This document shows, one piece after another, positions 1 to 64,000 of a stretch of DNA of 64,000 bases. Origin of the DNA: Amphiscolops sp. MND2022 (taxonomy: Eukaryota); assembly GCA_964187785.1 (NCBI GenBank), contig OZ076414.1, positions 53,382,001-53,446,000 of the forward strand, written 5' to 3'. The translations under genes and the position numbers were made by a program. Each line of letters opens with the position of its first letter. Positions within the stretch are counted from its first letter, which is position 1. The notes under the pieces were generated by a model. The model was not told where the DNA came from. It searched no databases and worked only from the letters and a program-made list of their open reading frames with translations.

Positions 1-468
1 ATCATATTCAGAAAAATGATTGTTATTGTGCAGCGTATTGTTTATATGTTTTATATCTCACAAATTTAATTGGCTTCAAAAATGCAGTACTAAGTTTATG
101 CTACCAGGTATTCATGAATACCAAATGAAGAAAATTAAAACTTTATCAGTTTAATATAAAATTATCTCAGAACAACCCGCCCAGCTTCGCAATCAAAATC
201 ATCCGAATCCACCAAAGTCTAATAAGAACAAATTAACAAAAGATAGGCAAGAATTTATAAACAACATTTCCGCTAGTGGATTTGAACCATTTCATGCATA
301 ATGCGAAGCTGCGCGAAGCTGAGAAAAAAGGATTTTTTTCCTAATAAATGGATCTATCAAACTTTGTAACATATGATAGAAAATAATCTTTTCTTCTAAA
401 TTGCAAAATCTAATAAAGAAATTGTTGAAAATACTCATTCTAAACCACAAAAAACTCTAGAACTTAAA

Positions 469-1440
469 ATGACTAAACAAAAAAATCTTGATCAAACAAG
501 ATCGAACTTGATCGAACAAAAAAGAACAATCTCGTTTGATGTTCCTCTCCATTCAAACAAAAAATGGATAAAGGGAGTAACAAGTTTAGAAGTATACAAC
601 ACTGTATATAACATTACTGAAAAGAATAACAAACTACAAATTCTTCTCAAATATAAACAACTCCATGCACTTGAACTTGACACCGGAGTGGTGCCGAATA
701 TAAAATTATTATTTGAAACTTATGATTTTGAAAACAACAAACTTTACTACGAATTTATAGAAAAAGCTAATATATTTTTAACTACTAGTTATAAAAAAAG
801 TAGAAACTTACAAAAAAAGATTTTGACTGCTGAAAGCAAATAAACAGCAACATTCCCAAAACTGTTCCCAATTTTGAAATTGAGAATGAGTTTTTTGAAA
901 TACAGTTAGTACCAGGTGTATATGAACTGATTGAAATAAATAATGCCATCAAGCAAATAATTAATGATTCGGGTTATGAATTAGTTGATAATTCAAAATT
1001 CAAAAAAGATCTTACAGTTTGTAGTAGTGAATTCAACATAATACCCGACACAATATCAATGAAATCAGTTTTCACAACCTCAAACCCTATCCATTTTAAC
1101 TCCGTACGTAACAAAGTCCTGGGATTAACAAACAAATATTACCAAGCAGGAACTCACACTTCAGAAAAACCAGTCATGATCTCGGTGCAGACAAAGTTCA
1201 TCTGGAGTGCGACTGCGTAGATGGTTCAATTGTTAATGGTGTACGAGAACAATTTTTGTACTCATTTAATTTAAGCGCACCTCCTGGATATAAATTATGA
1301 ACGAACCCATTATTGTATTGTATAAAAAATAAACAAGACACGACTGGACACCATCCAATTTTTCCTAGAACTCCAACCATAACCCAGTCGATTTCAACAG
1401 GGAGACATTAACATTTACAATTCAAATCATCAAGATTTAA
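469..1440 (+). pseudogene. Polinton minor capsid (penton-like) protein, frameshifted
   Basis: N-terminal TSLEVYNTVYNITEKNNK. C-terminal fragments read across frames as CDCVDGSIVNGVREQFLYSFNLSAPPGYK...KINKTRLDTIQFFLE...VDFNRETLTFTIQII, the typical Polinton penton C-terminus. Confidence 0.7.
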
Positions 1441-1449
1441 TTCTATTAA

Positions 1450-1841
1450 ATGAGTTTCAATAAATTTAAAAATGATTCCTATTGTGTTCGTGGAAAACAT
1501 TATTCCGCTATTCCGCTACCACAAATAGTCGTAGAGATATTACTTAAAATAAAAAAAGAGGACTACCCGTAAAATTAATACGTGGTACTTGCACTACTTG
1601 TAAAAGAAATAAGAGTATCTCAGTATCTGATCAAACTATCGCAGCTGAGGGATTAGGTGACTTCTTCAAACATCTTGGCAAAGCTGCAAAACATGTTGGA
1701 AAGAAAATAATCCAGCCCGCGCATTGGAAATAGCGGCAAATAGCAGCAAGTAAAAACCCAAAACTTATTGCTGCAACTGCACTCGAAGTCATTAAATTTA
1801 CACATCAAGGGAAAGACTTATATTTGGGGAAAATTCATTGA
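1450..1841 (+). pseudogene. Polinton small Zn-ribbon/core-like protein, frameshifted
   Basis: Fragments SYCVRGKHYS...GTCTTCKRNKSISVSDQTIAAEGLGDFFKHLGKAAKHVGKK resemble the Cys-rich and EGLG-type small ORF common in Polintons. Confidence 0.5.
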
Positions 1842-1957
1842 ATATATTTAATAAATGTATTCAATCCATAATCGGGATGACTTGGAAAATTTAAAAAATT
1901 TGCACGAAACAAAGAAAGATTAGAAGAGAAACTAGGGAAGCACACTTTCATTACGAT

Positions 1958-2780
1958 TTGGAAGAAACTTTTGAACCCGTTACTGCAAAGCAGGCGGAAC
2001 CTACTGAAAACCAGATACAATTATCAGGAAAGCAAATTCAAGCACTACATGATTCTTCTCAAACAACAAGACAGGCAATCAAAAATCAGACAAGAGCTAT
2101 TAGAGAAGGAATACAAGAAAATAGCGATAAACTGAAAAAATCTATTAATCAAGGAATACAATATGATGATGAAATTTCAAAACGTAATAATCAGCTTCTT
2201 ACGAGTCTTGTTAATTACAACCAAGTTGATTATAGTTTTGTAAAGACAGTTTCCAACCTTCTTAATGACAAAAACTCAAGTCAATTTAGTTTAGAACCAT
2301 TTACACAAGGTATTGGTAATCCGAATTTATCCACAATTAACCCCTCCAATCCACAACATGTAATAATCAAAGGTTCAACGATGACTTTCGAAAATGGTAA
2401 CTCATACAATGTAAATGACCCAGATCTTCAATATTTTATAACTAATACAAAGTTCGACAGAGTAATAAAAAACAAGAACATAATTTATAGTTTCTTAAAT
2501 GATATGAATTATAACATAAATTAAGGGGATAAAAAATCAATCAAATCCTATTTTATTGAAGACTTGTATAATCAATACTATGAACAACTGGGAAGTGGTT
2601 CCGTCTTCCTCCCAACTGATCCAAACGAATTAGTGGATCAATTGAAACTACTTTATTCTGAAAAATAAGGAGGAAATGACAGTTTTCCACTCAAGGAACA
2701 AATCATAGCAAATGTAGATAAACTATTGGAGTATGAATGCATTACGCCTTCCCAACACCAAATATGCGAAGCACTTTTGA
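1958..2780 (+). pseudogene. Polinton conserved coiled-coil protein, disrupted
   Basis: 188-aa ORF followed, after stops, by FLPTDPNELVDQLKLL...GGND...IVDKLLEYECIT-like sequence typical of a Polinton accessory ORF. Confidence 0.5.
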
Positions 2781-3731
2781 TGTTGAAAAAGATCCGTTTG
2801 TGGATTAAAGATCTTGTAATTTGGGTTAAATTCATTACAAATCCTGTACCTACTTCCATTTTTATCTTCTAGCCTGTTTATTATTAAATAGTTATGTTTT
2901 TCTTTCCATGCCTCTCGGCATAACTCCTTGAATTCGTCATAGGACATATCAAAACCTGCTATATCTCTGTATAAATTTTCTACATCTTCCAATGTTTGTT
3001 GAAACAAAATTATTATATTCGAATTGTTTCTATTTTTTTACATCGAAGTAGTTCTGACTTAAATAATAAACATCACACAACTTGTGTCTTCCTCTAGTAA
3101 AAAAATGGATCAATCAATTTCTGATTAGAGTCTAACATATCATCAAATACTACACAACACCCCGGTACATTTCCAAATTCTCCACATTTTCGTCCAATGA
3201 AACATCTTCTAGTAAACCCTCGTATTGTTCCGGACTTCTCGTAATGATACGAATTTGTCTCACTGGGTCTTCCAAACGACATAATTGTAATTTGTTTGTT
3301 TACAAATGAGTCTTACCACAAAATGATGGACCAACTATCAATGATCTAATATTTTCGGAAGCACCACTATTATTTTCGGAAGCATCTTCGGAAGCACCAT
3401 CATTATTTTGCTGCTGATTATAATGATGCTTCTCAATATACTGATTATATTGCTGCTGATTATAATGCTGCTGATTATAATGCTGCTGATTATTATGTTG
3501 TATATGCTGCTTCTTGATATGAGACCTTAAATAACTCTTATTTAATTCCTTATTACAAAATTCACACCTTACCTTTTCATTGAAACACTCTTTACAAATT
3601 TTATACATTTTACCATTTTTATATGAATAAAAATCTGTCCAGTCCTTGTTACAGTCCGCACATCTTTTTGTATTACTACAAGCATCACACAGTGATTTTT
3701 CACTACTTTCATTACAAATTAAACACTTCAT
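2723..3731 (-). pseudogene. Polinton packaging ATPase (FtsK/HerA-like) with Cys-rich N-terminus, frameshifted
   Basis: Walker A GPSFCGKT at the end of ORF 3300-3731, Walker B VVFDDML in 3094-3282, and C-terminal MSYDEFKELCREAW in 2723-3007. N-terminal CxxC motifs and a 15-bp QQHYN-coding tandem repeat. Confidence 0.75.
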
Positions 3732-3744
3732 TTATTCAGTAAAT

Positions 3745-4040
3745 TTTTCTCTAAGAATCACTGAGAATCACTAGGAATCACTAAGAATGACTAAGCAAAG
3801 AAACACTAAGAATCACTAATTTTCTCTAAGAATCACTAAGCATCAACAAGCAAGGAATCTCTGAGAATCACTAATTTTCTCTAATTACTCTAAAAGTATT
3901 TCAGAGGAGTGCAGAGTAATTTGCTTATAGAAAATGAATGCTCTTAGAGAAAATTAGAGATCACTACAAGGCTTAGTGAATAATCACTAGCTACTGAGAA
4001 ATCACAAATTACTCTGAGAAATCACTAATTTTCTCTAAGA
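3745..4040. repeat. 10-bp minisatellite (CTAAGAATCA-like) inside the Polinton remnant
   Basis: ctaagaatca ctgagaatca ctaggaatca ctaagaatga ctaag... repeated with decay. Confidence 0.8.
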
Positions 4041-4518
4041 AATCAAACTCAATATGCGAACCCAGTGAAGCTGTATTTCACCTTTTTTGCTGTAATTGAT
4101 TGCATGATCATATATAATTTTCTTAAAGTCCTTTTTTACTGAATCACTTATCAGTGGTTGTTGCATACGCTCAACGTAATTGTCTTTTTTGGATTCATTC
4201 ACTTTTATTTTATTTTGTTTACAATACTCCACATAATAAAAAGCTACGTTGTATGGTGTTATTTCAATTGTCTGGTCAGACATCTCCTCCAAAAACACCT
4301 TGAGTTTGTTGTATTCCTCACCACTAAAAAATTAACCTTCATAAGCAATGTAATCTTCTGGACTGCACATGCTGCGCTTACTAGAATCATAAATTAGATT
4401 GTACTTGTAGTTTAGTATTCTGTACTTCTGACTACGGGTGTCAAATTCAAATATACCAGCTTCTAACTGATCACGGTGGTGTGTTTCCACCTTAATTCTT
4501 TAGTCGCATATGTTTGTA

Positions 4519-4900
4519 TTATGGTTTCAAAAAGTTATTTGGGTTATTAATTGTTATAAAGATCTTCTCAGTGTGACAATTCTCTCTCACTATTGGGAGA
4601 ACATCCTTTGCATAGTGAGCTAAATATATCACCTGGATGTTATGATGTCTACCAAACCGCAATAAGTCTTCTACTTTTGTTTTAAGACTTTTGTATGCAC
4701 ATGCATCGTCTAAAATTACCGTTTTATTAGCAAGTGATTCAATACCTATTTTTTCTAACTCTTGCAGTGGAATAAAGTTATCTTCATGAAACTCAGTACT
4801 GTCTCGTGCAAACACTATAAAATCTGATTTAGTTTGATCTTGGTAGTACTTTAAAAAAGATGTCTTCCCGACCCACTACTTCCAAAAAGTAAAAAGTGAC
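4519..4900 (-). pseudogene. Second Polinton packaging-ATPase-like gene, frameshifted
   Basis: Walker B VILDD and FGRHHNIQVIYLAH (cf. GRH motif) in ORF 4519-4815; a frameshifted Walker A LFGSSGSG(K) upstream at about 4870-4895. Confidence 0.7.
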
Positions 4901-5439
4901 AATTGGTATTATTTACTGCAGAAGTCAGTTCTTCTTCTTCTCGGTTTGTCAGATGAGAATACTTAAACCCTTGAAATTGTATTAGTTTTTAATTAAGTTC
5001 TTTATACCAATTAGAACGAACGTATTAGCAATATATTATAAATGCATTAAGTACAAATAAAATTAGAAATTCAATGAACATTGGATTCATAAACATTGAT
5101 TTCGCGCAGCTTCGCGCACAGCTTCGCGCGCTGCTTCTCACCTTCCGAGTACCTTCGTACTTCCCGTTTCAACAGTGCCTTTGGCAGTAGTAAGTGTATT
5201 CGAACAATAAACATTATTCATTTAATTAGAAAAAAATGTTATACAATCTATAATAAATGAATATGAACCAAAAGGAAAAGGAAATTGCTAAAGAAAGAAT
5301 CTCTACTGTAATTAGGAAGTTTCAAAGAATTCAAACACAAACTCACCATAAAATTGAATGTTGGAGTATCGATTAAATTGATCGCTCAAGTTTAGCAAAG
5401 TACAACAAAGACTAAGTTTATTTTCACAAAAACTGACAA

Positions 5440-6090
5440 CCATACTAAATATGAATGGGCGATACCTCCTAAAGATAAATCAGGAAAAAGTACAACAACT
5501 GCATTCAAGAAACTCATTGAAAAAGGGATGAGAAAACCACAAAACGTGTGGAGTGATAGAGGTAGAGAGTTTTACAACACAGCATTTTTAAATTTCCTAA
5601 AAGAGCAAAACATTCAAATTCATTCAACCAATTCAGATTTGAAGGCTGTTTTTGTTGAACGCTTCAAAAGATTACATCTGGACTTATTGAAAAAACCAAT
5701 GTACATTGAAGGTAAAGGTAACTGGTTGAATCACATTAATAATGCTTTGGATAAGAATAATAAGGGTGTCTATGGTACAACAAAATAGACACCATTTGAA
5801 ATGAGTTTCAACACAGCAATACCCAATCTGATACCAACTCCCAAATTTCCTAAATTCCCCAAATTCCCCAAGTTCCAAGTGGGGGATTTTGTAAGAGTTC
5901 CTGATAAACGCAGTGTGTATCGTAAAGCGTGAAGAACAAATTGGAATAGAGAACTTTTCAAAATGCAAAAATTTAATTCAACTAACCCAGTAACATACAC
6001 TTTGGAAGATGAAAACAAAAAAATTATTCAAGGAAAACACTGTGAACAAGGACTTTTAAGATCTGCTTTCAATTTTGAATCTAACAACAA
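5440..6090 (+). pseudogene. Polinton retroviral-type (DDE) integrase, frameshifted
   Basis: AIPLKDKSGK..., KPQNVWSDRGREFYN, KAVFVERF; C-terminal KFQVGDFVRVPDKR...NWNRELFK...YTLEDE. Confidence 0.85.
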
Positions 6091-6125
6091 AACGTTAGAA
6101 ATTATGAAGATCTTCCAAAAAGATG

Positions 6126-6818
6126 AGTAATTTTCCAATAATTTTTTAACAATGAATTCTATACCGACAGATTCAATGTTTTCCTTAAAAAGTAAGACAT
6201 TCTTGAGAAACCTATTCAATAAATTGATTTTATAAAGTATGTTTTTATAATGCCAAGAAAAGATGCATATGTTTACAAAACTCATACATCTCAGTAGAAT
6301 TTAAAGTACTTAAAAATGATGATACAAGATATGCCGACGGTGATGAAATAAGTTTGGTTAACTTTGGGCCCGTTGCTTTATTTAGTGAAGCTAAACTTGT
6401 AACAAGTTCGGGGAAACACCTGGAAAAAGTTGACAATTTGCACCCAAATTTTATAATGTATAAACTTTAAACAAGTACTCAACAAACAAGTCAATTGATG
6501 TATGGGTTTGAAGAACCAGTCACTATCAGAAGACAAGAACTAACAAACCACCAAACAGAAAAAGGAACCTTTTTTGTGAGAATAAAACTAAAAGGCTTGT
6601 TGGATTTGCTGATCAAGAAAAATACCTTATGGGTTGGGCTACACTCTTACTTTAAAACGTAACAACAACAATGACCCCATATTCGTACTGCAGCAGCGGA
6701 TGCTGCAAAAATAGTTGTAAAAGACATTTCTTGGTATATTCCACACTATGTACCAAACTTAGAAAAAAACAACAACTTGTCCTTAATCAATTATTAAATA
6801 AAGACCCAACTGAGTTGT
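6126..6818 (+). pseudogene. Polinton major capsid protein, frameshifted and 3'-truncated
   Basis: Plus-strand fragments DGDEISLVNFGPVALFSEAKLVTSSGKHLEKVDNLH, QLMYGFEE, GLGYTLTLKR and KDISWYIPH resemble Polinton double-jelly-roll capsids. Confidence 0.7.
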
Positions 6819-9161
6819 CTGGACCAAAAAACATGTCCAAATTCTTTGAATGCATAATAGATCGCTAAGAATTCTTCGGCAAATATTGACATTTTGAGTT
6901 GCGACGGCGTAAAGGTCTTTCAGCCATATGCGATCGGAGCATATGATTTTTTGACAGATGAATATTTTTGGTTTGGGTCGTCCTCTGTGAGTATGGCATA
7001 GCCAGCCGCTGTGAAGCTAGCATCAGTCATGAGGACTAGTCGTGTTTGGCAGTGGTTGTTTAAGGGCCAATTGACTACACTTGTCAAGGTCTCGGTTGAT
7101 TTCGTAAATTGTTGTACTAGCTCTGTGGTCACTAAGACCTTTTCGTCCTTTTTGAGGAGCTGAAAGAAGGGGGCTAGTTTTTCATATAGCCTTGGGATGT
7201 AGTTCCTGTAATAGTTCAGGAATCCAAGGTATCGTTGTAGTGCTTTCTTGGATTTTGGGAATTTGGTTTGTTCGAGGAAGTTTGTTACTCTTTCCTTTTG
7301 TGGTTTGACGCCCTCAGGGGTGATTGTTCTCACTAGAAAGTCCATTTCCGTTGCCCCAAAGTGGCATTTGTGCATTGTTAGCTTGAGGCCTGCATGTCTG
7401 ATGCATTCAAACGTTGCTCTCAAATTTTTGATAGGATGATCAGCGTCATTGGCAGCTATGAAAAATATATGAAAAAGCTGATAACGATCAGCTAAGGCCC
7501 TGAGCTAGTCTTCTGTGAGCAAAAGTGCGGCTTGCAAAGTTGAACGCAAGCATCTCAATGGACCTTTGGTCCTCCATTGGAAGGCAATGGTACGCATGTG
7601 AACAATCAAGTTTCCAGAATAATTTCTTGCCCGGCATATGTTGTGCGGCGTCCGTTAAAGTGCTAACTGGATGATTAATATTTATATAGTCATCTGAAAT
7701 AAGGATATTGATTTTACTTATATCGACGAAAAGTCTGTTTTCCATTCGGCTTTTTCTGTGCAAATATGGGACTAGCATATTTAGAGAATGGCAGTGTACT
7801 TATGATGCCATATTTGTGTAAAAGGGCCAGTTCGACGAGGATGTCCTCTTTTAAATTGACTGGAGTAGACTTTGGCTATATGCAGGCGAATCGACTTTAG
7901 GAGTTAGTTTGACTGTGAATTCTTTCATCCCTATGTCAAATCTGTGTCTGGCGAATATATCGTGATATTCTACTAGGAGCGATTCGATCTTTTCGATTTC
8001 GTGCTGTTGTAGCATCGAGTCTTTCCAGTCAAAGTTGTTAAGGAATTTACGTCGTGACTCCTCATCATTTTGAGGGTTTAGTTGCTCGGCCTCTTGGAGG
8101 TTGCGTTATCCTTGTAGAATTCGTCTCTGGATAGGAGTATGGGAATCTTCATCCCCTGGATTTTCCGGTGTTGTAAACCAGTACTGTTCATATTGGTCGT
8201 TGTTTCGGTTAGCCTTGAGTAGACTACTGACATAGTAGATCGCATCTTCTTCATTTTCGTTGAGAAGATGCCAAGTGGACACCGGATCTATTGGTTTAAC
8301 GTGTTTCATCTGTTCCGGTGTTAGTACTGAGAAGTTTGCTATGTGTAGTCCCCTTTTAAGATTGTAAGGTTGATCTGAAAAAGTTTTGCAATGGACATTA
8401 ACGGTTCCATTAGTCAATGTGACTATTGCGGCGCAAAATGTGATATCGTCCTCCTCATGGAGGAGATCACTGGGTTGTAACACTCCTGTGACCGTATTTT
8501 CATTGTAGATCTGTGATTTGATTTCTACCAGAGAGCGGTCATTGGGTGGTATTGTGACATCATCTGGGTTAAGAATAGGTTCCAAGACGTTAGAGTATTT
8601 ATGGTCAGCCGTTTTGAGTTGCATTGAGAAATAGGGGAAATTAAGGATGCCTTGTCGCATGTCCAGGACTGTGTGATTCCTTTGAAGGAACATTAGTCCT
8701 ATGATGGGGCCAGTCAGTTTTTCCATTACTATAAAATTTTCATGGAATGCAAAATCTCCCACCTCGAACTTGAGTTCAACAGTGCTCTTTGGGGTTTCCA
8801 ATTGTCCATTTGCGACCATAATTTGAAATGTAGGAGCAGGTCCCTCTTTGACAATGGATTGAGGCGCCGATAGGCGTATTTTTCTGAGGTCTGCTTCTGG
8901 AATTGCACTAGATAAGGCTCCAGAGTCTATGAGGCCGTCTATGGTTAGTTCCCCAAAGTCCATCGGGAAATATAGCATCCGTTTTTTGTATTTGGGTCCG
9001 AGGTTTGTGGATAAGGGTATGTACGCTGGTTCTTCTTTAGTTATTAGGACATGTAAGAAAGCTGCTTCGTCCAATAGACCTGGTTCGGACTGTTGTCCGT
9101 TTTCATTGATTGGATCCTCCATCTCCTGCTCATTGGTGATTTCAGAGTTAGGCTGCCACAA
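6819..9161 (-). pseudogene. Gypsy pol: aspartic protease, dUTPase-like linker, RT and partial RNase H
   Basis: Protease LIDSGA; RT KLDCSHAYH...RRLAQGLS, with the YxDD segment deleted near 7460-7490; LQRYLGFLNYYR; RNase H LMTDASFTAAGY, ending at EFLAIYYAFKEFGH near 6820. Confidence 0.9.
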
Positions 9162-9587
9162 TTCGATGAAAGCCTTTTTTAGATTTTTATCTAGGACTTC
9201 GGGGTCATCCTCGTCGTCTGTTAGTGGATAATCGTCACATTTGAATTGCAGTTTCGTTGGTCATGGAGGGAATTGTCCCAGTATCGATCGACTCCATATT
9301 CAGGATCAATATAGTGAGGGTCATAATCTTCGATTTGTTGAAGTGGCCTGAATGGTGTTTCAATAGCTGTAGTATGGTCTATGTCATAGTATCTGTCTGG
9401 GCGGTCGTTATGGACCATTTTGTACGTTTTAATGAAAGCTTTCTCCATCTGTTGCTGCCAGACAACTGATGGTGTTCTCTTGATGTCACTCTGTGATTGC
9501 TTGTAGGTGATGTTAGCTGGGTCCGATATAACATATCTGGCAGAAATTTGGAGTCGTGGCGAAATTAGTTTTTCGAATCAGGCTGTT

Positions 9588-11265
9588 TTAAATTGTATTG
9601 GCCTGATGTAGATGTTGTGGGTTTTTCGTTTTTGGTGCGGGTGTCTTCGTCTTCAGAGGGCTCCGTATCTCTGGAGTCCTTTGTATCCGTTTTGGACGAA
9701 GGTGGGCACCGGCACCACGCCAACATTTCTCTGCTGGGTGATTAGTTTTGCTGCAGGTGGGACATTCTGGATAAGTTGGGCGTTGAGGCTTCTTGCCGTT
9801 TTTGGCCTCTAATTCCTTTTTCTTTTTCAGTTTTGGGCAATTTTTCCAGAAATGGTCGTCAGCCTTGCAGTATGAGCATTGATTATTTTGGTTGGTATCA
9901 ATGCCAGTGGATAAAAGGTTCTTCGTTTTGCCTGACGATGACGCCATTGTGGCTATGGCTAGGTCGTCAGATTCTTCTAAGGCGTTCAATTCGAGCTCTC
10001 TTTCCAAATGAGCCACAATCTCCTCATACGTCCCGTTTTCTAGTCGGGCCATATTCACTGATCTTTTGAGTTTTGGGGGCAACTTTACATATAAGAGGCT
10101 ACCGATCATGCTCTTGGCGTTTTCCCCGAAGGCTTTCTCGGCACCCTGGTTGAGTTCTTCGAGAGTGTCAGGTAATTTCATTGTGTTGGGGTCGAAAATG
10201 AGTCTGTGCCACTTGTGTTTGGCTGTGGCTTGGGACTCGGGTTTAACGTACTTGCGGCGAAAAATGACAAGTACGTCTTCCAGTGTTTGACGGTTTGTAG
10301 AGGTTATATTTCGGAAGGTTTGCAGGGCTCCTTTTCGGAGCAGTGAATGAAAGTGGTTTATTTTCATTTGTTCAGTCATAGCGGGCGGCATCTTTATCAT
10401 TGTATGAAATAAATCCTCAAATAATTCAAATTTCTCTGTTTTGCAGTCAAATGTCATGGGGTTCGTAGTGACTGGTCTAATTGTCATTGTCTGTGGTTTG
10501 TTCTGGAGATTTACCAGGACATCAGCCAGTCGGTTGATGGGGTCTTGTGGCTGTTCGGCTGTAACAGGCTCCGCCACTGGTAGAGTTGTATCCAGAGTTG
10601 TATCATGCGCGGATTCTTGTCTCTGAAGGTCTGGGTGGGAGTGAATTCGTCCTGTGAGGAATTCAGGAATCGGCTGTTGGAGTTCGTTAGCTCCTGTCAC
10701 CATGTAAGGAACATTGTCCGTGTGGTCCCTCAGATCACAAACGGACCTTGAGTCCTTCTTTGTAAATTTCGTATTTGCGTTCTTCCATACATTCCCAATT
10801 CCGTCCTCATTTGTGGACGTACACGGCTCAACGCCATGTTGACTAAAAAGGCAAATTTTCCACCATGTTTTGTATTTCTGGGATAATTCTCTCACTTATG
10901 GCTGAACAAATGGCCCTACTAATCTGTGATTGCATTAGGTCCATCATGGCTTCCATTTCACGTGACATCTTAGCATTCATCTCTCCAGACAACATGTTAA
11001 TTGACTCTATTGGTCTACTTTCTCTAACAGGCTCATTTCTGCTATCAATGTCTCTGATCTCATTCTCTTGAGATGAATTTTCTCTGTTAGGAAAGGATTG
11101 AAAGTCTTGCTGTCTTTCAGGGACATTATTTAGGCTATCTAGTTCTCTCTCTATCGAGTTTGAATTTCCTTCACCTAGCATTACGTCCATGTTGCCGTAG
11201 TCGGACAACATATCTAATTCTCTCGATTTCCTGGCTTTTGCCTTTTGTTTCCTTGTGGAGGGCAT
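9588..11265 (-). pseudogene. Gypsy gag, frameshifted (ORFs 10843-11265 and 9588-10895)
   Basis: Two zinc knuckles, CSYCKADDHFWKNC and CPTCSKTNHPAEKC; capsid-like FELFEDLF...QMKINHFHSLLRKGALQTF. Confidence 0.85.
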
Positions 11266-12134
11266 TGAAAATGATTATCCAGGAGTAAATACTTGATTTA
11301 TTTCTGTGGACAATAATAACTAAGTTTCACAGTGAATCTTGTACAGTATGTATAAGAGTAACTGAACAGTAACCGTATTATTAAGACAATTCTTGTGTCA
11401 GGGTCAAGCTGGGCATATTTATACTCAAATTACCATGACACCCATAATTTTAACGGTCATGTTACTAAAAATAACTTACAAGTTATAAATATAACACGTC
11501 ACCGCTAAAAATAGCATCGTTACGTCACTAGGGTCATATAAAGGCGGGCAGATCAAAGTGCCCTATTAGGCCATGTGACGAATAGATTATGATATTCATA
11601 TGCAACGCAATATATGTAAACACTTTCACATGTAAATAGAATTCATGTAAAACACAACTGGCGAGTAGCTGAAAAGGACTTATAGTCCCTTTCTAACACT
11701 GTAAAGCAACAATACATTTGAACATGCACATGAAGGCCCCGTACGGCTATTGCCCGTTGGGGTTCTCTAATTCGGTCCCAATCATAATATGGAAAGCAAC
11801 ACTACATGTTAGCAATATATATGTTTGGACATTGCATGGGGAGGTTACTTGCGTCTTTCAATCACTAATTAAATGAAAGACCAATTTCATGTGATAATTA
11901 CACAGCGTTTGAGTGCTTATCGTGTCAACCGGCCATGATAGGTCTTATTTACTGTATAGCACCAAGACAATTAATACAGTGATTAGGGACAGCTATGTCA
12001 CATAGCCGCTTTCGTCCTATTTGTAATTACTGAATATTATTCAAGTATAGCATCAAAGCACAATAAGGCCGGCAATGTTAATTGGCCGTATCGGTCGATT
12101 CTAGATAGCTATTAGCGCAGTTACGTAATAAGTA

Positions 12135-12613
12135 AAAATAGGCCCCTCCGGGGCTCAGTACTATTTCTGCTTTAATCTTTATTTTTTTAAAACAAAAAAT
12201 CATTAATAAAAGAATCATATCTGGAATACCAATACACTCCTGTTTAATCATTACTTAGAGCACAACTAATCACTGTACAAGTTTACACCGCCTTTAATTC
12301 TTCTCGGACTAAAGAAAATATAACTAAGCGTAGACGAAGTTTCGCATTCGCATTTGAATGCAGGCGAAGCTCTCAACGAACGAATAATTAACACTCATTC
12401 GCTTCATCTCAATGACGTCAGCATACGAATGGATAATTACCACTCGCTCGTTCTATCGCACTAGAATTGAATTGTTGTCGGCAGCTTTCCCACGCTTACA
12501 CTCACTGCCGAACAAAATATCTGAATTATTCAGTAGGACGAAATTTGACGACTGAAAAAAAAAGGACCAACTTTGAGGTTACAATAACATTCCTGCTAAA
12601 GCAGAAATATTAA
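12135..12613 (-). mobile_element. Helentron-type non-autonomous element (HINE/DINE-1-like), copy 1
   Basis: 13-bp subterminal inverted repeats TATTTCTGCTTTA (12162-12174) and TAAAGCAGAAATA (12597-12609), terminal GC hairpin GCCCC-TCC-GGGGC (12142-12154), T/A-rich ends; near-identical to 14131-14610. Confidence 0.7.
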
Positions 12614-14130
12614 TAAGATGGCTGTTATAAACTGCACTCTGATTGGCCAATTGACCATTGGTGGCTTAGCTAGTTATACTGGACAGGCAAGCATTTGAAC
12701 ACGTTTCCTTTCTTCCTGTCAGTATAGTTTGCTGTCAAATGTATTTTACATAAAGAATAACAAAACAATTCATCAATCAACATTACATATTCAAAATAAC
12801 ACTAAATGTTTGAAAGTTTTAGTTTTATAATGGGAGCGTCCCAGGTAGAGCAATTGGCCTCGTATGGTCAATTGTATAGACGTTGCCATCGCAGGCGGCA
12901 GCCTGCGACAGTAATGTTAGACAATTTCCGTACGTATTTTTAAATTTTTGGAAGTTATTTTTCATTACACAAAATGCGCAATCAAGTACCAAAATGGCCG
13001 TTTGCAAACCCAATACTCTTTTTCTACAATTTTCGCAAGTGTTCGTGAATATGATTATCCATGGAATGGAACAACAAAAGTTTCGGCTCCCAAAGTAATT
13101 TATTAGTAGTAACTTTGTTTCCAAGTTTGAGCGAAGAAAGGCGTGCAGTGAATTTAATAGCGGAGACGTCTACCGCTCGAGCATCAAAAAAATGTCGTAG
13201 CAACATAGACATAGGAGGTTTCCCGTTGACATAAAAGGAACTCTGGTGTTTCTTGTTTGGAAAGTGCAATGATGCGTCGTGAAAAAAACCTTTTTCAACG
13301 TTCTACAGATCCAAACAAATTCTGAAAATTTTTGGATGTTTTCATCGTTATGCACATCTACGATTTTCAAAAACAAAACGTCCATGGTTTTGGGAACCTG
13401 TTATCAAAAAATTGGAAGTGTGTTTTATAACGTTGTAGTCATATGCGCAAAAAAAGCAAAGACGCATCATTTCCCCAATTTATGGAATTTTAGTGGGAAA
13501 AACTATTAGGAAATGTTAGAATTGAAATGATTATCTATTCAGCATAATCGTTACTAGATAGACCCGATGTTTGAAAGAGAGTTTTGAGTTTTGTTCAGAA
13601 AAAGTCGCAGAATGTCCACAAAAGAACCAACTTTTCTCCAATTTCAATCGTGTTATGCAATTTCTGTATATTTTGGTGATAATAGTAAACCAGAGCGTTC
13701 GAAGACATAGTATTAGCGCCTTTAACATGTTTTTTTTCGAAATGAGAAAATTGAGGGTAATTTTTAAATGACACAAATAGTACAATCTAATGCCAAAAGG
13801 TCCATATGCGAAAGTTCTTTCAACATTTTTCTCTGAACATATTCTTTGAACATTTTTAGCAAGTTTTTGCAGATATTATGATCCACTGAGTTTAACAAAA
13901 TGTTCTGCTCCAAATTTTAGTTATTGGCAGCTTACATGCCAAAATGTGACCTAGAAAGTCGTGCAATAAAATTTAAAGGCGGAGAAGTTTTAACGCTCGA
14001 ACATCAAGAATAGCTAGTTTTCCATCAGAATGCAGACATTATGGACGCCCGCCGCGAACCAGCGATAATGATTGCCTTGGGAAGTTTCAAGACTTTACGA
14101 GTCCCCTAGCAGTGCTCGGTAGAGCTTAAG

Positions 14131-14610
14131 AAAATAGGCCCCTCCGGGGCTCAGTACTATTTCTGCTTTAATCTTTATTTTTTTAAAACAAAAAATCATT
14201 AATAAAAGAATCATATCTGGAATACCAATACACTCCTGTTTAATCATTACTTAGAGCACAATTAATCACTGTACAAGTTTACACCGCCTTTAATTCTTCT
14301 CGGACTAAAGAAAATATAACTAAGCGTAGACGAAGTTTCGCATTCGCATTTGAATGCAGGCGAAGCTCTCAACGAACGAATAATTAACACTCATTCGCTT
14401 CATCTCAATGACGTCAGCATACGAATGGATAATTACCACTCGCTCGTTCTATCGCACTAGAATTGAATTGTTGTCGGCAGCTTTCCCACGCTTACACTCA
14501 CTGCCGAACAAAATATCTGAATTATTCAGTAGGACGAAATTTGACGACTGAAAAAAAAAAGGACCAACTTTGAGGTTACAATAACATTCCTGCTAAAGCA
14601 GAAATATTAA
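14131..14610 (-). mobile_element. Helentron-type non-autonomous element (HINE/DINE-1-like), copy 2
   Basis: Direct repeat of 12135-12613; by eye it differs by one substitution and one poly-A length difference. Confidence 0.7.
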
Positions 14611-16258
14611 AAATGAGTTTATGACTGCACTCCAAAAATTGTGTTTCCTTTCTATATTTGAAACTTGTAACTTTCCGTCCCGATTAGCCCCCTGGATAAC
14701 ATGCGAGGCTGAACCCGCGATTGTCAAATTTTTGCAATTTGATTTTGCACACAGAGAGGTTTCGAAGAAAATGGTTTTGCAGGTCTGGTCCAGAACGTGA
14801 TAAATCCTTCTTACCAGTTCTTGGGAATCATCAGCAGTCGTTCGATACACAACTTAAACGAGTTGAAACCATTAGTTATTTGAGACACAACGGAACAAAA
14901 AGCACATTTTATGCATCCAAAATTAAGCGTGCTAACACTTCTCGTGATAATTGGACAAGATTCCTTATGTCTCAGCGCGCGTTTTTTTGGCTAAACTCTA
15001 CTTTTGCAGCAAAAAAGCAATACAAGGCTAAGCATACGTTAGATTCCGCTTTTGATATAAAATACACTGGAAATCAGTCAAACACTTTTTGAAACCGTTT
15101 CAGGGCATAACAGAATCGTGTAGGCTTTGGTTTGGCACAGTAAGAAAATGAAATGAAAAGACTGTTTTTGTTAGTTCGACATCTCCGGACAATGTTTTGA
15201 CATTCTGTTTGTTTTTTTTAAACTTTTGAAGAATCTTCATTTTTGGAAAATAAATTCGCTTTGCGGAATCAACTTTCCCTTTTATCTGCAAAACCATATC
15301 AGATCAAAGGGATGAAAAAGATAACTTCTCAAAAAATTGAATAAAAATGTGATAAAACTATTTGACTAAGTTTTTGATTGACAGTTTTGACGATTGTACG
15401 TTCCGTCACTATATTGGGTTTTTTTTTCATCAGTCGACTCAGCGTGCTATCGCTATATTGACTCCTCGAACACCAAAATGCAGTACCTTGTTCAATATGA
15501 CACCGCATTTTTAGTCGGCGCATTTTTTTGCTAGTTTGAGTTTACCAAAAACCTTTTTAAAGTCATTATTATTCGCATGTTTTACGGTTCAGGTTCATCC
15601 GTAATAGACTCTGCCGAGTTCGTTCCAAACAGTATCATAGTACCAGAACTTTTGTTGATAGACATTACTTTGAAGAATCAACTCATTACATGTGTCTTCG
15701 TGAATAGTTTAGCTTCAAAAGCAGATGGTACAAAAGAAATTGTTTTTTGGTAAATTTAGTTCTTTCTTACCTTTAGCCTTAGATCAGAAACAATGAAGAA
15801 ATCTTCGACTTATTCTACGTTATATAACGAAACTAGTACCGAACGTATCATTTATTTAATGACTACAAGCATTGAAAAAGAAAGGAAATACGGGATAGCT
15901 TTAAGAAATTAATGTTGGTTCTCTGGGGCGAAGACATTAGAAGAACTGATCAGCTCATTCTTTGTCCCTTTTGTTTGAACTGTGTATTACTTCTGTAATG
16001 ACATACAGCTGAAATAACTTCGTCTTCATCAACACTTTGGTATCCCAAACAAGAGTGACATTAGGCCTAAACTCCACTATTATTTTCCGACCCCACATTT
16101 TAAAATGGGGGAGGAAAATTATTATCTGTGTTGCGTTTTTTTTCCAAATTCTGCCAAAACTCCACTTGCTCACTTGCTGCATTCACTTAAGTGTTGCTGC
16201 ATTCATCTAGAGTGGGGAATAGAATCTTAGAAGGGGAATAATATCTAAAGTCAAAAAA

Positions 16259-16330
16259 GGGAATAAGATCTAAAGGGAATAATATCTAAAATCACTTAAT
16301 TTTAGATATTACTCTTTAGATCTTATTCCC
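16259..16330. repeat. Short foldback: ~33-bp imperfect inverted repeat with 6-nt loop
   Basis: GGGAATAAGATCTAAAG...ATCTAAAAT-cactta-ATTTTAGAT...CTTTAGATCTTATTCCC; one more direct copy of the arm motif lies just upstream. Confidence 0.8.
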
Positions 16331-18195
16331 GCTCCCAAAATAGCAATGGCTCAGTTGGTGAAGGCGAAAAGGGAGGAAAATATCCCGGTGCTTAGCGGGC
16401 GTCTTATTCTTGCGCAGTGTGTCTGTTAATTTTTAATTGTGAACTTTTCTCGTAAAACAGTCTGATCTTATTCAGTGCAACAGTATAGCGTTGAAACAGA
16501 ATTCAAGTTGTCAGGAATTAGTTGATGGATTCCTCGGGAAAAACTGAGAAAAGTCAACTTCGGAAATTAGCGCTCCAGTCGAAAGCAATTCAGCAATACT
16601 TTTTCGATTAATGCATTCAAGTTTTTTATTGGTGACAGATTGCGTTGCTTGATTGCAAGAGAAACATTTTCAGAGGAAAACAATTTGACTGCGTGATAAG
16701 ACTTGACTCTTATATTGGAAATCATGCATTTTTGAAACGTAGATAAATATCCTAAAGAAAAAGTACCGCGTACGATATTGTGTAGGAGAAGTGAATTTGA
16801 GAATCAATAGAGTTCTATCGTTTAATTCTAGATAGACTTCTAATTTTTTTAGCTTTTGAAATTTGCCAACATGCAAACCAAAAGCGTTTCACTTAGACCG
16901 TACTAATCCAGGACTATAACTTTTATTTGAATTGAGGACAGTTATCCCGTACACTTGAAAAAAATAGCTACTTAGTATCTCAAGAAAGGACCGCGTTATT
17001 TTTGTATAGTCTCAGGCTTTATTTGTCAACACGCCAGGCCACTGGAAACTTCTCAAGTCATCCAATAACTTTGAGTCAAACATACCTGCCAATTCATTCC
17101 CAGAAAGGCTGCAGACTTGATATTGCAGCAAAAATATCAATTCAAATGATTGACCGGTTGAAATGAGATTTTCAGGGAATTACTGACGAGTATTCCGTTT
17201 TCTGGCAATCACCAAAAAATTGAGGTAATTTAATAACATTCTAATTTTTTTCTATATCTGATTCTTTGTCATTGAAGTAAACTAGCTGCGCAAAAAACGG
17301 GACATTCTAGTGTTTTTTGTGAAGAATAAATCGGTAGTTCGTTTGACGGTACAAATAGTTAAATTCCGTAGAGTACATGCACCGATGTCCATTGATTGCG
17401 TGAGTAGTTGTCACCGTCTGGAGACAGGAATTGGTCCACATCTGATCAAAACCCTCTACTGTTGATTTTCGCAATCGGAAAGAAATGGTGAAAGATGGAT
17501 TCGGATTCCGAGATCATTGACATGAGATTCCATAAATGTGTCCCGTTATCCGAATCACCAACAGTGAACTAAATCACCAAACGGGGTTTAGCAATCGGTG
17601 ATGCAACATGTACGGAAGTTGTCACAAACATTTGGCCGAATTTCGGTTTGGCCTTTCTCGCTGTAAATATAACGTTTCCTAATGCTTTAATAGGAGCCGC
17701 AGAGTATCACATTTATTTGGATTTGCTCTTGTATCCAGTTCAAACTATTTCCGAGATAACTCATCGAGCAAAAATGAACCCAAAAAAGCATTACTGCCGG
17801 AAACAATCTTTTGTTGAATCACTTCCATGCAAGTCATTTTAAGTTTGGTAAGAATTTCAAGGAAAGTTCCGAGAAAATTCATAGAAAAGACTCCCAGGAA
17901 GGTTTCCTATATTCTAGAAAACGGAGAGCAATAGATCGATCATCTACTATCTTACATTTGCACATGAACATAGGCATTGATCAGATAGTTCCAATATGAC
18001 GAAGAGCGAACATTCGATCATTTAAATGACAATCTTTTATTTGAAACAACGTTAAACACAGACGCAAAGCCGTGCTTCGCAAACACTTGCGAAGCAAGTA
18101 GCGAACTTTTGAAGATAAAACCATGTGGATGAGGAATATCATATGGAGAACCGTTAAGGAGCCGGAAAATTTTTCCACTTCTTGATCAAATTAAA

Positions 18196-18700
18196 ACAAA
18201 CCGTGAACGGCCCAAGTCGGTGCCCCTGTCAAGGATTAAAAAAAGTAGTTTTTCAAATATGCAAAAGGACCCTATTGGTAAAATGTCATCAATTTTAAAG
18301 TGCCAAAAAACAAGCGAAGAGATACGCATGAGACTCGAAAACCGTCTTTCTCAGCTGGAAACCTTTCAAAAAAAAACTTTCGTAAGAAAAATTTTTTTTG
18401 AAGGTCTCCGGTAAGTCGCATAATGCCGAAAACCCTAAAGAGTCTTTTATGCTCGCAAAACGTTTCGTTTGTAGTAAAAGGGGGCTTCGATGAAAACAAG
18501 TTAGAAAAAAGTCGCATAGAAAAACACCTGTCTTAAAAAAACGATATTAAAAAGTTCGGATATATATTCATTTTGAAAAATCTCAATGCCGAAAACTATG
18601 AAAGGGTGACCATTTGCGATTTTTTACCATCCATTCTGTTGCAAATTATCAAGAAATTGAAACGTGACCCTTGGATACTTTAAAAAATTCCGGAATTTTG
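18196..18700 (+). repeat. Dispersed repeat related to the 23.2-kb and 43.4-kb HINE-like family; right end approximate
   Basis: Starts ...acggcccaagtcggtgcc..., with internal atgccgaaaa...aaagg units shared with 23214-23720 and 43398-44046. Confidence 0.5.
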
Positions 18701-18871
18701 AAAACGATCCGGTCGGAATTATGCCGGAATTCTGAGAAACGGTTCCACCCGGAACTTTGCTCATTCTATACGAAACTAAATTACATATTTCTGAGAAATT
18801 GTTTTTATTTACACGGTTTTAATAAAAGGGAACATTCACAGTCTCTTCGTAGTTTCTCTTAGAAATGTGTA

Positions 18872-19533
18872 CAGTAGTGATATTAAAAGCAACAAAAGGC
18901 AAATCTCAAAATCGAATATCTCTGAAATAGCAGCGAATTTTGAAAAATGATAAAAGTGAAAGTTTCGTAGATTTTCATCTAGTTTACAAATGTTTGTTTG
19001 AAAATTATGCGATGAAAATTGTAGAAGTTACGATAGGCCATTTTAGCCAAATTTAGGCCAAAATTGAGGTTTTTCTCACTTTTGACATACTTCTGCTCAA
19101 ATTTTTTGAAAAATTTTATGTTCAATTGGCACCCCTGATTTAACTGAAGCCCCTGATTTGCTTTGATTAAGAAATCATTTTAAAATCGCAAAGAAAATAC
19201 GCTGTAAAATTGAGTTTTTTTCGAAAATACATGTATTAAGATACGATTTTGAAATATACCCACTTAAAACAAGCTCGTACTAATACAACTTACATCAATA
19301 TTTTCGAGAAAAAATTATATTGTCAGATTCGAAATGTTTGGGAGAATTTTTCTGTCAAAATTATTTTGAAATCAAAAAATTGTAAATGGGTCAAAAATTC
19401 AAAAAACTAAAAATTGATGTTTTAGAAATCGCTCTCCACCAATGAAATGAGCGCGTGAGACGTTATTTAGCCAATGAGATTTGTTTATTTGCTCTTTCCG
19501 CGTGCTTTGTTGCTTTTAATAATATCACTACTG
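18872..19533. mobile_element. Tc1/mariner-type MITE, 662 bp
   Basis: TIRs CAGTAGTGATATTAAAAGCAACAAA and TTTGTTGCTTTTAATAATATCACTACTG, flanked by TA on both sides; no ORF. Confidence 0.85.
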
Positions 19534-20029
19534 TATATACCTGTGAATGTATGTGAATGAAAAGCGGAGTCGATTAATTCCAAAAAATAGCGAGAAACTT
19601 CTGTTTCTTCATCATAACCTGAAGGAAAAATAAATCTTGAAATTGAGTTTTCTGAAACAAAAACTGTTTTTACAGAGAAAAATATTGCTTAGAAAATCCG
19701 GCCGGAATTATTTTTGTTCCGGCCGGATACCGGAACCAGAAAATTTCCTGTTCCGGCCGGATAATAATTCCGGCACATCCCTACTAGAAGTATACCTTTA
19801 AACGTGAAATGGACATTGTCAATGCAGCTAAAGGTTTAGTTTAAAAAAATCAGGATTAGAAAGTGCAGATGTAACGATTAGCATCGGAAAAATAACGCCA
19901 AACGCACTAAGGAAACATATCTTTTCCTTTCGGCTATACACTTGAGAACGAATCAAGGTTGTGATTTTTTTTGTAAATTATGTAAAAAATGAAAACGAAA
20001 AACAAACATCTGCAAATTATTGAGTTATA

Positions 20030-20467
20030 TCAATTATTGAATTCAGCAAGTCTCTGTATTTTCAAGTCAATGCCTTCTTTCAGATGGTCGATCTTCAAGG
20101 TGTTAATGTAAACTGAACCTTCGTGGGGGTGATTGGAGCTGACTTTCTGCAAATACGTCAACTCTGTCGAAACAATTTGTTGAAAAGTTTTCACTGCGTT
20201 TGAGAATCTGTTCAACCGATCATTGCAGTCGGAAACTACGGACGAGTTTGGAGAATCGTTTTGATTCAGGTTCTGAATGAAATTTTTGGCTTCTTCGGCT
20301 ATCAACACAATTTGTTCGTCTGCTAAATCTAGTCTTTGGAGACGTTCTTCTAAAGGCACTGAAGTTTCGACATGCTGAGAATGCGAGGTTGACATATTGG
20401 CTGGTTCTGTGGGCAGGTTTGCAACTGCAGTGGCTGCATTAGCAGTTGAGTTATTCCGACGACCCAT
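20030..20467 (-). CDS. MED11: Mediator of RNA polymerase II transcription subunit 11 (start codon uncertain: 20467 or a downstream Met)
   Basis: EERLQRLDLADEQIVLI...FSNAVKTFQQIVSTELTYLQKVSSNHPHEGSVY matches the MED11 signature (ERL..L..IE..I; YL.QV....PHEGS.Y). Confidence 0.85.
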   Translation of the reverse strand: MGRRNNSTANAATAVANLPTEPANMSTSHSQHVETSVPLEERLQRLDLADEQIVLIAEEAKNFIQNLNQNDSPNSSVVSDCNDRLNRFSNAVKTFQQIVSTELTYLQKVSSNHPHEGSVYINTLKIDHLKEGIDLKIQRLAEFNN

Positions 20468-21115
20468 TGCCACAAATCTAAAAATACTTTGCGTTTCAAT
20501 AATTCGTGCAAGGCTAGTACATATTAGACGAAACGTCCATTTCAATACATCTAAATATGATATCTCCAAATTCATGCGAATTTGATCCTATAAGTTTACA
20601 AGAAACTCAAATGTACTCTAATTAAAATAGCGAAGGAAGACATTTTTTCAAATACGCGGCGGTTTTTTGAGTATTTTGACATTATATTTATCGTCCGAAA
20701 CTTTTGTCACAAATCGGAGTGCGAAACATTTCTTCCACTACTGTAAAGGACTATTACATAAGGAACAGAATCAGCCGAATAAAGGCATCGGAAAAAATCA
20801 TTTTTAGCCGCTTTGAAAAACTCAAAGAGTTCTGTCGGGATTAACAGTTACGGTTTACAAATTCTCCATTACCTTTAAAGCCAGCCTCAATTTCTGGAAG
20901 TTTTATTTAATTTACAACGCACCAAGGAATCCAAGCTCTGTGAACGATAACCCTTCCCCGATCTTTCAACCCTCTGGTAAAAATAATGACCAAAAGTAGC
21001 GTTCAGGATTTATTAAAATATACGTAATAAATGGGAACGGGATCTCAATCAATTCATTCATGCATTGTTCAACAATGTAATCACATCTATGTTATCATCA
21101 TTTCATCACAAATTC

Positions 21116-23001
21116 TCAATCACTGCCAATTCTTTCATAAAAGTATAGATAACCCAAATCTTTAGGAACATTAGAACTAACTACAACTTTTTCATCATTG
21201 AACAACACCCATCGGTCTTGTATCTTTATATGAGCCACGTAATGCCCACAAGACGCTGATGGCCCCATGTGGCTGACGAAGGACAACAATTTGTATTTAG
21301 CAGGGTTCATGTCGATTTGAATTTGCCTGGAACCCGATGGCGGCTGAGTATCTGCTTCTTTAGGCTGATTTTGTTCCGGTTGCATGCTCTCTTCAAGATG
21401 ACTGAATATCCAATCTATTGCTCTTTCCACGTCATTGTTTGTGTTTTTCAAAGCGTTCACTGCTTGAATACGTTCGAATCCCATCGACATCACTAGCGCA
21501 ATTGATTCCTCGGAGACTTGAGTGCCTGAATTTTGGCTATTGTTTGAAGAACCGGATGAGTTTGGCAAGTTAAAGGGATCATTCAAATCCGGGTCTTCCA
21601 GGTGCATCATTAACCATTCAAGAGCCTGTTCAACTCCGGCGTTCTTTGAGTGATAACAGGCTCTTTTGCAGGCTTCCGTGGAAAAGCCCATGCTAGTCAG
21701 GCCAGATATTATGGAATCACTGAACTGGAATTCAGGAGCACTGGATGTCTCTGGCATCAAAACCTCATTATCCGACTTTGGAATTGATCGCAAAGACGAC
21801 AAATCAATCAGTTCCGGCATGTCTATTGAAACTTCCAGTTTGGTAGGTCTCCAATCTTCCGAAACTGCAAATCTACGGACATGAACAACCAGAAACTTTG
21901 GGAAAGTTGTCATGGAAGTGAATTTAGATGCTTGCACTAAAGAATTCCCAGCAGCTGGGCTTCGAAAGTTTTCAATGACTTGTTTGTCACTGAAACTTGT
22001 CAGCAGGGCTGATAGAGGCACTTTGGGTATCACGATCTGAGATACATCTGGGTCCTTGCCTTCACTCTTGAGTTGCGCCTTCAACTCTTCAAACTTCTTC
22101 ACTTCGTCTAAATTTATGGCTTTATCCATTGGCACAAACAAAGATAGCATGTTATCTTTTCTATTGTCATATCGCACCGTTTTGCTAACTTCACACACTA
22201 TTTTCTCCTGAATGGTGAACTGGAACTGCTTCGTGAAATCTTCACCAAAGAGGAGAGAATTCTTTTCCACCAATGAGAAAAAATGCAGCATAAACTCCTG
22301 AGCATCTTGCTGGTTGCCGGTGCTAAATTCCACGTGGTTCCTACCTACACATCGTTTGAACGACAGGGGCGAAATTCCTTCAATAAACGACTCAGATTTC
22401 TCAGGGGTCGAATACATAGCTGACTTCAAACCATGGAACAATTTCGAAGTCTGGAAACTAACATTATTGTGAATGTCAATCGAAAGCGGATTGAGAGTAT
22501 CACAAAAACTGGAAAATGCGTTTGTATACAAGGATGAAATGGATGGAATATGATAAAGAACTTGCATCACGGACGCTACGTAACATGTGTTTCCCAAATT
22601 TCGAATGCCAGTGTAGTCTTCCCCGTACAACCTTTCGAGATCCGACCCCGACTCGGTTAACAATTGCCATTCATAACTTTGATTCAGCTCTAGCTCCATT
22701 TCAGCCACAGTTTTATCAGATTTGATTAAATTGGCGACATCAATTCCGAAATGTTTCAAGTGCTTGGCTAAGTCGGGGTCTTCCACCATGTCATCTTCGG
22801 GGTACGAGAAGACATCGCCTTTTCCATCGGCAGTGATTGTTCCCAGTTTCACTGCTAGGGGGTAGCTTGTTTCCTTGTAATAATCAACTGCATGGTTATT
22901 TCCACCCGAGCCATCAAAAAACTTACGCCCACATAAAATTGCACCATCGGTAAGATTGAGCCAAAGGTTCGTCGTAAGGTCACATCGCTCACATTTCCAA
23001 C
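21116..23001 (-). CDS. USP5: USP5/13 exon 3 of 3 (ZnF-UBP, catalytic domain, two UBA domains); spliced product 806 aa
   Basis: GWKCERCDLTTNLWLNLTDGAILCGRKFFDGSGGNNHA; Cys box GIRNLGNTCYVAS; His box SCGHYVAHI and FNDEKV; two UBA motifs, SMGF...ALEW and SMGF...AIDW. Exons sum to 2421 nt = 807 codons. Confidence 0.95.
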
Positions 23002-23213
23002 CTGACAGTAGTGATGACGATCGAAAAAAATAGAAAAAACGATATTGCTATTATAAAATTTGGTTATAAAAAAGCCTAACGTTAGTAATGTTACACAACA
23101 TTGTATATCTTAAATACAAAACTGGTCAACTACCTAATTAAGTTGAGCTGAATAAATTGAAATACTTGCAATGTGTGGACTTGCTTTCTTCAATCGTGCA
23201 GTTTTTTTCGGAA

Positions 23214-23720
23214 ACAAGACGAGAAAGCCTAGAGTTGGCGCTATATCTAAGGCTCAAAAAGCGCAAAGTTTTAAAATATGCCCAGGACGTATTATGAAAA
23301 GTTCAGAAAACAGTTTCGAGACACCCAAAGGGCGCCTTTCATGCTGGAGACTCGGAAATCAGTTTTCCCCAAGTGGTAACAAAAGACTGTTTTTGAGAAA
23401 AAAACTTCGGACTTTTTTCTTTTGGAAAGTGTCACATAGTGCCGAAAAATGTAAAAGGGGGCCCCTTGGGGTTAATTAACACTCATTCAGTTGCAAAATA
23501 TCAAAAAGTCACACAGTGCCGAAAGAAATCGAAAAGGGGACCCTTTAGTCTCGTCCGGTTCTGTAGGTTACGTTTAAAAAAGTAAAAAATGAAAAGGGGG
23601 ACCCTTCGCACTAAGTTTGCATTGGCCGGACTTGACATTGGTGGTTTCAAGTTTCCCTAAAAAGTGGACCGATCAGTGTGAGTCTGAAGGAAAAAAGTCA
23701 CTGTAAGAGTCGGGCATTTT
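23214..23720 (+). repeat. HINE-like dispersed repeat in USP5 intron 2
   Basis: ACAAG...AGTTGGCGCTATATCTAAGGCTCAAAAAG start and internal gtcacacagtgccgaaa...aaggggaccct tandem units, homologous (reverse complement) to 43398-44046. Confidence 0.6.
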
Positions 23721-23793
23721 AGAAGGTAAGAAAATTAGTAAGGCTGTCAGTGAATTAATTAACCCTGTTTACAACAACAACCGTCATCACTAC

Positions 23794-24122
23794 CTGAAGG
23801 GGGTATTTTCTTATCAGTGGGAAGTTGTTCTAATTTAACAGAAGTCACTTTCCGTTTCTCTCCGTCCCACTCAAGAGGCAAGGACGAAGCTCTGGCTGAA
23901 TGAGACTCTTTCACATACTTTACATTCTGTCGCACTATTTCGGGCAAGTTATCGTCTTCAATTTCAAAGTATTTATCTTCAGGCAGCAAATAAACTCTAT
24001 AAATTTCTTCATACTCGAACTCCGTTTCTTTGCCGCCAGAAAATCCTCCTTCAATGCCGATTCCAAGTTTGGTGGGCACAACATCAGAGTCGTTCTTAGG
24101 GGCTTTGCACTTTTTGATACGC
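23794..24122 (-). CDS. USP5: USP5/13 exon 2 of 3
   Basis: TTTCAG acceptor joins in frame to give PLFLNYR|RIKK...PTKLGIGIEGGF...WDGEKRKV...KKIPPS; phase-1 donor at 23793. Confidence 0.9.
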
Positions 24123-24907
24123 CTGAAATGGAAAACATTCAAAGCTCAAATAAATTTTGAGTTATACGTCACTCAACTCAATATTTCATTGCGAAACTTC
24201 CAAACAGGAGCGGTCAGATTTCTGACACCCACGAATGAACGATTCAACTTTTTTATAGCGACAAACCGCCCGCGCAAATTCACGAAAGTTTACCCAGAGA
24301 TGTGCAATTTTTCAACACGGTTGTTATCAACGGTGCTATTAACAACGTTATCAAAATGTGTTTGACATCAATGCTAGAAATGTTTGTTTTTAAAAAATGA
24401 TTGACACAACATGTGCATTCTTCAAGACTATGTCTGGTCATGAACATGATGCAATTTGGGCTGAATTTACAGATATTAGACTGGGGAGAGTTTAATGTTT
24501 GCAGTGCACTGTAACTATGAACTTTCTCTCAAGCAAAATCGCACCACGACGAAAAACACGAGACTACATAACATACAAAACGACTGGAATTTCAAAACGA
24601 AAGTCAGTGGTTAATTCTACAAACGTTGAGTTTATCGCATGATCAACGGCCAAAATAAATAAATCTTTTGACCGAGTTTGCTGAGTTTTGACTAGAATGA
24701 GTTTGCTGATGCGAATGCCGATTTCCTGGACTTTATAGATGGTTATAATTTGCGATTAAAAGAAGCTGACGATAAGTTTGAAGCCCATAATAATCCGAAG
24801 ATGAAGACTTGCATGCGATCACAAAGTATTAGCGGAAATCTTCCAAATTCGCTTCTCAAGATCAGTGATGTCCAAAATGTACTGGTTCCGCTGTACTTCT
24901 AGCGTTA

Positions 24908-25075
24908 ACAAGACGGGAATGTCTAAAGTAGGCGCTATATCTAAGGCTCAAAAAGAGAAGTTTTTCTCGTCCAAGAAGCGCAGCTGAAGCGTTAGCCAAT
25001 CATAAGCGCAACAAGCAATAAGCGCTGAAACCTAGTTCACTGTTCAGTATGTAAACGAAACACTCATACAGTAAC
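24908..25075 (+). repeat. Short or truncated member of the same HINE-like family; right end approximate
   Basis: ACAAGACGGGAATGTCTAAAGTAGGCGCTATATCTAAGGCTCAAAAAG shares its terminus with 23214. Confidence 0.5.
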
Positions 25076-25113
25076 TTTCATAATTTCTAGACATCAAAAG
25101 CGAAAAGGAGAGC

Positions 25114-25176
25114 AGTAGTAAATGTACGTGGCATTATATGTGGGGGGGGGGGGGTTGAGTGAGTAACCGAATATGG
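25114..25176 (+). repeat. Left terminal inverted repeat (63 bp)
   Basis: AGTAGTAAATGTACGTGGCATTATATGT-G13-TTGAGTGAGTAACCGAATATGG. Confidence 0.95.
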
Positions 25177-25192
25177 TCATAACACGGACTCC

Positions 25193-25448
25193 AAATGACG
25201 TCATGATTGCGACACAATGACGTAACCGAATGCAAAACATTTAGAATAACGTCACCAATCATTACATTTCATTGGTTGACGAAAAAAAACGACTAACAAA
25301 AGTGGAATGGTTTTTGTTAAAAATAACGCAGACTTCAAATAACGTCATGATTGCGACACAATGACATAACCGATTGCAAAAAAAACATTTAAAATGACGT
25401 CATCAATCATTACATTTCATTGGTTGACAAAAAAGAGCGACTAACAAA
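25193..25448 (+). promoter_or_regulatory. Tandem ~110-bp duplicated subterminal element with CRE and CCAAT-like motifs (putative promoter/enhancer)
   Basis: Two diverged copies (~25193-25300 and ~25338-25448); TGACGTCA at 25196-25203 and 25395-25402; CCAATC and ATTGG motifs. Confidence 0.45.
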
Positions 25449-25726
25449 ATGGTTTTTTCCATTGAGCCAAGCAAAAACTGAGTCTAAATAAAGATAGTTT
25501 TCTTGGTGATAAAGTAGTACTTTGCACAAATCCTAATTATCTTGCCTTCTTCCTTCTAGTGGGATCTGTTGGTATCCAGGTTTGAGCCTCAGAACATCCT
25601 CAATATTCTTTCCTAGTATTTGTGCAAGGGCTACTTTTCGACAAAAAAACACTGTTGGTTCAAAGCGAAAAGTGTAAATTCTCTACATTAGTGTTTTCGT
25701 GAATACTACTTCGAATTTAAAGATTT

Positions 25727-25942
25727 ATGGATATTGAAATTTTGAGCAATGATTCGGAGAGTCTTGCAACAGACAGCGGTTATAATTCAATGGTGTCATT
25801 TGACGAAGATGATGATGGTGATGATGGTCTGATGCATCTCAATGTTGAGGTTGTAGAACTGTTTGAACGCTTGTTGTCATGGCTGGATCAAGTTCAACAA
25901 ATTGACGACATTTTGCAAGACTGGATGATTGATGATGAGTAG
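25727..25942 (+). CDS. 71-aa acidic hypothetical protein with DSGxxS motif
   Basis: ATG-initiated ORF directly downstream of the left subterminal region; DSGYNS at residues 16-21, an acidic tract and an amphipathic C-terminal helix. Confidence 0.5.
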   Translation: MDIEILSNDSESLATDSGYNSMVSFDEDDDGDDGLMHLNVEVVELFERLLSWLDQVQQIDDILQDWMIDDE

Positions 25943-26041
25943 TATGTATGATGATGTCGAAGAATCTGGAAGGAAAAATATTTTTATGAATTCAGGCTGA
26001 ACGAAATGAAAACCAAACTTTGAAAACTCTTTTACCTTTTT

Positions 26042-26866
26042 TCACGAATCTGACGGATTTTTTCTTTTCCGAGACGCTAATTCAAACTGTTGAGCCAGCG
26101 TTTTTGCAGTCTCTAAGTCTTCCATTGTTATCAAGGGCTGTCCCGACGAGTCAACCAGGTCAGGAAACAATTCAGCAAACGTGCAGGTTTTGTTTTGCAT
26201 TTTCTTAATAAAAGTTAAAAGCTTTACAAACATTAGTGAATTGAATACTGACAGGGGACAAAATTCAGCTACTCTCACTTGTTTCTTTAAATCTGAGGTT
26301 GTAGCTTTTGAAACTTTGTCTTCGAGCAGTTCCACTTTTTTCAGCAATTCAAGTTCCTCCATGTTCAAATTATCAGTGTTCTAAAGCAAAAATAACCTTG
26401 TCCATGTCAGAGAATTTTACAGCAAGAAAAAGCAAAGATTACCTTTAAACTTTGTTCAAGATAGCTACTTGTGGATGGCTTGTTGTTACCATCAGCTTTA
26501 TCATCCTCAAAGTACCATGCGACCTTGTTTTTATCATCCTCTATGAACAATTTCTCCAAGAGGTTCCTTTCTGATTCGTCAACTTGGTATTCCGCAGCAT
26601 CGTCCGGAAACAACACTTTATTTTGTTTGTTACTGTTAAGGGCAGTATTTTTTTGACTAACTGTGCTGTCATCACCAAGAGGTGTGTCTGAAACATCATT
26701 AATACAAGCTCGCAATTGGACTATATTTCACCTCTGGTTGGATTATGTTTAAATGTTTACCTAAACCAATAATTGCTTGTCTCGTCCTCTTTTTCTCTTT
26801 GCGAAAAACAGTAGGAGGAACAGTTGTATTTTTTCGAGTCGGTGGTGTCCATTCATTGTTAGCCAT
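26042..26866 (-). CDS. Polinton hypothetical protein, 3 exons (26866-26761, 26720-26443, 26380-26042), 240 aa
   Basis: GT-AG introns 26721-26760 (40 nt, GTAAAC..ATAG) and 26381-26442 (62 nt, GTAATC..TTTAG) fuse three ORF pieces in frame; basic N-terminus and C-terminal RKRK. Confidence 0.65.
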
Positions 26867-26958
26867 TTCTGAAAAGTTGATGAGCTTTCATCGAAACTGA
26901 AAGAAAAAAAACAAATATATTCAAACCAGTTTTATAGAGAAAAAACTTCAGAGTTACC

Positions 26959-29900
26959 CTATACATTTATTGGGGATGTTGTAACACCATCATGCACAAA
27001 TCGTTTGTAATAAAAATATGTTATAGACATTTTGTTTTGTTTATATGTGAACATGTTTCCTCGGTAGTAGCGAAATCCCTTGTTAGTTCCTTCGTAGGGT
27101 ACTTTGTTGAACAAGACAGATTTAAATCTTTCCAATGGCGACACTAGATTTTTGTTGCTTCCTTTAAGAGCCATTTTCATCTTTTTGTTGTTTTCGTCAA
27201 ATGCACAGTAGGTTTTGCTGTTGAGACAAATCATTTCCGTTCCTTTCCATTCAATTTTGAAAAGTCCAGGTGTCCTTTTATCCATTGCACCGTGTTCTTT
27301 ACAGCAGCTTCGTGTTAGAAAATTCAGTTGAGCATTTGGTAGATAGCAATCTTCTTGTTCATGATAATGCTTTGCATTTTCTTGCATTTGTGATTTCGCG
27401 ACCTCATTGAAACATTCGTATAGATCGTTTTCCGTCAAAGCCATGTAGAAAGAGTCTGTGTCCATCTCTATAGCACGGAAAGACCTCGGTCTCATAATTC
27501 TGCCGAGAAAGTCGTAACGAAACTCTAACATTCTTTGTTTTCCATTGTTTAGTACTGTAAAACCAACGAGAATGGGTTCATCGTGCACAATTTTTCTTTT
27601 AGCCATGTTGATTTCGTATATTTTTTCATCCACAATGTCATAGGACCGGAATTTCGGAGAATTGATTTTTTGATCAACTTTTCTTTCATCAACAAAAAGC
27701 GTTTTTTGAAATTTTGATTTGTTTATGAGTTGGATGCCATATGCGCTGTTTCCAATAAGTTTGGATGTTTCTGCAATCACACTGAGCGACTTGTCTACAT
27801 CTCCTCGACGCCTGTTTTCTGTTACAAAATCCAAAAAATCTTTGAAGGGTTGTGCTTTTTTGTAACAAAGAAACTGGTAGCATTTTGTTACAACCAAACC
27901 ATGTTCTAAACACCACTTGATGTAGTCGGTAGATAACATTATCTTTTCTCCAAAGTAGCTGGCGACAAGACATTTCCAACCGTTTTTCATCAGACCGAAC
28001 TCTTTGGCATAATCTTGCATTTCCGCGGAAAGATGTTGCCTCTCGACAGTTGTATTTTTGAAGATGGGTGGAAGTTCTTTAAAGTGTTCCTTCAAGTGAT
28101 CTGGAACGTGGATGTCAATTTCAGCTATTCCATAGACTTTTTCTTTCCATACTGCATTGAGAAAAGTCTCCAACGTTGAAAACTTTTGTGGTAGACAATC
28201 AAGTTTTCTCACAAACTCTTTTATTTCGGGGTCTGTTTCTTTAAGCTGATTCCATTGACACTCCCATTGCTCAATCACACGATATCCTGCATTTAGAATA
28301 ACTTCCGTACGCTCCTTGTCATTTTCACGTATTTTCGCCGGTGTTTTTCCATGAATTAGAGGCGGCTGAAACACTTAGCAGTTTGAAGCACTTCAAAAGA
28401 AAGTATGATTCATTATTTCAAAACTAAAATTTTGTCAACTAACCAAACTTATACAGTCATGGGCGTGATGATAACATCCCATAAATTCCCAAACAGTTTT
28501 ACAGGACACACAGATAGCATCGGGAACGAGTGTTCTAACTTGGTGGCGCATATTTGTGAAACGAGTGGTCACTGAACAACTTGGGTTTTGGTCGTGATGA
28601 TGTTTGGAGATAAAAGCAACATACTGTCGTTCGGCTTGTAAAAATTTACTTTTTTCGGAAACTAGAGCGTTGTCGCTGTTGCACACGTAATGAGTCAACG
28701 GTCCAGTTGGCATGTTCCCACCAATAGCAGATAAATACAAAGCGTTGGCATCATAACCAACTATTGATTTGACTATTTCATCATTGATGGCAGTTTCATT
28801 AACTTTTTCGTAACGACTAAACACTATACTTGGTCCTCCAACAATGTTGTTTCGAACACTTTGATACAAATCCTTGTGTTTATAATTGAACAAAAAAATT
28901 CCTTCGCCTTTGTTTGATCGATGTAAAATTTTGTTGGCGGCGCCACTGAGTGTTAGAGTTTCCTTCAGCAAGTCAATCGAGTGTTGTTCATAGAAACGGG
29001 CCATTTTGGTCACAGCCTTGTGGAGGGGATAAACATCAAGGTTATTGTAATATTGTAAATAATCCATCATTGTTTGAAACCCTTCGTGGTCCCATGTTTG
29101 TTTAATGTCCTCATATACTTCCAACCCTGTCTTTGGTCTACTTGGATCAGTGAGGCTGCCTCCGTTCCGAACAAAACTGTTAATCTCGTTCTCCAAAACG
29201 TTTTCATTCTTTAGTGAGGAAAAGACTGCTTCGTAGGGTGGTAATGAAGTTTCTTGTAAAATTTCAAAACTGGTTAGATGTTCGTAAGGAAAGAAAAACT
29301 TGCTGACTTCACTACCATAGGCTTTCAAAAACTTGTCTAATGATGTACCAGCTGCAACAAAATGACTACAGTCCATGAAGCGCAGGTTTGGTGTCGAAAG
29401 GAGTAGGAAGCGAGTATTTCGTTTAATACACTTGATGGATGACAAGCTAACAAAACGCTGCAGAGACTTTAAAAGGTATGACTTTATCAAGTTCAAATCG
29501 TAGAATCCACTATTGAAACCAACAATTGGTAGTTGGTCAATGTATTGTAAGAACTGTGTTCGTGTTCTTTTCAGGAATCTGTGCAATCTCTGCTGTGTGC
29601 TGGATACAGTAGTAGTAGCGGTAGTGGTTTCGTTTAGAGCAGCTTCTTCATCATCTGAGTGTATGTTCTCTCCCATGGTGGTGTCATCTGGTTCAAATTC
29701 TAATAACATTTCATCAATTTGTTCTAGATAGGGTAAAAATTTTTGTCGCTGGTGAGAGATATTTTTGAGGGACAAGTCCATTAAATAGTCTACAAACTTG
29801 TCTACCAAAACGTTAGGGTCTTTTTCCACTAACCATTTTGCAGCCGATTCCTCTGTTGTAATGTTTTGATATATTGCAACCGATACGGGAATATGTTGAT

Positions 29901-31434
29901 GAGTAAACTCCAATTTTTTCGTCTTGATGAAACAATCATCTTGGTTGATATCAAATCCATTTGTTTGCTGTTGTGATGATGACTTTTGTCTCAAAATGGA
30001 TTCAAAATCAAAAGTAACAAAAGACTTGTAGAATCTATGCTCATGCGGAACACAGACATCAAACACGGTCTCTAGCGTCGTGAAAAAAGTGTCAGTGGGC
30101 GTGTATTTCCCACCTGGATAGGAATGATCTGACTTTTCCGAGCATGACTTTAGATGGCGATTCAATTCAAACAGTCGTGAAAAGTACTGTTCACACTTGA
30201 TGCACTTGAATCGTCGAAAAAATACATTTAAATTTCGGATTAGACAAGTGTGATTATCGACTAGAAGCAGATCAACAAAATTGGATTGCATATCCATTTC
30301 CAATGTTTTACTTCGGTATAACAATTCACCTTGTACTACATTATTCACATCAAGCTCAGCTGAAAACACTCGGATGGCGCAAGAACAAAACTTTTCAACG
30401 TCTGGCAGGTCCGTCAGCTCGATACCGGCAAAATCTTGAACGTTCTTTTGCACTCCGCGAATGTACTTTTGAAAAAGTTCCATTGTTTTAGATTCCAATC
30501 CATGCATAGAATTTTGTTGAAAGGCAGCCAAGGCACGAAATATGCAAAGATTATCATTAAACTTTCGTTTCGTAGATCTGCTCTGGGTAAGTGTCCAAAC
30601 ACTCCTTGCGGATTTGATGAAATCCGGAATATCTATTACATCTTGATCGGTGCTGCCCATTGGCAGGCGTGACAAGTGTGTGGCATGTAGAGAGACGTTG
30701 GTTAAACAGAAGAAAGTCCATTTTGTGCTGTCGCGAAAGTTTGTAAATTTTTCAATGAAGTCAGTGCTGAAAATGTCTTGTTTTAACAGTTTGAAGTGTT
30801 CAAAGTTTTCTACTAGCTTTGGTTTGGGTAAGACCGTTGTATTGTCACTTGAGTAGTAGTACCGATATTCGCCAGTTTCGTTGTTTGAGAGAATGTATCC
30901 AAAACTGACATTCATTTTGGATACCCTAGTTATTTTTGCAAAAGCTTCATCGAGTACATTACAAATATTATCAATCCCTTCATCCTTCAAAAGAAAATTG
31001 ACAGTTGTTTGGTGGGGTAGCAAAACAATTTGATCCCCCATAATGTGTCTCTTTCTACGAACAAGTTCTTTCAGTGATTCATCATCGCCAAATTGGGCAT
31101 CGTTCAGTTGAGAATTTGGTGATTTTAACATTTCATGTTCGGTATGTGTATGCTGTTGCAACTTGAGCATTGTTGCAAAGGTTGAATCACAGTAGCCGCA
31201 TTTGAAGTTTTTCTTTTTCACATGCTTCAGAGATTTATGAGTGTTGAGGTCTTGGCTACTTTTTGCAATGTATTTGCACTGTCCGCAGTGTAAATCATCC
31301 TTGTCGTGGGTCTTTTCATGTCGGTTTCGGTTGTATTTGCGCGAAAACTCTTTTCCACATTTACTACAAACAAAAGTTAGAAGGGATTGCTGAGAAGTTG
31401 AAGGAGTTGCTGTTGCGCCGTCAGACGACTGCAT
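26959..31434 (-). CDS. Protein-primed family B DNA polymerase (pPolB), 2 exons with intron 28366-28443
   Basis: Exonuclease motifs TFDFES and GFNSGFYDL; motif A SIVGYDANALY; motif B KLIGNSAYG; motif C EMDTDS; KMALKG. GTTAGT...TTTCAG phase-0 intron joins HDCISL|PPLIHGK in frame. The ORF track starts at 31500; the likelier Met is 31434. Confidence 0.93.
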
Positions 31435-31435
31435 C

Positions 31436-32041
31436 GTGATGAATAGAGAGCAGCAGCAGCACTTGCCGTCGTTCTTTCGGGAGAAATTCAATCTAAACAA
31501 GTGTCTGTTTGTTACTACAAATTCAAATAATTTTCAAAGTTTTCTGGTAACTCCTGAATTTGCTGTGGCTAAATATCAGACAAACAAGTTTTGTAACAAA
31601 AATAAGCAGTGCAAATATCACATCATGCTTTATGGTTTTGACAATATACAAAACAAGTTGATGCATCTGAATTATGATTTTGAAAATGTAAATTGTCCCA
31701 ACAGTTATTTCAAATTCTTCATTATTCTTTCGGAAAAAGTTGTTTGTATTCATGGAAACTTCCTCATGGAACCTTTGTTATTAGCTACCAAACACAATCG
31801 TATAAATCGAAGCAAAGAATGTGTCACGAGTCTACTTTGGAGACGGATTGGTCGGAAAAAAAGGAGACGACACTCACCAGCAACAACCAACAGAGGGCCA
31901 CAACACACTATAGCGTCGCTGATGAATATTGTTCAAATGCAGATTGTTGTCGCGACTCGTCTATTGGAAATTTTGCAACAACATTCTTCATCTGAAATTT
32001 CCACAACCACCACAAATGACATCAGCACAATAACCGAGTAA
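31436..32041 (+). CDS. Hypothetical ORF in the divergent region; true start and frame uncertain
   Basis: 201-aa ORF with an RKKRRR basic patch, overlapped by a competing 100-aa ORF (31693-31995); no family motif recognised. Confidence 0.3.
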   Translation: MMNREQQQHLPSFFREKFNLNKCLFVTTNSNNFQSFLVTPEFAVAKYQTNKFCNKNKQCKYHIMLYGFDNIQNKLMHLNYDFENVNCPNSYFKFFIILSEKVVCIHGNFLMEPLLLATKHNRINRSKECVTSLLWRRIGRKKRRRHSPATTNRGPQHTIASLMNIVQMQIVVATRLLEILQQHSSSEISTTTTNDISTITE

Positions 32042-32154
32042 TTTTCCTTTGCAAGCTTACCTTGCAACATCAAATCATTACTTTTGTTCACTACCTACAG
32101 TTCAGTTGTTATTTGCTGATTCAAAAAATTTTGACAAAATAAAAAATTTTCATC

Positions 32155-32787
32155 ATGTCATCAACTGCTGTCATCAACCCTGTTGATTGTAAAGTGTTGA
32201 AATGTTTTAAAGTTGAAGTTAGTACAAAACGTTACCTTTTAATTACAGTTAAAAGCTATCCGTCTTCTTCAGAAAGCTATACAAGTATTCAACTTTTCAA
32301 GTTGGATGAAGAGACCAAGGAATACACACCACAAAAGTATTTGACTCTCAAGTTTCAAGAATTAAACAAAATTCCTTGGGACGACGTTTACACCAACGTT
32401 GTCAATGTCTTCGACTTTTCACTAGACGTTCGCATGCCCTACCACAAGAATGATATGGACTATTTTGACTTCATCTTTGATGTTCAAGACTTTATCTCAA
32501 ACAAATCGAGAGTCGTCAGAGTAGCTTCCAAGCGTTATCCTCAAGCAACCTACTTGTACTTAAAACTCTTTATTCAACATCAAAAGCGCTGGAAAATGCA
32601 ACAAACAATAGACATTTCTTGGATGGAGCTATCTCATTTATTGAGTGTTGTCAAAGAGATTCAGAGCTACCCAAATGGAATACCTAAAGAAGGAAGTCCA
32701 ATCACAGAGACTGGCTTATTTCGTCCAATCGCAACATTGACTAACCCAGAAATCAGCAGCAGCAGCGTCAGTAGCAATAACCATTAA
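32155..32787 (+). CDS. Polinton protein with two tandem PC4-like (ssDNA-binding) repeats
   Basis: Internal duplication KRYLLITVKSY...IQLFK...LTLKFQELNKI / SRVVRVASKRY...LKLFI...IDISWMELSHL resembles the PC4 strand-strand-helix pattern. Confidence 0.55.
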   Translation: MSSTAVINPVDCKVLKCFKVEVSTKRYLLITVKSYPSSSESYTSIQLFKLDEETKEYTPQKYLTLKFQELNKIPWDDVYTNVVNVFDFSLDVRMPYHKNDMDYFDFIFDVQDFISNKSRVVRVASKRYPQATYLYLKLFIQHQKRWKMQQTIDISWMELSHLLSVVKEIQSYPNGIPKEGSPITETGLFRPIATLTNPEISSSSVSSNNH

Positions 32788-32835
32788 CAAATTTTTTGAG
32801 TGCTTCATTACCTCTCTTACTCTTACAGAATTTAG

Positions 32836-33465
32836 TTGCTTGCTTGCATGATGGCTGATTTCAACTACATTATTACGTTTGTTTTGGATGTGGAGTTTTT
32901 AGAAGTTGACGTAGTTAAAGAAATTAGTGTAACCACACCGTACCACTCCGTATCTTTATCATTCAAACCTCCCAGACCATGGAAAGATCTAACCCGTGAA
33001 GAACAACTGGAATACAACAACAATAACAACACTCTCAATGTTCCGTGGGATGAAGGCGCTATTGACTATAAGGAACTGAGGAACGCTGTATACACCCTCA
33101 TTCCACCAGGAGTCATGAAGTATGCAAAAGGAGTGCAAAAGTGTGACTTTTTCTCTCGTTTTTTCCATTTCAAAATTCACAATTTGGAAGACATGGGCTG
33201 CCCTGACGCCTCTGCAATCCAATATTTGACAAATAAGAACATTAAGGAGAACAACGACAACGACGACGACGACGACGACAAAGAGAACAGGCCGTTGTGT
33301 CCCAATTTTCCCAAATATCCCAATCATTATGAAAAATGTGCAGCCATCAATAGTAAGCTTTATCTCAAGTGGTTAGCCAATAAAATTAAAGAAGATCCTG
33401 CTGCTGCGGAAATGGCGCGAAAGACTTCCCCGCTGCGCAACGATGCAGCACTCATACTCATGTAA
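32836..33465 (+). CDS. DEDD/DnaQ-like exonuclease-family protein
   Basis: N-terminal LDVEF (D-x-E), VKEISV, FKPP..W, WDEG..Y..L, YAKG.QK, NLEDMGCP and C..H...CA pattern typical of a Maverick-associated exonuclease-like family. Confidence 0.55.
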   Translation: MLACMMADFNYIITFVLDVEFLEVDVVKEISVTTPYHSVSLSFKPPRPWKDLTREEQLEYNNNNNTLNVPWDEGAIDYKELRNAVYTLIPPGVMKYAKGVQKCDFFSRFFHFKIHNLEDMGCPDASAIQYLTNKNIKENNDNDDDDDDKENRPLCPNFPKYPNHYEKCAAINSKLYLKWLANKIKEDPAAAEMARKTSPLRNDAALILM

Positions 33466-33494
33466 TTATCATCATCATTTGTTAAATTTGCAGC

Positions 33495-33758
33495 ATGACT
33501 GATCAGCCGGACCTTGCAGTGCAAGAATTCGTTTTTGATGAGAATAACCAAGAACGCAAGCCTTGGACACTTTGCGGCAAGCCTATTCCACGGTCCGAAA
33601 TTGTCTTTTTCAGTCAATTACTTGTCATTCTTATGGTTATCTCATTTTGTATTTTCAAACTTTCTGTATCATCTTCAAACGATAAAGACAAGCCGGTTTG
33701 GATTGCCTTGCTGGCCAGTGCACTGGGATCTATTCTACCCAATCCGACACTGAAATGA
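33495..33758 (+). CDS. Small two-pass membrane protein (87 aa)
   Basis: Hydrophobic segments IVFFSQLLVILMVISFCIFKL and VWIALLASALGSILP; stop overlaps the ATPase start (ATGA). Confidence 0.65.
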   Translation: MTDQPDLAVQEFVFDENNQERKPWTLCGKPIPRSEIVFFSQLLVILMVISFCIFKLSVSSSNDKDKPVWIALLASALGSILPNPTLK

Positions 33759-34489
33759 ACAAGGTCATTCCCACTGACAACCATGTGTTTATGTCTCTTG
33801 TTGGTCCATCCGGCTCTGGAAAGACTACTCTTTTGTATAAACTTTTAACCTTGCCAGTGTTTCAACCAAGGTACCAATCTGTTATTTTTTTCTATCAACA
33901 TTATCAAGAAGCGTACGAAAAATTGAAGCGAGATGTTGAAGAAATTGAATTCATACAAGGACTAGACTTTGATTTGATCAATCAATCATTTACACATGAC
34001 GGAAAAAAACGCTTGCTAATTTTTGATGACTTTTCAGAGGAACTTTTAAAATCTAAAGATTTCACTCGGATTGCTACCGCTGGTAGACACTTGGGCTTGC
34101 ATGTTTTGTATATTAAGCATAATTTATTTCATAAATCACCCATTGGAAGAGACGTAGAGTTGCAGTTGACTCATATTGTGCTTTTTCAATCTCCCCGTGA
34201 CATTAATCAAATTGAACGACTTGGGCAACAGTTGGGCAAGCAAAAATTTTTACCTCTATGCTATAAGGATGCCACATCCAAACCTTTTGGATTTCTCATG
34301 ATTGATCTGTCACCCAAAACATTGGATCTTTTACGATTTTGTACAAATTTGGAGCCAACAGTTTTCTATATACCCAGTGAAAAGGCCCGCATTACAGAGA
34401 TTGACGATGACTACACAACAAGTTATTACGCTGCAGCATTTCAAGAGTCTTTCACTGGTCGACCGGTTGGACATGTTGAAAAGATGTGA
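33755..34489 (+). CDS. DNA-packaging ATPase (FtsK/HerA/A32-like)
   Basis: Walker A LVGPSGSGKT, Walker B LLIFDD, ATAGRH, KHNLFHK; uninterrupted. Confidence 0.93.
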   Translation: MNKVIPTDNHVFMSLVGPSGSGKTTLLYKLLTLPVFQPRYQSVIFFYQHYQEAYEKLKRDVEEIEFIQGLDFDLINQSFTHDGKKRLLIFDDFSEELLKSKDFTRIATAGRHLGLHVLYIKHNLFHKSPIGRDVELQLTHIVLFQSPRDINQIERLGQQLGKQKFLPLCYKDATSKPFGFLMIDLSPKTLDLLRFCTNLEPTVFYIPSEKARITEIDDDYTTSYYAAAFQESFTGRPVGHVEKM

Positions 34490-34712
34490 GGACAATTTCA
34501 TTGAGTTTCTGGCCGAATCAGTTGTAAACATTTTGCAAGGTGTAGTGCCCGGAATCAGGCGGAAAGACATTGAAAAGTTCAAGCCACAAATTGTGCGAAT
34601 CATTTCGACCAAAGCAACTCTTGCGGAACAGCGGGCCATATTCACTTCCCGAAAGGGGCTCTTGTTGCTAGATGTTATTATCGAGCATGTTATTCAATAC
34701 TTTTTAAGTTAG
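34407..34712 (+). CDS. Conserved small Polinton protein overlapping the ATPase 3' end (101 aa)
   Basis: R..ML...EDNFIEFLAESVVNILQGVV...R.IF...GLLLL, a pattern typical of the ORF that follows Polinton ATPases. Confidence 0.55.
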   Translation: MTTQQVITLQHFKSLSLVDRLDMLKRCEDNFIEFLAESVVNILQGVVPGIRRKDIEKFKPQIVRIISTKATLAEQRAIFTSRKGLLLLDVIIEHVIQYFLS

Positions 34713-34717
34713 TAGTA

Positions 34718-35437
34718 ATGGAATTGAAAAAATTTGTATTGATACCTTTTTCACAGTACAAGAGTCAATTGGCATCGAGTAGGCCTGTCAGCACAGTATT
34801 GTACGATTCAAAATTGACCAATGAGGAAAAGACTAAAATTTTGCCTACATTGGACAGAAAAAAAAGGAGAGCTGCTGCTGTTGTAAGCACGCCCACCACC
34901 ACGGTCACTGCTAGCACCGTACCTGCAAGTAGTAGTAGTAGTAGTAGTAGTACAACAAAGACTATTGATCGTCAAAAGGAGGCAATTTTGTTGGATGTGG
35001 GTGGAAGCGAAACTACTCAAAGACGTAGCGCTTCGTTGTACGACAAAATTTTGTCTAACCCAAAAATAGAATTGACAAGTGAAGGTACAATTAAGCTGGA
35101 AAATTCCGACACAGACATTCCTCTCAGCACATTTTTATATAGATTACAGAACCCTTTTCCAAAAAGTAGTCCAGTAACACGACAGTTTTTGGACATTGTT
35201 GAAAATGTGAAAATCCCCGAACACTTGATTGCAAATCAGTCTCTGTTGAAACATCAAAGAAGTAGACAAAATAAAGCTCCTCCTCTCGTCGGCTCGGACG
35301 ACGACGCCGACGATGACGAAGAGGACTTTGAAAGCGTCGACGAAGGTGCAGGTAGCAGCAGCAGCAGGGCAACAAGCGGCAAAGAAAAGAAAGGAAAAGA
35401 ATGGTATTCAGTCAAGGGCGAAAAGAAACAATTTTGA
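34718..35437 (+). CDS. Polinton hypothetical protein, Ser/Thr-rich with acidic C-terminus
   Basis: 239-aa intact ORF starting MELKKFVLIP, between the ATPase cluster and integrase. Confidence 0.65.
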   Translation: MELKKFVLIPFSQYKSQLASSRPVSTVLYDSKLTNEEKTKILPTLDRKKRRAAAVVSTPTTTVTASTVPASSSSSSSSTTKTIDRQKEAILLDVGGSETTQRRSASLYDKILSNPKIELTSEGTIKLENSDTDIPLSTFLYRLQNPFPKSSPVTRQFLDIVENVKIPEHLIANQSLLKHQRSRQNKAPPLVGSDDDADDDEEDFESVDEGAGSSSSRATSGKEKKGKEWYSVKGEKKQF

Positions 35438-36365
35438 AAAAGACAGAGAAAAAAGATTGTTGGAGAAAGCTTGGAAGAGTGGTTTCTCAGCATATGGATC
35501 GCGTCAGAATTTGCAAAAAGCTACAAAATTGTCCGTGAAAAAAGTTGATGCCTTTTTGCAAGGTAAAAACTCCTACACAAAATTTTTCATTCCCCAGCGT
35601 AGATCCTATCCCCGATTGACGACACTTGCTTTCGACATTAACGACATTTGGTGCATGGACGTTGCTTACGTCGATAAAATTGCCATGCCAAATGATGGTG
35701 TAAAATTTTTACTAGTCTGTGTAGATGTCTTGTCACGCTACTTGAGAGTGGAACCACTGAAGCGACTGACATCTGTTGCTGTGAAAGATGGTCTAGTTGC
35801 CATGTTAAATAAATGCCCGACAGTACATCCCAACAAAATTTGGACCGATCAAGGTCGAGAGTTTGAGGGAGAATTTCGCAACTTTTGCAAAACTGTTGGA
35901 ATACACCAATATAATTCGTTCAGCGGTACAAAAGCAGCGTTTGCTGAGCGAGCCATTAGAGCCTTGAAGGCCCAAATTGTTCGGTATCTCGAAGAGGAGT
36001 GGATGTGGCGCTATATTGACAAGTTGCCAGACTTTGTAAAAACTCTCAACGACCGTGTGAATCGATCAATTGGTATGGCACCGTCAAAAGTTGAGAAAAA
36101 ACATGTGCTCAAACTTATCGCACTCAAACAAAGGTCTGCAGTGATGAAAGAAAAAAAGGCCAAGTACAAGGTGGGCGACTTTGTACGCATTGCTTCAAAG
36201 AATGTACCCTTTAGAAAAGGATATCTGCAACAGTTTACAAATGAAATTTTTTCCATTTCCACCGTGTTCTCCACTCATCCACCGTCTTACATTTTGCGCG
36301 ATGAAAAAGGCCAAGAAATTCAGGGCAAATTTTACGAAGCTGAGATTATTAAAGTACTTAAGTGA
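35313..36365 (+). CDS. Retroviral-type (c-integrase) DDE integrase
   Basis: IWCMDVAY (D), IWTDQGREF (D), AFAERAIR (E); C-terminal FRKGYLQQFTNEIF...GKFYEAE. Confidence 0.95.
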   Translation: MTKRTLKASTKVQVAAAAGQQAAKKRKEKNGIQSRAKRNNFEKDREKRLLEKAWKSGFSAYGSRQNLQKATKLSVKKVDAFLQGKNSYTKFFIPQRRSYPRLTTLAFDINDIWCMDVAYVDKIAMPNDGVKFLLVCVDVLSRYLRVEPLKRLTSVAVKDGLVAMLNKCPTVHPNKIWTDQGREFEGEFRNFCKTVGIHQYNSFSGTKAAFAERAIRALKAQIVRYLEEEWMWRYIDKLPDFVKTLNDRVNRSIGMAPSKVEKKHVLKLIALKQRSAVMKEKKAKYKVGDFVRIASKNVPFRKGYLQQFTNEIFSISTVFSTHPPSYILRDEKGQEIQGKFYEAEIIKVLK

Positions 36366-36407
36366 AAAAAATACATTTCACAAATCATTTTTCAGCTTTA
36401 ATCGACA

Positions 36408-36872
36408 ATGAGTGGTTCATTCCACAAACAAAACCCATTAAACAATTATTACCGTGGTCCCGTTAGACAAAGAGGAAGTGGCATTGGGTCTTTAGCCCTC
36501 AAAGTTGCACGTCATGCACTACCACTTTTGTCCAAGTACGTTTTGCCCTCTGCCAAAAGAGTGGGAAAAGATTTTGCTTTGAATTTGTTGCCCGAAGTAT
36601 TTGATGTTGTCACTGGTCGTGGTGGTGAACCAGCAACATCTTCAAGCATTAAAAAGGCAGTAAAGCGTGCAGCGGGAAAAACAGTAAAGAAACAATTGGG
36701 CACTGGTGCAGCAAAAAAGAAGAGACGACAACAGTCAGTTGGAAAGAGTTCCAAGACCAAAAACAGTCGCACAGCAAAAAAGGGCCGCAAAAAAACATCA
36801 GGAGGCAAAACAACAACAACGAAAAAGACTCAAAAACGCAAAAAGATTGACATTTTTCAAAACTTGCCTTGA
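36408..36872 (+). CDS. Lys-rich putative virion core (pVII-like) protein
   Basis: YY...RQRGSGIGSL motif (adenain-type GxG cleavage context) and a highly basic C-terminus, immediately upstream of the MCP. Confidence 0.7.
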   Translation: MSGSFHKQNPLNNYYRGPVRQRGSGIGSLALKVARHALPLLSKYVLPSAKRVGKDFALNLLPEVFDVVTGRGGEPATSSSIKKAVKRAAGKTVKKQLGTGAAKKKRRQQSVGKSSKTKNSRTAKKGRKKTSGGKTTTTKKTQKRKKIDIFQNLP

Positions 36873-36907
36873 CGGTCAATAACATTCGTAATATTATTCT
36901 CAAAACA

Positions 36908-38206
36908 ATGACGACGACGGCGGCGCACATAATACCTAAACCGGCAACCCACTCTAGTCTGGACATTTTTTCTAAGCCAGAAGTGCTTGTGTCTTTTGAC
37001 AATTCGTTTGAACAAGAAACGTTGCCAGTCACTGCACACGATGCACCAGTTTTTGAGTTTGTACTCACCACTGATCGAAACATTTACTTGGATTTGCAAA
37101 GCGTCGAATTAAAGTTGGAGGCAAAAATTGGAAAGGGCGCCAATGGCAATACTAATTTGGAGACGGAGTTGGCTGGAGGCAACACTGTAGCTAAAGCAAC
37201 CGACAAAGTCAGCTTCATCAACAACACTCTACACTCCTTCTTTTCCAATTGGGACATTTTAATCAACAATGAAATTGTACACACGTCCAACAATTTGTAT
37301 GCACAGAGAGCTTTTGTTGAAACGGAACTGTCCCACACACAGGGCTGTGCCACAACAAAGCTCATTACGCAAGGCTACAACTTTGAGCCCGCCACCGGTG
37401 ATATGCTTGCCCACCGAGAAACATGGACCTTAGGTTCCGCTTCAAAGACATTTTATGGAAAACTGGCGGTGGATTTCCTGGCTTGTGATCAACTTCTCAT
37501 TCCCAATTGTTCTATGCGAATTCGACTGACACGTAACAAGCCCGAATACTTGCTGCAAAGTGCTGTCACCAACCCTGCCTTCACCCCAAAAATTGAACGA
37601 GTGTCAATTTTTGCTCGTTACTACACTGTTGCCGAAAACTATCACGTCAATTTACAACGATCTCTACTCAAGTGGCCTGCTAGATACAACTATTTTGAAG
37701 TACGCAGCAAGACATTTGTGATTCCAAGGGACCAAAGTCATTTTATTCGTGAAGACATTTTCAATGCAGAACCCATTAGACGCATGGTACTGGCCATGTG
37801 TCCCAACAATCAGTTTACTGGACGTTGGACAGACACTCCGCTCGCATTCCACAAACACAATTTGAAGAAAGTGCGAGTATTGCGGAATGGTGTGCCAGTG
37901 GTGGAATATAGCACAAGTTCCAACACTCAACTTTACTTTAAGACTATTCAAAACCTCCATTTTGATCAAGACGGTCCCCTAATCAAGTTGGACAATTATG
38001 AAAATCACTACTATCTAGTTTTCGACCTTACCTCCACACTACAGTGCAATCAAGAAATTTACTACCCCGAAATTGTGGGAGCACCAATACGGATCGAGCT
38101 CGAATTTTCGACCAACACTAGCACGCCTTTGGAGCTGTTTGTGCTGGGAGAACGATTTACAACAGTTCAAATTGATCATACAGGCAAAGTGTTGAAACAT
38201 GGATAG
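36908..38206 (+). CDS. Major capsid protein (double jelly-roll)
   Basis: SLDIFSKP, FINNTLHSFFS..DILIN, LYAQRAFVETEL, GKLAVDF..DQLLIP, FDLT motifs typical of the Polinton MCP; intact. Confidence 0.92.
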   Translation: MTTTAAHIIPKPATHSSLDIFSKPEVLVSFDNSFEQETLPVTAHDAPVFEFVLTTDRNIYLDLQSVELKLEAKIGKGANGNTNLETELAGGNTVAKATDKVSFINNTLHSFFSNWDILINNEIVHTSNNLYAQRAFVETELSHTQGCATTKLITQGYNFEPATGDMLAHRETWTLGSASKTFYGKLAVDFLACDQLLIPNCSMRIRLTRNKPEYLLQSAVTNPAFTPKIERVSIFARYYTVAENYHVNLQRSLLKWPARYNYFEVRSKTFVIPRDQSHFIREDIFNAEPIRRMVLAMCPNNQFTGRWTDTPLAFHKHNLKKVRVLRNGVPVVEYSTSSNTQLYFKTIQNLHFDQDGPLIKLDNYENHYYLVFDLTSTLQCNQEIYYPEIVGAPIRIELEFSTNTSTPLELFVLGERFTTVQIDHTGKVLKHG

Positions 38207-38627
38207 TGCAGCCTTGCTACAAGTTATTTCCAAAATTCCCGCACTAAAATATCGATACTTGGGTTGCTTCGACCCCAATACTTTCATTTTCCCAATGCCA
38301 ATAGACACTTTTCAAATTGTAAACACCACTACAGACGTTGAGGGACATTGGATAACGTTGATTCGCTTATCCAACGGTTTTCACTATTTTGGAGATTCCC
38401 TGAAAGCAACAAGCTTGAATCAGTACCCAATGTTGTTTACCCGACTGCCACCACCGCCAGAACAGAAAAAGACAACAACATTATTTCTACCTTTGAACAC
38501 TTCAATAAAGCAGGTCGATTCCTTGTGTGGTCTCTATTGTATTTATTTTGCATGGAACTTGTTTGATAATACACCTAAAGTGACGAATGATTTTGAATTG
38601 TATCAATTGTTTTGTAATCTTTTATAG
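38199..38627 (+). CDS. Adenain-like cysteine maturation protease
   Basis: Catalytic set GHWI (H), FGDS (D), Q..SLCGLYC (Q, C). Confidence 0.9.
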   Translation: MDSAALLQVISKIPALKYRYLGCFDPNTFIFPMPIDTFQIVNTTTDVEGHWITLIRLSNGFHYFGDSLKATSLNQYPMLFTRLPPPPEQKKTTTLFLPLNTSIKQVDSLCGLYCIYFAWNLFDNTPKVTNDFELYQLFCNLL

Positions 38628-38659
38628 AAAAAAAATGTTTGTAAAGAAAGTTTTTTTTT

Positions 38660-39557
38660 TCAATCAGTAATTGCAGGCACATGTTTTTTGCGAAAATGTA
38701 AATTTAAAACTACAAGACCCAAACTGGTAAAGGGAATTAATTTTCCCTTCATATCTCGAATCTCAATCTGTATACTATTGAAATTATCCAAACAAACATT
38801 TCGATACTGCAAATTGGAAAAGGATCGGTTGTCGTAAGGGTATATGACAATCAAATCCTCATTTCGTTCGTTGACGAAATGTGAAGGCACGTAAAAGTTG
38901 GTTCTTCACATTGCCCACGTTACTAAAGTCTACAATATCACTGTATACAAAAATTGTGTGAAAACGTAAGATATCACAAGGGTAGGGAGCAATGATTTGG
39001 TTGGCTTCACAGTACACAGCATCCGTTCCCAATCCCAAAATTTGAGCCAAGTCATCACTTTGAATTTTGAAGTATACACGGCTCTGTCCTTCTGTAGTTC
39101 CTTCAAACGTGAATGAAAGGTTCAAAGTTTCCTCGTTGTAAGCAAAGGTCATTGTCCTCTCCATGTTTGTAAAAGTAGCAATTTGAGAATTCATTGCGTC
39201 AATAATTTGACCAATTTCTGTGTAACAACCCTTTGGAATGTTAAAAGAACGATATTGATTCAAAAAGGGCACATCTGGATAACTATTTATAAGTTCCTTG
39301 CTGACAGTATCAGGTTTGTTTACAACAACACGATATCGTTGAAGAGTCGGTGTAGGAATATAGCCTAGCGTGAATTCACCGTCGGTGACATTGTATACTC
39401 GGTTTGGGAACGAAATGTCTGTCAGTGCAACTTCCCATTCACTACCTCTGCCCAAATTGATTGGATTTGACATAAAGTTTGAAAAAAATGCCAGAGTATT
39501 ATTTGGATAAATGTCCAAACTTGCATTAGACAATAGATCAATGTAAAAGGAAGTCAT
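38660..39557 (-). CDS. Minor capsid (penton) protein, interrupted by a 1-nt frameshift near 38877-38879
   Basis: N-terminal FYIDLLSNAS..IYPNNT..F...WEVAL..I.FP; the C-terminal IQIEIRD..GKLIPF...LHFRKK lies in the +1 frame (ORF 38660-38890). Confidence 0.85.
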
Positions 39558-39616
39558 TGTTTTAGGGAACTGTATAGGAAACACAGAATTTGATTGAATG
39601 AGAGTCAATCACTCAT

Positions 39617-40012
39617 TCATTCATCTTCACTGCTGCTGCTGGAGCCAATCATCAGCTTTACCCTCTTTAGTTTTTTCTTTTTCGGTTGGCGAGAACATTT
39701 TTCGTCGTCGACATCCGCCGAAGTTTCTGCGTTGCTATCTGTATTATCGGATATCGACCAATAAGATCGTAAGGATTCTTCGTATTCTTGTGTTCCCAAT
39801 TGATTCTCCGTAATGGGCACTAGTGTGTTTTCCAAACGATTGAACTCTCTTCTCAATTCCAGACTCAAACAACCTGGATGTGTGCATTCCATTTCTTTCC
39901 AGTCATACGTTTCCAACAACATCAAATCAACAGAGTATTGACGGGGCAGTTGCGGCGGACTAGGAGCTGTCAAGTCAAAAACACTTTGGTCGTCAGTGTC
40001 ACTTTCTCCTTG

Positions 40013-40044
<32 letters not shown>

Positions 40045-40330
40045 TCGATCTGAGCATTTTTTTTGCCGTATCAACTGTAACTTGAGCACTAATTAAGTGC
40101 AATAAATGAACCGGTAGGAGAAAAGACTCAACAATTTTCCATTCATCATTTGTTGCTGAGTTTTTCACTTCCTTTATTAGGATTGCCGACGCTCCGAAAT
40201 GTGTCTTGTAGGCAAATATACGTTCGACGTCATTACGTTGTGTGAATATGTAAATCATTGTTTCCAACAACAACAAATTTATTCTGAAAACAATAATGTT
40301 AAAACTACTGCAAAAAAAAACAACAATCAT
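39617..40330 (-). CDS. Polinton hypothetical acidic protein with C-terminal NLS-like motif (alternative start 40258)
   Basis: 237-aa ORF with a poly-Asp tract and QPKKKKLKR near the C-terminus. Confidence 0.6.
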
Positions 40331-41098
40331 TTTGTGTTAAGGAGATTCAGCAGTGACCAGTAGAATGGATGAGAGCTGCTTGCTTGAAGAAGCGTGTTTT
40401 TAATTGATGGGAAAAAAGTTTATAAAAATTATACGTTCTAATGCAAAAATTTTTGCAGTGTGGAAAAAGGGTAGAATTTGCTATGTTACGTTGATCATTG
40501 TGAATCTTGTATAGTTGTCGGGTGGTAAACAAGAGCTACTCTAACTGCTATTCTCAGTCAATAAAGATGAAAACAAAAAAAATTTTTGAAAAAAAAATTC
40601 AGAACAAAATATTGAGTGAACCCTAGACATGGGCACATCAAATTCGTCTAATTTTTCGTCCCGAATCTAAATTTTGCATCAAAACGGCGTTTCTCGTAAA
40701 ATTGGGGTTTTTCAAAAATTTTGCCCTATGGGGGGATTTTTCCCCTTTCGGAAAATAATTTTTCAAATGGTTATTTTTTGGTCTTTCCAATGATATATAT
40801 GACAATGGGTGTTCGTGATAGTCATTGACAAGTGAAATTTCGAGTTTTAAAATTGAAAAAAATGACTGAAACTAAGTTTTTCCGTGAATCGAAACCATGC
40901 ATTCATGTTTAAATTTTAATTCCAACCAGAATATGACAAAGATACCTCATTTCAGAATTTTTCATTTTTCTCCATGATAAGGGGTTGTTGACGTTACAGT
41001 TATAAGTAGAAATTGAATATGTACAAAACTAGATTCACATCCTTAAAGTGAGTCTTGAAGAATATTAGTGTTAAATGAAGAAAACTACAACTTAGCTA

Positions 41099-42313
41099 TT
41101 AGTTGTTTTTGGGAGACGCCAATTGAAGAACATCGAGCAAAGTTCGTTCCAAAAACTGCCGAGTGTAGTGAAATTGGTCAGTCATGTCGACGCCCCTGGT
41201 ACGCATCTTGTGCACGTTCAAAGATTTGCACTTTTCGAGCTGTTTCTGCAAAACTTTATCGACCCTTTTCTTGTTCGAATTGGGAAGAAGTTGATTACGT
41301 CTCGCCAGACCAATCACTAGTTTGACACCTTTAGTTCTGCAAACTCTGTTCCAGAGCATTAGTTTTTCCGTAAGGTCTTTAGGTGACAGTGTTGAAACAC
41401 TATTGTTCCCTTAAACACATTGTTTCCCAATCAACAATCTTTTTTTAATCGCAAAAAAACTCAATTTTGTTGCTACGGGGCAACAGGGTTAGGGTTAGGG
41501 TTAGGTTTGAAAAAAAAAAACAAAAGAGTACAACTAACTTGGTGGCATTGTGAGCGAATTGTAGAGAATGTCGGGAAAGATAAAGACGAACTGACACTCT
41601 GGTCGAGAAAGGGCTCGAAACAACAAGGAGTCAAGGGTAGGTTTTGAAAAGTTTCGTTTAGAAGAGGAGGAGTATTCATGTCGACCGCCACTTTCGGCGA
41701 GAATTTGGATATGTTTATAATGAGATGAATCCTTAATGATTCTAGAAAGATTTGAAGCACCAATAACAATCGCGTGCTTTTTTTCCATAAAACCTGAAAA
41801 CAGATGATGTGTTATTTCATTGTCAGAGCAGAATAGTTTTGGTACTAGAACAAATCGTGCAAGTACAGACAAAAACAAAAAAAACATGCAAATATTCATA
41901 TTAGAACTGATTTTTGATACAATAATACTTATGAGAGTTGTTTATGCGTTTTTGGAGGGCCTGGAGGATACCCACATCAAGGGTACCTTTCCTCCAGGCC
42001 TCCACACATGCGCGCAGGAGCCCGCGCTCGTGCTTTCTGATCGCCCAGAAGGCGAACAGATCGAGCACGGGCTCCATCGCAGTCCCATCGATGTAGGATT
42101 GGATTCCCTGCAGCAAAAAGGTATTGGTTATTTTAACGAGTGTTTAACCTGAAGTTTCGAAAACAAAACTTAACGTACCTCGTGACGACAAATCATCAGC
42201 AAAGCGTCCCATGTCTCCGCCGATATTTCAGTGAGGCAGGAACCTCTACATTTTTTGTTAATTAACCCCCAAGAATAATGATCCAAAAGGTCCAGTTCTT
42301 GGAGATTTAACAT
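41099..42313 (-). CDS. SGNH/GDSL hydrolase-like protein, 4 exons (42313-42179, 42107-41921, 41793-41539, 41409-41099), 295 aa
   Basis: Three GT-AG introns (71, 127 and 129 nt) give one 888-nt frame. Motifs in SGNH order: VIGASN (block I), ESGG (II), DILYNS (III), DQFHY (V). Confidence 0.65.
41485..41505 (+). repeat. Telomere-type (AGGGTT)3.5 tract inside the predicted last intron of the SGNH-like gene
   Basis: agggttagggttagggttagg. Confidence 0.9.
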
Positions 42314-43321
42314 TTTGTTTAGGAAATGGTCTCAAGAATTGTTGCTGGTAACTTTTTGTTGCTGGTTGTTAAGTATTGTTGCTGGTGTTTAAATTTCTGA
42401 GCAAGGAATGAATTTTCCGTGCTCGTCAGGCTCAACCCACTAAGCACCTCCTCCGATTTTTTCGAGTTTCACTTTTATCTGGGAAACATCAAAGATTTTA
42501 ACCCAGGCACAATTTCCATATCTAATCATTTGGAAACTCGGATAAACAACCATATTCACTTTTTAGGGCCCATAAGACCTCGATCAAAGGCTCGGCTATC
42601 TTTTGAACCTGCTTTCAAAGTGTTGCAGGGTCCACCTTTATTCCTTTGAAATTCAGAACCCACCAAATTTGAGTTTCCAAGTGATGAATCAAAGAAAAGA
42701 CCGACACTCTGTTAATTGGCATTGTTTTTTTTTCAGTTATAATGAACAAAAAAATGTTGCCTTCACAATTCCAAAACAAATTAGAAGGCATTTTGATTGC
42801 TTTTTTCCAAAAATTTAGCATTTTTTCCCGAAATTTTCATGCTTTTCTCAGACATTTTAGGTCATTTTGTCTCTTTACAGAATGTGAAAATTCGGTGTAA
42901 AAAGAAGCTGGGATGATTTCCATATGCTTGCTGGAATAGTTAATGACTGTTTCCATTACGCAAATGAAGGCAATATCAGGGAAATTTGTTCCACAGCAAT
43001 CACACTTCTAAAGAAAGGTAATATAATCTAAGAGCACATTCATTTCAAAGTTGCTAGATTAAAAGAATTTTTATTGATTCCATTTCCTTTCATCCCATCT
43101 GCGTTCCATTTCCATTCCTAACAAACCACTCCTTCCATTTTTATTACTTTCCAGCACGCCAAGGTAAGGAACTTTCCTTTCATTGCCTGAAATACGAACA
43201 AAAAATTATCGGGCCTGTATTTTGTTTTCGGATTTTGTTCGGCTCTCGGTGATTTTTTTTTGTTCGGATATGTCATGTTCGTATCGCAAATATTACGTAA
43301 CGTTTCAGAAAGTTTTGTTGT

Positions 43322-43380
43322 CCATATTTGGTTACTCACTCAACCCCCCCCCACATATAATGCCACGTACATTTACTACT
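43322..43380 (-). repeat. Right terminal inverted repeat (59 bp)
   Basis: Reverse complement of the left TIR with G9 instead of G13 and one substitution; homology stops inward of 43322. Confidence 0.95.
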
Positions 43381-43397
43381 GAGAGCTCGATTTTTTT

Positions 43398-44046
43398 AGT
43401 CGGCGCTTCATGAAGTGAAACGCGACTATTATAGTGACTTTTCTTTTTTTTTTTTTTCAATCCACACGAACTGACCAAAATAGTTCTTAAAAGTTCTACA
43501 AAATATTATTGGTCCAAAATGCACTATTTGGTCTAGCGAACTGAACCAAAAAGGTTTTTCCTGTTTTCCCGCGTACCATACCATACCCGGGGAGACCAAA
43601 GGGTCCCCCCTTCCAATTTTTTTCGGCACTGCGAGACTTTTTTCCCGGAATTTTTTTTTCTTCAAAGGGTCCCCCCCTTCAACTTTTTTGCTGTTTTGCG
43701 ACAGAATGGATGTTGGAAAATCCCAAAGGGTCCCCCCTTCCAATTTTTTTTCGGCACTGTGAGATTTTTTTTCCAAAAATAAAAATTTTTGTTTTTTTCA
43801 GTTTTTTCATGTTTTGCGACAGAATGGATGTTGAAAAACCTTAAAGGCCCCCCCTCTTCAGTTTTTCGGCATTGTGAGACGTTAGCGCGCCACTCGGTCC
43901 ATTTTTTAGTATGTAATTTTTTCAAAAAAAAATTTCGAAAAATTTTCGATTTTCGACTACTGTAAACGAATACTTGACACTTGGAAGTCTTTTTGCTATT
44001 TTTGAGCCTTGGATATGGCGCCGACTTGGGCCGGTCCCGGCTTGTT
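43398..44046 (+). mobile_element. Helentron-type non-autonomous element (HINE-like), family 2
   Basis: Subterminal inverted repeats AGTCGGCGC (43398-43406) and GCGCCGACT (44018-44026), 3' hairpin GCCGG-TC-CCGGC (44030-44041), T-rich flanks, internal tandem repeats. Confidence 0.7.
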
Positions 44047-44557
44047 ATCTGTAACTGCTTCTTGCAGATCATGAGAAATTGAAAGAAACGCCAAATGTGC
44101 CGTTCAAAAAATTCAGCCACCGCTTCTGATTAGCTGTAGCTGAATTACACCAAGCGGTCGAACCATCGCTGAGTACACTGAATTTGTATGTTTGCAGTCG
44201 CTAATTTGGAAAATGATCCTCACAGAAAAATTAAAGGCATTTTTGTATCAGCTCAACTGGCTATTTGGGCTGGAGACAACTTTCCACGTAGAAATTCAAT
44301 TAAGTGTACCATGTGAAATAATGAGCAAACATCACTTAATGCCAACAAACCTGGTTTTATAGCACACAGTCCTTCATTCGCTTATGACAAGAAAATGTTG
44401 AAATCGCACATTATCATGTGTATTTCAAAATTTGTCAATCGTACTATTTCAGTTCGTTGAATATGAACTGTTTTAGACTCGCATAAAAAAGGCATCTTCG
44501 AGATTGGATGGAAAAGACACAGTGACAATTTCTATTGCAAGTTGAGGTGAAACTCAC

Positions 44558-44763
44558 CTGTAGTTAAGAAAAAGAGGCTCAGATGTTTTCTGACAATATT
44601 TGGCCAGGAAGTCTTTGCCGACAGCCAAGTAAGATTCTAAGGAGATGAACAGCCCCTCTGGGCTGTTCTCAGGGGTGTCGAAACTGTAGAGACATTCCTC
44701 CTTGTAAACAGACTTGCTAGCATTCGGCATAGACAGATTCACACAGTAGTCAATAACAGGCAT
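44558..44763 (-). CDS. USP5: Ubiquitin carboxyl-terminal hydrolase 5/13 family, exon 1 of 3
   Basis: VYKEECLYSFDTPENSPEGLFISLESYLAVG (N-terminal cryptic ZnF-UBP); phase-2 donor AG|GTGAGT at 44557. Confidence 0.9.
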
Positions 44764-45730
44764 TTCAAAATCTGAAACAGATTTATCATTGGTTAAATTC
44801 GCGTTCAAGTGGATAGCCAAAATGTAGTGGATAGCTGGTTATTTGTCGTTCAATTCTTTGGATATTCAGACCCATCAAAATTTTCAAGAACAGTATAAAA
44901 ATGGTGAACGTACTTTTCATTTATTAAAGTCAATTTCATTTATGCCTAGTACTGCTACTGGTAATTTGACCGTCTGGTAAATTGACTAGAAGGTGATTTT
45001 ATGACCTACGGTCTTTCGACCTCCGGCAATGTGTCGTCTCGTAATGAGACCTGTAACAAAAAATAAAGACGCGAAAAAAATTCAGCTGGACCGAAAAATA
45101 TCTCGTCGGTCCTTCATATTCAGAAATTTTGTCTTGAAACGCCTGTTGGAATAAAATTCCTTTTAATTCCATTTCAACCATTTTACTGGCTTCTAACTAT
45201 TCTAAAACGGTATCCTGCTGATACAACCAATCAAGCGTTTATCTGGGTAGTTTCTCCCTCTACGATGAAAGAACAACTTTCAAAGGTGATTTAAATCAGT
45301 AAAAATTAGGACCAGTAAAAATCATTGTTTCGGAGCAAGAAAGTTGCATGCATTTTAACATCACGTTTCGGTACCTCGCGGTATTACTTGGCACTAATCG
45401 CTCAAGTTAATCAAACCAAACTTCCGAGCAGAGAACAGAATTAGACGTAAGAGTTAAGAAACAAGGAGTTTTGCAACAATTTAAACTAATATAAGTGATT
45501 AAAAAGCAAATAACAAAGACTATTTTTTAACTAAAACTATTTAGTATATTTCGAAAGCAAGATAAGTCTCACAAAACTTTCCGAAAAACGCTGACAGCAA
45601 TAAGAGTTAGCATTCGTTTACACCAACTGGTCGACTTTCCGATACCTGTCGCTATCTCTCTGCTCTGACTGTTCTTCAAATCATCTCCAGCCGTGAAAAG
45701 TCCTGAACATGTCCAAAAGGTTCCTAAAAC

Positions 45731-46381
45731 TTAATGACCACAGGTTTTCTCAAGAATGCCTGGTTCAATTTCATTACAACTTGTAGGAGTCTCGCTCTTT
45801 TGGATTTCTCTTTCTGCGAAAAATTGATTGGGATCCAATTTAGCTTGCTCTTTCAAATACTCTTCTAGTTCTGGTGTCATTTCCGTTGTATCTTCACCAA
45901 TTGTTTCTTTTCCACCGTCGCATTTAGCTCGTTTATTTTTTTGTTTCTCTTTCTGCTTCAAGCGTTTCTCACGCTTTTTCGCAGTTTTTAAATCAGCTAA
46001 TGCTTCATTCTTCAGCAATTTTTCCTGGAATTCTTTTCTCTGTTCTTCTTCTTGGCTCAAAGCTTCATAAAACTGGTTTCGTTTTTGCTCACGACGACGA
46101 ATTCCTCGATACACATGAAATTCTCCGCTACCGGCAGCTGCGGATGATCCCATGACCTCTCGAACAAATTCTGGAGCCTTTCCCAGTTTAGGACCCTGTG
46201 GTCTCTCTGGTATTGACACAGGTCTATCAGGATCTTTCATCATCCTTTCAATTTTGAGTCTCTGGAAATCAGTGTAAGTTTTACAAGGGACAAATTCCTC
46301 TTTTTGTCGTAGAATTTTGTATTTCTTCTGCTTCTTCGGATCATCTTCATCGTCTGGAGGAATGTACATAGACCCGCTCAT
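45731..46381 (-). CDS. PRKRIP1: PRKR-interacting protein 1 homologue (DUF1168 family)
   Basis: QRLKIERMMKDPDRPVSIPE...APEFVREVMGSSAAAGSGEFHVYRGIRRRE...KTAKKREKRLKQK. Confidence 0.93.
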   Translation of the reverse strand: MSGSMYIPPDDEDDPKKQKKYKILRQKEEFVPCKTYTDFQRLKIERMMKDPDRPVSIPERPQGPKLGKAPEFVREVMGSSAAAGSGEFHVYRGIRRREQKRNQFYEALSQEEEQRKEFQEKLLKNEALADLKTAKKREKRLKQKEKQKNKRAKCDGGKETIGEDTTEMTPELEEYLKEQAKLDPNQFFAEREIQKSETPTSCNEIEPGILEKTCGH

Positions 46382-47404
46382 TTTCCAAACCTAAAAAACG
46401 ACGATAGTGAGACAGGTTGAACAATATGTAACAAATACCGAAAAGTTACGTTTCAGGAAGACTTTTTCTCCCCCTCTCAAATGACATATTTGATGATGTA
46501 ACTTTCTTCCTACTATCACTACTAAAAGACTTTATTCCTTTTGATTTTAGGAATATCAAATCAGAACCGATGGAACTATGTCAAATTACTAGCAATCCAC
46601 TAAAACTTACGGAACTATACGGTCCGAGACCTATCGGTTAAATTACGAAATGGTTTTTACAAGTGTTGTATCATGGCGAATGTAAAGTTATATAGGGGAC
46701 CTCTGTTTTTGAGAAAACCCAATCTGTGCTAGAAAGATCGCAAGTCGAGAAGTCACTATTGGGTCTCCGTTATAACCTTATTCAACAGGGCTTTGATAAA
46801 AAGTCATTCCGCATCAGAAATCTCACTCTCGTTTACAATGCTGTCAGAACTGATCCCAATGCATCAATCTCAGTTGATAAAGGTCAATGTCAATGACTAA
46901 ATCAAGCCTAATTGTTGTGAAAGACTTGTTAAATAGCTTCAGAGATGGCAATGACAACATCTCAGACGCTGTTTTGTTGGTTTTCGCTTGGGCTGAAAGA
47001 TCTATCACAACCCGGTGAGATAATTCCATTTGTATTTAATTTAATCAATTTGAGGCTCAGCGTGGGTGGGCGGAAATAGTTCGAAGGAACGGGATCGAAA
47101 ATCAGAGTTAGTCCTCAGGTCGACAATACCAAATTTTTGAATGGGATCGAAACAACTCGGATCGAAATTTTTATAACGTAGTCAGATATGTTCACATACC
47201 CCTAGTGCCCTGAATGCAGGAGCGAAGCGAAGCGGAGCGACGTGCCATATGGCCATGCCTCAATGTTGCTACTTGGCGAAGGGAGCGAAGCGACCGACCC
47301 ATACAACAAATACGATAAAATTCGACCGCATTCCATTCGATCCCTGTCATTCGATCAAAAGGTTCGACCTCAGTCCTTTCGACCAGAAAAATTCGACCTA
47401 TTTA

Positions 47405-48125
47405 TGTAACGTCCGGCTAGCGGCGCACATCCCGGAAGTGGGACAATGCCTAGGGTGCTTAAACAGGAGACCGTTGTCTTACTACACTCCTAGACACTGG
47501 CTTTTCTCCCAAAATGGTCTCCATGGGGGACTTTTCTAACGTCTAAGGAGACTCCTCTAGTTAGAGCTCCGAGGCGACGCGCCGGCACTCTCAAAGTCCG
47601 GACACGCCCCACAAGCCTGTAAAAACGTTCCTACATAATTCTAAGTCTTCCTACGACTTCCTACATACTTCCGAGGTCCAAAAAATGTTTATCCAAAAAA
47701 TACCATTTTGACAGTTAGGTATATGAAATGCTGACCTAGAAGGTCTGGCATAAGCTAAACAGAAGAATATATTACGAATCAACAAATTAAGGGGGACGAG
47801 CCCCAAAAGGGAGTACAGTTACTGTTTGTAGGTTTTCGGGAATCCAGTCATGTCCTTCTGGAACGGTTTTGCATTCTCTCCCAGAGGGATGGCACAACAC
47901 CGGGTAGCATTCGTCACTTTCGGCACTATGCGAGTCTTCATGTCAATAGTCGCTCTGCTTTCTGGTTCCTTTTCTTCCTTGCTCTTTTTTCGGGCGTTCT
48001 CTCTCTTCTTTTTGTTTCTTTTTTGGTTTCAACGACCTGCCAGGTCGGCCATTTTGATTCGCACACTTTCTGGTTGTTGATCGAATTTTTCATCAAAAAT
48101 TTGGTGCTGACTGGTGGACGTTACA
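47405..48125 (-). repeat. 3' LTR (721 bp)
   Basis: TGTAACG...CGTTACA; about 5 substitutions versus 59444-60164 by manual comparison. Confidence 0.97.
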
Positions 48126-48133
48126 TCCTCCCC
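48126..48133 (-). promoter_or_regulatory. Polypurine tract
   Basis: Minus-strand GGGGAGGA immediately precedes the TG of the 3' LTR. Confidence 0.6.
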
Positions 48134-48908
48134 GGGCCGTAGTTTGTCGTCCTCGGCAAACGAGAGGATGTACGCACCCAAAGGGTACTCTGAGATTTAC
48201 ACAAAAAAAATCTTACTTCAGAGCTGAATTAAATTGATCTCACATTGCTATTCTTTTCGTTTCGTTACTGCATGTTTAGCATTCCAAAGCCATCAAATTC
48301 AAAAAGCACTAGTTTCAAGGTTAAAAACTCTACAGTCGGCTCTTAAAAAAAGAAGCTTTTTCATTAATCACTCAGTCCAAGTTAAAATTTCTTTTTCTAA
48401 AATTGGGCCCCTGCGCGGCCAGGCGAGTAACAACAGCTTTTGGGCTTAGTAGAAGTTTTAAATTCAAATCAAAACGGGAGGGTACCGAACCGGGACCCGC
48501 CCAGAGGATAGAGCGATATCGTATTGTTGCATTGGTAGCATAATAAAGTAAATATCAAACAAAAATTCTGGAATCAAACTTCATTGCACCGAAAGTTTTC
48601 AGCACCAGTGAGATAACGTAGCATAACTAAAACTAAAAGTTTGCACCAATGTTTTGACGATAAGATCTTCTGTGTTTTACAGCATTCCAGTGGTGTTGGA
48701 GGGTCCAGAGGACTCCTTTATCCCAACAGCTGATCTTGTGGGGCTATCTGCGTGGAAGTGCTGGCCATGGTGTTTACTGCATTTTGGACGGCCGAGTCGG
48801 GCGCCTCGGAGGGGGGCGATGATTCCTCATCCATAGTCAGTAGGTTGTTAAGCTCCGACTCTATGTCCGCCGCCTCCATGTTTGAGATACTAGTCTCCGC
48901 TTCGTCTC

Positions 48909-51900
48909 TTACAGGGGTAGCGGCATCAGAGAGATTTCGTCTTGTACCCCTTCCATCAATGACTCATCGGTGTCTTGAGTAAGGTAGGATGTGGGAGGGA
49001 CGGTCTGGGGGCTGCCAGAGGCAGCTTCGCCCAACCCGCTAGTTCCCGGGATAGCTTCGGTTGGCTCTAGGTTTGGCAGTCCGTCCGCCAGTTCTTGATG
49101 ACCATGCTGGGTGAATAGCTGCTTAAATGTTAGTATTCCCCTAGCGTACTGTTCGCCTACAGCTCGAGTCTGTTCTCGCTGGAGACCATGCAGGCGCACG
49201 AATATCTCTAGCGCAATGCGCGGGTTACTGGGAACGTCTTTGCTCACGGGCAGGTCCTTTCTGTTGGGTTCTCTCGCTACAGTTGGAACAGTTGTTAGCA
49301 GCTGTTGAAATGTCTGGTGGATGGCGAGGTCTACGAGTTCCGGCTGGGCCCAGCACGTGATGGTGTTTAGAATTCTGGCGGTATGATCACGGGGCTCCGC
49401 TCTTGCACAGTACATTCTGGAAGTGTCGCATGCATAGGGATATAACAACCCAGTGGGCTCTTCTCCTTTCCGGCGACCACCCAATCTTTGGATAATTGTA
49501 CTCAAGATGCGCAAGACAACTGGCACGTCCCATCCATCAAAAGTTGCCACTGTTCCATTGTTTGGGTTAAGGGGGCATGTAGCCAAGCGACCGGGTGGAT
49601 TTCCATTGGCAGTGGGAGCGAGCTGCGTGCTCGCGCTTTGATCATCATCAGGTAGTTATGCTCCACCTGTTGGCGGTCCTTGTTTATGGTGTATGCCATG
49701 GGAGGTCGTAAGTTGGCGAAGTTACGTATTATTGATTGATAGGTGGGACCCTGAAGGGGCCCATTGGAGGTCACGAAGTGCAGAATTGAGAGCGATGGGG
49801 CTACTGCAGCCACTCGCAAGGCCTGCGTTGGATACCGCAAGGCCATAACTGCGCCGAAAATGGGCCAGATTATAGGAGCAATGAATGGGATCAAGTCCTC
49901 AGTTTCCACGAGCATCAATGTTGCCATTTGTGTCGGGAGCAGGAACCCTGGAAGTTGACTGGGGTCTCGGTTGATGGCCGGGCACTCATCCAGAGGATGC
50001 ATGATGCCAGAAACATTGACCCAGGTGGAATAAATCCATATCAGGAGAGCTTGAATGTTTAAATCTAGTTGCGCTTTCAATTTCAAGGAACCCACCGGGT
50101 CCAGAGTTTCAATGAGCGCATATATCCAGCTCCTTTGATCTTGCGAAAAGATCAAGAAGCTGAACAGGGCTGAGCCTCCTTTGTTAAGCACGAGTTTTTG
50201 TATGAGGGATGACGGTCCTCGGTACATCATAGTCAACCCCACGGCCATCAAGTATGCTAGCATTTCGCTGATGGTGGCTCTTTCCATGGCATCCATGTAC
50301 AAGCGCATCCGTTGCTCATCTAGGCCGTACTCGGCCTGTACTAGGGAGGGAAGCCAGAAGGGAGAGATGTTGTGAAGGAATACAGGAAACGGTATGCCTA
50401 GTCTCTCCGCGACTTGGCTTAGAGGTTCCCGCAGTTGGTCGTGCCATGTTCGGTACGTGTGTGTTGGCTCTCGAGTATTCCTTCGTACTATATCTTGGGC
50501 CAGTATTGACAACATGGCTAAGGTAGGTGATTTTAGTCCAGGTGCAGCGTCCACCGTTACTTGCGCTATAGGGAAGATGGACGAGTTCTTCCTATCGCTT
50601 TGAATCGTTTCAGTTTTCTTCATCAGGCTCGTGAGTTCTTTGTGGAACTTGGGTTCGTGCGTCTTTTCATCCAGGGTGGATTCATCTCGGCGTTCAAACC
50701 AGAGGTTATCCACCAGGTTATCACGCTCATTTTCGTTTGGATCATTTAATATCCTGTCTCCGCGCTCGCTCATCGATCGACGGGCCATTTCCATGCCATA
50801 GTCGAATGCTGTGGCCTCATCTATTATCATTTGGGAATTGCCGCGGTAACCAACGTATGACTGGAGGGCCTTGGAGACTTCGGCGATGAAGGCCGGGTAC
50901 GAAGCTTCGCAGGGACGCCAACTGTTGTTATTGATGCGTAGGTTGGACGCCACGATGTAGAAAGGCAGATCTCTTGCATATGCGGCCTCCGTCACTAAGT
51001 ACAAGAATTGTTGAAGGGTCCGGGGAAGGTATACGTAGCCTGGAGGTGACATGAACACTGTCCCAGTGGTGGCTTTCTTTCTGCGCATGGCTTGGACAAT
51101 GTTGGCCATGGTCTCTACATAGTTAGTTACCTCGTCAGTGACGAACCCCTCGGTGAACCCCTCATGGTCCGGCCGGAAGAATTTCAGGGTGCCCCGCAGA
51201 GCGAGGTGGTCTATTACGTTCGAATATACCAACAACGGAGGAAGTGGGATGGTTTCTGTTCCCGCTTGGGTGAACATTTTGTCAGTCACTTCGGCCATCT
51301 CGTTCAGCGTGGTACAAGGCATATTTAGTATTCTTACATCCATGAGGGTGTTGTGGGAATTGAAGGAAGACTTCATCGTCGAGTCGACGAAGAAGGCTAT
51401 CCTAGTTTTCTGTAGGAGGTCCTTTCCCATGGGCAAGATTGTAACAGGGTCCCGTGCATAGTTCTTGGTTCGCAGGCGGTCTTCGTCAAAGCGGCCAGGG
51501 CGCTGTCGGAGGAAGCTGTCAGGAACACGCATGTACGTTGAGTTTACTCTCTCTAGTTCTGCCCGCATGCGGTTAAACCATGGGGGGCATCCGTCTCGAG
51601 TGAACACGGGTTTCTTGACGGGGCGATTGTAGAGTACTCCCACTGTGGCTTTCTCTATTTTCTGCCTTGTGGCGAGGTCCCCTGTTCCAGTAGCGACCTC
51701 GAACTTCTGTCGTAGTGGGTCTTCTGATGACGTCGTGGTTGGCACTTCCCGCTGGAGACGCAGTGCGTCGCGTGCAGTGATATCCAGCTGCCGTTTTTCT
51801 GCATGTGTTAGGAGCTCGCGCATTACTCTCGGTCTCCTGGTCTCTGGTCGTGTGGGCGATGCCGAGGGGGGTTGCGGGGTAGTGGTCGAGCTCGATTGCC

Positions 51901-52783
51901 CAGCCTGCTCGGCCGCCTCTCTAGCTCGCTTTCCAGCGTTAATCTTCTCCCGGAGGTCTACCACGGTGCTGGCCGCCTTGCTCTCAGCTTTCTGCTGTTC
52001 TCGTTGGCGTTCTCGCAATTGTGGGTCCATCTGGAAGCCTACTAGGCTGGTTGGTTCCGAGACTTGTGGTGGTTCGGCTCTGGAGGACGTTTGGATCAAT
52101 TCTTCATAAGAGTCCTTGAACGTCACTGTTCTCGCGGGGCGGCTCTCTCTGGGCTGTTCCTCGCTCAGGGTGGTGTTTGTTGTGTTACCTACTTGCACCC
52201 CTCCCCCCTGAAAGGCAGATGGAAGCATGAAGTTGGATGTCTGGGTTGTGAGCAGTCGGATGCCGTCCGATGCCAGAGGCATGGGCGGTGTTAGGACTGG
52301 GGGTGGCACCATTGGCAGTGTGCAGCTGAATTGTACAGGGTGTGGTGAGGGCAACTGGGTTGTAGTTGGTGTCTGCAACACCGATTGTGAAATGCGCAGT
52401 GATCGCTCCTGGTCCATGGGGGGCCTAGTAGGCTCTCCAAAGACTATGTGGGAGCGGGGATCTATCAGGCTATGGGTCAAGTCGTACCCGTGCCAGGCAC
52501 CGTCGCGAAAGGTGGCAGAGCGCTCTATCGGGCCGACCCGGCTGGTGATGGTGAGGCTGACATCGGAGTACGCCGCCTGGGCTTGGATTTGGGCGATGAT
52601 CATGGCAAAGCCAGCGATCATTGTGGGTGTCGCTCCGTTTAGTAGAGTGTCTTGAACAAGAGCTAGTTGGTCGACTCGACCATCTATTTCGCTCGTCATT
52701 GGAGGTGCATCGCTCCTTGTGGTTTGTTGGGCACGCGCAGCGTTTTGGGGTGCAGGCAGGCGGTTTCGCGCAGATGCGTCCAT
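48909..52783 (-). CDS. Env-position ORF with central SGNH-like domain; 48909-49586 is a probable frameshifted continuation
   Basis: ATG at 52783 after a strong TTTTTCAG acceptor (52889); Pro/Thr-rich N-terminus and coiled coil; IAFFVDS / NMPCTTL / LLVYSNVIDHL / VFMSPPGY strand pattern; hydrophobic helical C-terminus. Confidence 0.6.
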
Positions 52784-53115
52784 TGGAAATGATGATAAAG
52801 GAGTGTTTAGCACCGAAGATTGTGATGGCAAGACTGATTTGGTGTGATAACTGGGGAAGCCGCGCAGAGGCGAAGCAACAGGACAAAACTGAAAAACAGG
52901 TCACAGTTGGAGTTAAAATGTCACGTAAACTGATGGTCACTCAAACTTTTGGGACGAACACACAAAATATAAGGCTAAAAAGTTCATGTGGTTATTTACT
53001 AAAATTTGCACTCACCGGTGCATTATTGTTAAAACCTAAAGTGCTTTCCTAGTTACAAAAAGGCAATACAAAAGGCCAGTGGCCTGGTTTGCCAAGAAGA
53101 GAACGAAACGTGTTC

Positions 53116-53640
53116 CTAACTACCGCCAAAATCGACTGACGTCACCGATGCTATCGAGACATAGACGCGATCGTGCAAGATTATCGCAATATTCTGGTCT
53201 GCAAAGTGATCGCGTAGCGTGGCGTACCAGGCTGGTAGGAGGTTCATCGACCGCTCGGGATCATATATGGGCAAGTGGATTCTGTTAATTTGGTTTCGAT
53301 GGAGCTGGAGTATCAAATTCGTCAAGCAGGCATGGAGTACTTCATGTAAGAGTGGGTGTTTATTCGATGCTCGGGTACATAGAAGGAAAATTTCGTTATT
53401 CCAAGGTGCAGTTGGCGAGCGGACTAAACGAATTGCGGTGCCGACTGCCGGCCTCAGGTGAAATATGTTTTCCTGACCGTATTCGCGAATAACATAACGG
53501 GTGGTGGCAGAGTAGGAGAGCAAATCTGCCGGGCAACACAGTATCACAGTGCCAGGGGCCTGCAGGATATCTGTATTGGCATAAGTTATCCAAGGTAGGT
53601 AGTTTGGTCTGGTCTTGGGCTGGGTTATGAGCTATTTACC
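53116..53640 (-). CDS. Macrodomain-like (OARD1/TARG1/Poa1p-type) module, separated from the integrase ORF by a stop and frameshift
   Basis: The frame extends upstream of the called ORF: ITYANTDILQAPGTVILCCPADLL...IFLLCTR...LHACLTNL...IHLP...W..LRDHF...IILHD, matching the macro fold pattern. Confidence 0.7.
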
Positions 53641-53706
53641 AGTAGTATTGCTCTGGTCACCATCAGGTTGGGGTGCTAGGTGCTGTAAGATCGCTTTGCG
53701 GTCCTC

Positions 53707-56700
53707 TCAGACGGTGCGGCGTAGCGGTCTACCTCCCATGTTGGTGGATGACCAATCGTGTGCTATGGAGAGTGCTTCGTTGACCGTGACAGGTTTTTCC
53801 GGTGTATAAGATTGTCGGTCCAAGAAGTATATCTTCGCCTGTCGGCAGAAGATGACCGCAATCAATTGTAGCCAATGTTGGCTCAGGAACTTGCCGCGAT
53901 AGACGTCGGCCAGGTGGAAACAGAGTGTATTCTCAGGTTCCGTTACAGTGCGCAAGCTCTCTAAGCACATCAATAGCGTTGTGGGAGACACCAACGTCGT
54001 TGCGTCGAGAGAGGTGACGAGTAGCCACCATCCTTTGGTGGGCTGGTATATGTCTCCCGGCGGGGAGGCAATGCCGTATTTCTCCCACAGTTGGTGTGCG
54101 GTGATACAGCGAACCATTTCTGGGCTGCTGTCCTTTTCCGCTAGCTCGCCGAACGTTATTGAGGCTGGCAAGGGCGGTATGATGGCATGGAGAGTGAACT
54201 CCAGACCGCTTCGGAGGGGTGGTGTCCACTCCTTGAATCGGTAAGTGGGGCAGTCGGAGGGAGATGTCGTGTGCATTGCTCTGAGCGTTTCTTCCAGCGG
54301 TGGTATCACTTCTCGCTCTACGCTAGTGAATGTTTTCTCTACCGTGATGACTAGGTGGTGTACCAGCGGAGGGGTCTCAACTTTTTCTCGCTGGGCTTTC
54401 ACGGTCAGGATCTCGTGTTGTGGATGATATGGTGCCCTGGCTATTGAGAATTCTCTTGCAGGGATAACCGCTCCCCGGGCCAATCGGTGGTCCGGCGAAT
54501 CGCAGGCCAGTCGCTTGACGCAAGTACAGTTACGGGAACCACAGGTTCCACACTTATACCGCGGTGCTCTATTAGCTCGCAGTTGATATCGTGATGTTTG
54601 CGACGACGGTCCTATCTCAGAGTTCCGGTTTTCCGGTGGTGATTGGGTCTCGGGTATCTCTGGTAGTGTCATGGCTCGGTCCAGTATTCGAGGGGGTGCT
54701 CGAGTGCTTACCCTTGTCTTAGGGCCTCTTCTGGGTCGCGTGGTTTGTGTTCGCGAAGATGTGGTGGTCTTACTGGATGGCATGGCGCGGGGTCGTCCTC
54801 GACCTGGTGGTCGGCCTCGAGGCCTTCCTCTGCGGTTGGTGGTATCGGGATGTGTTGAGCACTGGACTGGACTTTGATGGACCATCTCTTCCTCTCCCTC
54901 GATTCCTGACGGTGGTTTTGTTTCCACTGGACTGATTGAGTTCTCCGATCGGGGGCCGAACAGGGGAAAGTTGCTTAGGGTATCTGTCAGAGACGGATTA
55001 GATAGTAGTGGGGCCGAGGTCCCTGAGGGGGATGATATCAGACTAGGAGGTGCGGCTGGCTGAACTTCCTCCTGGTCGGAGTACAGTGGCTCTAGGTCGT
55101 CTAGGTCGGGGAACACTGCTGGCGATGCTGGGTTCTGGACTGTCGGTTCATTCTCTTCCCTTTCTGAGTCCGAGTCGGAGGGATATCCGAAGTGACTGAA
55201 TCTTCTTCGGGGTATTCCTTGCTCGAGGGCCGTTTGCGTACGAGTCTGAATGGTACGGGGTGGGACCGATCCTGTCGGTTCCATTTCGAACGACGCTTCC
55301 GGAAGTTGTTCTGGTAGGAAGGAGTCTCGAGAGATGTCCGACGTTATCTCTTCGTTGCTTTCCTCCACGTACGGATCGGCAATGATGGCTACATTCTGGT
55401 CCAGCCCAAAGGGTTGGTGTGCAGCCCAGTCCCAGGGGGCGGGCACGTGTCTTTTCAATCTTTCGTAATGGACCTTTTGACCGGTGTCTAGCACATATAG
55501 TCGTCCGTCCTGCAACACATCAGTCACCTTGTGGGGTCCACGCCATGCGCGAATCAGCTTGCGGGTGCCACCCTTAGGTATGATATGGCAGAACACCCAC
55601 ACCGCATCGCCTACGGCGTGCGCTTTGGCCTTGAGGTGGCGGTCAAACTTTAGCTTTTGCCTTAGCTGTGCTTGGTGTGTGTTTCTTCTAACTAGTTCGT
55701 GGATTTCTTGTTGCCTGGCCAGAAGGTGTTCTACGAATTCTTCTTTGGAGTCGAATCCTCGCGCAGCAAATTCCGGGTAGATGAATGATAAGGGAATGGA
55801 CTTTTCGGCTCCATGTTGGAGCATGTAGGGAGAGAATCCCGTGGTGGCGTGCCTAGTTGAGTTGTAGGCACCAAGGATTCCATCGATGTGCTCGTCCCAA
55901 TCCTGCATTCGCCGCGACGTGTAGACTCGGAGCAACGTAAGCAGTGTTCGGTTTTGTCTCTCCACAAGACCATTTCCTCGGGGATGCGCCGGTGTGGATG
56001 TCACCTTTGTCACCTGTGACGCCTTCATTAACTCCTGCGCGATTTCAGCTGTGAAATTCGTGGCATTATCCGATTGCATACGGGCTGGAGTGCCGTGCCT
56101 GGCAAACCATTTATTGAGGATAATCTTGGCAGTGGTTTGGGCATCATATTCATCGTGGGCACAGGGGATAGCCTCGGCGAATTTCGTGAAGTGGTCTATT
56201 ATGACCAAGAGACCGGTGTTACCCGACTCGGTTTTGCACAGTTTCAGATGGTCAAATTGCACTAGGTCGTTGAAGTTGCTGCTGTTGATGTTCTGCAGGG
56301 GGTAGCAGGGGTTTCCGGCAGGGTGTTTGGTTTGCTGGCAGGTTAGGCAGTGCTTGATGTGATTGACTATGTCACGCTTGATGCCCGGCCAAGTGTGTCG
56401 CTCTTGTACTCTTGCTAGCACCTTCCCTACACCCTGATGTCCCGATTCGTCGTGCGCCCTATACAAGATCTCGTGTTGGTATAGTTGGGGCATGACTATC
56501 ATGCACGGTCGCACGTGCAGCGCACGCTGTTGCGGAACGTAGTTGACGCAGAGGATGTCGTCCGGATTCAGGAAGAGCAGGTCTTTCTTTTGGTGGAAGT
56601 AGCGCCGCGCGAAGTCCTGCACGTCTTCGGGGAATATGGCGTCCTCCAATGGTTCGCCTTTCATGAGTTTTCTCAGCAAAAAAAAAATTTTTTTTTTAGT

Positions 56701-56715
56701 TTTTTTTGTGATCAC
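53707..56715 (-). CDS. LTR retrotransposon integrase with long C-terminal extension
   Basis: HHCC finger (AHDESGHQG...CLTC), DDE (QFDH, QSDNA, LVER), WRGPHKV, AT-hook-like RGRPRGRP-GRGRP, CGTCGSRNCTC, and a degenerate macro-like C-terminus. The N-terminus starts at an A/T homopolymer junction. Confidence 0.93.
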   Translation of the reverse strand: MITKKTKKKIFFLLRKLMKGEPLEDAIFPEDVQDFARRYFHQKKDLLFLNPDDILCVNYVPQQRALHVRPCMIVMPQLYQHEILYRAHDESGHQGVGKVLARVQERHTWPGIKRDIVNHIKHCLTCQQTKHPAGNPCYPLQNINSSNFNDLVQFDHLKLCKTESGNTGLLVIIDHFTKFAEAIPCAHDEYDAQTTAKIILNKWFARHGTPARMQSDNATNFTAEIAQELMKASQVTKVTSTPAHPRGNGLVERQNRTLLTLLRVYTSRRMQDWDEHIDGILGAYNSTRHATTGFSPYMLQHGAEKSIPLSFIYPEFAARGFDSKEEFVEHLLARQQEIHELVRRNTHQAQLRQKLKFDRHLKAKAHAVGDAVWVFCHIIPKGGTRKLIRAWRGPHKVTDVLQDGRLYVLDTGQKVHYERLKRHVPAPWDWAAHQPFGLDQNVAIIADPYVEESNEEITSDISRDSFLPEQLPEASFEMEPTGSVPPRTIQTRTQTALEQGIPRRRFSHFGYPSDSDSEREENEPTVQNPASPAVFPDLDDLEPLYSDQEEVQPAAPPSLISSPSGTSAPLLSNPSLTDTLSNFPLFGPRSENSISPVETKPPSGIEGEEEMVHQSPVQCSTHPDTTNRRGRPRGRPPGRGRPRAMPSSKTTTSSRTQTTRPRRGPKTRVSTRAPPRILDRAMTLPEIPETQSPPENRNSEIGPSSQTSRYQLRANRAPRYKCGTCGSRNCTCVKRLACDSPDHRLARGAVIPAREFSIARAPYHPQHEILTVKAQREKVETPPLVHHLVITVEKTFTSVEREVIPPLEETLRAMHTTSPSDCPTYRFKEWTPPLRSGLEFTLHAIIPPLPASITFGELAEKDSSPEMVRCITAHQLWEKYGIASPPGDIYQPTKGWWLLVTSLDATTLVSPTTLLMCLESLRTVTEPENTLCFHLADVYRGKFLSQHWLQLIAVIFCRQAKIYFLDRQSYTPEKPVTVNEALSIAHDWSSTNMGGRPLRRTV

Positions 56716-59443
56716 AACTACAAATTACTACACGCTAAGTTGACTTCTACTTTTAGGTGACCGCAAGCCTTGTTGCTATCGTTAAATGAAGACTAATGGG
56801 TTAGCTTCAAACTCGTCGGCGGAAATTTCTTTTTGTATCCCTCGCGCAGAGCGCAATGGGGTTCACTTTTGGTTGTTTTATACGCTTGTACGACGAGGTT
56901 GATTCGGGAACAATGGATGGGCGATGGACGGGGAATGATCTGGGGATTGATTGGGAACGTTGGGGTTGAGTATTGAGTGGTACTCTGGTCTATAGCCCCA
57001 CGGCTCGTGGGTCAAAGAATTTACAACGATATGGGTGGTCTCTTGTGTACTTGTTCTACTTTCTCTACGCGTCCCGCAAACCTGGTCTATGACTGCTTTG
57101 GTGCTCCCGGTCACACTCTTGCACCCTCAGGGTAGAGTATATGTGGTTATGACGAGCAAATTGCACCTAGGCGACTTTGGTGGCGGGAAAGAAACGAATT
57201 TCGGTTTTTAGGGTTACCGTCTCTTAGTCTCGTAGAGTGTTTAGTGGGAGGTCGCTGGTCTTGGGGTCAGCCCTACGCGGATTTTGTAAGTACAGTGGAC
57301 CGTGTGGAATTTGCTTGATGCGCTAAACAGGTCGTTTCAGTCCTGAGTGAGGCACATCAGGACTAGAAGTGCGCGGATTTTCAGTCAAAGTTCACTCGAA
57401 ACGCTGTTTTTCTCGTCAAGTAACACCTCCGGGGAAGGTGAAAATCACTTCTAGTGCAGCTAGCGACCTGAAAATTTCACACCGTGTATTATACTGGCCA
57501 AATCGTGGGGAATTAATCTCCGATTGCGTCAAAAGTGACCCAATGGGTGTTACGGCCACTTAACAATGTTTATTAAAAAATTGACTATGTCGTGAAATTC
57601 GCAAAAAGTGGTATAACTCGCGTCCTAGGCGTCCCAGCTACCTGAAATTTCGCATGCGAGCGTAACTTATGCTTACGCAACAGAAAAATCCAGCGGCGAG
57701 GTGCCTGGATCAATATCGGGCGATCCGAAGTGACAAAACCTTGATGTACCGGAGGTACCACTTCTTTGGGTCAAAATTCACAAAAATGTCAATTTCTCAG
57801 CTTCGGCCGGGAGTTGGCTGCTCAAATTGCACAAATCGTCGGGATTTGGTACCCCGAGGACAAAAATAGGAAAATAAGGGTGCCGGGATATCCCGGAGAT
57901 ATCACACCAGGCTCAATTAAATTTTCGATTTTTCGGCAATTTGGTACACTTTCTGAACAAAACTGCGGCTAAGTTATCTCTGCGGGTATTCACAGTAGGG
58001 CTATCAAAATCACGCTACTAGCGTAACTTTTTGCGCTCTACACAATAATGCAATCCGTTTTTAGCTCTTCTTGTTAGGAGAGATTTCGACTTGTTGAAAA
58101 TACGAGGTTGCCGAATTCCGAAATTGACGCAAAAATAGTGCGTTTTCGACTATTTCTCAACAACCACTGTTCAGAATTGCTTGCAGTTTTCGGCGTTTGC
58201 AACGTTACGCTCTCTATTAACTGGAAATAGGCGAGCAAAACCTGGTAGGTTTCAAACAAGGTCTCTCACAAAATTTCTCGATTGCACTTTTTACACCCTC
58301 GGAACAGTACTGAAAATACGTGTTTTCGTCAATAATCCGATGTTTTTTTTGTTCTCTGGTGTTCCGTTTGGTTTTATTAGTAGAGTTAGGATACGTAATA
58401 ACTTTATTCAGGGGGCTGGGGTAGTTGCAATAATTATTTTGATTTCAATTACACTCAGATCTATGGGGTCCTTCACTCAGGTCTATTTTAATGAAAGAAA
58501 AGTGATGTTAAAACTTCAATTTATATTGGGGGCAGTCAAAAACCGTCTTGGTAGTAGTATTGCGTACTACCAAGCGCAACAACAAAATTTTTGGGCCTTT
58601 CAAGAGGCTTGGGTACAAACGCCCAAGGCTTCGCCCTTACCAAAATTGGTCAAAATGGCCAATGTTGCCGATTTTTAAACAAAAATTGCTGAATTTTTCA
58701 TGTTTTTCAAAAGGATAGCCCAACAAAAAATTTTGTTCTCGACCTGGTAGGTCTGACAGAACGTTTTTCAGGTATTCCCATAGGCTGTATACAATTCTAC
58801 AAGATTCTGGCTTCCAAAACGGGAAAATTCGATATTTGAGCCATTATTAGTGTTATTTTCGATGTTTTCGAGCTCAAACTTCAAAATAATTGATGCAAAC
58901 ACCCTGTGGGTATTTTTCTCAATTAGTTCATGCAAAAACAGGCCTGGGAATACTAATTTTGGGCTAGAAAACGTAAAGGGAACGAAATAACCCAGCTATC
59001 TTCGGTGAACCGGCACCAGGTGGGGAGGAAGAGGTTATGACGTGAAGCACCTGTAGTCCTGCACTCAGCTAGCTCGGGTCGTCACGAACCGTCCTCGCAG
59101 TCCCTGTACATTGCCAATTGGCTGAAAAGAAGCTGGAAAACCCGTTAAAACACGTTCCGGATAGGCCGGAATAGCTCTTTTAATAAGTACAGATAAGGTA
59201 CAAGGGGGTACTCTGTCTCAAACTGCTTTTTCAGGCTGGAGACCTCGGAAACATGCAGGAAACGCAGGAAAAACACTAATATAAGGCCCAAAGGGCTAGA
59301 AAAAAGCAATAAAAACAATCCAGGACCCTCCCAAAAGCTTCTCCTAGATCCGGACCTTACAGGGCCGGAAAGCAGGAGTTGTTCCTCGCAGGACGCGGTA
59401 AGGAAAATTATCCCTCTGTGGTCGCCATAAAAACTATTCCAGA

Positions 59444-60164
59444 TGTAACGTCCGGCTAGCGGCGCACATCCCGGAAGTGGGACAATGCCTAGGGTGCTTA
59501 AACAGGAGACCGTTGTCTTACTACACTCCTAGACACTGGCTTTTCTCACAAAATGGTCTCCATGGGGGACTTTTCTAACGTCTAAGGAGACTCCTCTAGT
59601 TAGAGCTCCGAGGCGACGCGCCGGCACTCTCAAAGTCCGGACACGCCCCACAAGCCTGTAAAAACGTTCCTACATAATTCTAAGTCTTCCTACGACTTCC
59701 TACATACTTCCGAGGTCCAAAAAGTGTTTATCCAAAAAATACCATTTTGACAGTTAGGTATATGAAATGCTGACCTAGAAGGTCTGGCATAAGCTAAACA
59801 GAAGAATATATTACGAATCAACAAATTAAGGGGGACGAGCCCCAAAAGGGAGTACAGTTACTGTTTGTAGGTTTTCGGGAATCCAGTCATGTCCTTCTGG
59901 AACGGTTTTGCATTCTCTCCCAGAGGGATGGCACAACACCGGGTAGCATTCGTCACTTTCGGCACTATGCGAGTCTTCATGTCAATAGTCGCTCTGCTTT
60001 CTGGTTCCTTTTCTTCCTTGCTCTTTTTTCGGGCGTTCTCTCTCTTCTTTTTGTTTCTTTTTTGGTTTCAACGACCTGCCAGGTCGGCCATTTTGATTCG
60101 CACACTTTCTGGTTCTTGATCGAATTTTTCATCGAAAATTTAGTGCTGACTGGTGGACGTTACA
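59444..60164 (-). repeat. 5' LTR (721 bp)
   Basis: Direct repeat of 47405-48125. Confidence 0.97.
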
Positions 60165-60279
60165 TTACAGCCACCCGCTCAGCGTTTCTACCGGTCTACT
60201 GGGATAGTGGCTGGTATGAGTAGTTTTTGGCGTTTTTTTTCAATGTTATATTTCATTAATTTTAATTTTAACTTATCTT

Positions 60280-63017
60280 TTTAACAAATCAAGTCTCCAG
60301 ATTTTTCGATGGCTTTAGAAACCCCCAGCCCGGTTTTCCCTTGTTTTTCTCCATCTTCGTCGTTTTTGTTCGTTTTGTCTCCACTCTGAAGATGAGCATT
60401 GTAACACGTGTCGTGTGCAGTGCCTGAACCATAAATCGTGGGCTCTGAAAAATGTCCCGGAGATGAATCAATGAGTTCTGCTTCGCCCAAAAATGTTGTA
60501 AACCCTCTGGCAGAATTTTCTGGGTAGGATGTTCAAAATGCCGTAAATGGTTCCATATCAAGTGTGTGGGTATTACAAAAAAGCAGTCGGAGGAGGAAGA
60601 TTTTTTCTGCAGACCTTGTCAAGTTGTGGAAACGGGTGCTCCACTGCCGCTTACTGTTGATACTCTAATAGCAGTCACTAAAGCAAACCCCACCATTCTG
60701 AAACGAGTACCCAAACACGCAGGCATTCCACTAGCGAAGCTTCTCAATAAAGCGCTTGATGGCATAGTAGCAAAGCCACACGATGAATCGTGCTGGGTGA
60801 GTCTCTTTCTTCAATTTTGCGCTATTATGAAACAGCGAAAACGATCTGGCAAACGACAGAAATGTGATCTGGGGAGTATCATATGCGAGAGAATCAACAA
60901 AGGTGCAGCTCTTGGCGATCTTGTCGTCCCGCGTGAACTGAAGGACTCTAAACTCGAGCAAGAATGCGAAAAAAGGATCAAGTTGATCTCCGCCAAGCTC
61001 GATGAGGGGAACGTCCGAGCGGGAATAAGACTAGCAGCGTCTGACGACTCAGTAGCTCCCTTTGACAACAACACTTACGAAAAACTTCAGTCGGAACATC
61101 CCCCTCGAGCCCCAAATCATGCCCAACAAAATGTCGAAGATAGCCTAATTACGTTTGAACCCATCGTAGGGAAGGCAATCAACTCCTTCCCTTCTGGGTC
61201 TTCGGGAGGACCAAGCCTACTTGTGCCCCAGTTGTACAAAGACCTTATCTCGAAGAGCAAAGGTCCGTAGGCAACGAGTTTCTCCAGAAGCTAACAAGCG
61301 TACTAAATATTGTCTTGGAAGGCAAAGTCCCTGTAGGTTTGAGACCTTTTTTCTTTGGTGCTAAACTTATCGGCCTTCGGAAAAAAGACGGCGGAATTCG
61401 ACCAATTGCTGTTGGAAATACCATGCGTCGAATAATCCTCACATCTTTTCTTTCTTCGGAGAGAAAGTTATTCAATCGCAAGAGGGCTGTCAGCAAGGGG
61501 ACCCCGAAGGCCCAGCTCTCTTCTCCGACACTATTCAAGACCTCGTTAACCAAATGGTTTCACAATATAATGTTTGGTACCTCGACGACGGAAACCTTTC
61601 GGATGACTATCGGACGGTTCTTGAGGACCTCAAACGAATCATCGCTAGCGCCGACGAGTATGGGTTATCACTCGAGAAAACTAAATGTTACCTGATTTTC
61701 CTCGGGAATTGTACCGAAAGTGAGAATTTGGAAAATTTGGGGTCGCCAATGGGCGCAAGTGCTCGACGAGACCTGTTGAACAAAAAAATGATTGAATTGC
61801 AAAAACTATCTGAAGTTGTTAGGAAATTAGATGCCCACTATAGATTCTACTTGTTGGAGAACTGCTTTAGTCTACCTAAACTACTATACTTTCTTCGTAC
61901 CAGCCCTTGCTTTGAAGAGGTGGACCTCCTACAGCAGTGTGATTCCATTATCCGCAAATCATTGTCCAAAATCTGCAATGTGAATTTTAATGAAAGCAGC
62001 TATACTCAAGCGATTCTCCCAGTCTCCAAAGGGGGCATAGGCATTGCATCGGCTTCCCAGATTGCTCTTCCTGCTTTTTTAGCTTTAGCATCGGGTGCGA
62101 AACGTGCTTTGTCGTGTATCCTCCCGGAAGATTATGTTGATGCATCGTTTGAAAAGGCTCTGGATTTATGGTTGGCGAGGGCGAACCTGACAGAAGCACC
62201 GTCGGACTCCATCCAAAAACATTGGACCTCTCCTCTGAGCGATGCCACTTTTGATCAACTTATTACAGACCTTGATGCGGAAAATGTCAAAAGGCTGAAT
62301 GCTTATCAAGACCCCTTTAGTTCAGCTTGGCTGAATGTTGTACCAAGCAAAAATGTCGGTCTGAAGTTGACAGATCAGCAACTGCGCATCTCCTTATCCC
62401 TCCGCCTGGGTTCGAAAATTTGCGAGAAACTCACTTGCCGCTGCGGTAAACTTGTCGAAGAGGACGGACATCATGGTCTTTCCTGTGCCAGAAGCGCGGG
62501 ACGTTTCTCGAGGCACCACAACCTCAATACTCTCGTGAAACAGGCGCTGAGTTCCATCAAAGTTCTCTCACTTTTGGAACCATATGGTCTGACCCGAACA
62601 GATGGAAAGCGCCCAGATGGAATTACCCTAGCGCCCTGGGAGGAAGGCAAGCAATTAGTCTGGGATGTTACTTGTGTCGATCTTCTCGCCCCCAGTAGAA
62701 TAGAGAACGGGTCTGTTGCCAACCCAGGCACAGCAGCGGAGGATGCAGAGGAATTGAAAACGGCTAAGTACGTTTGTTTGACTGACAAAGGATACATCTT
62801 CCAACCCTTAGCCTTTGAAATTCAGGGAGGAGTCGGACCTTCCACGTCTACCTTCTTGAAAAACCTGTTTAAAAAATTGTGCGTGTGCAATCAAGAAAAT
62901 AGAGCCGGGTCCTTTTTTAGGCAGAGACTCTCTCTCGCAATCCAGGTAGGCAATGCGGCCAGTGTAGTTGGAACGGTTTGGGACGAAGACCACTTAGGCG
63001 AACTTTACTACTTGTAA
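60280..63017 (+). mobile_element. CRE-clade-like non-LTR retrotransposon (PHD finger, RT, restriction-like endonuclease), frameshifted and internally deleted; ends approximate
   Basis: PHD finger CFAQKC...WVGCSKCRKWFHIKCVG...FFCRPC from 60467; KKDGGIRPIAVG; QQGDPEGP; WYLDDG; CRCG..DGHHGLSC; RPDG...WDVT...KTAKY. Confidence 0.85.
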
Positions 63018-63529
63018 ATCCGCGTTTTAATGTCAGTTTTGTTTCATTAGGAAATATATGTCTTCTTTGCTTCGTAATCGTTACCAGTTCACAAGCCTCT
63101 TTGAGTTTCTGAATTGAGATTCCTCCTGGGTCCTTTGAACTCTCTGGTTGCATGATCCTTTCCTTATTTTTTTATGTTTCCTATGTTGGTTGGATTTTTT
63201 TGTCTGCCGCCCGGGCTGGGGGCACATGATGAATACAGAAACGTTTTTTAAGAAACGCTGATTAATGACGACGATCCAATTCTGATTGCCTGCTAAATCA
63301 TGTTGATCAAAATTGCTGCCTTTCGAATGTCAACGGATTTGTCAATATCAACGGAAACTTGTCAATTCAAAAAAAGGTGTTATTATGGGTGAATAATACC
63401 GGTGATTTATATCGTGTTTGTTAGTTATTCAAATCTTCCGCAGTTTCTGATGAATTCTACTAGCTTCGCGCAGTTTGTCAGGTCATAGAGTTTGAAGTTT
63501 TCGGTCGGAAGATTTCTCGGTTCCCATAT

Positions 63530-63924
63530 TTTGCAACTGAATAAAAAGTGAATTGCGGTTTCTTAGGTTCTTTTACATGAGCATAGAGGACTGGCTGTTA
63601 GGTTTCTGTTGTAGGCAAAATTCAGTTAGGGGTTGATGTCCAGGAGTACTTCTATGACATGCCTCATGAGCTCTTTGGTTGTATCTTGGTCAAAACGGGG
63701 TCGTTTTCTACTCGAGGGACAAGATGTTTGAGATTTGTATCGAAGTCCGGATATTGCCATCTAGAATTCCATTGCCTAAGAATGTGATTTTTACTCGTTT
63801 CTTCATCGTAGCTTAGCTTGTCGCGTAGGTTTTGTGTCTTTCTGCCGTAAAATTGTCTCAACGTATTTCTATGGCCCCTAAGATACGCTACACCTGATTC
63901 ATTTTCTAATATTTGATTTGTCAT
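63530..63924 (-). pseudogene. 3' fragment of an RNase H-bearing LINE (RNase H end plus C-terminal zinc knuckle)
   Basis: AYLRGH (cf. WxxGH), QWNSRW, and downstream SPLCSCKRT*ETAIHFLFSC (CCHC-type) with stops and frameshifts. Confidence 0.6.
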
Positions 63925-64000
63925 ATGATCATTATTTTGTAGAAATTTAGTTGAAAATTTCGATGATATGTTTTGGCACAGTATGTCTATGGGTGGAATA

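Follow-up and report, generated by a model that had tools for sequence, protein, structure and literature searches.

An 18,267-bp element (positions 25114-43380) in the window, by which we mean the whole 64,000-nucleotide stretch of DNA analysed, is a genuine, recently inserted virus-like Polinton transposon. It is flanked by the target-site duplication (TSD) GAGAGC and adds one more Polinton/Maverick to a kind of element that is already known. The reading that we favour, and consider probable, is that it is a recent insertion from an abundant family of animal Polintons/Mavericks, with ends built in two tiers and a polymerase whose message is likely spliced. The limits of the insertion are as follows:

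25108-25113, plus strand: left TSD, GAGAGC (sequence)
25114-25179, plus strand: near-perfect core of the left terminal inverted repeat (TIR), 66 bp, starting AGTAGT and holding a run of 13 G (sequence comparison)
43319-43380, minus strand: near-perfect core of the right TIR, 62 bp, with a run of 9 G (sequence comparison)
43381-43386, plus strand: right TSD, GAGAGC (sequence)

The preliminary description had named a perfect TSD, the AGTAGT ends, a G-run and GAGTGAGTAACC, all of which we found, the TSD being GAGAGC and the run counting 13 G on the left and 9 on the right. Polinton TSDs measure 5-8 bp, usually 6 bp, as does GAGAGC on both sides, and the 66/62-bp repeat opens with AGTAGT, the conserved end motif reported in PMC8097293. 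The first 27 nt of the element occur exactly twice in the window, a count that none of 100 shuffles reached. Aligned with each other, the two cores agree at 60 of 62 letters, with an additional 4-nt difference between the left and right G-runs that could be an assembly error; their lengths are close to the 59-63 bp of homology originally claimed. Between the ends lie these genes and gene-like regions:

26042-26900, minus strand: left accessory region, a probable multi-exon gene with AT-rich GT..AG segments of 62-88 nt (predicted)
26959-28365, minus strand: downstream coding part of pPolB, with motifs KLxxNSxYG and DTDS; no Pfam match alone
28366-28443, minus strand: putative spliceosomal intron of 78 nt, phase 0, within the VSR-like insert of pPolB; GT..AG ends, 72% AT and three stops in frame (predicted)
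28444-31434, minus strand: upstream coding part of pPolB, with C2H2 zinc fingers, exonuclease motifs and Pol motif A (homologues, motifs)
31439-33758, plus strand: four ORFs of unassigned function (200, 210, 205 and 87 aa), three of them matched in related elements
33755-34489, plus strand: A32-like packaging ATPase (Pfam Pox_A32, E 3e-10)
35313-36365, plus strand: retroviral-like DDE integrase (Pfam rve, E 7e-12; D, D and E motifs)
36408-36872, plus strand: basic 154-aa protein ahead of the capsid gene, a probable core protein labelled from position and composition
36908-38206, plus strand: major capsid protein (MCP), double jelly-roll (AlphaFold pLDDT 83; Foldseek)
38199-38627, plus strand: adenain-like maturation protease (ESM Atlas top cluster Peptidase_C5, score 0.96)
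38660-39557, minus strand: putative minor capsid (penton) gene, with a frameshift near 38860 as assembled (Atlas lead, conservation)
41099-42200, minus strand: right accessory region, probable multi-exon gene or genes (predicted)

As had been claimed, the hallmark genes are recognisable: pPolB, integrase, packaging ATPase, double-jelly-roll capsid, protease and a putative penton. Together with the ends and the TSD, they support both the Polinton/adintovirus identity and a clean insertion, and the DDE integrase (rve), packaging ATPase (Pox_A32) and adenain-like protease (Peptidase_C5) are those expected of a Polinton. Homologues of the polymerase, which is present in two coding parts, number 762 at E<=0.001, many of them with PF03175; this copy's own pPolB has no PF03175 match, although the representative of the cluster, P0123, carries that annotation. 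Because a PDB sequence search with the MCP gave 0 matches, a fold search was needed, in which the modelled structure matched the capsids of PBCV-1, an iridovirus and Sputnik (best E 5e-17). The penton lead is a case of low recognition, Adeno_Penton_B appearing on 18% of one Atlas cluster, and the putative gene is conserved in 10 of the 15 related loci longer than 3.5 kb. The 106-aa ORF of the left accessory region has no Pfam match. A telomere-like hexamer run lies near 41489, in the right accessory region.

Although it had been described as complete, the copy is not intact as assembled. Three stops interrupt the pPolB frame, and the putative penton gene carries a frameshift, whereas in the sense of PMC8097293 an intact Maverick has all core ORFs open and intronless. 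The penton frame is open in 11 of 11 sisters and broken only in this copy as assembled; the shift could be an assembly error, but to judge from the assembled sequence this copy alone could not yield a full-length penton protein.

By comparison of sequences, the family is large and young. The capsid cluster holds 167 proteins, a count that may include several assemblies or haplotypes, and the MCP is 97.2-99.5% identical to seven full-length sisters (of 15 compared). The exact protease, ATPase and core protein sequences recur on 13, 17 and 16 contigs, respectively, which may likewise span several assemblies or haplotypes. These figures uphold the youth proposed earlier. Farther afield, an MCP profile identified 42 related loci in metagenome contigs; blastn of the element's ends against these MCP-bearing loci gave only three short internal chance matches, and no end inverted repeats were found in the 10 loci longer than 6 kb. 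Among viral contigs, the exact end motif had 0 matches and the MCP profile 16 candidates, none of them confirmed.

The TIRs had been called unusually short. Intact vertebrate Mavericks have TIRs of 46-1,447 bp (mean 402 +/- 276 bp; PMC8097293) and, because the length here falls within this published range, we regard it as ordinary rather than an oddity, although it is below the 100-1500 bp commonly quoted for Polintons. The element does not fit that figure, which is not a strict criterion: its core measures 66/62 bp, or about 124 bp with a decayed part. Adenovirus ITRs may be as short as 25 bp (PMC8781740), which argues that long repeats are not required in a protein-primed genome. The DNA of the two ends folds in no unusual way (z 0.44 and 1.21), and a terminal hairpin model was therefore rejected. 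The second tier and the zone around it comprise three features:

25180-25237, plus strand: left degenerate repeat extension (alignment, shuffle test)
25179-25449, plus strand: subterminal tandem duplication, a 148-bp unit present 1.9 times with 87% matches, the unit starting with the degenerate extension (repeat detection)
43258-43318, minus strand: right degenerate repeat extension (alignment, shuffle test)

It had also been stated that the subterminal regions are completely different. Instead, an in-register left-right match continues past the core, with 41 of 56 aligned letters identical, to about 124 bp. In an anchored test of this extension, whose inner boundary was first picked by eye, the score was 23 against a shuffle mean of 2.6 and was reached in 3 of 1000 shuffles; a 200x200 local test without an anchor fell short of significance (414 of 3000). 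Among 9,104 windows of the element, the right extension, apart from itself, matched best with the left position in register and with the tandem duplicate of that position. Beyond 124 bp there is no left-right similarity (1868 of 2000 shuffles score equally well). Mismatches number 2 in the core and 15 in 56 in the extension; since decay in the host genome after insertion would strike both equally, the two-tier ends predate the insertion. Because the weaker similarity continues to about 124 bp, the TIRs give a minimal origin no clean boundary. The left extension holds at 25196 a palindrome that we take to be CRE/ATF-like, with further motifs at 25207 and 25217, and three motifs, presumably of bZIP type, are kept in the same order in both extensions.

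The biology of Polintons and adenoviruses suggests how such ends might arise. The integrase would cut at the AGTAGT ends, leaving the 6-bp duplication; pPolB would prime at each end through its terminal-protein domain; and only the stretch paired during strand-displacement replication would stay identical. The near-identical 66/62-bp core would then likely carry the integrase site and the replication start, and the decayed 60-bp extension would be the trace of a once longer repeat. Because only the paired stretch is kept identical, the repeat could shrink while host-factor motifs just inside it survive at both ends, and under this model the family as a whole would have the short core, which would not reflect damage to this copy.

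Alternatively, a master element with long TIRs might have had one subterminal arm replaced or rearranged, making the short repeat a lesion of a sub-lineage. Typical TIRs of 100-1500 bp speak for this, as does the instability of the subterminal zone, where the 148-bp unit, present 1.9 times in this copy, occurs once in run X3 and seems to have been duplicated again in run X2. We nevertheless consider it unlikely: a replacement would end abruptly, not as a 73%-identical in-register extension, and a roughly 90%-identical relative joins the same left subterminal sequence to the core without a break. A relative's contig (run X3, record 15) starts at 25147, within the core, and continues without interruption across the left-specific region as far as 26592. 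This would be expected if its own perfect repeat were short too, and weakly suggests that the short end is a family trait; such a start could also come from G-run variation or a missing right end, and runs X3 and X4 seem to belong to a single data set.

The other component of the two-tier, spliced-polymerase reading is the 78-nt segment of pPolB, which is likely a spliceosomal intron. It has in-phase GT..AG ends and is 72% AT, compared with 58-60% in the flanking coding DNA. Motif spacing is 40-53 aa in 56 homologue matches and 71 here, falling to 45 without the 26 codons. The segment is retained in the DNA of relatives (runs X2 and X3), and related loci L022 and L023 lack the insert. All four listed sister proteins that reach the interruption (codon 999) end there, and no full-length close relative appears among the 120 best matches. 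A literature search found no paper on an intron in the pPolB of an animal Polinton; introns have been described in the cargo genes of nematode Mavericks (10.1101/2022.07.12.499685), and introners in the proviruses of dinoflagellates (PMC11957031).

The interruption might instead be an inactivating insertion that became fixed in a non-autonomous sub-family, one that relies on the polymerase of another Polinton for its mobilisation. Mavericks of vertebrates and nematodes are described as having core genes without introns, many of the listed sister proteins are fragments, and a second MCP cluster, 36% identical, hints at another family in the same assembly, since one of its contigs has the same length (398,364) as that of a sister. 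However, the splice-like ends, length and composition of the segment, its persistence in diverged relatives, the open state of both coding parts with their catalytic motifs, and the similar GT..AG segments in both accessory regions make this explanation improbable.

Returning to a spliced polymerase, a bolder version is possible but tentative. The family may now be amplifying, with its TIRs shrinking towards the arrangement seen in adenoviruses (a homogenised core of 65 bp and a bZIP-type host-factor tier retained at both ends) and an intron gained in the VSR domain. If the polymerase were made only after the host spliceosome had removed that intron, host splicing would gate replication of the element.

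Adenoviruses offer a parallel to the ends, by analogy only. Their ITRs of 25-137 bp (PMC8781740, PMC5717082) indicate that short repeats suffice for protein-primed replication, and, like the two tiers here, their core origin is followed by host-factor sites, including ATF; adenoviruses lack an integrase and a TSD, both of which the element has. It is very unlikely that the 60-odd bases at each end suffice by themselves as a minimal protein-primed origin and that the similarity beyond is due to chance in AT-rich DNA: identity does fall sharply after 66/62 bp, the unanchored test is not significant and ITRs of 25-53 bp exist (PMC8781740), but the anchored test and the element-wide scan both single out the extension, adenovirus ITRs extend past the core origin with auxiliary sites for NFI, Oct-1, Sp1 and ATF (PMC5717082), and an origin is not delimited by repeat length.

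Among transposons, the element resembles the animal Mavericks of PMC8097293, sharing 5'-(AGT)2//(ACT)2-3' ends, a 6-bp TSD, pPolB, INT, ATPase, PRO, MCP and a putative mCP, and its 18.3 kb lies inside their 12.7-24.6 kb. It differs from them in a TIR at the short tail of the distribution, gene order, an invertebrate-type host and the predicted pPolB intron, none being reported in the intact Mavericks of that paper. As in the adintoviruses described in PMC8502044, an animal host and ITRs accompany PolB, rve integrase, FtsK-type ATPase, adenain, hexon and a putative penton; the likeness concerns an element known here from assembled contigs alone. With the VSR-containing pPolB2 Polintons reported from marine molluscs and a marine nematode (10.1101/2023.08.22.554363), it shares a GCxxH...WEC insert after Pol motif A; identity is only 35-40%, and in contrast to theirs its insert is split by the predicted intron. 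The named sequences closest to its pPolB come from scallop, pearl oyster, sea cucumber and coral; JGI labels three of them VSR-like.

Short ends alone change little, being published for Mavericks and normal in adenoviruses. The decayed extension shows motifs surviving at both ends after homogenisation stops, and these are candidate host-factor sites in a group without mapped origins. Because of the probable intron, ORF-based screens would score a whole young family as dead, and counts of active Polintons in invertebrates may therefore be too low. In the window, the element is flanked by a USP5 gene, with 39-45% identity to named animal orthologues and 60-83% to others.

The Polinton is flanked on both sides by a GAGAGC target site duplication (TSD), and both of its ends start with AGTAGT. 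We refer to the following features by window position.

25114–43380: the Polinton, 18,267 bp
25114–25179: left terminal inverted repeat (TIR), near-perfect core, 66 bp
43319–43380: right TIR, near-perfect core, 62 bp
25179–25449: tandem repeat of a 148-bp unit, 1.9 copies
26040–26900 and 41100–42300: left and right accessory regions
26959–31434, minus strand: protein-primed polymerase gene (pPolB)
28366–28443: 78-nt segment interrupting pPolB
38660–39557: putative penton gene
21116–23005: host USP5 (ubiquitin hydrolase 5)
43393–44050: abundant host repeat

The window contains exactly two copies of the terminal 27 letters; two matches arose in none of 100 shuffles. The cores are identical at 60 of 62 aligned letters and differ in the length of a G-run (13 on the left, 9 on the right), so that the preliminary description of the core was correct. 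DNA folding of the ends revealed no special hairpin. We conclude that the element is a genuine young Polinton.

Among 18 open reading frames (ORFs) scanned with Pfam, one matched Pox_A32 (E 3e-10), marking it as the packaging ATPase, and another matched rve (E 7e-12), marking it as the integrase. The 432-aa capsid ORF has a confident predicted fold (pLDDT 83) with structural matches to PBCV-1, iridovirus and Sputnik capsids (best E 5e-17), and a 142-aa ORF groups with adenovirus-type proteases. pPolB has 762 homologues at E<=0.001, the named ones coming from scallops, pearl oyster, sea cucumber and coral (35–40% identity). The ends, the TSD and these genes are recognisable, but pPolB is interrupted and the penton frame is broken.

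The family is large and young. Clusters at 90% identity that hold the window's proteins have 44–214 members each, counts that may span several assemblies; letter-for-letter copies of the protease, ATPase and core protein lie on 13, 17 and 16 contigs, respectively. Sister comparisons used the 15 members listed per cluster, and seven of the 15 capsid sisters are full-length, with identities of 97.2–99.5%. Relatives, mostly at 90–99% identity, cover the element almost end to end in two independent data sets among four sequencing runs examined, X3 and X4 appearing to be one data set. In a related element (metagenomic loci L008, 7821–7844, and L010, 1209–1232), a perfect 24-bp palindrome lies within the core-protein gene.

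The two-tier structure of the ends and the probable pPolB intron merit follow-up. In a local alignment of both ends, left-right similarity did not stop at the core: it extended to about 124 bp from the end, where 41 of 56 aligned letters agree, and no match was seen further in. The matches concentrate in three motifs, whose order is shared by both ends: a CRE/ATF-like palindrome; TTGCGA; and ATGAC followed by CCGAA. When anchored at the core end, the alignment scored 23 (shuffle mean 2.6), a value reached by 3 of 1000 shuffles, and among 9,104 element windows those that best matched the right extension, apart from itself, were the left window in register with it and the tandem duplicate of that window. 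Without anchoring, a 200x200 local alignment that allowed lenient gaps did not find the extension significant (414/3000). With that qualification, the subterminal regions are decayed relatives rather than completely different, as had been claimed. The 148-bp unit begins with the extension; relatives carry one copy in X3/X4 (a skip of 151) and apparently an extra one in run X2. The unit contains CRE-like and CCAAT-like motifs.

Decay in the host would strike core and extension alike, yet they hold 2 and 15 mismatches; we therefore infer that the two tiers had arisen before this copy was inserted. An X3 contig starts within the core at 25147 and runs unbroken into left-specific sequence to 26592. 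Long identical ends would be expected to break an assembly graph at the point where they part, and this unbroken contig tentatively suggests that the perfect repeat of the X3 relative is probably short too, although a variable G-run or the lack of a right end could also account for it.

TIRs of 100–1500 bp are quoted as typical (10.1101/2023.08.22.554363). Intact vertebrate Mavericks, which share the AGTAGT motif and 6-bp TSD, have TIRs of 46–1,447 bp (mean 402 +/- 276; PMC8097293), and adenoviruses, whose replication is protein-primed in the same way, include atadenoviruses for which 25–53 bp are enough (PMC8781740). Since intact Mavericks reach 46 bp and atadenoviruses 25–53 bp, this TIR, previously called unusually short, sits at the short tail of the known range, inside known variation. 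By family analogy, the integrase would act on the AGTAGT ends, and pPolB would prime each end through its terminal-protein domain, placed at the N-terminus in PMC11161782. Replication would preserve identity in the outermost stretch alone, and host factors may bind the motifs just inside the core, much as they bind the NFI, Oct-1, Sp1 and ATF sites of adenovirus ITRs (PMC5717082). Repeat length alone does not delimit an origin, and the proposal that these ends define a minimal one is therefore neither shown nor specially favoured.

The pPolB frame, 1,491 codons long, has stops at 28437, 28395 and 28377 and is open elsewhere. All three stops sit within the 78-nt segment, which has GT and AG ends, phase 0 and 72% AT (58–60% in both flanks). 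Among 14 sisters listed, all four that reach the interruption stop at the same codon, and no full-length close relative was found among the best 120 homologue matches listed (coverage 549–1749 aa). Two flanking motifs are 40–53 aa apart in each of the 56 homologue matches that a set of 331 proteins yielded; here the spacing is 71 aa, or 45 without the 26 codons. The segment is absent from related loci L022 and L023, which probably represent a single element, and closer relatives retain it in DNA. These data fit a predicted spliceosomal intron, probably gained in this lineage, within the VSR-like insert known from marine pPolBs (10.1101/2023.08.22.554363). Vertebrate (PMC8097293) and nematode Maverick core genes are described as intronless, and literature searches turned up no report of an intron of this kind in an animal Polinton pPolB.

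The penton frame terminates near 38860, its last part lying in another frame. All 11 sisters that reach this junction, among 14 listed, read through. The break is either a frameshift confined to this copy or an artefact of assembly. A weak Atlas lead and a match conserved in 10 of 15 related loci (>3.5 kb) hint at the penton identity. In those 10 loci the match directly follows the integrase on the same strand, whereas in this element it comes after the protease and is encoded on the other strand.

Each accessory region holds several AT-rich GT..AG segments of 60–92 nt, suggesting predicted multi-exon cargo genes. A short telomere-like hexamer run lies inside the right one (41489–41510), and pyrimidine-rich ...CAGTT motifs occur at 26895 and 39570, close upstream of start codons.

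The host repeat starts 7 bp past the right TSD, and 37 X2 contigs have loose ends at 43393; the stretch at 23220–23600, to the left of the element, resembles it. Positions 24906–24957 and 43996–44047 form an 81% inverted pair. USP5, 2 kb from the left end, identifies the host as an animal; it is 39–45% identical to named animal orthologues, a divergence pointing to a fast-evolving invertebrate host. Regions 6900–10700, 48900–56700 and 61554–63017 presumably represent, as named from translations, two Ty3/Gypsy-like elements and a non-LTR reverse transcriptase ORF; one of the Ty3/Gypsy-like elements carries an extra ORF of 1093 aa.

Follow-up and report, generated by a model that had tools for sequence, protein, structure and literature searches.

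A Polinton/Maverick element in the window, as we term the whole 64,000-nucleotide stretch of DNA analysed here, was found to carry a predicted four-exon cargo gene (41099..42313), which is encoded by the minus strand and set back about 1.1 kb from the element's right end. In its C-terminal two thirds, the predicted product probably adopts an SGNH hydrolase fold.

Results

Structure of the Polinton

The element occupied 25114..43380 (18,267 bp, no strand assigned) and ended in AGTAGT//ACTACT. The left terminal inverted repeat (TIR) was imperfect, about 124 bp long and located at 25114..25237 (plus strand), and the right one at 43258..43380 (minus strand). The 6-bp target-site duplication GAGAGC was located on the plus strand at 25108..25113 and 43381..43386. 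The same end motif and 6-bp duplication have been described for intact Mavericks (PMC8097293), and the ends of the window Polinton are intact. A BEL/Pao-like element and TTAGGG repeats in the window suggested that the host is an animal.

The protein-primed DNA polymerase B (pPolB), with N-terminal zinc fingers and one likely intron, was encoded on the minus strand (26959..31533) and was 36% identical to the pPolB of Polinton locus L010 over 969 columns. On the plus strand were found an A32-type packaging ATPase (33686..34489; Pfam Pox_A32, E 3.9e-10), a retroviral-type integrase (35250..36365; Pfam rve, E 7.2e-12), a small basic protein (36402..36872; 34% identity with the syntenic ORF of L010), a major capsid protein of 431 aa (36851..38206) assigned by synteny and size, and an adenain-like protease (38196..38627), 35% identical to an L010 ORF that matched Pfam Peptidase_C5 at E 0.0009. 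With pPolB, integrase, A32 ATPase, protease and capsid genes all present, the last by synteny only, the element belongs to the Polintons. The small basic protein, which we take to be pX-like, had no Pfam match and no PLA2 domain, the putative capsid protein received no Pfam or PDB label, and the PLA2 family was absent from the 13 element ORFs scanned with Pfam.

At about 28.4 kb, the minus-strand pPolB frame was broken by a stretch that contained stops, had GT..AG ends and formed a gap in the alignment to the uninterrupted L010 polymerase. It is likely a spliceosomal intron within a core gene. For intact vertebrate Mavericks, an absence of introns is reported (PMC8097293). Polymerase-region ORFs were also split at loci L026 (13040-13230) and L008 (4380-4600); the interruption was AT-rich in both cases, and its ends resembled a splice donor and acceptor. 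Adjoining the left TIR of the window Polinton (26042-26866, minus strand) was another gene that is probably spliced, with three exons, about 230 aa and no family. A pair of subterminal direct repeats, each about 145 bp long, lay just inside this TIR (25179-25449). ORF-only annotation misses or fragments Polinton genes of this kind, probably three in the window element.

Exon structure of the cargo gene

Read along the minus strand, the gene consisted of exon 1 (42179..42313; 45 codons of an N-terminal module), predicted intron 1 (42108..42178, 71 nt, with strong donor and acceptor), exon 2 (41921..42107 as bounded by the sequence-only reading, with an alternative end at 41987), predicted intron 2 (41794..41920, 127 nt), exon 3 (41539..41793; SGNH-like blocks I-III and a length-variable poly-Ser loop), predicted intron 3 (41410..41538, 129 nt, at a position common to diverged relatives) and exon 4 (41099..41409; the basic C-terminal half with block V). 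As that reading had claimed, the joined exons (135+187+255+311 nt = 888 nt) gave an open frame of 295 codons followed by a stop, and each of the introns was bounded by GT..AG. The length of intron 3 is in frame, yet five stops lie inside it, and telomere-like CCCTAA repeats are present. The first 121 nt of exon 2 had a GC of 0.61 and a GC3 of 0.78, and no full homolog of exon 2 was retrieved.

The exon boundaries were compared with related proteins. P0092 and P0094, read-through ORFs of diverged copies at about 45% identity, were collinear with exons 3 and 4 (33/76 identical residues in exon 3 and 43-54% in exon 4), and their unalignable insert began where intron 3 does, at a shared P-P-S/T point. 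P0158 had the same start Met and matched exon 1 at 27/45 residues (60% identity, 76% similarity); it read through intron 1, rejoined at the start of exon 2 and then passed by a deletion into exon 3, where 67/71 residues (94%) were identical to the window. The read-through of intron 2 changed frame between copies, but exon 3 kept its register, which fixed the acceptor of intron 2 and led to the rejection of a signal-peptide start upstream of exon 3. Introns 1 and 3, together with the acceptor of intron 2, are backed by these relatives, and this part of the proposed structure stood; the intron-2 donor and the end of exon 2 were doubtful. Among the candidate donors 41920, 41971 and 41986, the one chosen earlier (41920) was weak, with 2/7 consensus positions, whereas the in-phase donor 41986 had 4/7 and would give a product of 273 aa instead of 295. 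At the codon equivalent to 41920, P0143 has Ala, where GT would encode Val. The GC held at 0.50 for 46 nt beyond 41986, which favoured the longer exon 2. The choice of donor leaves the SGNH-like part untouched. Host splicing of the four-exon gene is predicted from these sequence comparisons. The description of the gene as invisible to ORF calling was right for the gene as a whole, although exons 3 and 4 were each called as unnamed ORFs in the public protein set.

Distribution among sister copies and relatives

The profile search scored 7999 candidates and returned 32 proteins, ten of whose clusters yielded 50 members, and the exon-4 search found 5 proteins with E values no higher than 0.001, one of which (P0093) was dropped as a repeat-rich chance match. 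Close exon-3/4 ORFs were found on contigs of 64 distinct sizes. The 90% cluster of the capsid protein comprised 167 members, of which 15 were listed. Of the 14 listed ENA members, 8 were on a contig of equal size to one bearing an exon-3/4 ORF; equal size stands in for contig identity here, and the window's own copy may be among the entries. The occurrence of exon ORFs on many contigs together with the capsid gene indicated that the gene is a regular part of this Polinton family, as its earlier designation as Polinton-borne cargo implied.

That reading had also allowed for a separately inserted host fragment absent from sister copies; the exon ORFs were present in many copies. A host fragment confined to one copy, or an intronless ORF starting with a signal peptide in intron 2, is thus largely refuted and very improbable. 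The latter drew on intron 2 being open in the exon-3 frame and reading as a hydrophobic leader; however, this leader shifts frame or is missing among copies, P0158 links exon 1 to exon 3, and the candidate was rejected.

A second multi-copy family of the gene (P0090, P0091, P0092, P0094 and P0095), about 45% identical and decayed, was present on five contigs. Since the close copies were mostly ~80-100% identical to the window, residue retention at the ~45% level weighs more. Among 77 metagenome Polinton loci, most of them too short to reach the cargo arm, no clear homolog was detected (best profile match L075, E 0.0027), and a conserved role in the virion was therefore rejected for the gene. 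No GDSL family was found by Pfam in 115 of the 226 ORFs from 11 longer Polinton loci, the viral contigs contained no relative of the capsid protein, exon 3 or exon 4, and exon 3 matched 0/50 candidates among longer proteins. The family Phospholip_A2_4 matched no exon of the gene; it scored in L052 (1479-2027) and L061 (3010-3576), two Polinton-like loci with TBP, PLA2-like and KilA-N/DUF3627 genes.

SGNH assignment

The motifs VIGASN, SGG, YNS and DQFH were read from the spliced sequence in the order previously described. The Ser, Gly, Asn and His of blocks I, II, III and V therefore occur in order, with an Asp-x-x-His; on the minus strand, the codons for Ser (41753-41755), Gly (41687-41689) and Asn (41558-41560) lie in exon 3, and those for Asp (41177-41179) and His (41168-41170) in exon 4. 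The canonical G-D-S of block I and G-x-N-D of block III were replaced by G-A-S and L-Y-N-S. The residue before an SGNH Ser is usually described as Asp, Asn, Gln or Thr, and solved members vary as well, for example GQSNM, GSSEL and SLGGNT (PMC10792757). Block I of the gene resembled GQSNM of the acetyl-esterase type, and block V had the form D-x2-D-x-x-H, as in PAF-acetylhydrolase (both PMC10792757, Table 2). Because Ala precedes the putative catalytic Ser and block III has neither Gly nor Asp, catalytic (esterase) activity was graded below the fold, as somewhat probable.

In close copies, the Ser was retained in 57/58 proteins where block I was found, the Gly in 59/59 and the Asn in 51/52, with one exon-3 protein left out of these counts; the D-x-x-H was kept in 7/9 exon-4 ORFs and the His was missing in 2/9. 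The relatives at ~45% identity keep IAASN, SGA, LYNS and D/E-R-F-H, and in P0094 Lys replaces the Asn of block III. The spacing of the catalytic residues in the gene was 22 (S-G), 43 (G-N), 84 (N-D) and 3 (D-H). The corresponding values are 22, 30, 84 and 3 in the ZfL2-1 esterase (S143/G165/N195/D279/H282; PMC3905857), and 34, 29, 81 and 3 are given for TesA. The surplus in G-N spacing (43 vs 30) falls in the length-variable Ser-rich loop.

Searches of the ESM Atlas pointed in the same direction. For exon 4, the top named clusters carried the GDSL families PF13472/PF00657 (0.92, 16% and 14% of members; 0.91, 40%), and 10/10 best family matches belonged to one clan, while for exon 3 the sole Pfam-bearing cluster among 30 matches was SGNH/GDSL (0.83, a lead only). 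One third of shuffled proteins also yield a one-clan list, but here the SGNH clan had been named beforehand and both non-overlapping halves agree. The shared-feature counts of 129 and 132 of 256 fell short of the 170 that genuine members of a family usually reach.

Alignment and fold tests were blank. The queries were single exons or natural read-through proteins, the exon 3-4 frame across intron 3 having stops. Pfam, PHROGs and NCBIfam searches with the separate exons and relatives returned nothing SGNH-related, and a PDB sequence search gave weak unrelated matches and no SGNH family. Against a profile of 36 bacterial GDSL_2 domains, exons 3+4 reached 0.1 bits, below the reversed sequence, and hhalign with bacterial GDSL_2 gave 0.5%. 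A block-chain score with author-set spacing ranges was equalled by 30/1500 shuffles and 18/442 real decoy tiles; it also put block II in the wrong place. The AlphaFold models of P0092 and exon 4 had pLDDT values of 46.5 and 54.6 from alignments lacking depth, and fold searches with these low-confidence models matched generic helices; as the models failed for lack of depth, these fold searches carry no information. The SGNH-like assignment was thus upheld by the two Atlas searches and the residue spacing, but not by the HMM-profile and AlphaFold-fold check against SGNH families that had been suggested for it.

The blank tests would also be accounted for by a real spliced Polinton gene that is not SGNH, either an unrelated alpha/beta protein with chance motifs or a neutral passenger, and this fits with near-identical copies, which cannot show selection, and with diverged relatives that look decayed. 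We consider it unlikely, since two non-overlapping halves both point to the SGNH clan, three of the four spacings exactly equal those of the transposable-element esterase ZfL2-1, and the exon 1 of P0158 keeps frame and length at its degree of divergence.

Properties of the product and its N-terminal module

Exon 4 was strongly basic, with 21 K+R vs 8 D+E. No signal or membrane segment was detected, and no exon had a hydrophobic 19-mer above 0.96. The N-terminal module had no Pfam or PDB family match, and its helical character, part of the earlier description, had been judged by eye. A death fold, also suggested by eye, was rejected, as a 4-sequence bacterial profile gave equally good scores to 390 of the 941 shuffles reported.

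A small N-terminal module joined to an SGNH domain with a basic C-terminal half recalls Oskar (LOTUS + OSK). A pseudo-enzyme with the SGNH fold, able to bind RNA, DNA or lipid like the OSK domain and possibly interfering with germline silencing, would also suit the deviating blocks I and III. This was judged quite unlikely: OSK is reported to lack the triad, whereas the triad residues are retained in the gene here and Ser, Gly, Asn and D/E-x-x-H persist at ~45% divergence. In addition, a 14-sequence bacterial LOTUS profile, a weak test, did not report the N-terminus.

Discussion

The closest known counterpart was the ORF1p esterase of ZfL2-1/CR1/RTEX non-LTR elements (PDB 4C1B; PMC3905857), which is also encoded by a mobile element, basic, and built of an N-terminal module and a C-terminal SGNH domain. 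Three of its residue spacings (22/84/3 for S-G, N-D and D-H) are shared with the gene, and intron 3 lies 6 residues past the Asn, where the half-domain hinge R200 of ZfL2-1 is 5 past N195 (PMC3905857). The likeness to 4C1B rests on residue spacing, the PDB sequence search having given no direct alignment. Unlike the ZfL2-1 system, the gene is spliced and carried by a DNA element, its block II-III loop is longer and Ala precedes its Ser; no counterpart of the coiled coil and RNA-binding role of ZfL2-1 was shown in the gene.

The ZfL2-1 esterase has been reported as a slow enzyme that binds anionic lipids via surface charge, and has been proposed to target element particles to membranes (PMC3905857). 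This behaviour, together with the basic exon 4 and the lack of a PLA2 in the element, led us to favour, tentatively and by analogy, a host-spliced, accessory, low-turnover, membrane-binding SGNH esterase carried by the Polinton. After splicing of the four exons by the host, the predicted cytosolic protein would dock on anionic phospholipids through its basic surface, as the ZfL2-1 ORF1p esterase does, and would slowly perform one or a few rounds of hydrolysis on lipid or other acyl esters. Such hydrolysis could assist particles or replication complexes of the element in attaching to membranes, bending them or leaving them, and the more variable N-terminal module might set the target or location. 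The earlier proposal of a role in membrane passage or O-acetyl removal is likewise an inference. Other adintoviruses bear PLA2X or gasdermin-like membrane-active genes (PMC8502044), and the proposed membrane job is that ascribed to their PLA2-type genes, which would not otherwise be covered in the window Polinton.

Lipid-active accessory genes, such as PLA2X and other lipases of adintoviruses, virophages and PLVs, are described as common in this supergroup (PMC8502044, PMC3671162, PMC13768754, bioRxiv 2026.10.13.758929), and SGNH hydrolases are mentioned for virophages. PLA2X differs in fold and is fused to pX in the virion module, whereas the present gene is spliced and lies outside that module. 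Accessory GDSL/SGNH ORFs are also known from retroelements, namely ORF3 of bdelloid Vesta LTR elements and that of Athena/Terminon elements, for which the proposed, putative function is to help membrane passage (PMC5408684, PMC6431247). Their likeness to the Polinton-borne gene is by description only.

The terminal cargo of nematode Mavericks (WASP, KRMA) likewise occupies a terminal slot, has introns and high GC, and combines a variable N-terminal module with a catalytic domain (bioRxiv 2022.07.12.499685). The enzyme class is different here, and the ubiquitin-like N-terminus, horizontal transfer and toxicity of the nematode cargo were not features seen in the window gene. By comparison with those WASP proteases and KRMA kinases, the gene may encode an active SGNH enzyme that modulates the host, either as modular cargo that deacetylates or deacylates a protein, glycan or signal of the host, or as a selfish effector. 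This was ranked as the main rival, although it is a doubtful one. It agrees with an intron-bearing gene adjoining the TIR, a GC-rich exon 2 and a block I like that of acetyl esterases, and the contrast in P0158 between exon 1 (27/45 identical) and exon 3 (67/71) corresponds to the modular pattern of Maverick cargo (bioRxiv 2022.07.12.499685). However, this modularity comes from P0158 alone plus the diverged exon-2 end in P0143, and no peptide deacetylase activity was seen with the ZfL2-1 esterase (PMC3905857).

Each component is already known: mobile elements with SGNH cargo, lipases within the Polinton supergroup, and Mavericks whose cargo bears introns. Their combination in an animal Polinton was not found in the literature searched, although the supplementary genome maps of PMC8502044 or Repbase could hold such a gene; in one paper that mentions both Polintons and GDSL, the latter term refers to Terminons and LTR elements. 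The gene would bring a third enzyme class into the intron-bearing cargo of Mavericks and link this cargo to esterases captured repeatedly by retroelements, and it touches the question of how Polintons cross membranes and what terminal cargo does. As a rather speculative scenario, an animal Polinton lineage may have taken up a retrotransposon-type SGNH esterase and gained introns and exchangeable N-terminal modules, the gene replacing PLA2X as a membrane-active or host-disarming factor. If so, introns in both cargo and polymerase would mark elements designed to be expressed in the nucleus with splicing by the host, in contrast to vertebrate Mavericks, which have no introns. Activity and selection are testable, because the predicted protein is small and soluble, a Ser mutant can serve as control and the family is large and young.

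Other elements were observed outside the Polinton. An LTR retrotransposon was located at 47404-59742; its LTRs were 99% identical, and it contained an integrase ORF and an ORF of 1132 aa without Pfam family. A LINE-like element at 60467-63017 carried a PHD-finger ORF and a reverse transcriptase; no esterase was detected in it, and it is thus not an evident donor. The intervals 6920-11274, 20030-23047 and 45731-46390 contained a BEL/Pao-like remnant (DUF1759, aspartyl protease) and, in long single ORFs, USP5-like, Med11-like and DUF1168 host genes.

Follow-up and report, generated by a model that had tools for sequence, protein, structure and literature searches.

The 12.8-kb LTR element at positions 47405-60164 of the window, the whole 64-kb stretch of DNA analysed here, is oriented on the minus strand and is very probably a recently inserted, now dead and decaying copy of an abundant Ty3/Gypsy family, and the single copy of its structure; this level of confidence applies to the explanation as a whole, taking in the deleted state of the copy, the layout of its parent, the route of loss and an accessory role for its extra ORF. 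The deleted copy itself is ordinary, as abundant LTR families throw off internally deleted copies and several with other breakpoints were seen in this family. The interest lies with the intact parent family, which has hundreds of copies, a length of at least 18.9 kb, and a Pol extension of approximately 700 aa that may end in a macro-like domain.

Termini and insertion site

The ends of the element and the host sequence around them comprise the following features:

59444..60164, minus strand: 5′ LTR, 721 bp, TG...CA ends
47405..48125, minus strand: 3′ LTR, 721 bp, TG...CA ends
59410..59427, minus strand: candidate primer-binding site, TGG start, 16 nt inside the 5′ LTR
48126..48133, minus strand: short polypurine tract, 8 nt, adjoining the 3′ LTR
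47402..47404 (left copy) and 60165-60167 (right copy), no strand: target duplication TTA, 3 bp, from flank comparison
47055..47404, no strand: left part of the host repeat, a small inverted-repeat element, ~350 bp long; the insertion lies within its right terminal repeat
47055-47063, no strand: first copy of the host repeat's 9-bp duplication
60165..60185, no strand: right end of the host repeat, including the second 9-bp copy (60177-60185)

The two LTRs carry five differences across 721 bp, in agreement with the count made in an earlier sequence-only reading of this DNA. Both priming signals were read directly from the sequence; a search of the 64-kb window for tRNA genes found none.

The sequences on either side of the element come from one host repeat that has been split, showing that the element entered as one event and that the contig is coherent across it. 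When the flanks are joined in the 3-bp register they match the other terminal repeat at 7/9 and 11/13 positions, against at most 5/13 in the seven other registers, and the 9-bp duplication of the host repeat was found only at 47055 and 60177. The insertion was a single event. The TTA duplication at the element ends has a chance expectation of ~0.017 and is shorter than the 4-6 bp usual for Ty3/Gypsy elements; a duplication of 4-6 bp was looked for at the LTR ends and none is present. Its absence would suit a chimera in which the 5′ part of one insertion and the 3′ part of another were joined by a larger deletion, a reading that is highly improbable and was rejected on the register comparison, by which a single terminal inverted repeat is divided between the flanks, and on the 9-bp duplication of the host repeat.

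Loss of the polyprotein middle

The region that separates the 5′ LTR from the integrase contains:

56686..59443, minus strand: 5′ leader of 2.76 kb, free of gag-pol homology
58340..58678, plus strand: antisense ORF of 112 aa in the leader, used as a marker of nativeness with no function claimed
56680..56715, minus strand: deletion junction, an A-run and then a T-run abutting pol

The leader contains nine upstream ATGs and, on the sense strand, no ATG-initiated ORF that reaches 28 aa. A remnant of gag, protease, RT or RNase H was sought in this region by tblastn with 111 proteins, which gave no match in the 2.76 kb; with 181 proteins the same leader gave three matches only, none longer than 31 aa and all with E-values of 0.014 or worse. 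With a profile built from 12 full-length polyproteins, the element aligned solely at profile positions 2019-3188. These searches bear out the sequence-only reading that 2.7 kb without a gag/pol motif precede the integrase and that gag, protease, RT and RNase H are missing. Pol starts at the junction with the counterpart of residue 2031 in P0119, a 3,219-aa relative, and the copy has lost at least 6.1 kb from its middle, gag through RNase H (the first 2,030 polyprotein residues). Downstream of the junction the integrase is complete, and an in-frame ATG follows after seven codons. A hairpin at the junction is no more stable than shuffled sequences (z -0.82), and no Rfam match was found. The possibility that the bases just upstream of the junction are a native gag start was rejected, as a profile of six natural N-termini scored below 0 across the whole leader.

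The gag-to-RNase H segment was probably lost either when reverse transcription switched templates or through a later DNA deletion, the two being indistinguishable here. After insertion the copy accumulated stops and frameshifts. Passive mobilisation in trans follows the standard LTR replication cycle, and the copy would move only in this way, using the proteins of intact copies; nothing points to the supply of integrase by the copy.

The part of the leader around 58340..58678 appears native to the family, judging from the marker ORF, which falls in a 23-member cluster; 14 other members are listed, at 89-99% identity. Members of this cluster and the extra-ORF relatives described below have three contigs of equal size in common. 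Marker ORFs from the leader and LTRs were matched in the protein collection in 1/7 cases for a first set and 0/4 for a second; since the remaining ORFs lack a match, support for a native leader covers the marker ORF part and not 56,690-58,340.

The parent polyprotein, P0119, has the Gypsy domain order gag(CCHC)-PR-RT-RH-IN, and among solved structures the Ty3 Gag-Pol polyprotein gives the best sequence match to a family profile (E 8e-78). The pol remnant of the element (P0112) belongs to a 633-member integrase cluster that includes full-length proteins of 3,219-3,238 aa, supporting the earlier option that it arose by deletion from an undescribed Gypsy lineage. The intact parent is reconstructed as an element of at least 18.9 kb with a long leader, a single Gag-PR-RT-RH-IN polyprotein of ~3,200 aa in which a long tail follows the integrase, and a separate ~1,370-aa SGNH ORF. 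Over the integrase, 57 of 91 matches are 93-98% identical, and all 57 are full-length with a precomputed RT domain. Relatives that cover the integrase start are all native upstream of it (43/43 from 133 proteins examined and 30/30 from 72), such that the junction is common to none of 73 scored relatives; among 511 proteins, only the window's own starts at or contains it. These counts come from predicted proteins of relatives rather than the DNA of other copies, with 15 members listed per cluster. The earlier proposal of a helper or satellite element supplying integrase is therefore not supported, and the recurrence of the structure that it anticipated was not seen, with the proviso that the nearest sisters, P0197, P0204 and P0206 (97-98%), are fragments starting downstream of the junction and thus unscorable there. 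As far as the protein data reach, this gag-pol loss occurs in this copy only, which accords with a one-off deletion. The sequence-only reading had coupled with this that the full-length copies form a known family; none of the close relatives carries a family name, and no description of the parent was found in the literature searched, which did not extend to subscription journals or Repbase.

An RT-bearing state is also indicated for the copy's own subfamily by sequence comparison with P0240, which agrees with the window at 10/11 diagnostic sites and 96/100 linker residues (87/100 for P0119) and bears RNase H together with an RT that matches P0119 at 156/161 residues, with one change in the YxDD motif. 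P0220 and P0279 likewise run natively across the junction position. In the integrase tree the window lies in an unresolved fork beside, not within, the P0220/P0279/P0240 group; RT labels in this tree come from a motif test, and P0240 was mislabelled owing to its motif change. The autonomous partner with the same LTR that the sequence-only reading had suggested seeking was found, as P0113 contains RNase H followed by sequence matching the element's LTR at 20/20 residues and P0240 carries RT.

An amplified non-autonomous sub-lineage, in which a deleted master that still had its leader, integrase, tail and extra ORF multiplied by using Gag and RT provided in trans, would explain a break placed just upstream of a whole integrase with an in-frame ATG. 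The marker ORF marks a tight 23-member group, the nearest sisters of this copy are unscorable at the junction, and there is a precedent in a rotifer non-autonomous family that keeps env and lacks most of pol, as given in the part of the source available (PMC5408684). However, no scored relative has the junction, same-subfamily copies bearing RT exist, the tail and extra ORF of this copy are broken by two stops and two frameshifts, and both long proteins of the element are seen on one contig only; this explanation is rated improbable. An equally small chance is given to the nearest sisters (~25, 97-99% alike) sharing the junction as an integrase-retaining satellite lineage that takes Gag and RT from intact copies and still produces integrase, an SGNH pseudo-esterase and a macro-like tail; if true, the proteins of such a lineage would assist the particles of the family in assembly, trafficking or escape from host defence.

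An assembly artefact, in which the animal carries a full-length locus and leader was fused to integrase at the A/T runs by the assembler, is unlikely, if slightly less so than the sub-lineage. The junction sits on adjacent homopolymer runs, one extra-ORF frameshift lies at a short single-base run and the target duplication is one base short of usual, both being typical sites of long-read error, and the family offers hundreds of near-identical copies. Against this, the split host repeat shows the contig to be coherent across the element, and the family contains internally deleted copies with varied breakpoints. In-frame deletions elsewhere were seen in P0061, P0062, P0213, P0242 and P0244; 6 of 11 apparent deletions (P0014, P0020, P0021, P0036, P0056 and P0126) were discounted, since the gag N-terminus is divergent and varies in length. 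A genuinely deleted, decaying copy is the reading preferred here.

Proteins retained by the copy

The coding remnants are as follows:

53707..56664, minus strand: open pol remnant, 985 aa, with integrase (HHCC and core), low-complexity linker and the first part of the C-terminal tail
53116..53706, minus strand: rest of the Pol tail, severed by two in-frame stops, with a terminal 171-aa domain that is possibly macro-like
48718..52783, minus strand: extra ORF in env position, in three pieces here, with frameshifts near 49,570 and 48,930
50780..51460, minus strand: SGNH/GDSL-hydrolase-fold domain from predicted structure, with Ser and Asn motifs conserved and Arg in place of the presumed His

Retention of the integrase, as first read, is confirmed by Pfam matches to the zinc-binding (E 7.8e-17) and core (E 2.7e-8) domains, and the element's Pol shows 89% identity to P0119 over the latter's residues 2031-3219. 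In-frame stops occur in the Pol frame at 53707-53709 and 53632-53634. Relatives are open at both positions, and the stops sever the last 171-aa domain from the integrase. With the two frameshifts in the extra ORF, they overturn the initial impression of ~7.8 kb of near-intact coding sequence. Four lesions in ~2,540 codons give, by arithmetic, a roughly even chance that a 460-codon integrase stays open without selection. The terminal 171-aa domain is possibly macro-like, a lead that comes from an ESM feature match of 0.84 to a PF01661 cluster; Pfam and further profile searches of the Pol tail found no macro match, and one macro-directed structure-sequence search was dominated by RT and integrase matches. 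The macro half of the "integrase-macro" protein first proposed was thus not substantiated.

The extra ORF, taken initially for a ~1100-aa ORF in env position, does occupy that position; the ~1100 aa are only the first piece of an ORF that is 1,363-1,372 aa long in intact relatives. It is 98.6% identical to P0144 over 1,072 aa and belongs to the family at large, with relatives in clusters of 118 and 342 members, rather than being a novelty of this copy. Sequence searches gave no match in Pfam, NCBIfam, PDB sequences or ESM features. A retroviral-type env was rejected, the protein being without a signal peptide, Cys-rich ectodomain, C-terminal membrane anchor or Pfam match: in 3/3 intact relatives the N-terminus is hydrophilic, 7-8 Cys occur in ~1,370 aa, and the one or two hydrophobic peaks (1.7-2.1) lie far from the C-terminus.

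Structure prediction indicates that the extra ORF contains an SGNH/GDSL-hydrolase fold. The domain model (pLDDT 90.9) has a best structural match of Z 12.6 (rmsd 3.3, 174 aligned residues), and its top 50 matches are all esterase/GDSL entries; Foldseek against the PDB gave no match at E ≤0.001. An earlier 697-aa model was poor (pLDDT 38) and its Z values (≤7) carry no weight. With blocks I and III assigned by motif analogy, the block I Ser is present in 26/28 rows having a residue and the block III Asn in 40/47. At the presumed block V His, a position set by the Asp-x-x-His motif rather than by residue-level superposition, 29/38 rows have Arg and two have His, so by this analogy the domain seems to lack the catalytic His. 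The extra ORF most likely serves the parent as an accessory protein that binds lipid or RNA, with weak catalytic activity or none, and not as an envelope, a function suggested by the modelled fold.

Comparison with known systems

Like Ty3/Gypsy elements (Metaviridae), the element has TG...CA LTRs and a short purine tract, and its parent has the same gag(CCHC)-PR-RT-RH-IN order; the parent differs in its size, in the ~700 aa that Pol extends past the integrase and in the 1,370-aa extra ORF. This copy, lacking gag to RNase H, is filed as a defective derivative rather than an autonomous member. LARD and TRIM elements and rotifer TelKA2n likewise keep LTRs and priming signals intact without RT. 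LARD and TRIM are multi-copy families with one shared structure each, whereas no recurrence of the element's structure was found among the 73 scored relatives.

Burro and Ogre are likewise very large Gypsy elements with extra polyprotein domains and extra ORFs; the Burro extras named in the available part of the source are MATH, BIR, BCL2, ankyrin and env, with neither SGNH nor macro among them, and Ogre owes its size largely to long LTRs, compared with 721 bp here (PMC6431247).

LINEs, Penelope-like elements and rotifer LTR elements have all acquired SGNH domains, whose role is described as still open in the portions available (PMC3905857, PMC5408684). The parent's SGNH fold, apparently without the catalytic His, is nevertheless conserved across subfamilies, and a related lineage (P0064) has a canonical SGNH domain; a high-copy family of apparent pseudo-enzymes beside a canonical lineage would offer a natural pair for asking whether retroelements use catalysis or binding. 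The ZfL2-1 ORF1p esterase shares the fold (4c1b, Foldseek rank 3, E 1.2e-3); as reported in the source text available, it is active, has a full Ser-His-Asp triad and is located in a LINE ORF1 (PMC3905857). The non-catalytic OSK domain of Oskar also has this fold (Z 9.1), and bacterial SGNH enzymes outscore both as structural matches (Z up to 12.6). The bdelloid rotifer element Vesta, with its GDSL/SGNH ORF3, resembles the parent in bearing an SGNH-fold ORF in env position in place of a true env; in the available text Vesta's invariant catalytic residues are reported intact (PMC5408684), whereas the parent has mostly Arg at the presumed His and, unlike Vesta ORF3, embeds the domain in a 1,370-aa protein.

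Element structure and insertion

Self-comparison of the window revealed one long direct repeat, corresponding to the LTRs of a minus-strand element at 47405..60164:

47405-48125 and 59444-60164, element on minus strand: LTRs, 721 bp each, with TG...CA ends
16 nt inside 5' LTR, minus strand: primer-site candidate, begins TGG
At 3' LTR, minus strand: purine tract, 8 nt

The LTRs differ at 5 positions (0.7%), in agreement with the roughly 5 differences in 721 positions described in the sequence-only reading, and the integrase retention claimed there is borne out by Pfam, which places both the zinc-binding and the core domain in the ORF with its end at 53707. Four further element ORFs were scanned, and Pfam identified no domain in them.

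A target duplication of 4-6 bp is absent from the element ends, which share only TTA on both sides. A chimera of two insertions, first suggested by this short duplication, was ruled out by flank continuity. A terminal inverted repeat belonging to a small host element is split between the flanks, one half on each side; both LTRs therefore derive from one integration and the focal element is a single insertion. In the register of a 3-bp duplication the flanks match the opposite terminal repeat at 7/9 and 11/13 bases, with at most 5/13 matches in the other seven registers, and the host element's own 9-bp duplication occurs at 47055 and 60177 only. The split host is an inverted-repeat element of ~350 bp (47055-47404 and 60165-60185) with a 9-bp duplication, which we take to be Mutator-like.

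Other occupants of the window include a broken non-LTR retrotransposon encoding a PHD finger and RT (Pfam) to the right of the focal element (60467-63017, plus strand), and a decayed gag-protease-RT of another Gypsy family (6800-11274, minus strand), the RT of which is ~32% identical to that of the focal family. A Polinton/Maverick-like element (26959-40336) encodes an A32-like ATPase (33686-34489) and an rve integrase (35250-36365; both Pfam), along with ORFs that, from their motifs, are presumably polymerase-like (28435-31533 and 26959-28374) and others presumed to encode capsid proteins (36851-38206 and 38859-39608). The two copies of a 483-bp direct repeat (12135-12616 and 14131-14613) are 99.4% identical, lie 1.5 kb apart and lack TG...CA ends; they result either from a duplication of recent date or from an unusual element flanked by repeats. 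Long single-frame host genes at 20030-23047 and 45731-46390 (both minus strand) encode a USP5/13-like deubiquitinase (zf-UBP, UCH, UBA), a Med11-like protein and DUF1168, and mark the host as eukaryotic.

Loss of gag to RNase H and decay of the copy

Residues 2031-3219 of P0119, a 3,219-aa full-length polyprotein relative, align to 56685-53119 at 89% identity; since the alignment begins at residue 2031, at least 2,030 codons (6.1 kb) are missing from the focal copy, and the intact length would be no less than 18.9 kb. The 2.76-kb leader had no tblastn match to 111 relatives and only three trivial matches to 181 proteins (E 0.014 or worse), and a profile of 12 full-length polyproteins matches the element from profile position 2019 onward only, with no match in the leader. 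The region from gag to RNase H has thus been lost from the focal copy, as had been proposed, with no remnant upstream of the integrase. An antisense leader ORF belongs to a 23-member cluster; three contig sizes among its listed members are also seen for relatives of the env-position extra ORF, suggesting that at least this part of the leader is native.

Intact relatives are abundant. An integrase search of long proteins, which selects for such proteins, returned 91 matches, of which 57, every one with RT, are 93-98% identical along the full query. The copy's own 985-aa pol remnant, P0112, falls in a cluster of 633 members that includes proteins of 3,219 and 3,238 aa. P0119 carries a CCHC knuckle, protease, RT, RNase H and integrase, the domain order of Gypsy elements, and in P0113 RNase H is followed by sequence matching the focal LTR at 20/20 residues; together with the RT-bearing P0240 (below), this provides the autonomous partner that had been sought.

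The sequence-only reading had proposed either a helper or satellite element, which should recur, or a deletion derivative of an undescribed Gypsy lineage. Recurrence was scored on predicted proteins of relatives, with 15 members listed per cluster. Native sequence continues upstream in 43/43 relatives covering the integrase start (133 examined, long-protein search left out) and in 30/30 from a further sample (72 examined), and of 511 proteins compared, the window's own is alone in beginning at the junction or including it. P0220 and P0279 have native sequence across the junction. P0240 shares 10/11 diagnostic residues and 96/100 linker residues with the window (P0119: 87/100), and its sequence includes RNase H and an RT whose motif carries a single change, so the window's own subfamily does include RT carriers. 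An integrase-retaining satellite sub-lineage would fit the position of P0112 in an open fork of the tree, beside rather than inside the P0240 group, and the nearest sisters (P0197, P0204 and P0206; 97-98%) begin downstream of the junction and are hence unscored there; however, given the native continuation in all scored relatives and the RT of P0240, such a sub-lineage is very improbable. Misassembly at the A-run and T-run where the leader abuts pol (~56680-56715) is also unlikely. In-frame deletions occur elsewhere in five relatives (P0061, P0062, P0213, P0242 and P0244), six further apparent deletions having been set aside as gag length variation.

The focal copy is best read as an unremarkable member of a very abundant Ty3/Gypsy family that has suffered an internal deletion and is decaying. 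The deletion may have arisen during reverse transcription or afterwards in DNA, and with its LTRs and candidate priming signals kept, the copy could be packaged by intact elements as a passive passenger; there is no indication that integrase is supplied by it. Its coding sequence, previously considered near-intact, has been decaying since insertion: the Pol frame contains stops at 53707-53709 and 53632-53634 that relatives read through, and the extra ORF, 98.6% identical to its 1,372-aa relative P0144, has two breaks, one near 49,570 and the other, a short deletion, near 48,930. Four lesions in ~2,540 codons would spare a 460-codon integrase in about one case out of two without selection, and its open frame is therefore no sign of selection.

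The extra ORF and Pol tail of the parent family

P0119 and the 1,364-aa extra-ORF relative P0159 have equal contig sizes (240,981), suggesting that autonomous copies probably carry the extra ORF too. This ORF has 20 cluster-level relatives, and 171 representatives match it with E values of at most 0.001; Pfam gave no useful match for the 30 scanned of 150 listed. Its presence and env position stand, but it is not env-like: 3/3 intact relatives have a hydrophilic N-terminus, 7-8 Cys and no C-terminal anchor.

A central 227-aa domain, modelled from 53 sequences (pLDDT 90.9), matches SGNH/GDSL hydrolases (best Z 12.6, rmsd 3.3, 174 aligned), and its top 50 structure matches are esterase and GDSL entries. 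The Oskar OSK domain scores Z 9.1, the ZfL2-1 retrotransposon esterase ranks third in Foldseek, though at E 1.2e-3, and a viral structure library agrees with the assignment. With SGNH blocks assigned by motif analogy, the nucleophile Ser is kept in 26/28 rows and the block III Asn in 40/47, while the presumed catalytic His position is Arg in 29/38. A His adjoining block III is conserved in 40/47 rows and might, speculatively, serve as a substitute base. The modelled domain is probably a pseudo-enzyme with a role in binding lipid or RNA. The 700 aa that follow are predicted to be helical, with low confidence.

The related lineage P0064 (2,166 aa) lacks RT and combines integrase and tail with two SGNH domains, one canonical (Pfam E 6.8e-8) and the other degenerate and 27% identical to the extra-ORF domain. 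It probably arose by rearrangement, and might allow active and inactive SGNH domains to be compared.

The Pol tail shows a motif pattern that we take to be macro-like and an ESM feature match of 0.84 to a PF01661 cluster; profile and sequence searches gave no macro match, leaving this identity as a lead. The Pol linker (54400-54800, minus strand) contains an AT-hook-like motif, with a weak Pfam match in 9/21 relatives, and a conserved Cys cluster, possibly for DNA or chromatin targeting.

Comparison with known elements

A literature search, with Repbase and most subscription journals outside its scope, found neither a description of the parent family nor a Gypsy element with this domain set. 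Any novelty may lie in the intact parent family, the architecture of which is a modest, testable one. The focal element itself works like other defective Gypsy copies. Giant Gypsy elements are represented by Burro and Ogre (PMC6431247), macro ORFs are mentioned in fish endogenous retroviruses (PMC4977317), and active SGNH esterases are known in non-LTR elements (PMC3905857). The bdelloid Vesta elements, alongside which a non-autonomous family without most of pol is mentioned, resemble the parent in that their env position is occupied by an SGNH ORF, but differ in that the catalytic residues are intact in Vesta (PMC5408684).

What the first reader, a model, noticed from the sequence alone, without database searches (positions are those of the whole stretch)
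53116..55450. Integrase C-terminus with AT-hooks, a Cys cluster and tandem macrodomain-like modules
After the GPY/F-like module come an acidic/Pro linker, RGRP AT-hook repeats, CGTCGSRNCTC, a degenerate macro-like domain (to 53707) and a second, clearer OARD1/TARG1-type macro module (about 53116-53640). The second module is separated by a TGA (possibly from TGG) and a frameshift. Macrodomains bind or remove ADP-ribose, so this could target integration to PARylated or damaged chromatin, or counter PARP-based defence, analogous to chromodomain targeting in chromoviruses.
Basis: partly seen in the sequence, partly recalled or inferred. Interest (0 to 1): 0.7.

Follow-up and report, generated by a model that had tools for sequence, protein, structure and literature searches.

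The report
Retrotransposon integrase with twin pseudo-macrodomains
A jumping gene carries, at the tail of its integrase, two copies of a captured ADP-ribose-removing enzyme fold that have lost the enzyme's working parts but are still conserved, while related jumping genes keep the intact version, which points to an enzyme reused as a binding module.

Summary
The anatomy is real; the proposed ADP-ribose function is doubtful. The region is the pol tail of a minus-strand Ty3/gypsy LTR retrotransposon (LTRs 47405-48125 and 59444-60164; this copy lacks gag-PR-RT-RH). After the integrase come an acidic/Pro linker, three RGRP AT-hook cores, a YxLR motif, a Cys4 cluster and two macrodomains. Both fold as TARG1/DarG-type (module 2: Foldseek E 2.8e-9, Z 16.8; module 1: E 8.5e-5, Z 10.6). 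There is no frameshift: two in-frame stops break this copy, and 51 of 58 close sister polyproteins carry both modules in one ORF. Neither module meets the TARG1 signature: in module 2 the catalytic Lys is Arg and the GxGxD loop is DPERS, across subfamilies down to about 30% identity. Related gypsy polyproteins carry intact TARG1-type domains in the same position, one of them a tandem pair. Best reading: a captured TARG1 was duplicated and kept as a pseudo-enzyme binding module on a chromatin-tethering integrase tail. Its ligand is unknown. Seven literature searches found no description.

The parts
59444..60164 (-). 5' LTR, 721 nt, TG...CA
   Evidence: 5 mismatches in 723 aligned nt against the 3' LTR
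59411..59427 (-). primer-binding-site-like TGG tract 16 nt inside the 5' LTR; resemblance to a tRNA-Arg 3' end is recalled, not tested
   Evidence: sequence shown
56686..59410 (-). non-coding leader ending in an A-run/T-run junction fused to pol; gag, protease, RT and RNase H are absent from this copy
   Evidence: no long ORF; tblastn of full sister P0061 matches inside the LTRs only from residue 2009, at 56685
55786..56502 (-). integrase HHCC zinc finger and DDE core
   Evidence: Integrase_H2C2 E 7.8e-17, rve E 2.7e-8; coordinates
55447..55788 (-). post-core helix and GPY/F-like (WRGPH) module
   Evidence: 66-99% identical in sisters; GPY/F label is by eye
54835..55413 (-). acidic/Pro/Ser linker, with a conserved IQTR motif at 55257-55234
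54790..54834 (-). three RGRP AT-hook-like cores
   Evidence: an [RK]GRP core is present in 6 of 6 family representatives and 0 of 14 more distant ones; below Pfam cut-off
54568..54591 (-). YxLR motif (RYQLRANR), resembling the foamy-virus Gag arginine anchor Y537-x-L539-R540
   Evidence: pattern hit in 4 of 6 family representatives; 73 of 20,000 shuffles give YxLRxxR; PMC9040877 passages; lead only
54520..54552 (-). Cys4 cluster C-x2-C-x4-C-x-C, probable zinc site (inferred)
   Evidence: 68-92% identical in sisters against 21-73% for the following spacer
54169..54363 (-). folded N-terminal cap of module 1 (long strands and a helix), not aligned in the TARG1-type structure matches
   Evidence: pLDDT 75-93; matches span model residues 70-187
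53815..54168 (-). macrodomain 1: TARG1-type fold, loop-1 region shortened by about 19 residues, LLVTSL and HLADVYRGK in place of the TK and GxGxD motifs
   Evidence: Z 10.6, rmsd 3.0, 116 aligned; E 8.5e-5
53599..53814 (-). two helices and a loop joining the modules; holds both in-frame stops of this copy (TGA 53709-53707, TAG 53634-53632)
53167..53598 (-). macrodomain 2: full TARG1-type fold; adenine-side Asp kept (53571), T-R at 53376-53371, PIYDPERS at 53271-53248; pol stop at 53118-53116
   Evidence: E 2.8e-9, TM 0.85, rmsd 2.2; Z 16.8, rmsd 4.4, 146 aligned
48909..52900 (-). second large ORF of the element in the env position (1132 aa plus a 248-aa frame; 1363 aa in one piece in sister P0237); no family assigned
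47405..48133 (-). polypurine tract (48133-48126) and 3' LTR (48125-47405)

Best explanation
This is the integrase tail of a high-copy, recently active Ty3/gypsy family. An ancestor of the wider clade carried a host-type TARG1 macrodomain behind the integrase (domain distribution shown; direction of capture inferred). In this lineage the domain was duplicated and lost the TARG1 catalytic Lys/Asp and the GxG pyrophosphate loop, which became D-x-x-R in both copies (shown for module 2; register less certain for module 1). The fold stayed conserved, so the pair most likely works as a non-catalytic binding module that no longer binds ADP-ribose in the usual way (inferred). The most likely working model: the AT-hooks, the YxLR motif and the Cys4 cluster hold the integration complex on DNA and nucleosomes, and the pseudo-macrodomains bind a host protein and so bias where or when integration happens (inferred; no ligand identified). 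My odds: architecture and fold 0.95; no canonical ADP-ribose hydrolysis or binding 0.75; tethering or host-protein binding role given that, about 0.6. The copy in the window is itself defective.
For: Fold. Sequence: all 5 PDB hits at E<=10 for the family profile are TARG1, E 0.08-0.12; module 2 against gypsy-borne intact macros gives HHalign 97%, E 5e-11, reversed control 0.05%. Signature loss. A Gly-to-Glu change in this loop reduces activity of the TARG1-class enzyme SCO6735 (PMC9411070 passages); coronavirus SUD tandem macrodomains lacking the glycines do not bind ADP-ribose (PMC2674928). Conservation: against the most distant subfamily tested (P0021, P0026) the cores keep 45-46% (M1) and 41% (M2) identity against 21% for the spacer, 23% for the joining helices and 33% for the linker. 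One ORF: 51 of 58 sister polyproteins with 92% or more RT identity. Ancestry: in the RT/RNase H tree (48 rows) the family nests in a 26-row branch (100/100) whose other lineages carry a single intact or partly decayed macro; the quick macro tree places P0355 between intact forms and this family. Duplication: M1 against M2 HHalign E 3e-5 to 8e-5, reversed control E 0.1.
Against: No ligand, binding or insertion-site data exist here. The macros lie about 360 residues behind the GPY/F module and could be cut off by the element's protease. SCO6735 lacks both Lys84 and Asp125 and is still active, so missing TARG1 residues alone do not prove inactivity; module 2 keeps the adenine-side Asp (48 of 55), the Thr (44 of 64) and a basic residue at the Lys position. 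AT-hook and YxLR assignments are short-motif resemblances; YxLR was hit in 4 of 6 family representatives. M1 against intact macros is weak by sequence (HHalign 6%, E 0.006), HHalign and MAFFT differ by one residue in the M1 loop-3 register, and M1 sits on a very long branch, so its origin from M2 is likely but not proven. The two modules' relative position is not resolved (pTM 0.52).
Confidence: 0.5

Rival explanations
1. One reading: the modules still bind or hydrolyse ADP-ribose by a non-canonical mechanism and steer integration to PARylated or damaged chromatin, or undo ADP-ribose-based silencing.
For: TARG1-type fold; adenine-side Asp, Thr and an Arg at the Lys position are kept in module 2; SCO6735 is active without K84/D125; SIRT6 ADP-ribosylation of KAP1 silences L1 (PMC4695847 passage); relatives keep the full signature.
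Against: Both loop-3 glycines are replaced by acidic residues in module 2 (D 38 of 42, E 35 of 42), which should repel the pyrophosphate (inference); SCO6735 keeps that Gly and loses activity when it becomes Glu; module 1 has lost the loop-1 region.
Confidence: 0.17
2. Decoy or inhibitor: the dead macrodomains bind and block a host ADP-ribosyltransferase, or compete with host TARG1 partners, as a counter-defence unrelated to target choice.
For: Catalytically inactive DarG, TARG1 and SCO6735 were used to show interaction-inhibition of DarT (PMC9411070 passage); loss of macrodomain activity recurs in host-virus conflicts (PMC10221186 passages); macrodomains decay repeatedly across this gypsy clade.
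Against: No host partner is identified; fusion behind DNA-tethering motifs on the integrase fits a role at the target site at least as well.
Confidence: 0.14
3. SUD-like nucleic-acid binder: the tandem binds RNA or DNA (element RNA, cDNA ends, G-quadruplexes), possibly as a separate protein released from Pol.
For: Direct precedent: SARS-CoV SUD is two ADP-ribose-blind macrodomains that bind G-quadruplexes; several Arg positions are well conserved.
Against: Net charge of module 2 is +1 to -10 in 9 family rows (one of them, labelled P0347_M2 in that call, is a module-1 stretch) and 0 to -4 for module 1, whereas 7 of the 8 seed macros with an intact or near-intact signature are +1 to +11; SUD binding depends on surface lysines. 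No surface map could be computed.
Confidence: 0.13
4. Passenger: the domains are decaying remnants with at most a structural role.
For: Many related lineages show decayed or no macro; conservation is lower than for the integrase (66% for the post-core region at the same depth).
Against: Open frame in 51 of 58 close sisters, fixed new motifs (DPER, DxYRG) across subfamilies at 29-40% identity, and confident folds (pLDDT 90.7 for module 1).
Confidence: 0.06

Closest known systems
TARG1/OARD1/C6orf130 and DarG (ALC1-like macrodomain class)
   Same: Fold of both modules; best Foldseek and VIA matches; adenine-side Asp and the L2 Thr in module 2.
   Different: Lys84 is Arg (M2) or Ser/Ala (M1); GxGxD is DPERS (M2) or DxYRG (M1); tandem; fused to an integrase; 12-19% identity.
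Chromoviruses (Ty3/gypsy with a chromodomain at the integrase C-terminus; PMC5053271 passage)
   Same: Ty3/gypsy Pol with an extra folded domain behind the GPY/F-like module of the integrase.
   Different: No chromodomain found; macro folds instead, about 360 residues further out, with AT-hooks and a Cys4 cluster between; targeting not shown.
Gypsy polyproteins with intact TARG1-type domains found here (P0369-P0371, P0394, P0396; unnamed ENA/NCBI records)
   Same: Same position behind the integrase; P0394 also has a tandem pair and matches human TARG1 at E 2e-45.
   Different: They meet the full catalytic signature; RT identity to this family is only 42-53%; no AT-hook or Cys4 pattern hit.
SARS-CoV SUD (Mac2-Mac3)
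   Same: Tandem macrodomains in a retro/viral polyprotein that lost the glycine loop.
   Different: Different macro class and origin (Z 6.5-7.8); SUD binds G-quadruplexes through lysines, whereas these modules are neutral to acidic.
Teleost epsilon-like endogenous retroviruses with macro-domain ORFs (PMC4977317 citing Basta 2009, which I did not read)
   Same: A retroelement carrying a macro domain.
   Different: There it is described as an additional ORF of a retrovirus; here it is in frame with a gypsy integrase, duplicated and degenerate.
Foamy-virus Gag chromatin-binding site (Y537, L539, R540)
   Same: YxLR spacing in a basic disordered stretch.
   Different: On Pol, not Gag; four-residue resemblance only.

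Membership tests
Ty3/gypsy LTR retrotransposon | Two LTRs with TG...CA, PBS and PPT | tested here: met
Ty3/gypsy LTR retrotransposon | Domain order Gag-PR-RT-RH-IN | tested here: met
   in sisters P0061 and P0086; the window copy keeps only IN onward
Ty3/gypsy LTR retrotransposon | 4-6 bp target-site duplication | tested here: not met
   flanks ATTTA and TTACA share only 3 bases; concerns this copy only
Macrodomain fold, ALC1-like/TARG1 class | Module 2 structure | tested here: met
   Foldseek E 2.8e-9, TM 0.85; VIA Z 16.8, rmsd 4.4, 146 aligned; DarG Z 15.8; predicted model of sister P0029
Macrodomain fold, ALC1-like/TARG1 class | Module 1 structure | tested here: met
   Foldseek E 8.5e-5 (all 7 hits at E<=0.001 are TARG1); VIA Z 10.6, rmsd 3.0, 116 aligned; the five rows with Z>=8 are TARG1, a Bacteroides macrodomain, two DarG entries and Poa1p
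TARG1-like hydrolase | Catalytic Lys (T-K) in loop 2 | tested here: not met
   M2: K 1 of 61, R 54; M1: K 0 of 57
TARG1-like hydrolase | GxG pyrophosphate loop | tested here: not met
   M2: G 1 of 42 at each position; M1: G 1 of 57 and 0 of 55 (M1 register)
TARG1-like hydrolase | Asp125 equivalent | tested here: not met
   M2: D 0 of 42; M1: D 0 of 54
TARG1-like hydrolase | Adenine-binding Asp20 equivalent | tested here: met
   M2: D 48 of 55; not evident in M1
TARG1-like hydrolase | ADP-ribose binding or hydrolysis | not testable with these tools
   needs assay
Pfam Macro (PF01661) | HMM match | tested here: not met
   not among the 25 shown of 26 families matched by the 108 members at E<=1 and absent for the window ORFs and 5 sisters; 6 of 20 selected RT relatives do match
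Chromovirus | Chromodomain behind the integrase | tested here: not met
   no Chromo hit
Chromovirus | Biased integration directed by the C-terminal domain | not testable with these tools
   no flanking DNA of sister copies was available
AT-hook (PF02178) | RGRP core and HMM score above cut-off | tested here: inconclusive
   cores present and conserved; 11.4 bits against 17.4
SGNH/GDSL hydrolase (for the downstream ORF) | Profile match and G-D-S, G, N, DxxH blocks | tested here: inconclusive
   1 of 18 members at E 0.27; HHalign to the GDSL region of P0359 no better than reversed control

The most novel reading that the evidence does not exclude
A clade of Ty3/gypsy elements uses captured TARG1 as an integrase-borne tool against ADP-ribose-based host control: the intact forms erase ADP-ribose from the integration complex, cDNA or target chromatin, and this lineage has turned a duplicated copy into a reader of a new ligand that selects integration sites. 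That would be a class of integration-targeting domain beside the chromodomain, with the whole enzyme-to-pseudoenzyme series still extant.
Probability: 0.25. Interest if true: 0.8.

Novelty: new variant of a known kind. Interest (0 to 1): 0.56.

Why it matters
Extra domains on gypsy integrases are how these elements choose where to insert, and the known example is the chromodomain. Here a clade carries TARG1-type macrodomains in that slot, in states from intact to doubly degenerate. The intact ones give a direct test of whether ADP-ribosylation restrains LTR retrotransposons. The degenerate tandem, which Pfam does not detect, gives a natural series for studying how an enzyme becomes a binding module. 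The single defective copy in the window matters little by itself.

Tried and rejected
Frameshift between the modules: rejected, same frame. Single-sequence searches do not detect the macro fold: Pfam gave 0 families for module 2, phmmer against PDB gave one unrelated hit at E 0.68, the first 9-row profile gave one unrelated hit at E 2. The Atlas gave only weak leads for module 2 (0.90-0.91, one Macro cluster at rank 5) and nothing above 0.86 for the downstream ORF. An SGNH identity for the downstream ORF, seen by eye, was not supported. An env identity is also unsupported: only one 19-residue window above 1.8 hydropathy region per protein stands out and no family matched. A first module in P0355 is only weakly supported (E 6e-4 against intact macros, E 0.04 against M1), so its label as tandem in the tree is provisional. 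No tRNA and no Rfam family. Host taxon was not determined: all family records are unnamed. The N-terminal cap of module 1 was not folded alone, so its fold is untested. No complex was predicted because no partner is claimed. Literature: searches for macrodomain with retrotransposon terms and for gypsy integrase AT-hooks listed no paper describing this; the library lacks most subscription journals and I opened no supplements, where repeat-domain tables could mention it. From recall only: TARG1/OARD1-like annotations on transposon-derived proteins exist in databases, so the intact form may have been seen before. Metagenome and viral contig collections stayed unchecked.
Full report
Observation. 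The finding lies on the minus strand. In 20,000 shuffles of the tail, three RGRP arose 0 times and the Cys motif once. The second ORF, 53631-53116, is in the same frame. Two in-frame stops, TGA 53709-53707 and TAG 53634-53632, separate them; there is no frameshift.

The element. LTRs of 721 nt (47405-48125, 59444-60164; 5 mismatches) with TG...CA ends, a PBS-like tract and a polypurine tract bound a 12.8-kb element. A full-length sister polyprotein matches inside the LTRs only from its residue 2009, so this copy has lost gag, protease, RT and RNase H. It has no 4-6 bp target-site duplication. A second 1.3-kaa ORF lies between pol and the 3' LTR and remains unassigned. Neighbouring genes show a eukaryotic host; the taxon was not determined.

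Sister copies. A search with the read-through tail gave 26 hits; the 6 closest (89-95%) span both breaks. P0061 (3178 aa) and P0086 (2974 aa) are single Gag-PR-RT-RH-IN-tail ORFs. Of the 120 listed RT relatives (172 found), 53 carry both modules above 30 bits in one protein: 51 of the 58 rows with 92% or more RT identity, and 2 rows at 74-75%. The other 7 close rows end early. A profile search of 1.84 billion representatives found 367 proteins at E<=0.001; all 150 listed align to the family, down to 29% identity. All records looked up are unnamed.

Fold. I aligned 108 sequences (99 of the 102 that passed a coverage filter, plus 9 longer ones) with intact sister P0029 first. The model (mean pLDDT 78.7, pTM 0.52) has two alpha/beta domains. 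Module 2 matches TARG1 at Foldseek E 2.8e-9, TM 0.85, rmsd 2.2 and VIA Z 16.8, with DarG at 15.8. Module 1, folded alone from 107 rows (pLDDT 90.7), matches TARG1 at E 8.5e-5 and Z 10.6 over 116 residues. It has a folded 65-residue cap that those matches do not cover. By sequence alone, the family profile finds only TARG1 chains in the PDB, weakly (5 hits, E 0.08-0.12); Pfam Macro was not listed. The best viral-library matches are also macrodomain-bearing proteins. These are predicted models of a sister, not solved structures.

Active site. PMC6397177 (passages) defines TARG1-like enzymes by TKx(30,35)Px[IL]GxGxD, with catalytic K84 and D125, a GxG pyrophosphate loop and adenine-binding D20. 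The printed alignment to TARG1 and the alignment to intact gypsy macros set module 2's T-R on T-K and PIYDPERS on the P-x-I-G-x-G-x-D loop. Column counts: K 1 of 61 (R 54); first Gly D 38 of 42; second Gly E 35 of 42; final Asp 0 of 42; adenine-side Asp kept in 48 of 55. Module 1 has T-S or T-A (K 0 of 57), D-x-Y-R-G in loop 3 and lacks about 19 residues around loop 1; its register is less sure, since HHalign places it one residue off. None of the family meets the pattern; 5 of 407 stored proteins do. PMC9411070 (passages) reports that a Gly-to-Glu change in this loop cuts activity of SCO6735, but also that SCO6735 works without K84 and D125. PMC2674928 (abstract and passages) shows that tandem SUD macrodomains without the glycines do not bind ADP-ribose. 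I infer loss of canonical binding and catalysis at about 0.75.

Still conserved. Against the most distant subfamily tested the cores keep 45-46% and 41% identity, the Cys cluster 68-72%, and the spacer, joining helices and linker 21-33%. New motifs are fixed across subfamilies. DNA of sisters was not available, so dN/dS is untested.

Origin. Among RT relatives, P0369-P0371, P0394 (two domains) and P0396 carry intact TARG1-type domains behind the integrase; P0394 matches human TARG1 at E 2e-45. P0373 and P0384 keep the T-K but not the full loop; P0372, P0374, P0378 and P0383 look more decayed (P0378 by eye only); P0355 has a module 2 with D-W-D-R-D in the loop. In an RT/RNase H tree of 48 rows (chosen representatives; most near-identical family copies and most long concatenated records left out) the family and P0355 share a 99/97 branch, nested in a 100/100 branch of 26 rows with P0369-P0374, P0378, P0383 and P0384; P0394 and P0396 fall outside it. 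A quick tree of 26 macrodomains puts M1 and M2 on one side and the intact forms on the other, with P0355 between; M1 has a very long branch and no host TARG1 was included. One capture with losses, or two captures, both fit. The order intact to degenerate is inferred, not rooted.

Other tail motifs. An [RK]GRP core and the Cys4 cluster occur in 6 of 6 family representatives and 0 of 14 more distant ones. RYQLRANR resembles the foamy-virus Gag anchor Y537-x-L539-R540 that binds the nucleosome acidic patch and directs integration (PMC9040877 and PMC12125541 passages). Similar motifs occur in several distant tails. This is a four-residue resemblance and only a lead.

Mechanism. Shown: one Pol ORF ending in integrase, linker, AT-hook cores, Cys4 and two TARG1-fold domains without the TARG1 signature, in a clade whose other members keep it. 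Inferred: the basic motifs tether the integration complex to DNA and nucleosomes, and the dead macrodomains bind a host protein, in the role that the chromodomain has in chromoviruses (PMC5053271 passage). Rivals are non-canonical ADP-ribose reading, decoy inhibition of a host transferase, SUD-like nucleic-acid binding (disfavoured by neutral to acidic charge) and passenger decay.

Comparison with print. Searches listed no paper on macrodomains in gypsy integrases. Seen: 10.1101/2021.11.30.470311 (passages; Chromo and PHD fusions with transposons); PMC4977317 (passages; macro ORFs in fish endogenous retroviruses); PMC4695847 (passages; SIRT6 and L1); PMC10221186 (passages; recurrent loss of macro activity); PMC4120745 (passages; 'macro' does not occur); PMC8501950 and PMC11102865 (search listing only; TARG1 removes DNA ADP-ribose). 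The original TARG1 structure paper was not held. No supplements were read, and subscription journals and repeat databases are outside the library.

Verdict. Real, structurally supported and apparently undescribed as a clade feature, but a variant of a known theme: an accessory domain on a gypsy integrase. Interest 0.56.

Noticed in passing
window 48909-52900 (-): Large second ORF inside the LTRs, conserved in sisters (22 hits, 52-94% identity over the searched region; clusters of up to 342 members), with no Pfam, PDB or Atlas assignment. Split into two frames in this copy. An env-position ORF of unknown kind.
   Followed up: partly
P0394 residues 1640-1946; P0396 1684-1823; P0369-P0371 C-termini: Gypsy polyproteins with TARG1-type domains that meet the full catalytic signature, one as a tandem pair; the best candidates for active retrotransposon-borne ADP-ribosyl hydrolases.
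   Followed up: partly
P0381 residues 3108-3622; P0359 residues 1328-1469: Related gypsy polyproteins carry other enzymes behind the integrase: a superfamily-1 helicase (AAA_11/AAA_12) and a GDSL-like esterase. The clade seems prone to capturing accessory domains.
   Followed up: no
P0061 between protease and RT; P0358 1107-1193: A beta-rich insert between protease and RT; P0358 has a weak herpes dUTPase-family hit there (E 0.033). A dUTPase-like domain is a lead only.
   Followed up: no
window 56678-56720: The deletion junction is an A-run next to a T-run, fused just before the integrase; the flanks of the element show no 4-6 bp target-site duplication although the LTRs are 99.3% identical. 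Recombination or assembly artefact not excluded.
   Followed up: partly
window 26959-40336: Cluster with a Pox_A32 packaging ATPase (33686-34489), an rve integrase (35250-36365), a C2H2-finger ORF and several unassigned ORFs; looks like a Polinton/Maverick-type element (label recalled).
   Followed up: no
window 6803-10895 (-): DUF1759, aspartyl protease and RT-like pieces; looks like a broken BEL/Pao element (label recalled).
   Followed up: no
window 60467-63017 (+): PHD finger followed by a frameshifted RT ORF, a non-LTR retrotransposon next to the 5' LTR.
   Followed up: no
window 21116-23047, 45731-46390, 20030-20587: Host-like genes in single ORFs: USP5/13-type deubiquitinase, DUF1168 protein, Med11-like. 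They show a eukaryotic host.
   Followed up: no
window 12135-12616 and 14131-14613: 482-nt direct repeat, 99.4% identical, 1996 nt apart, without TG...CA ends.
   Followed up: partly
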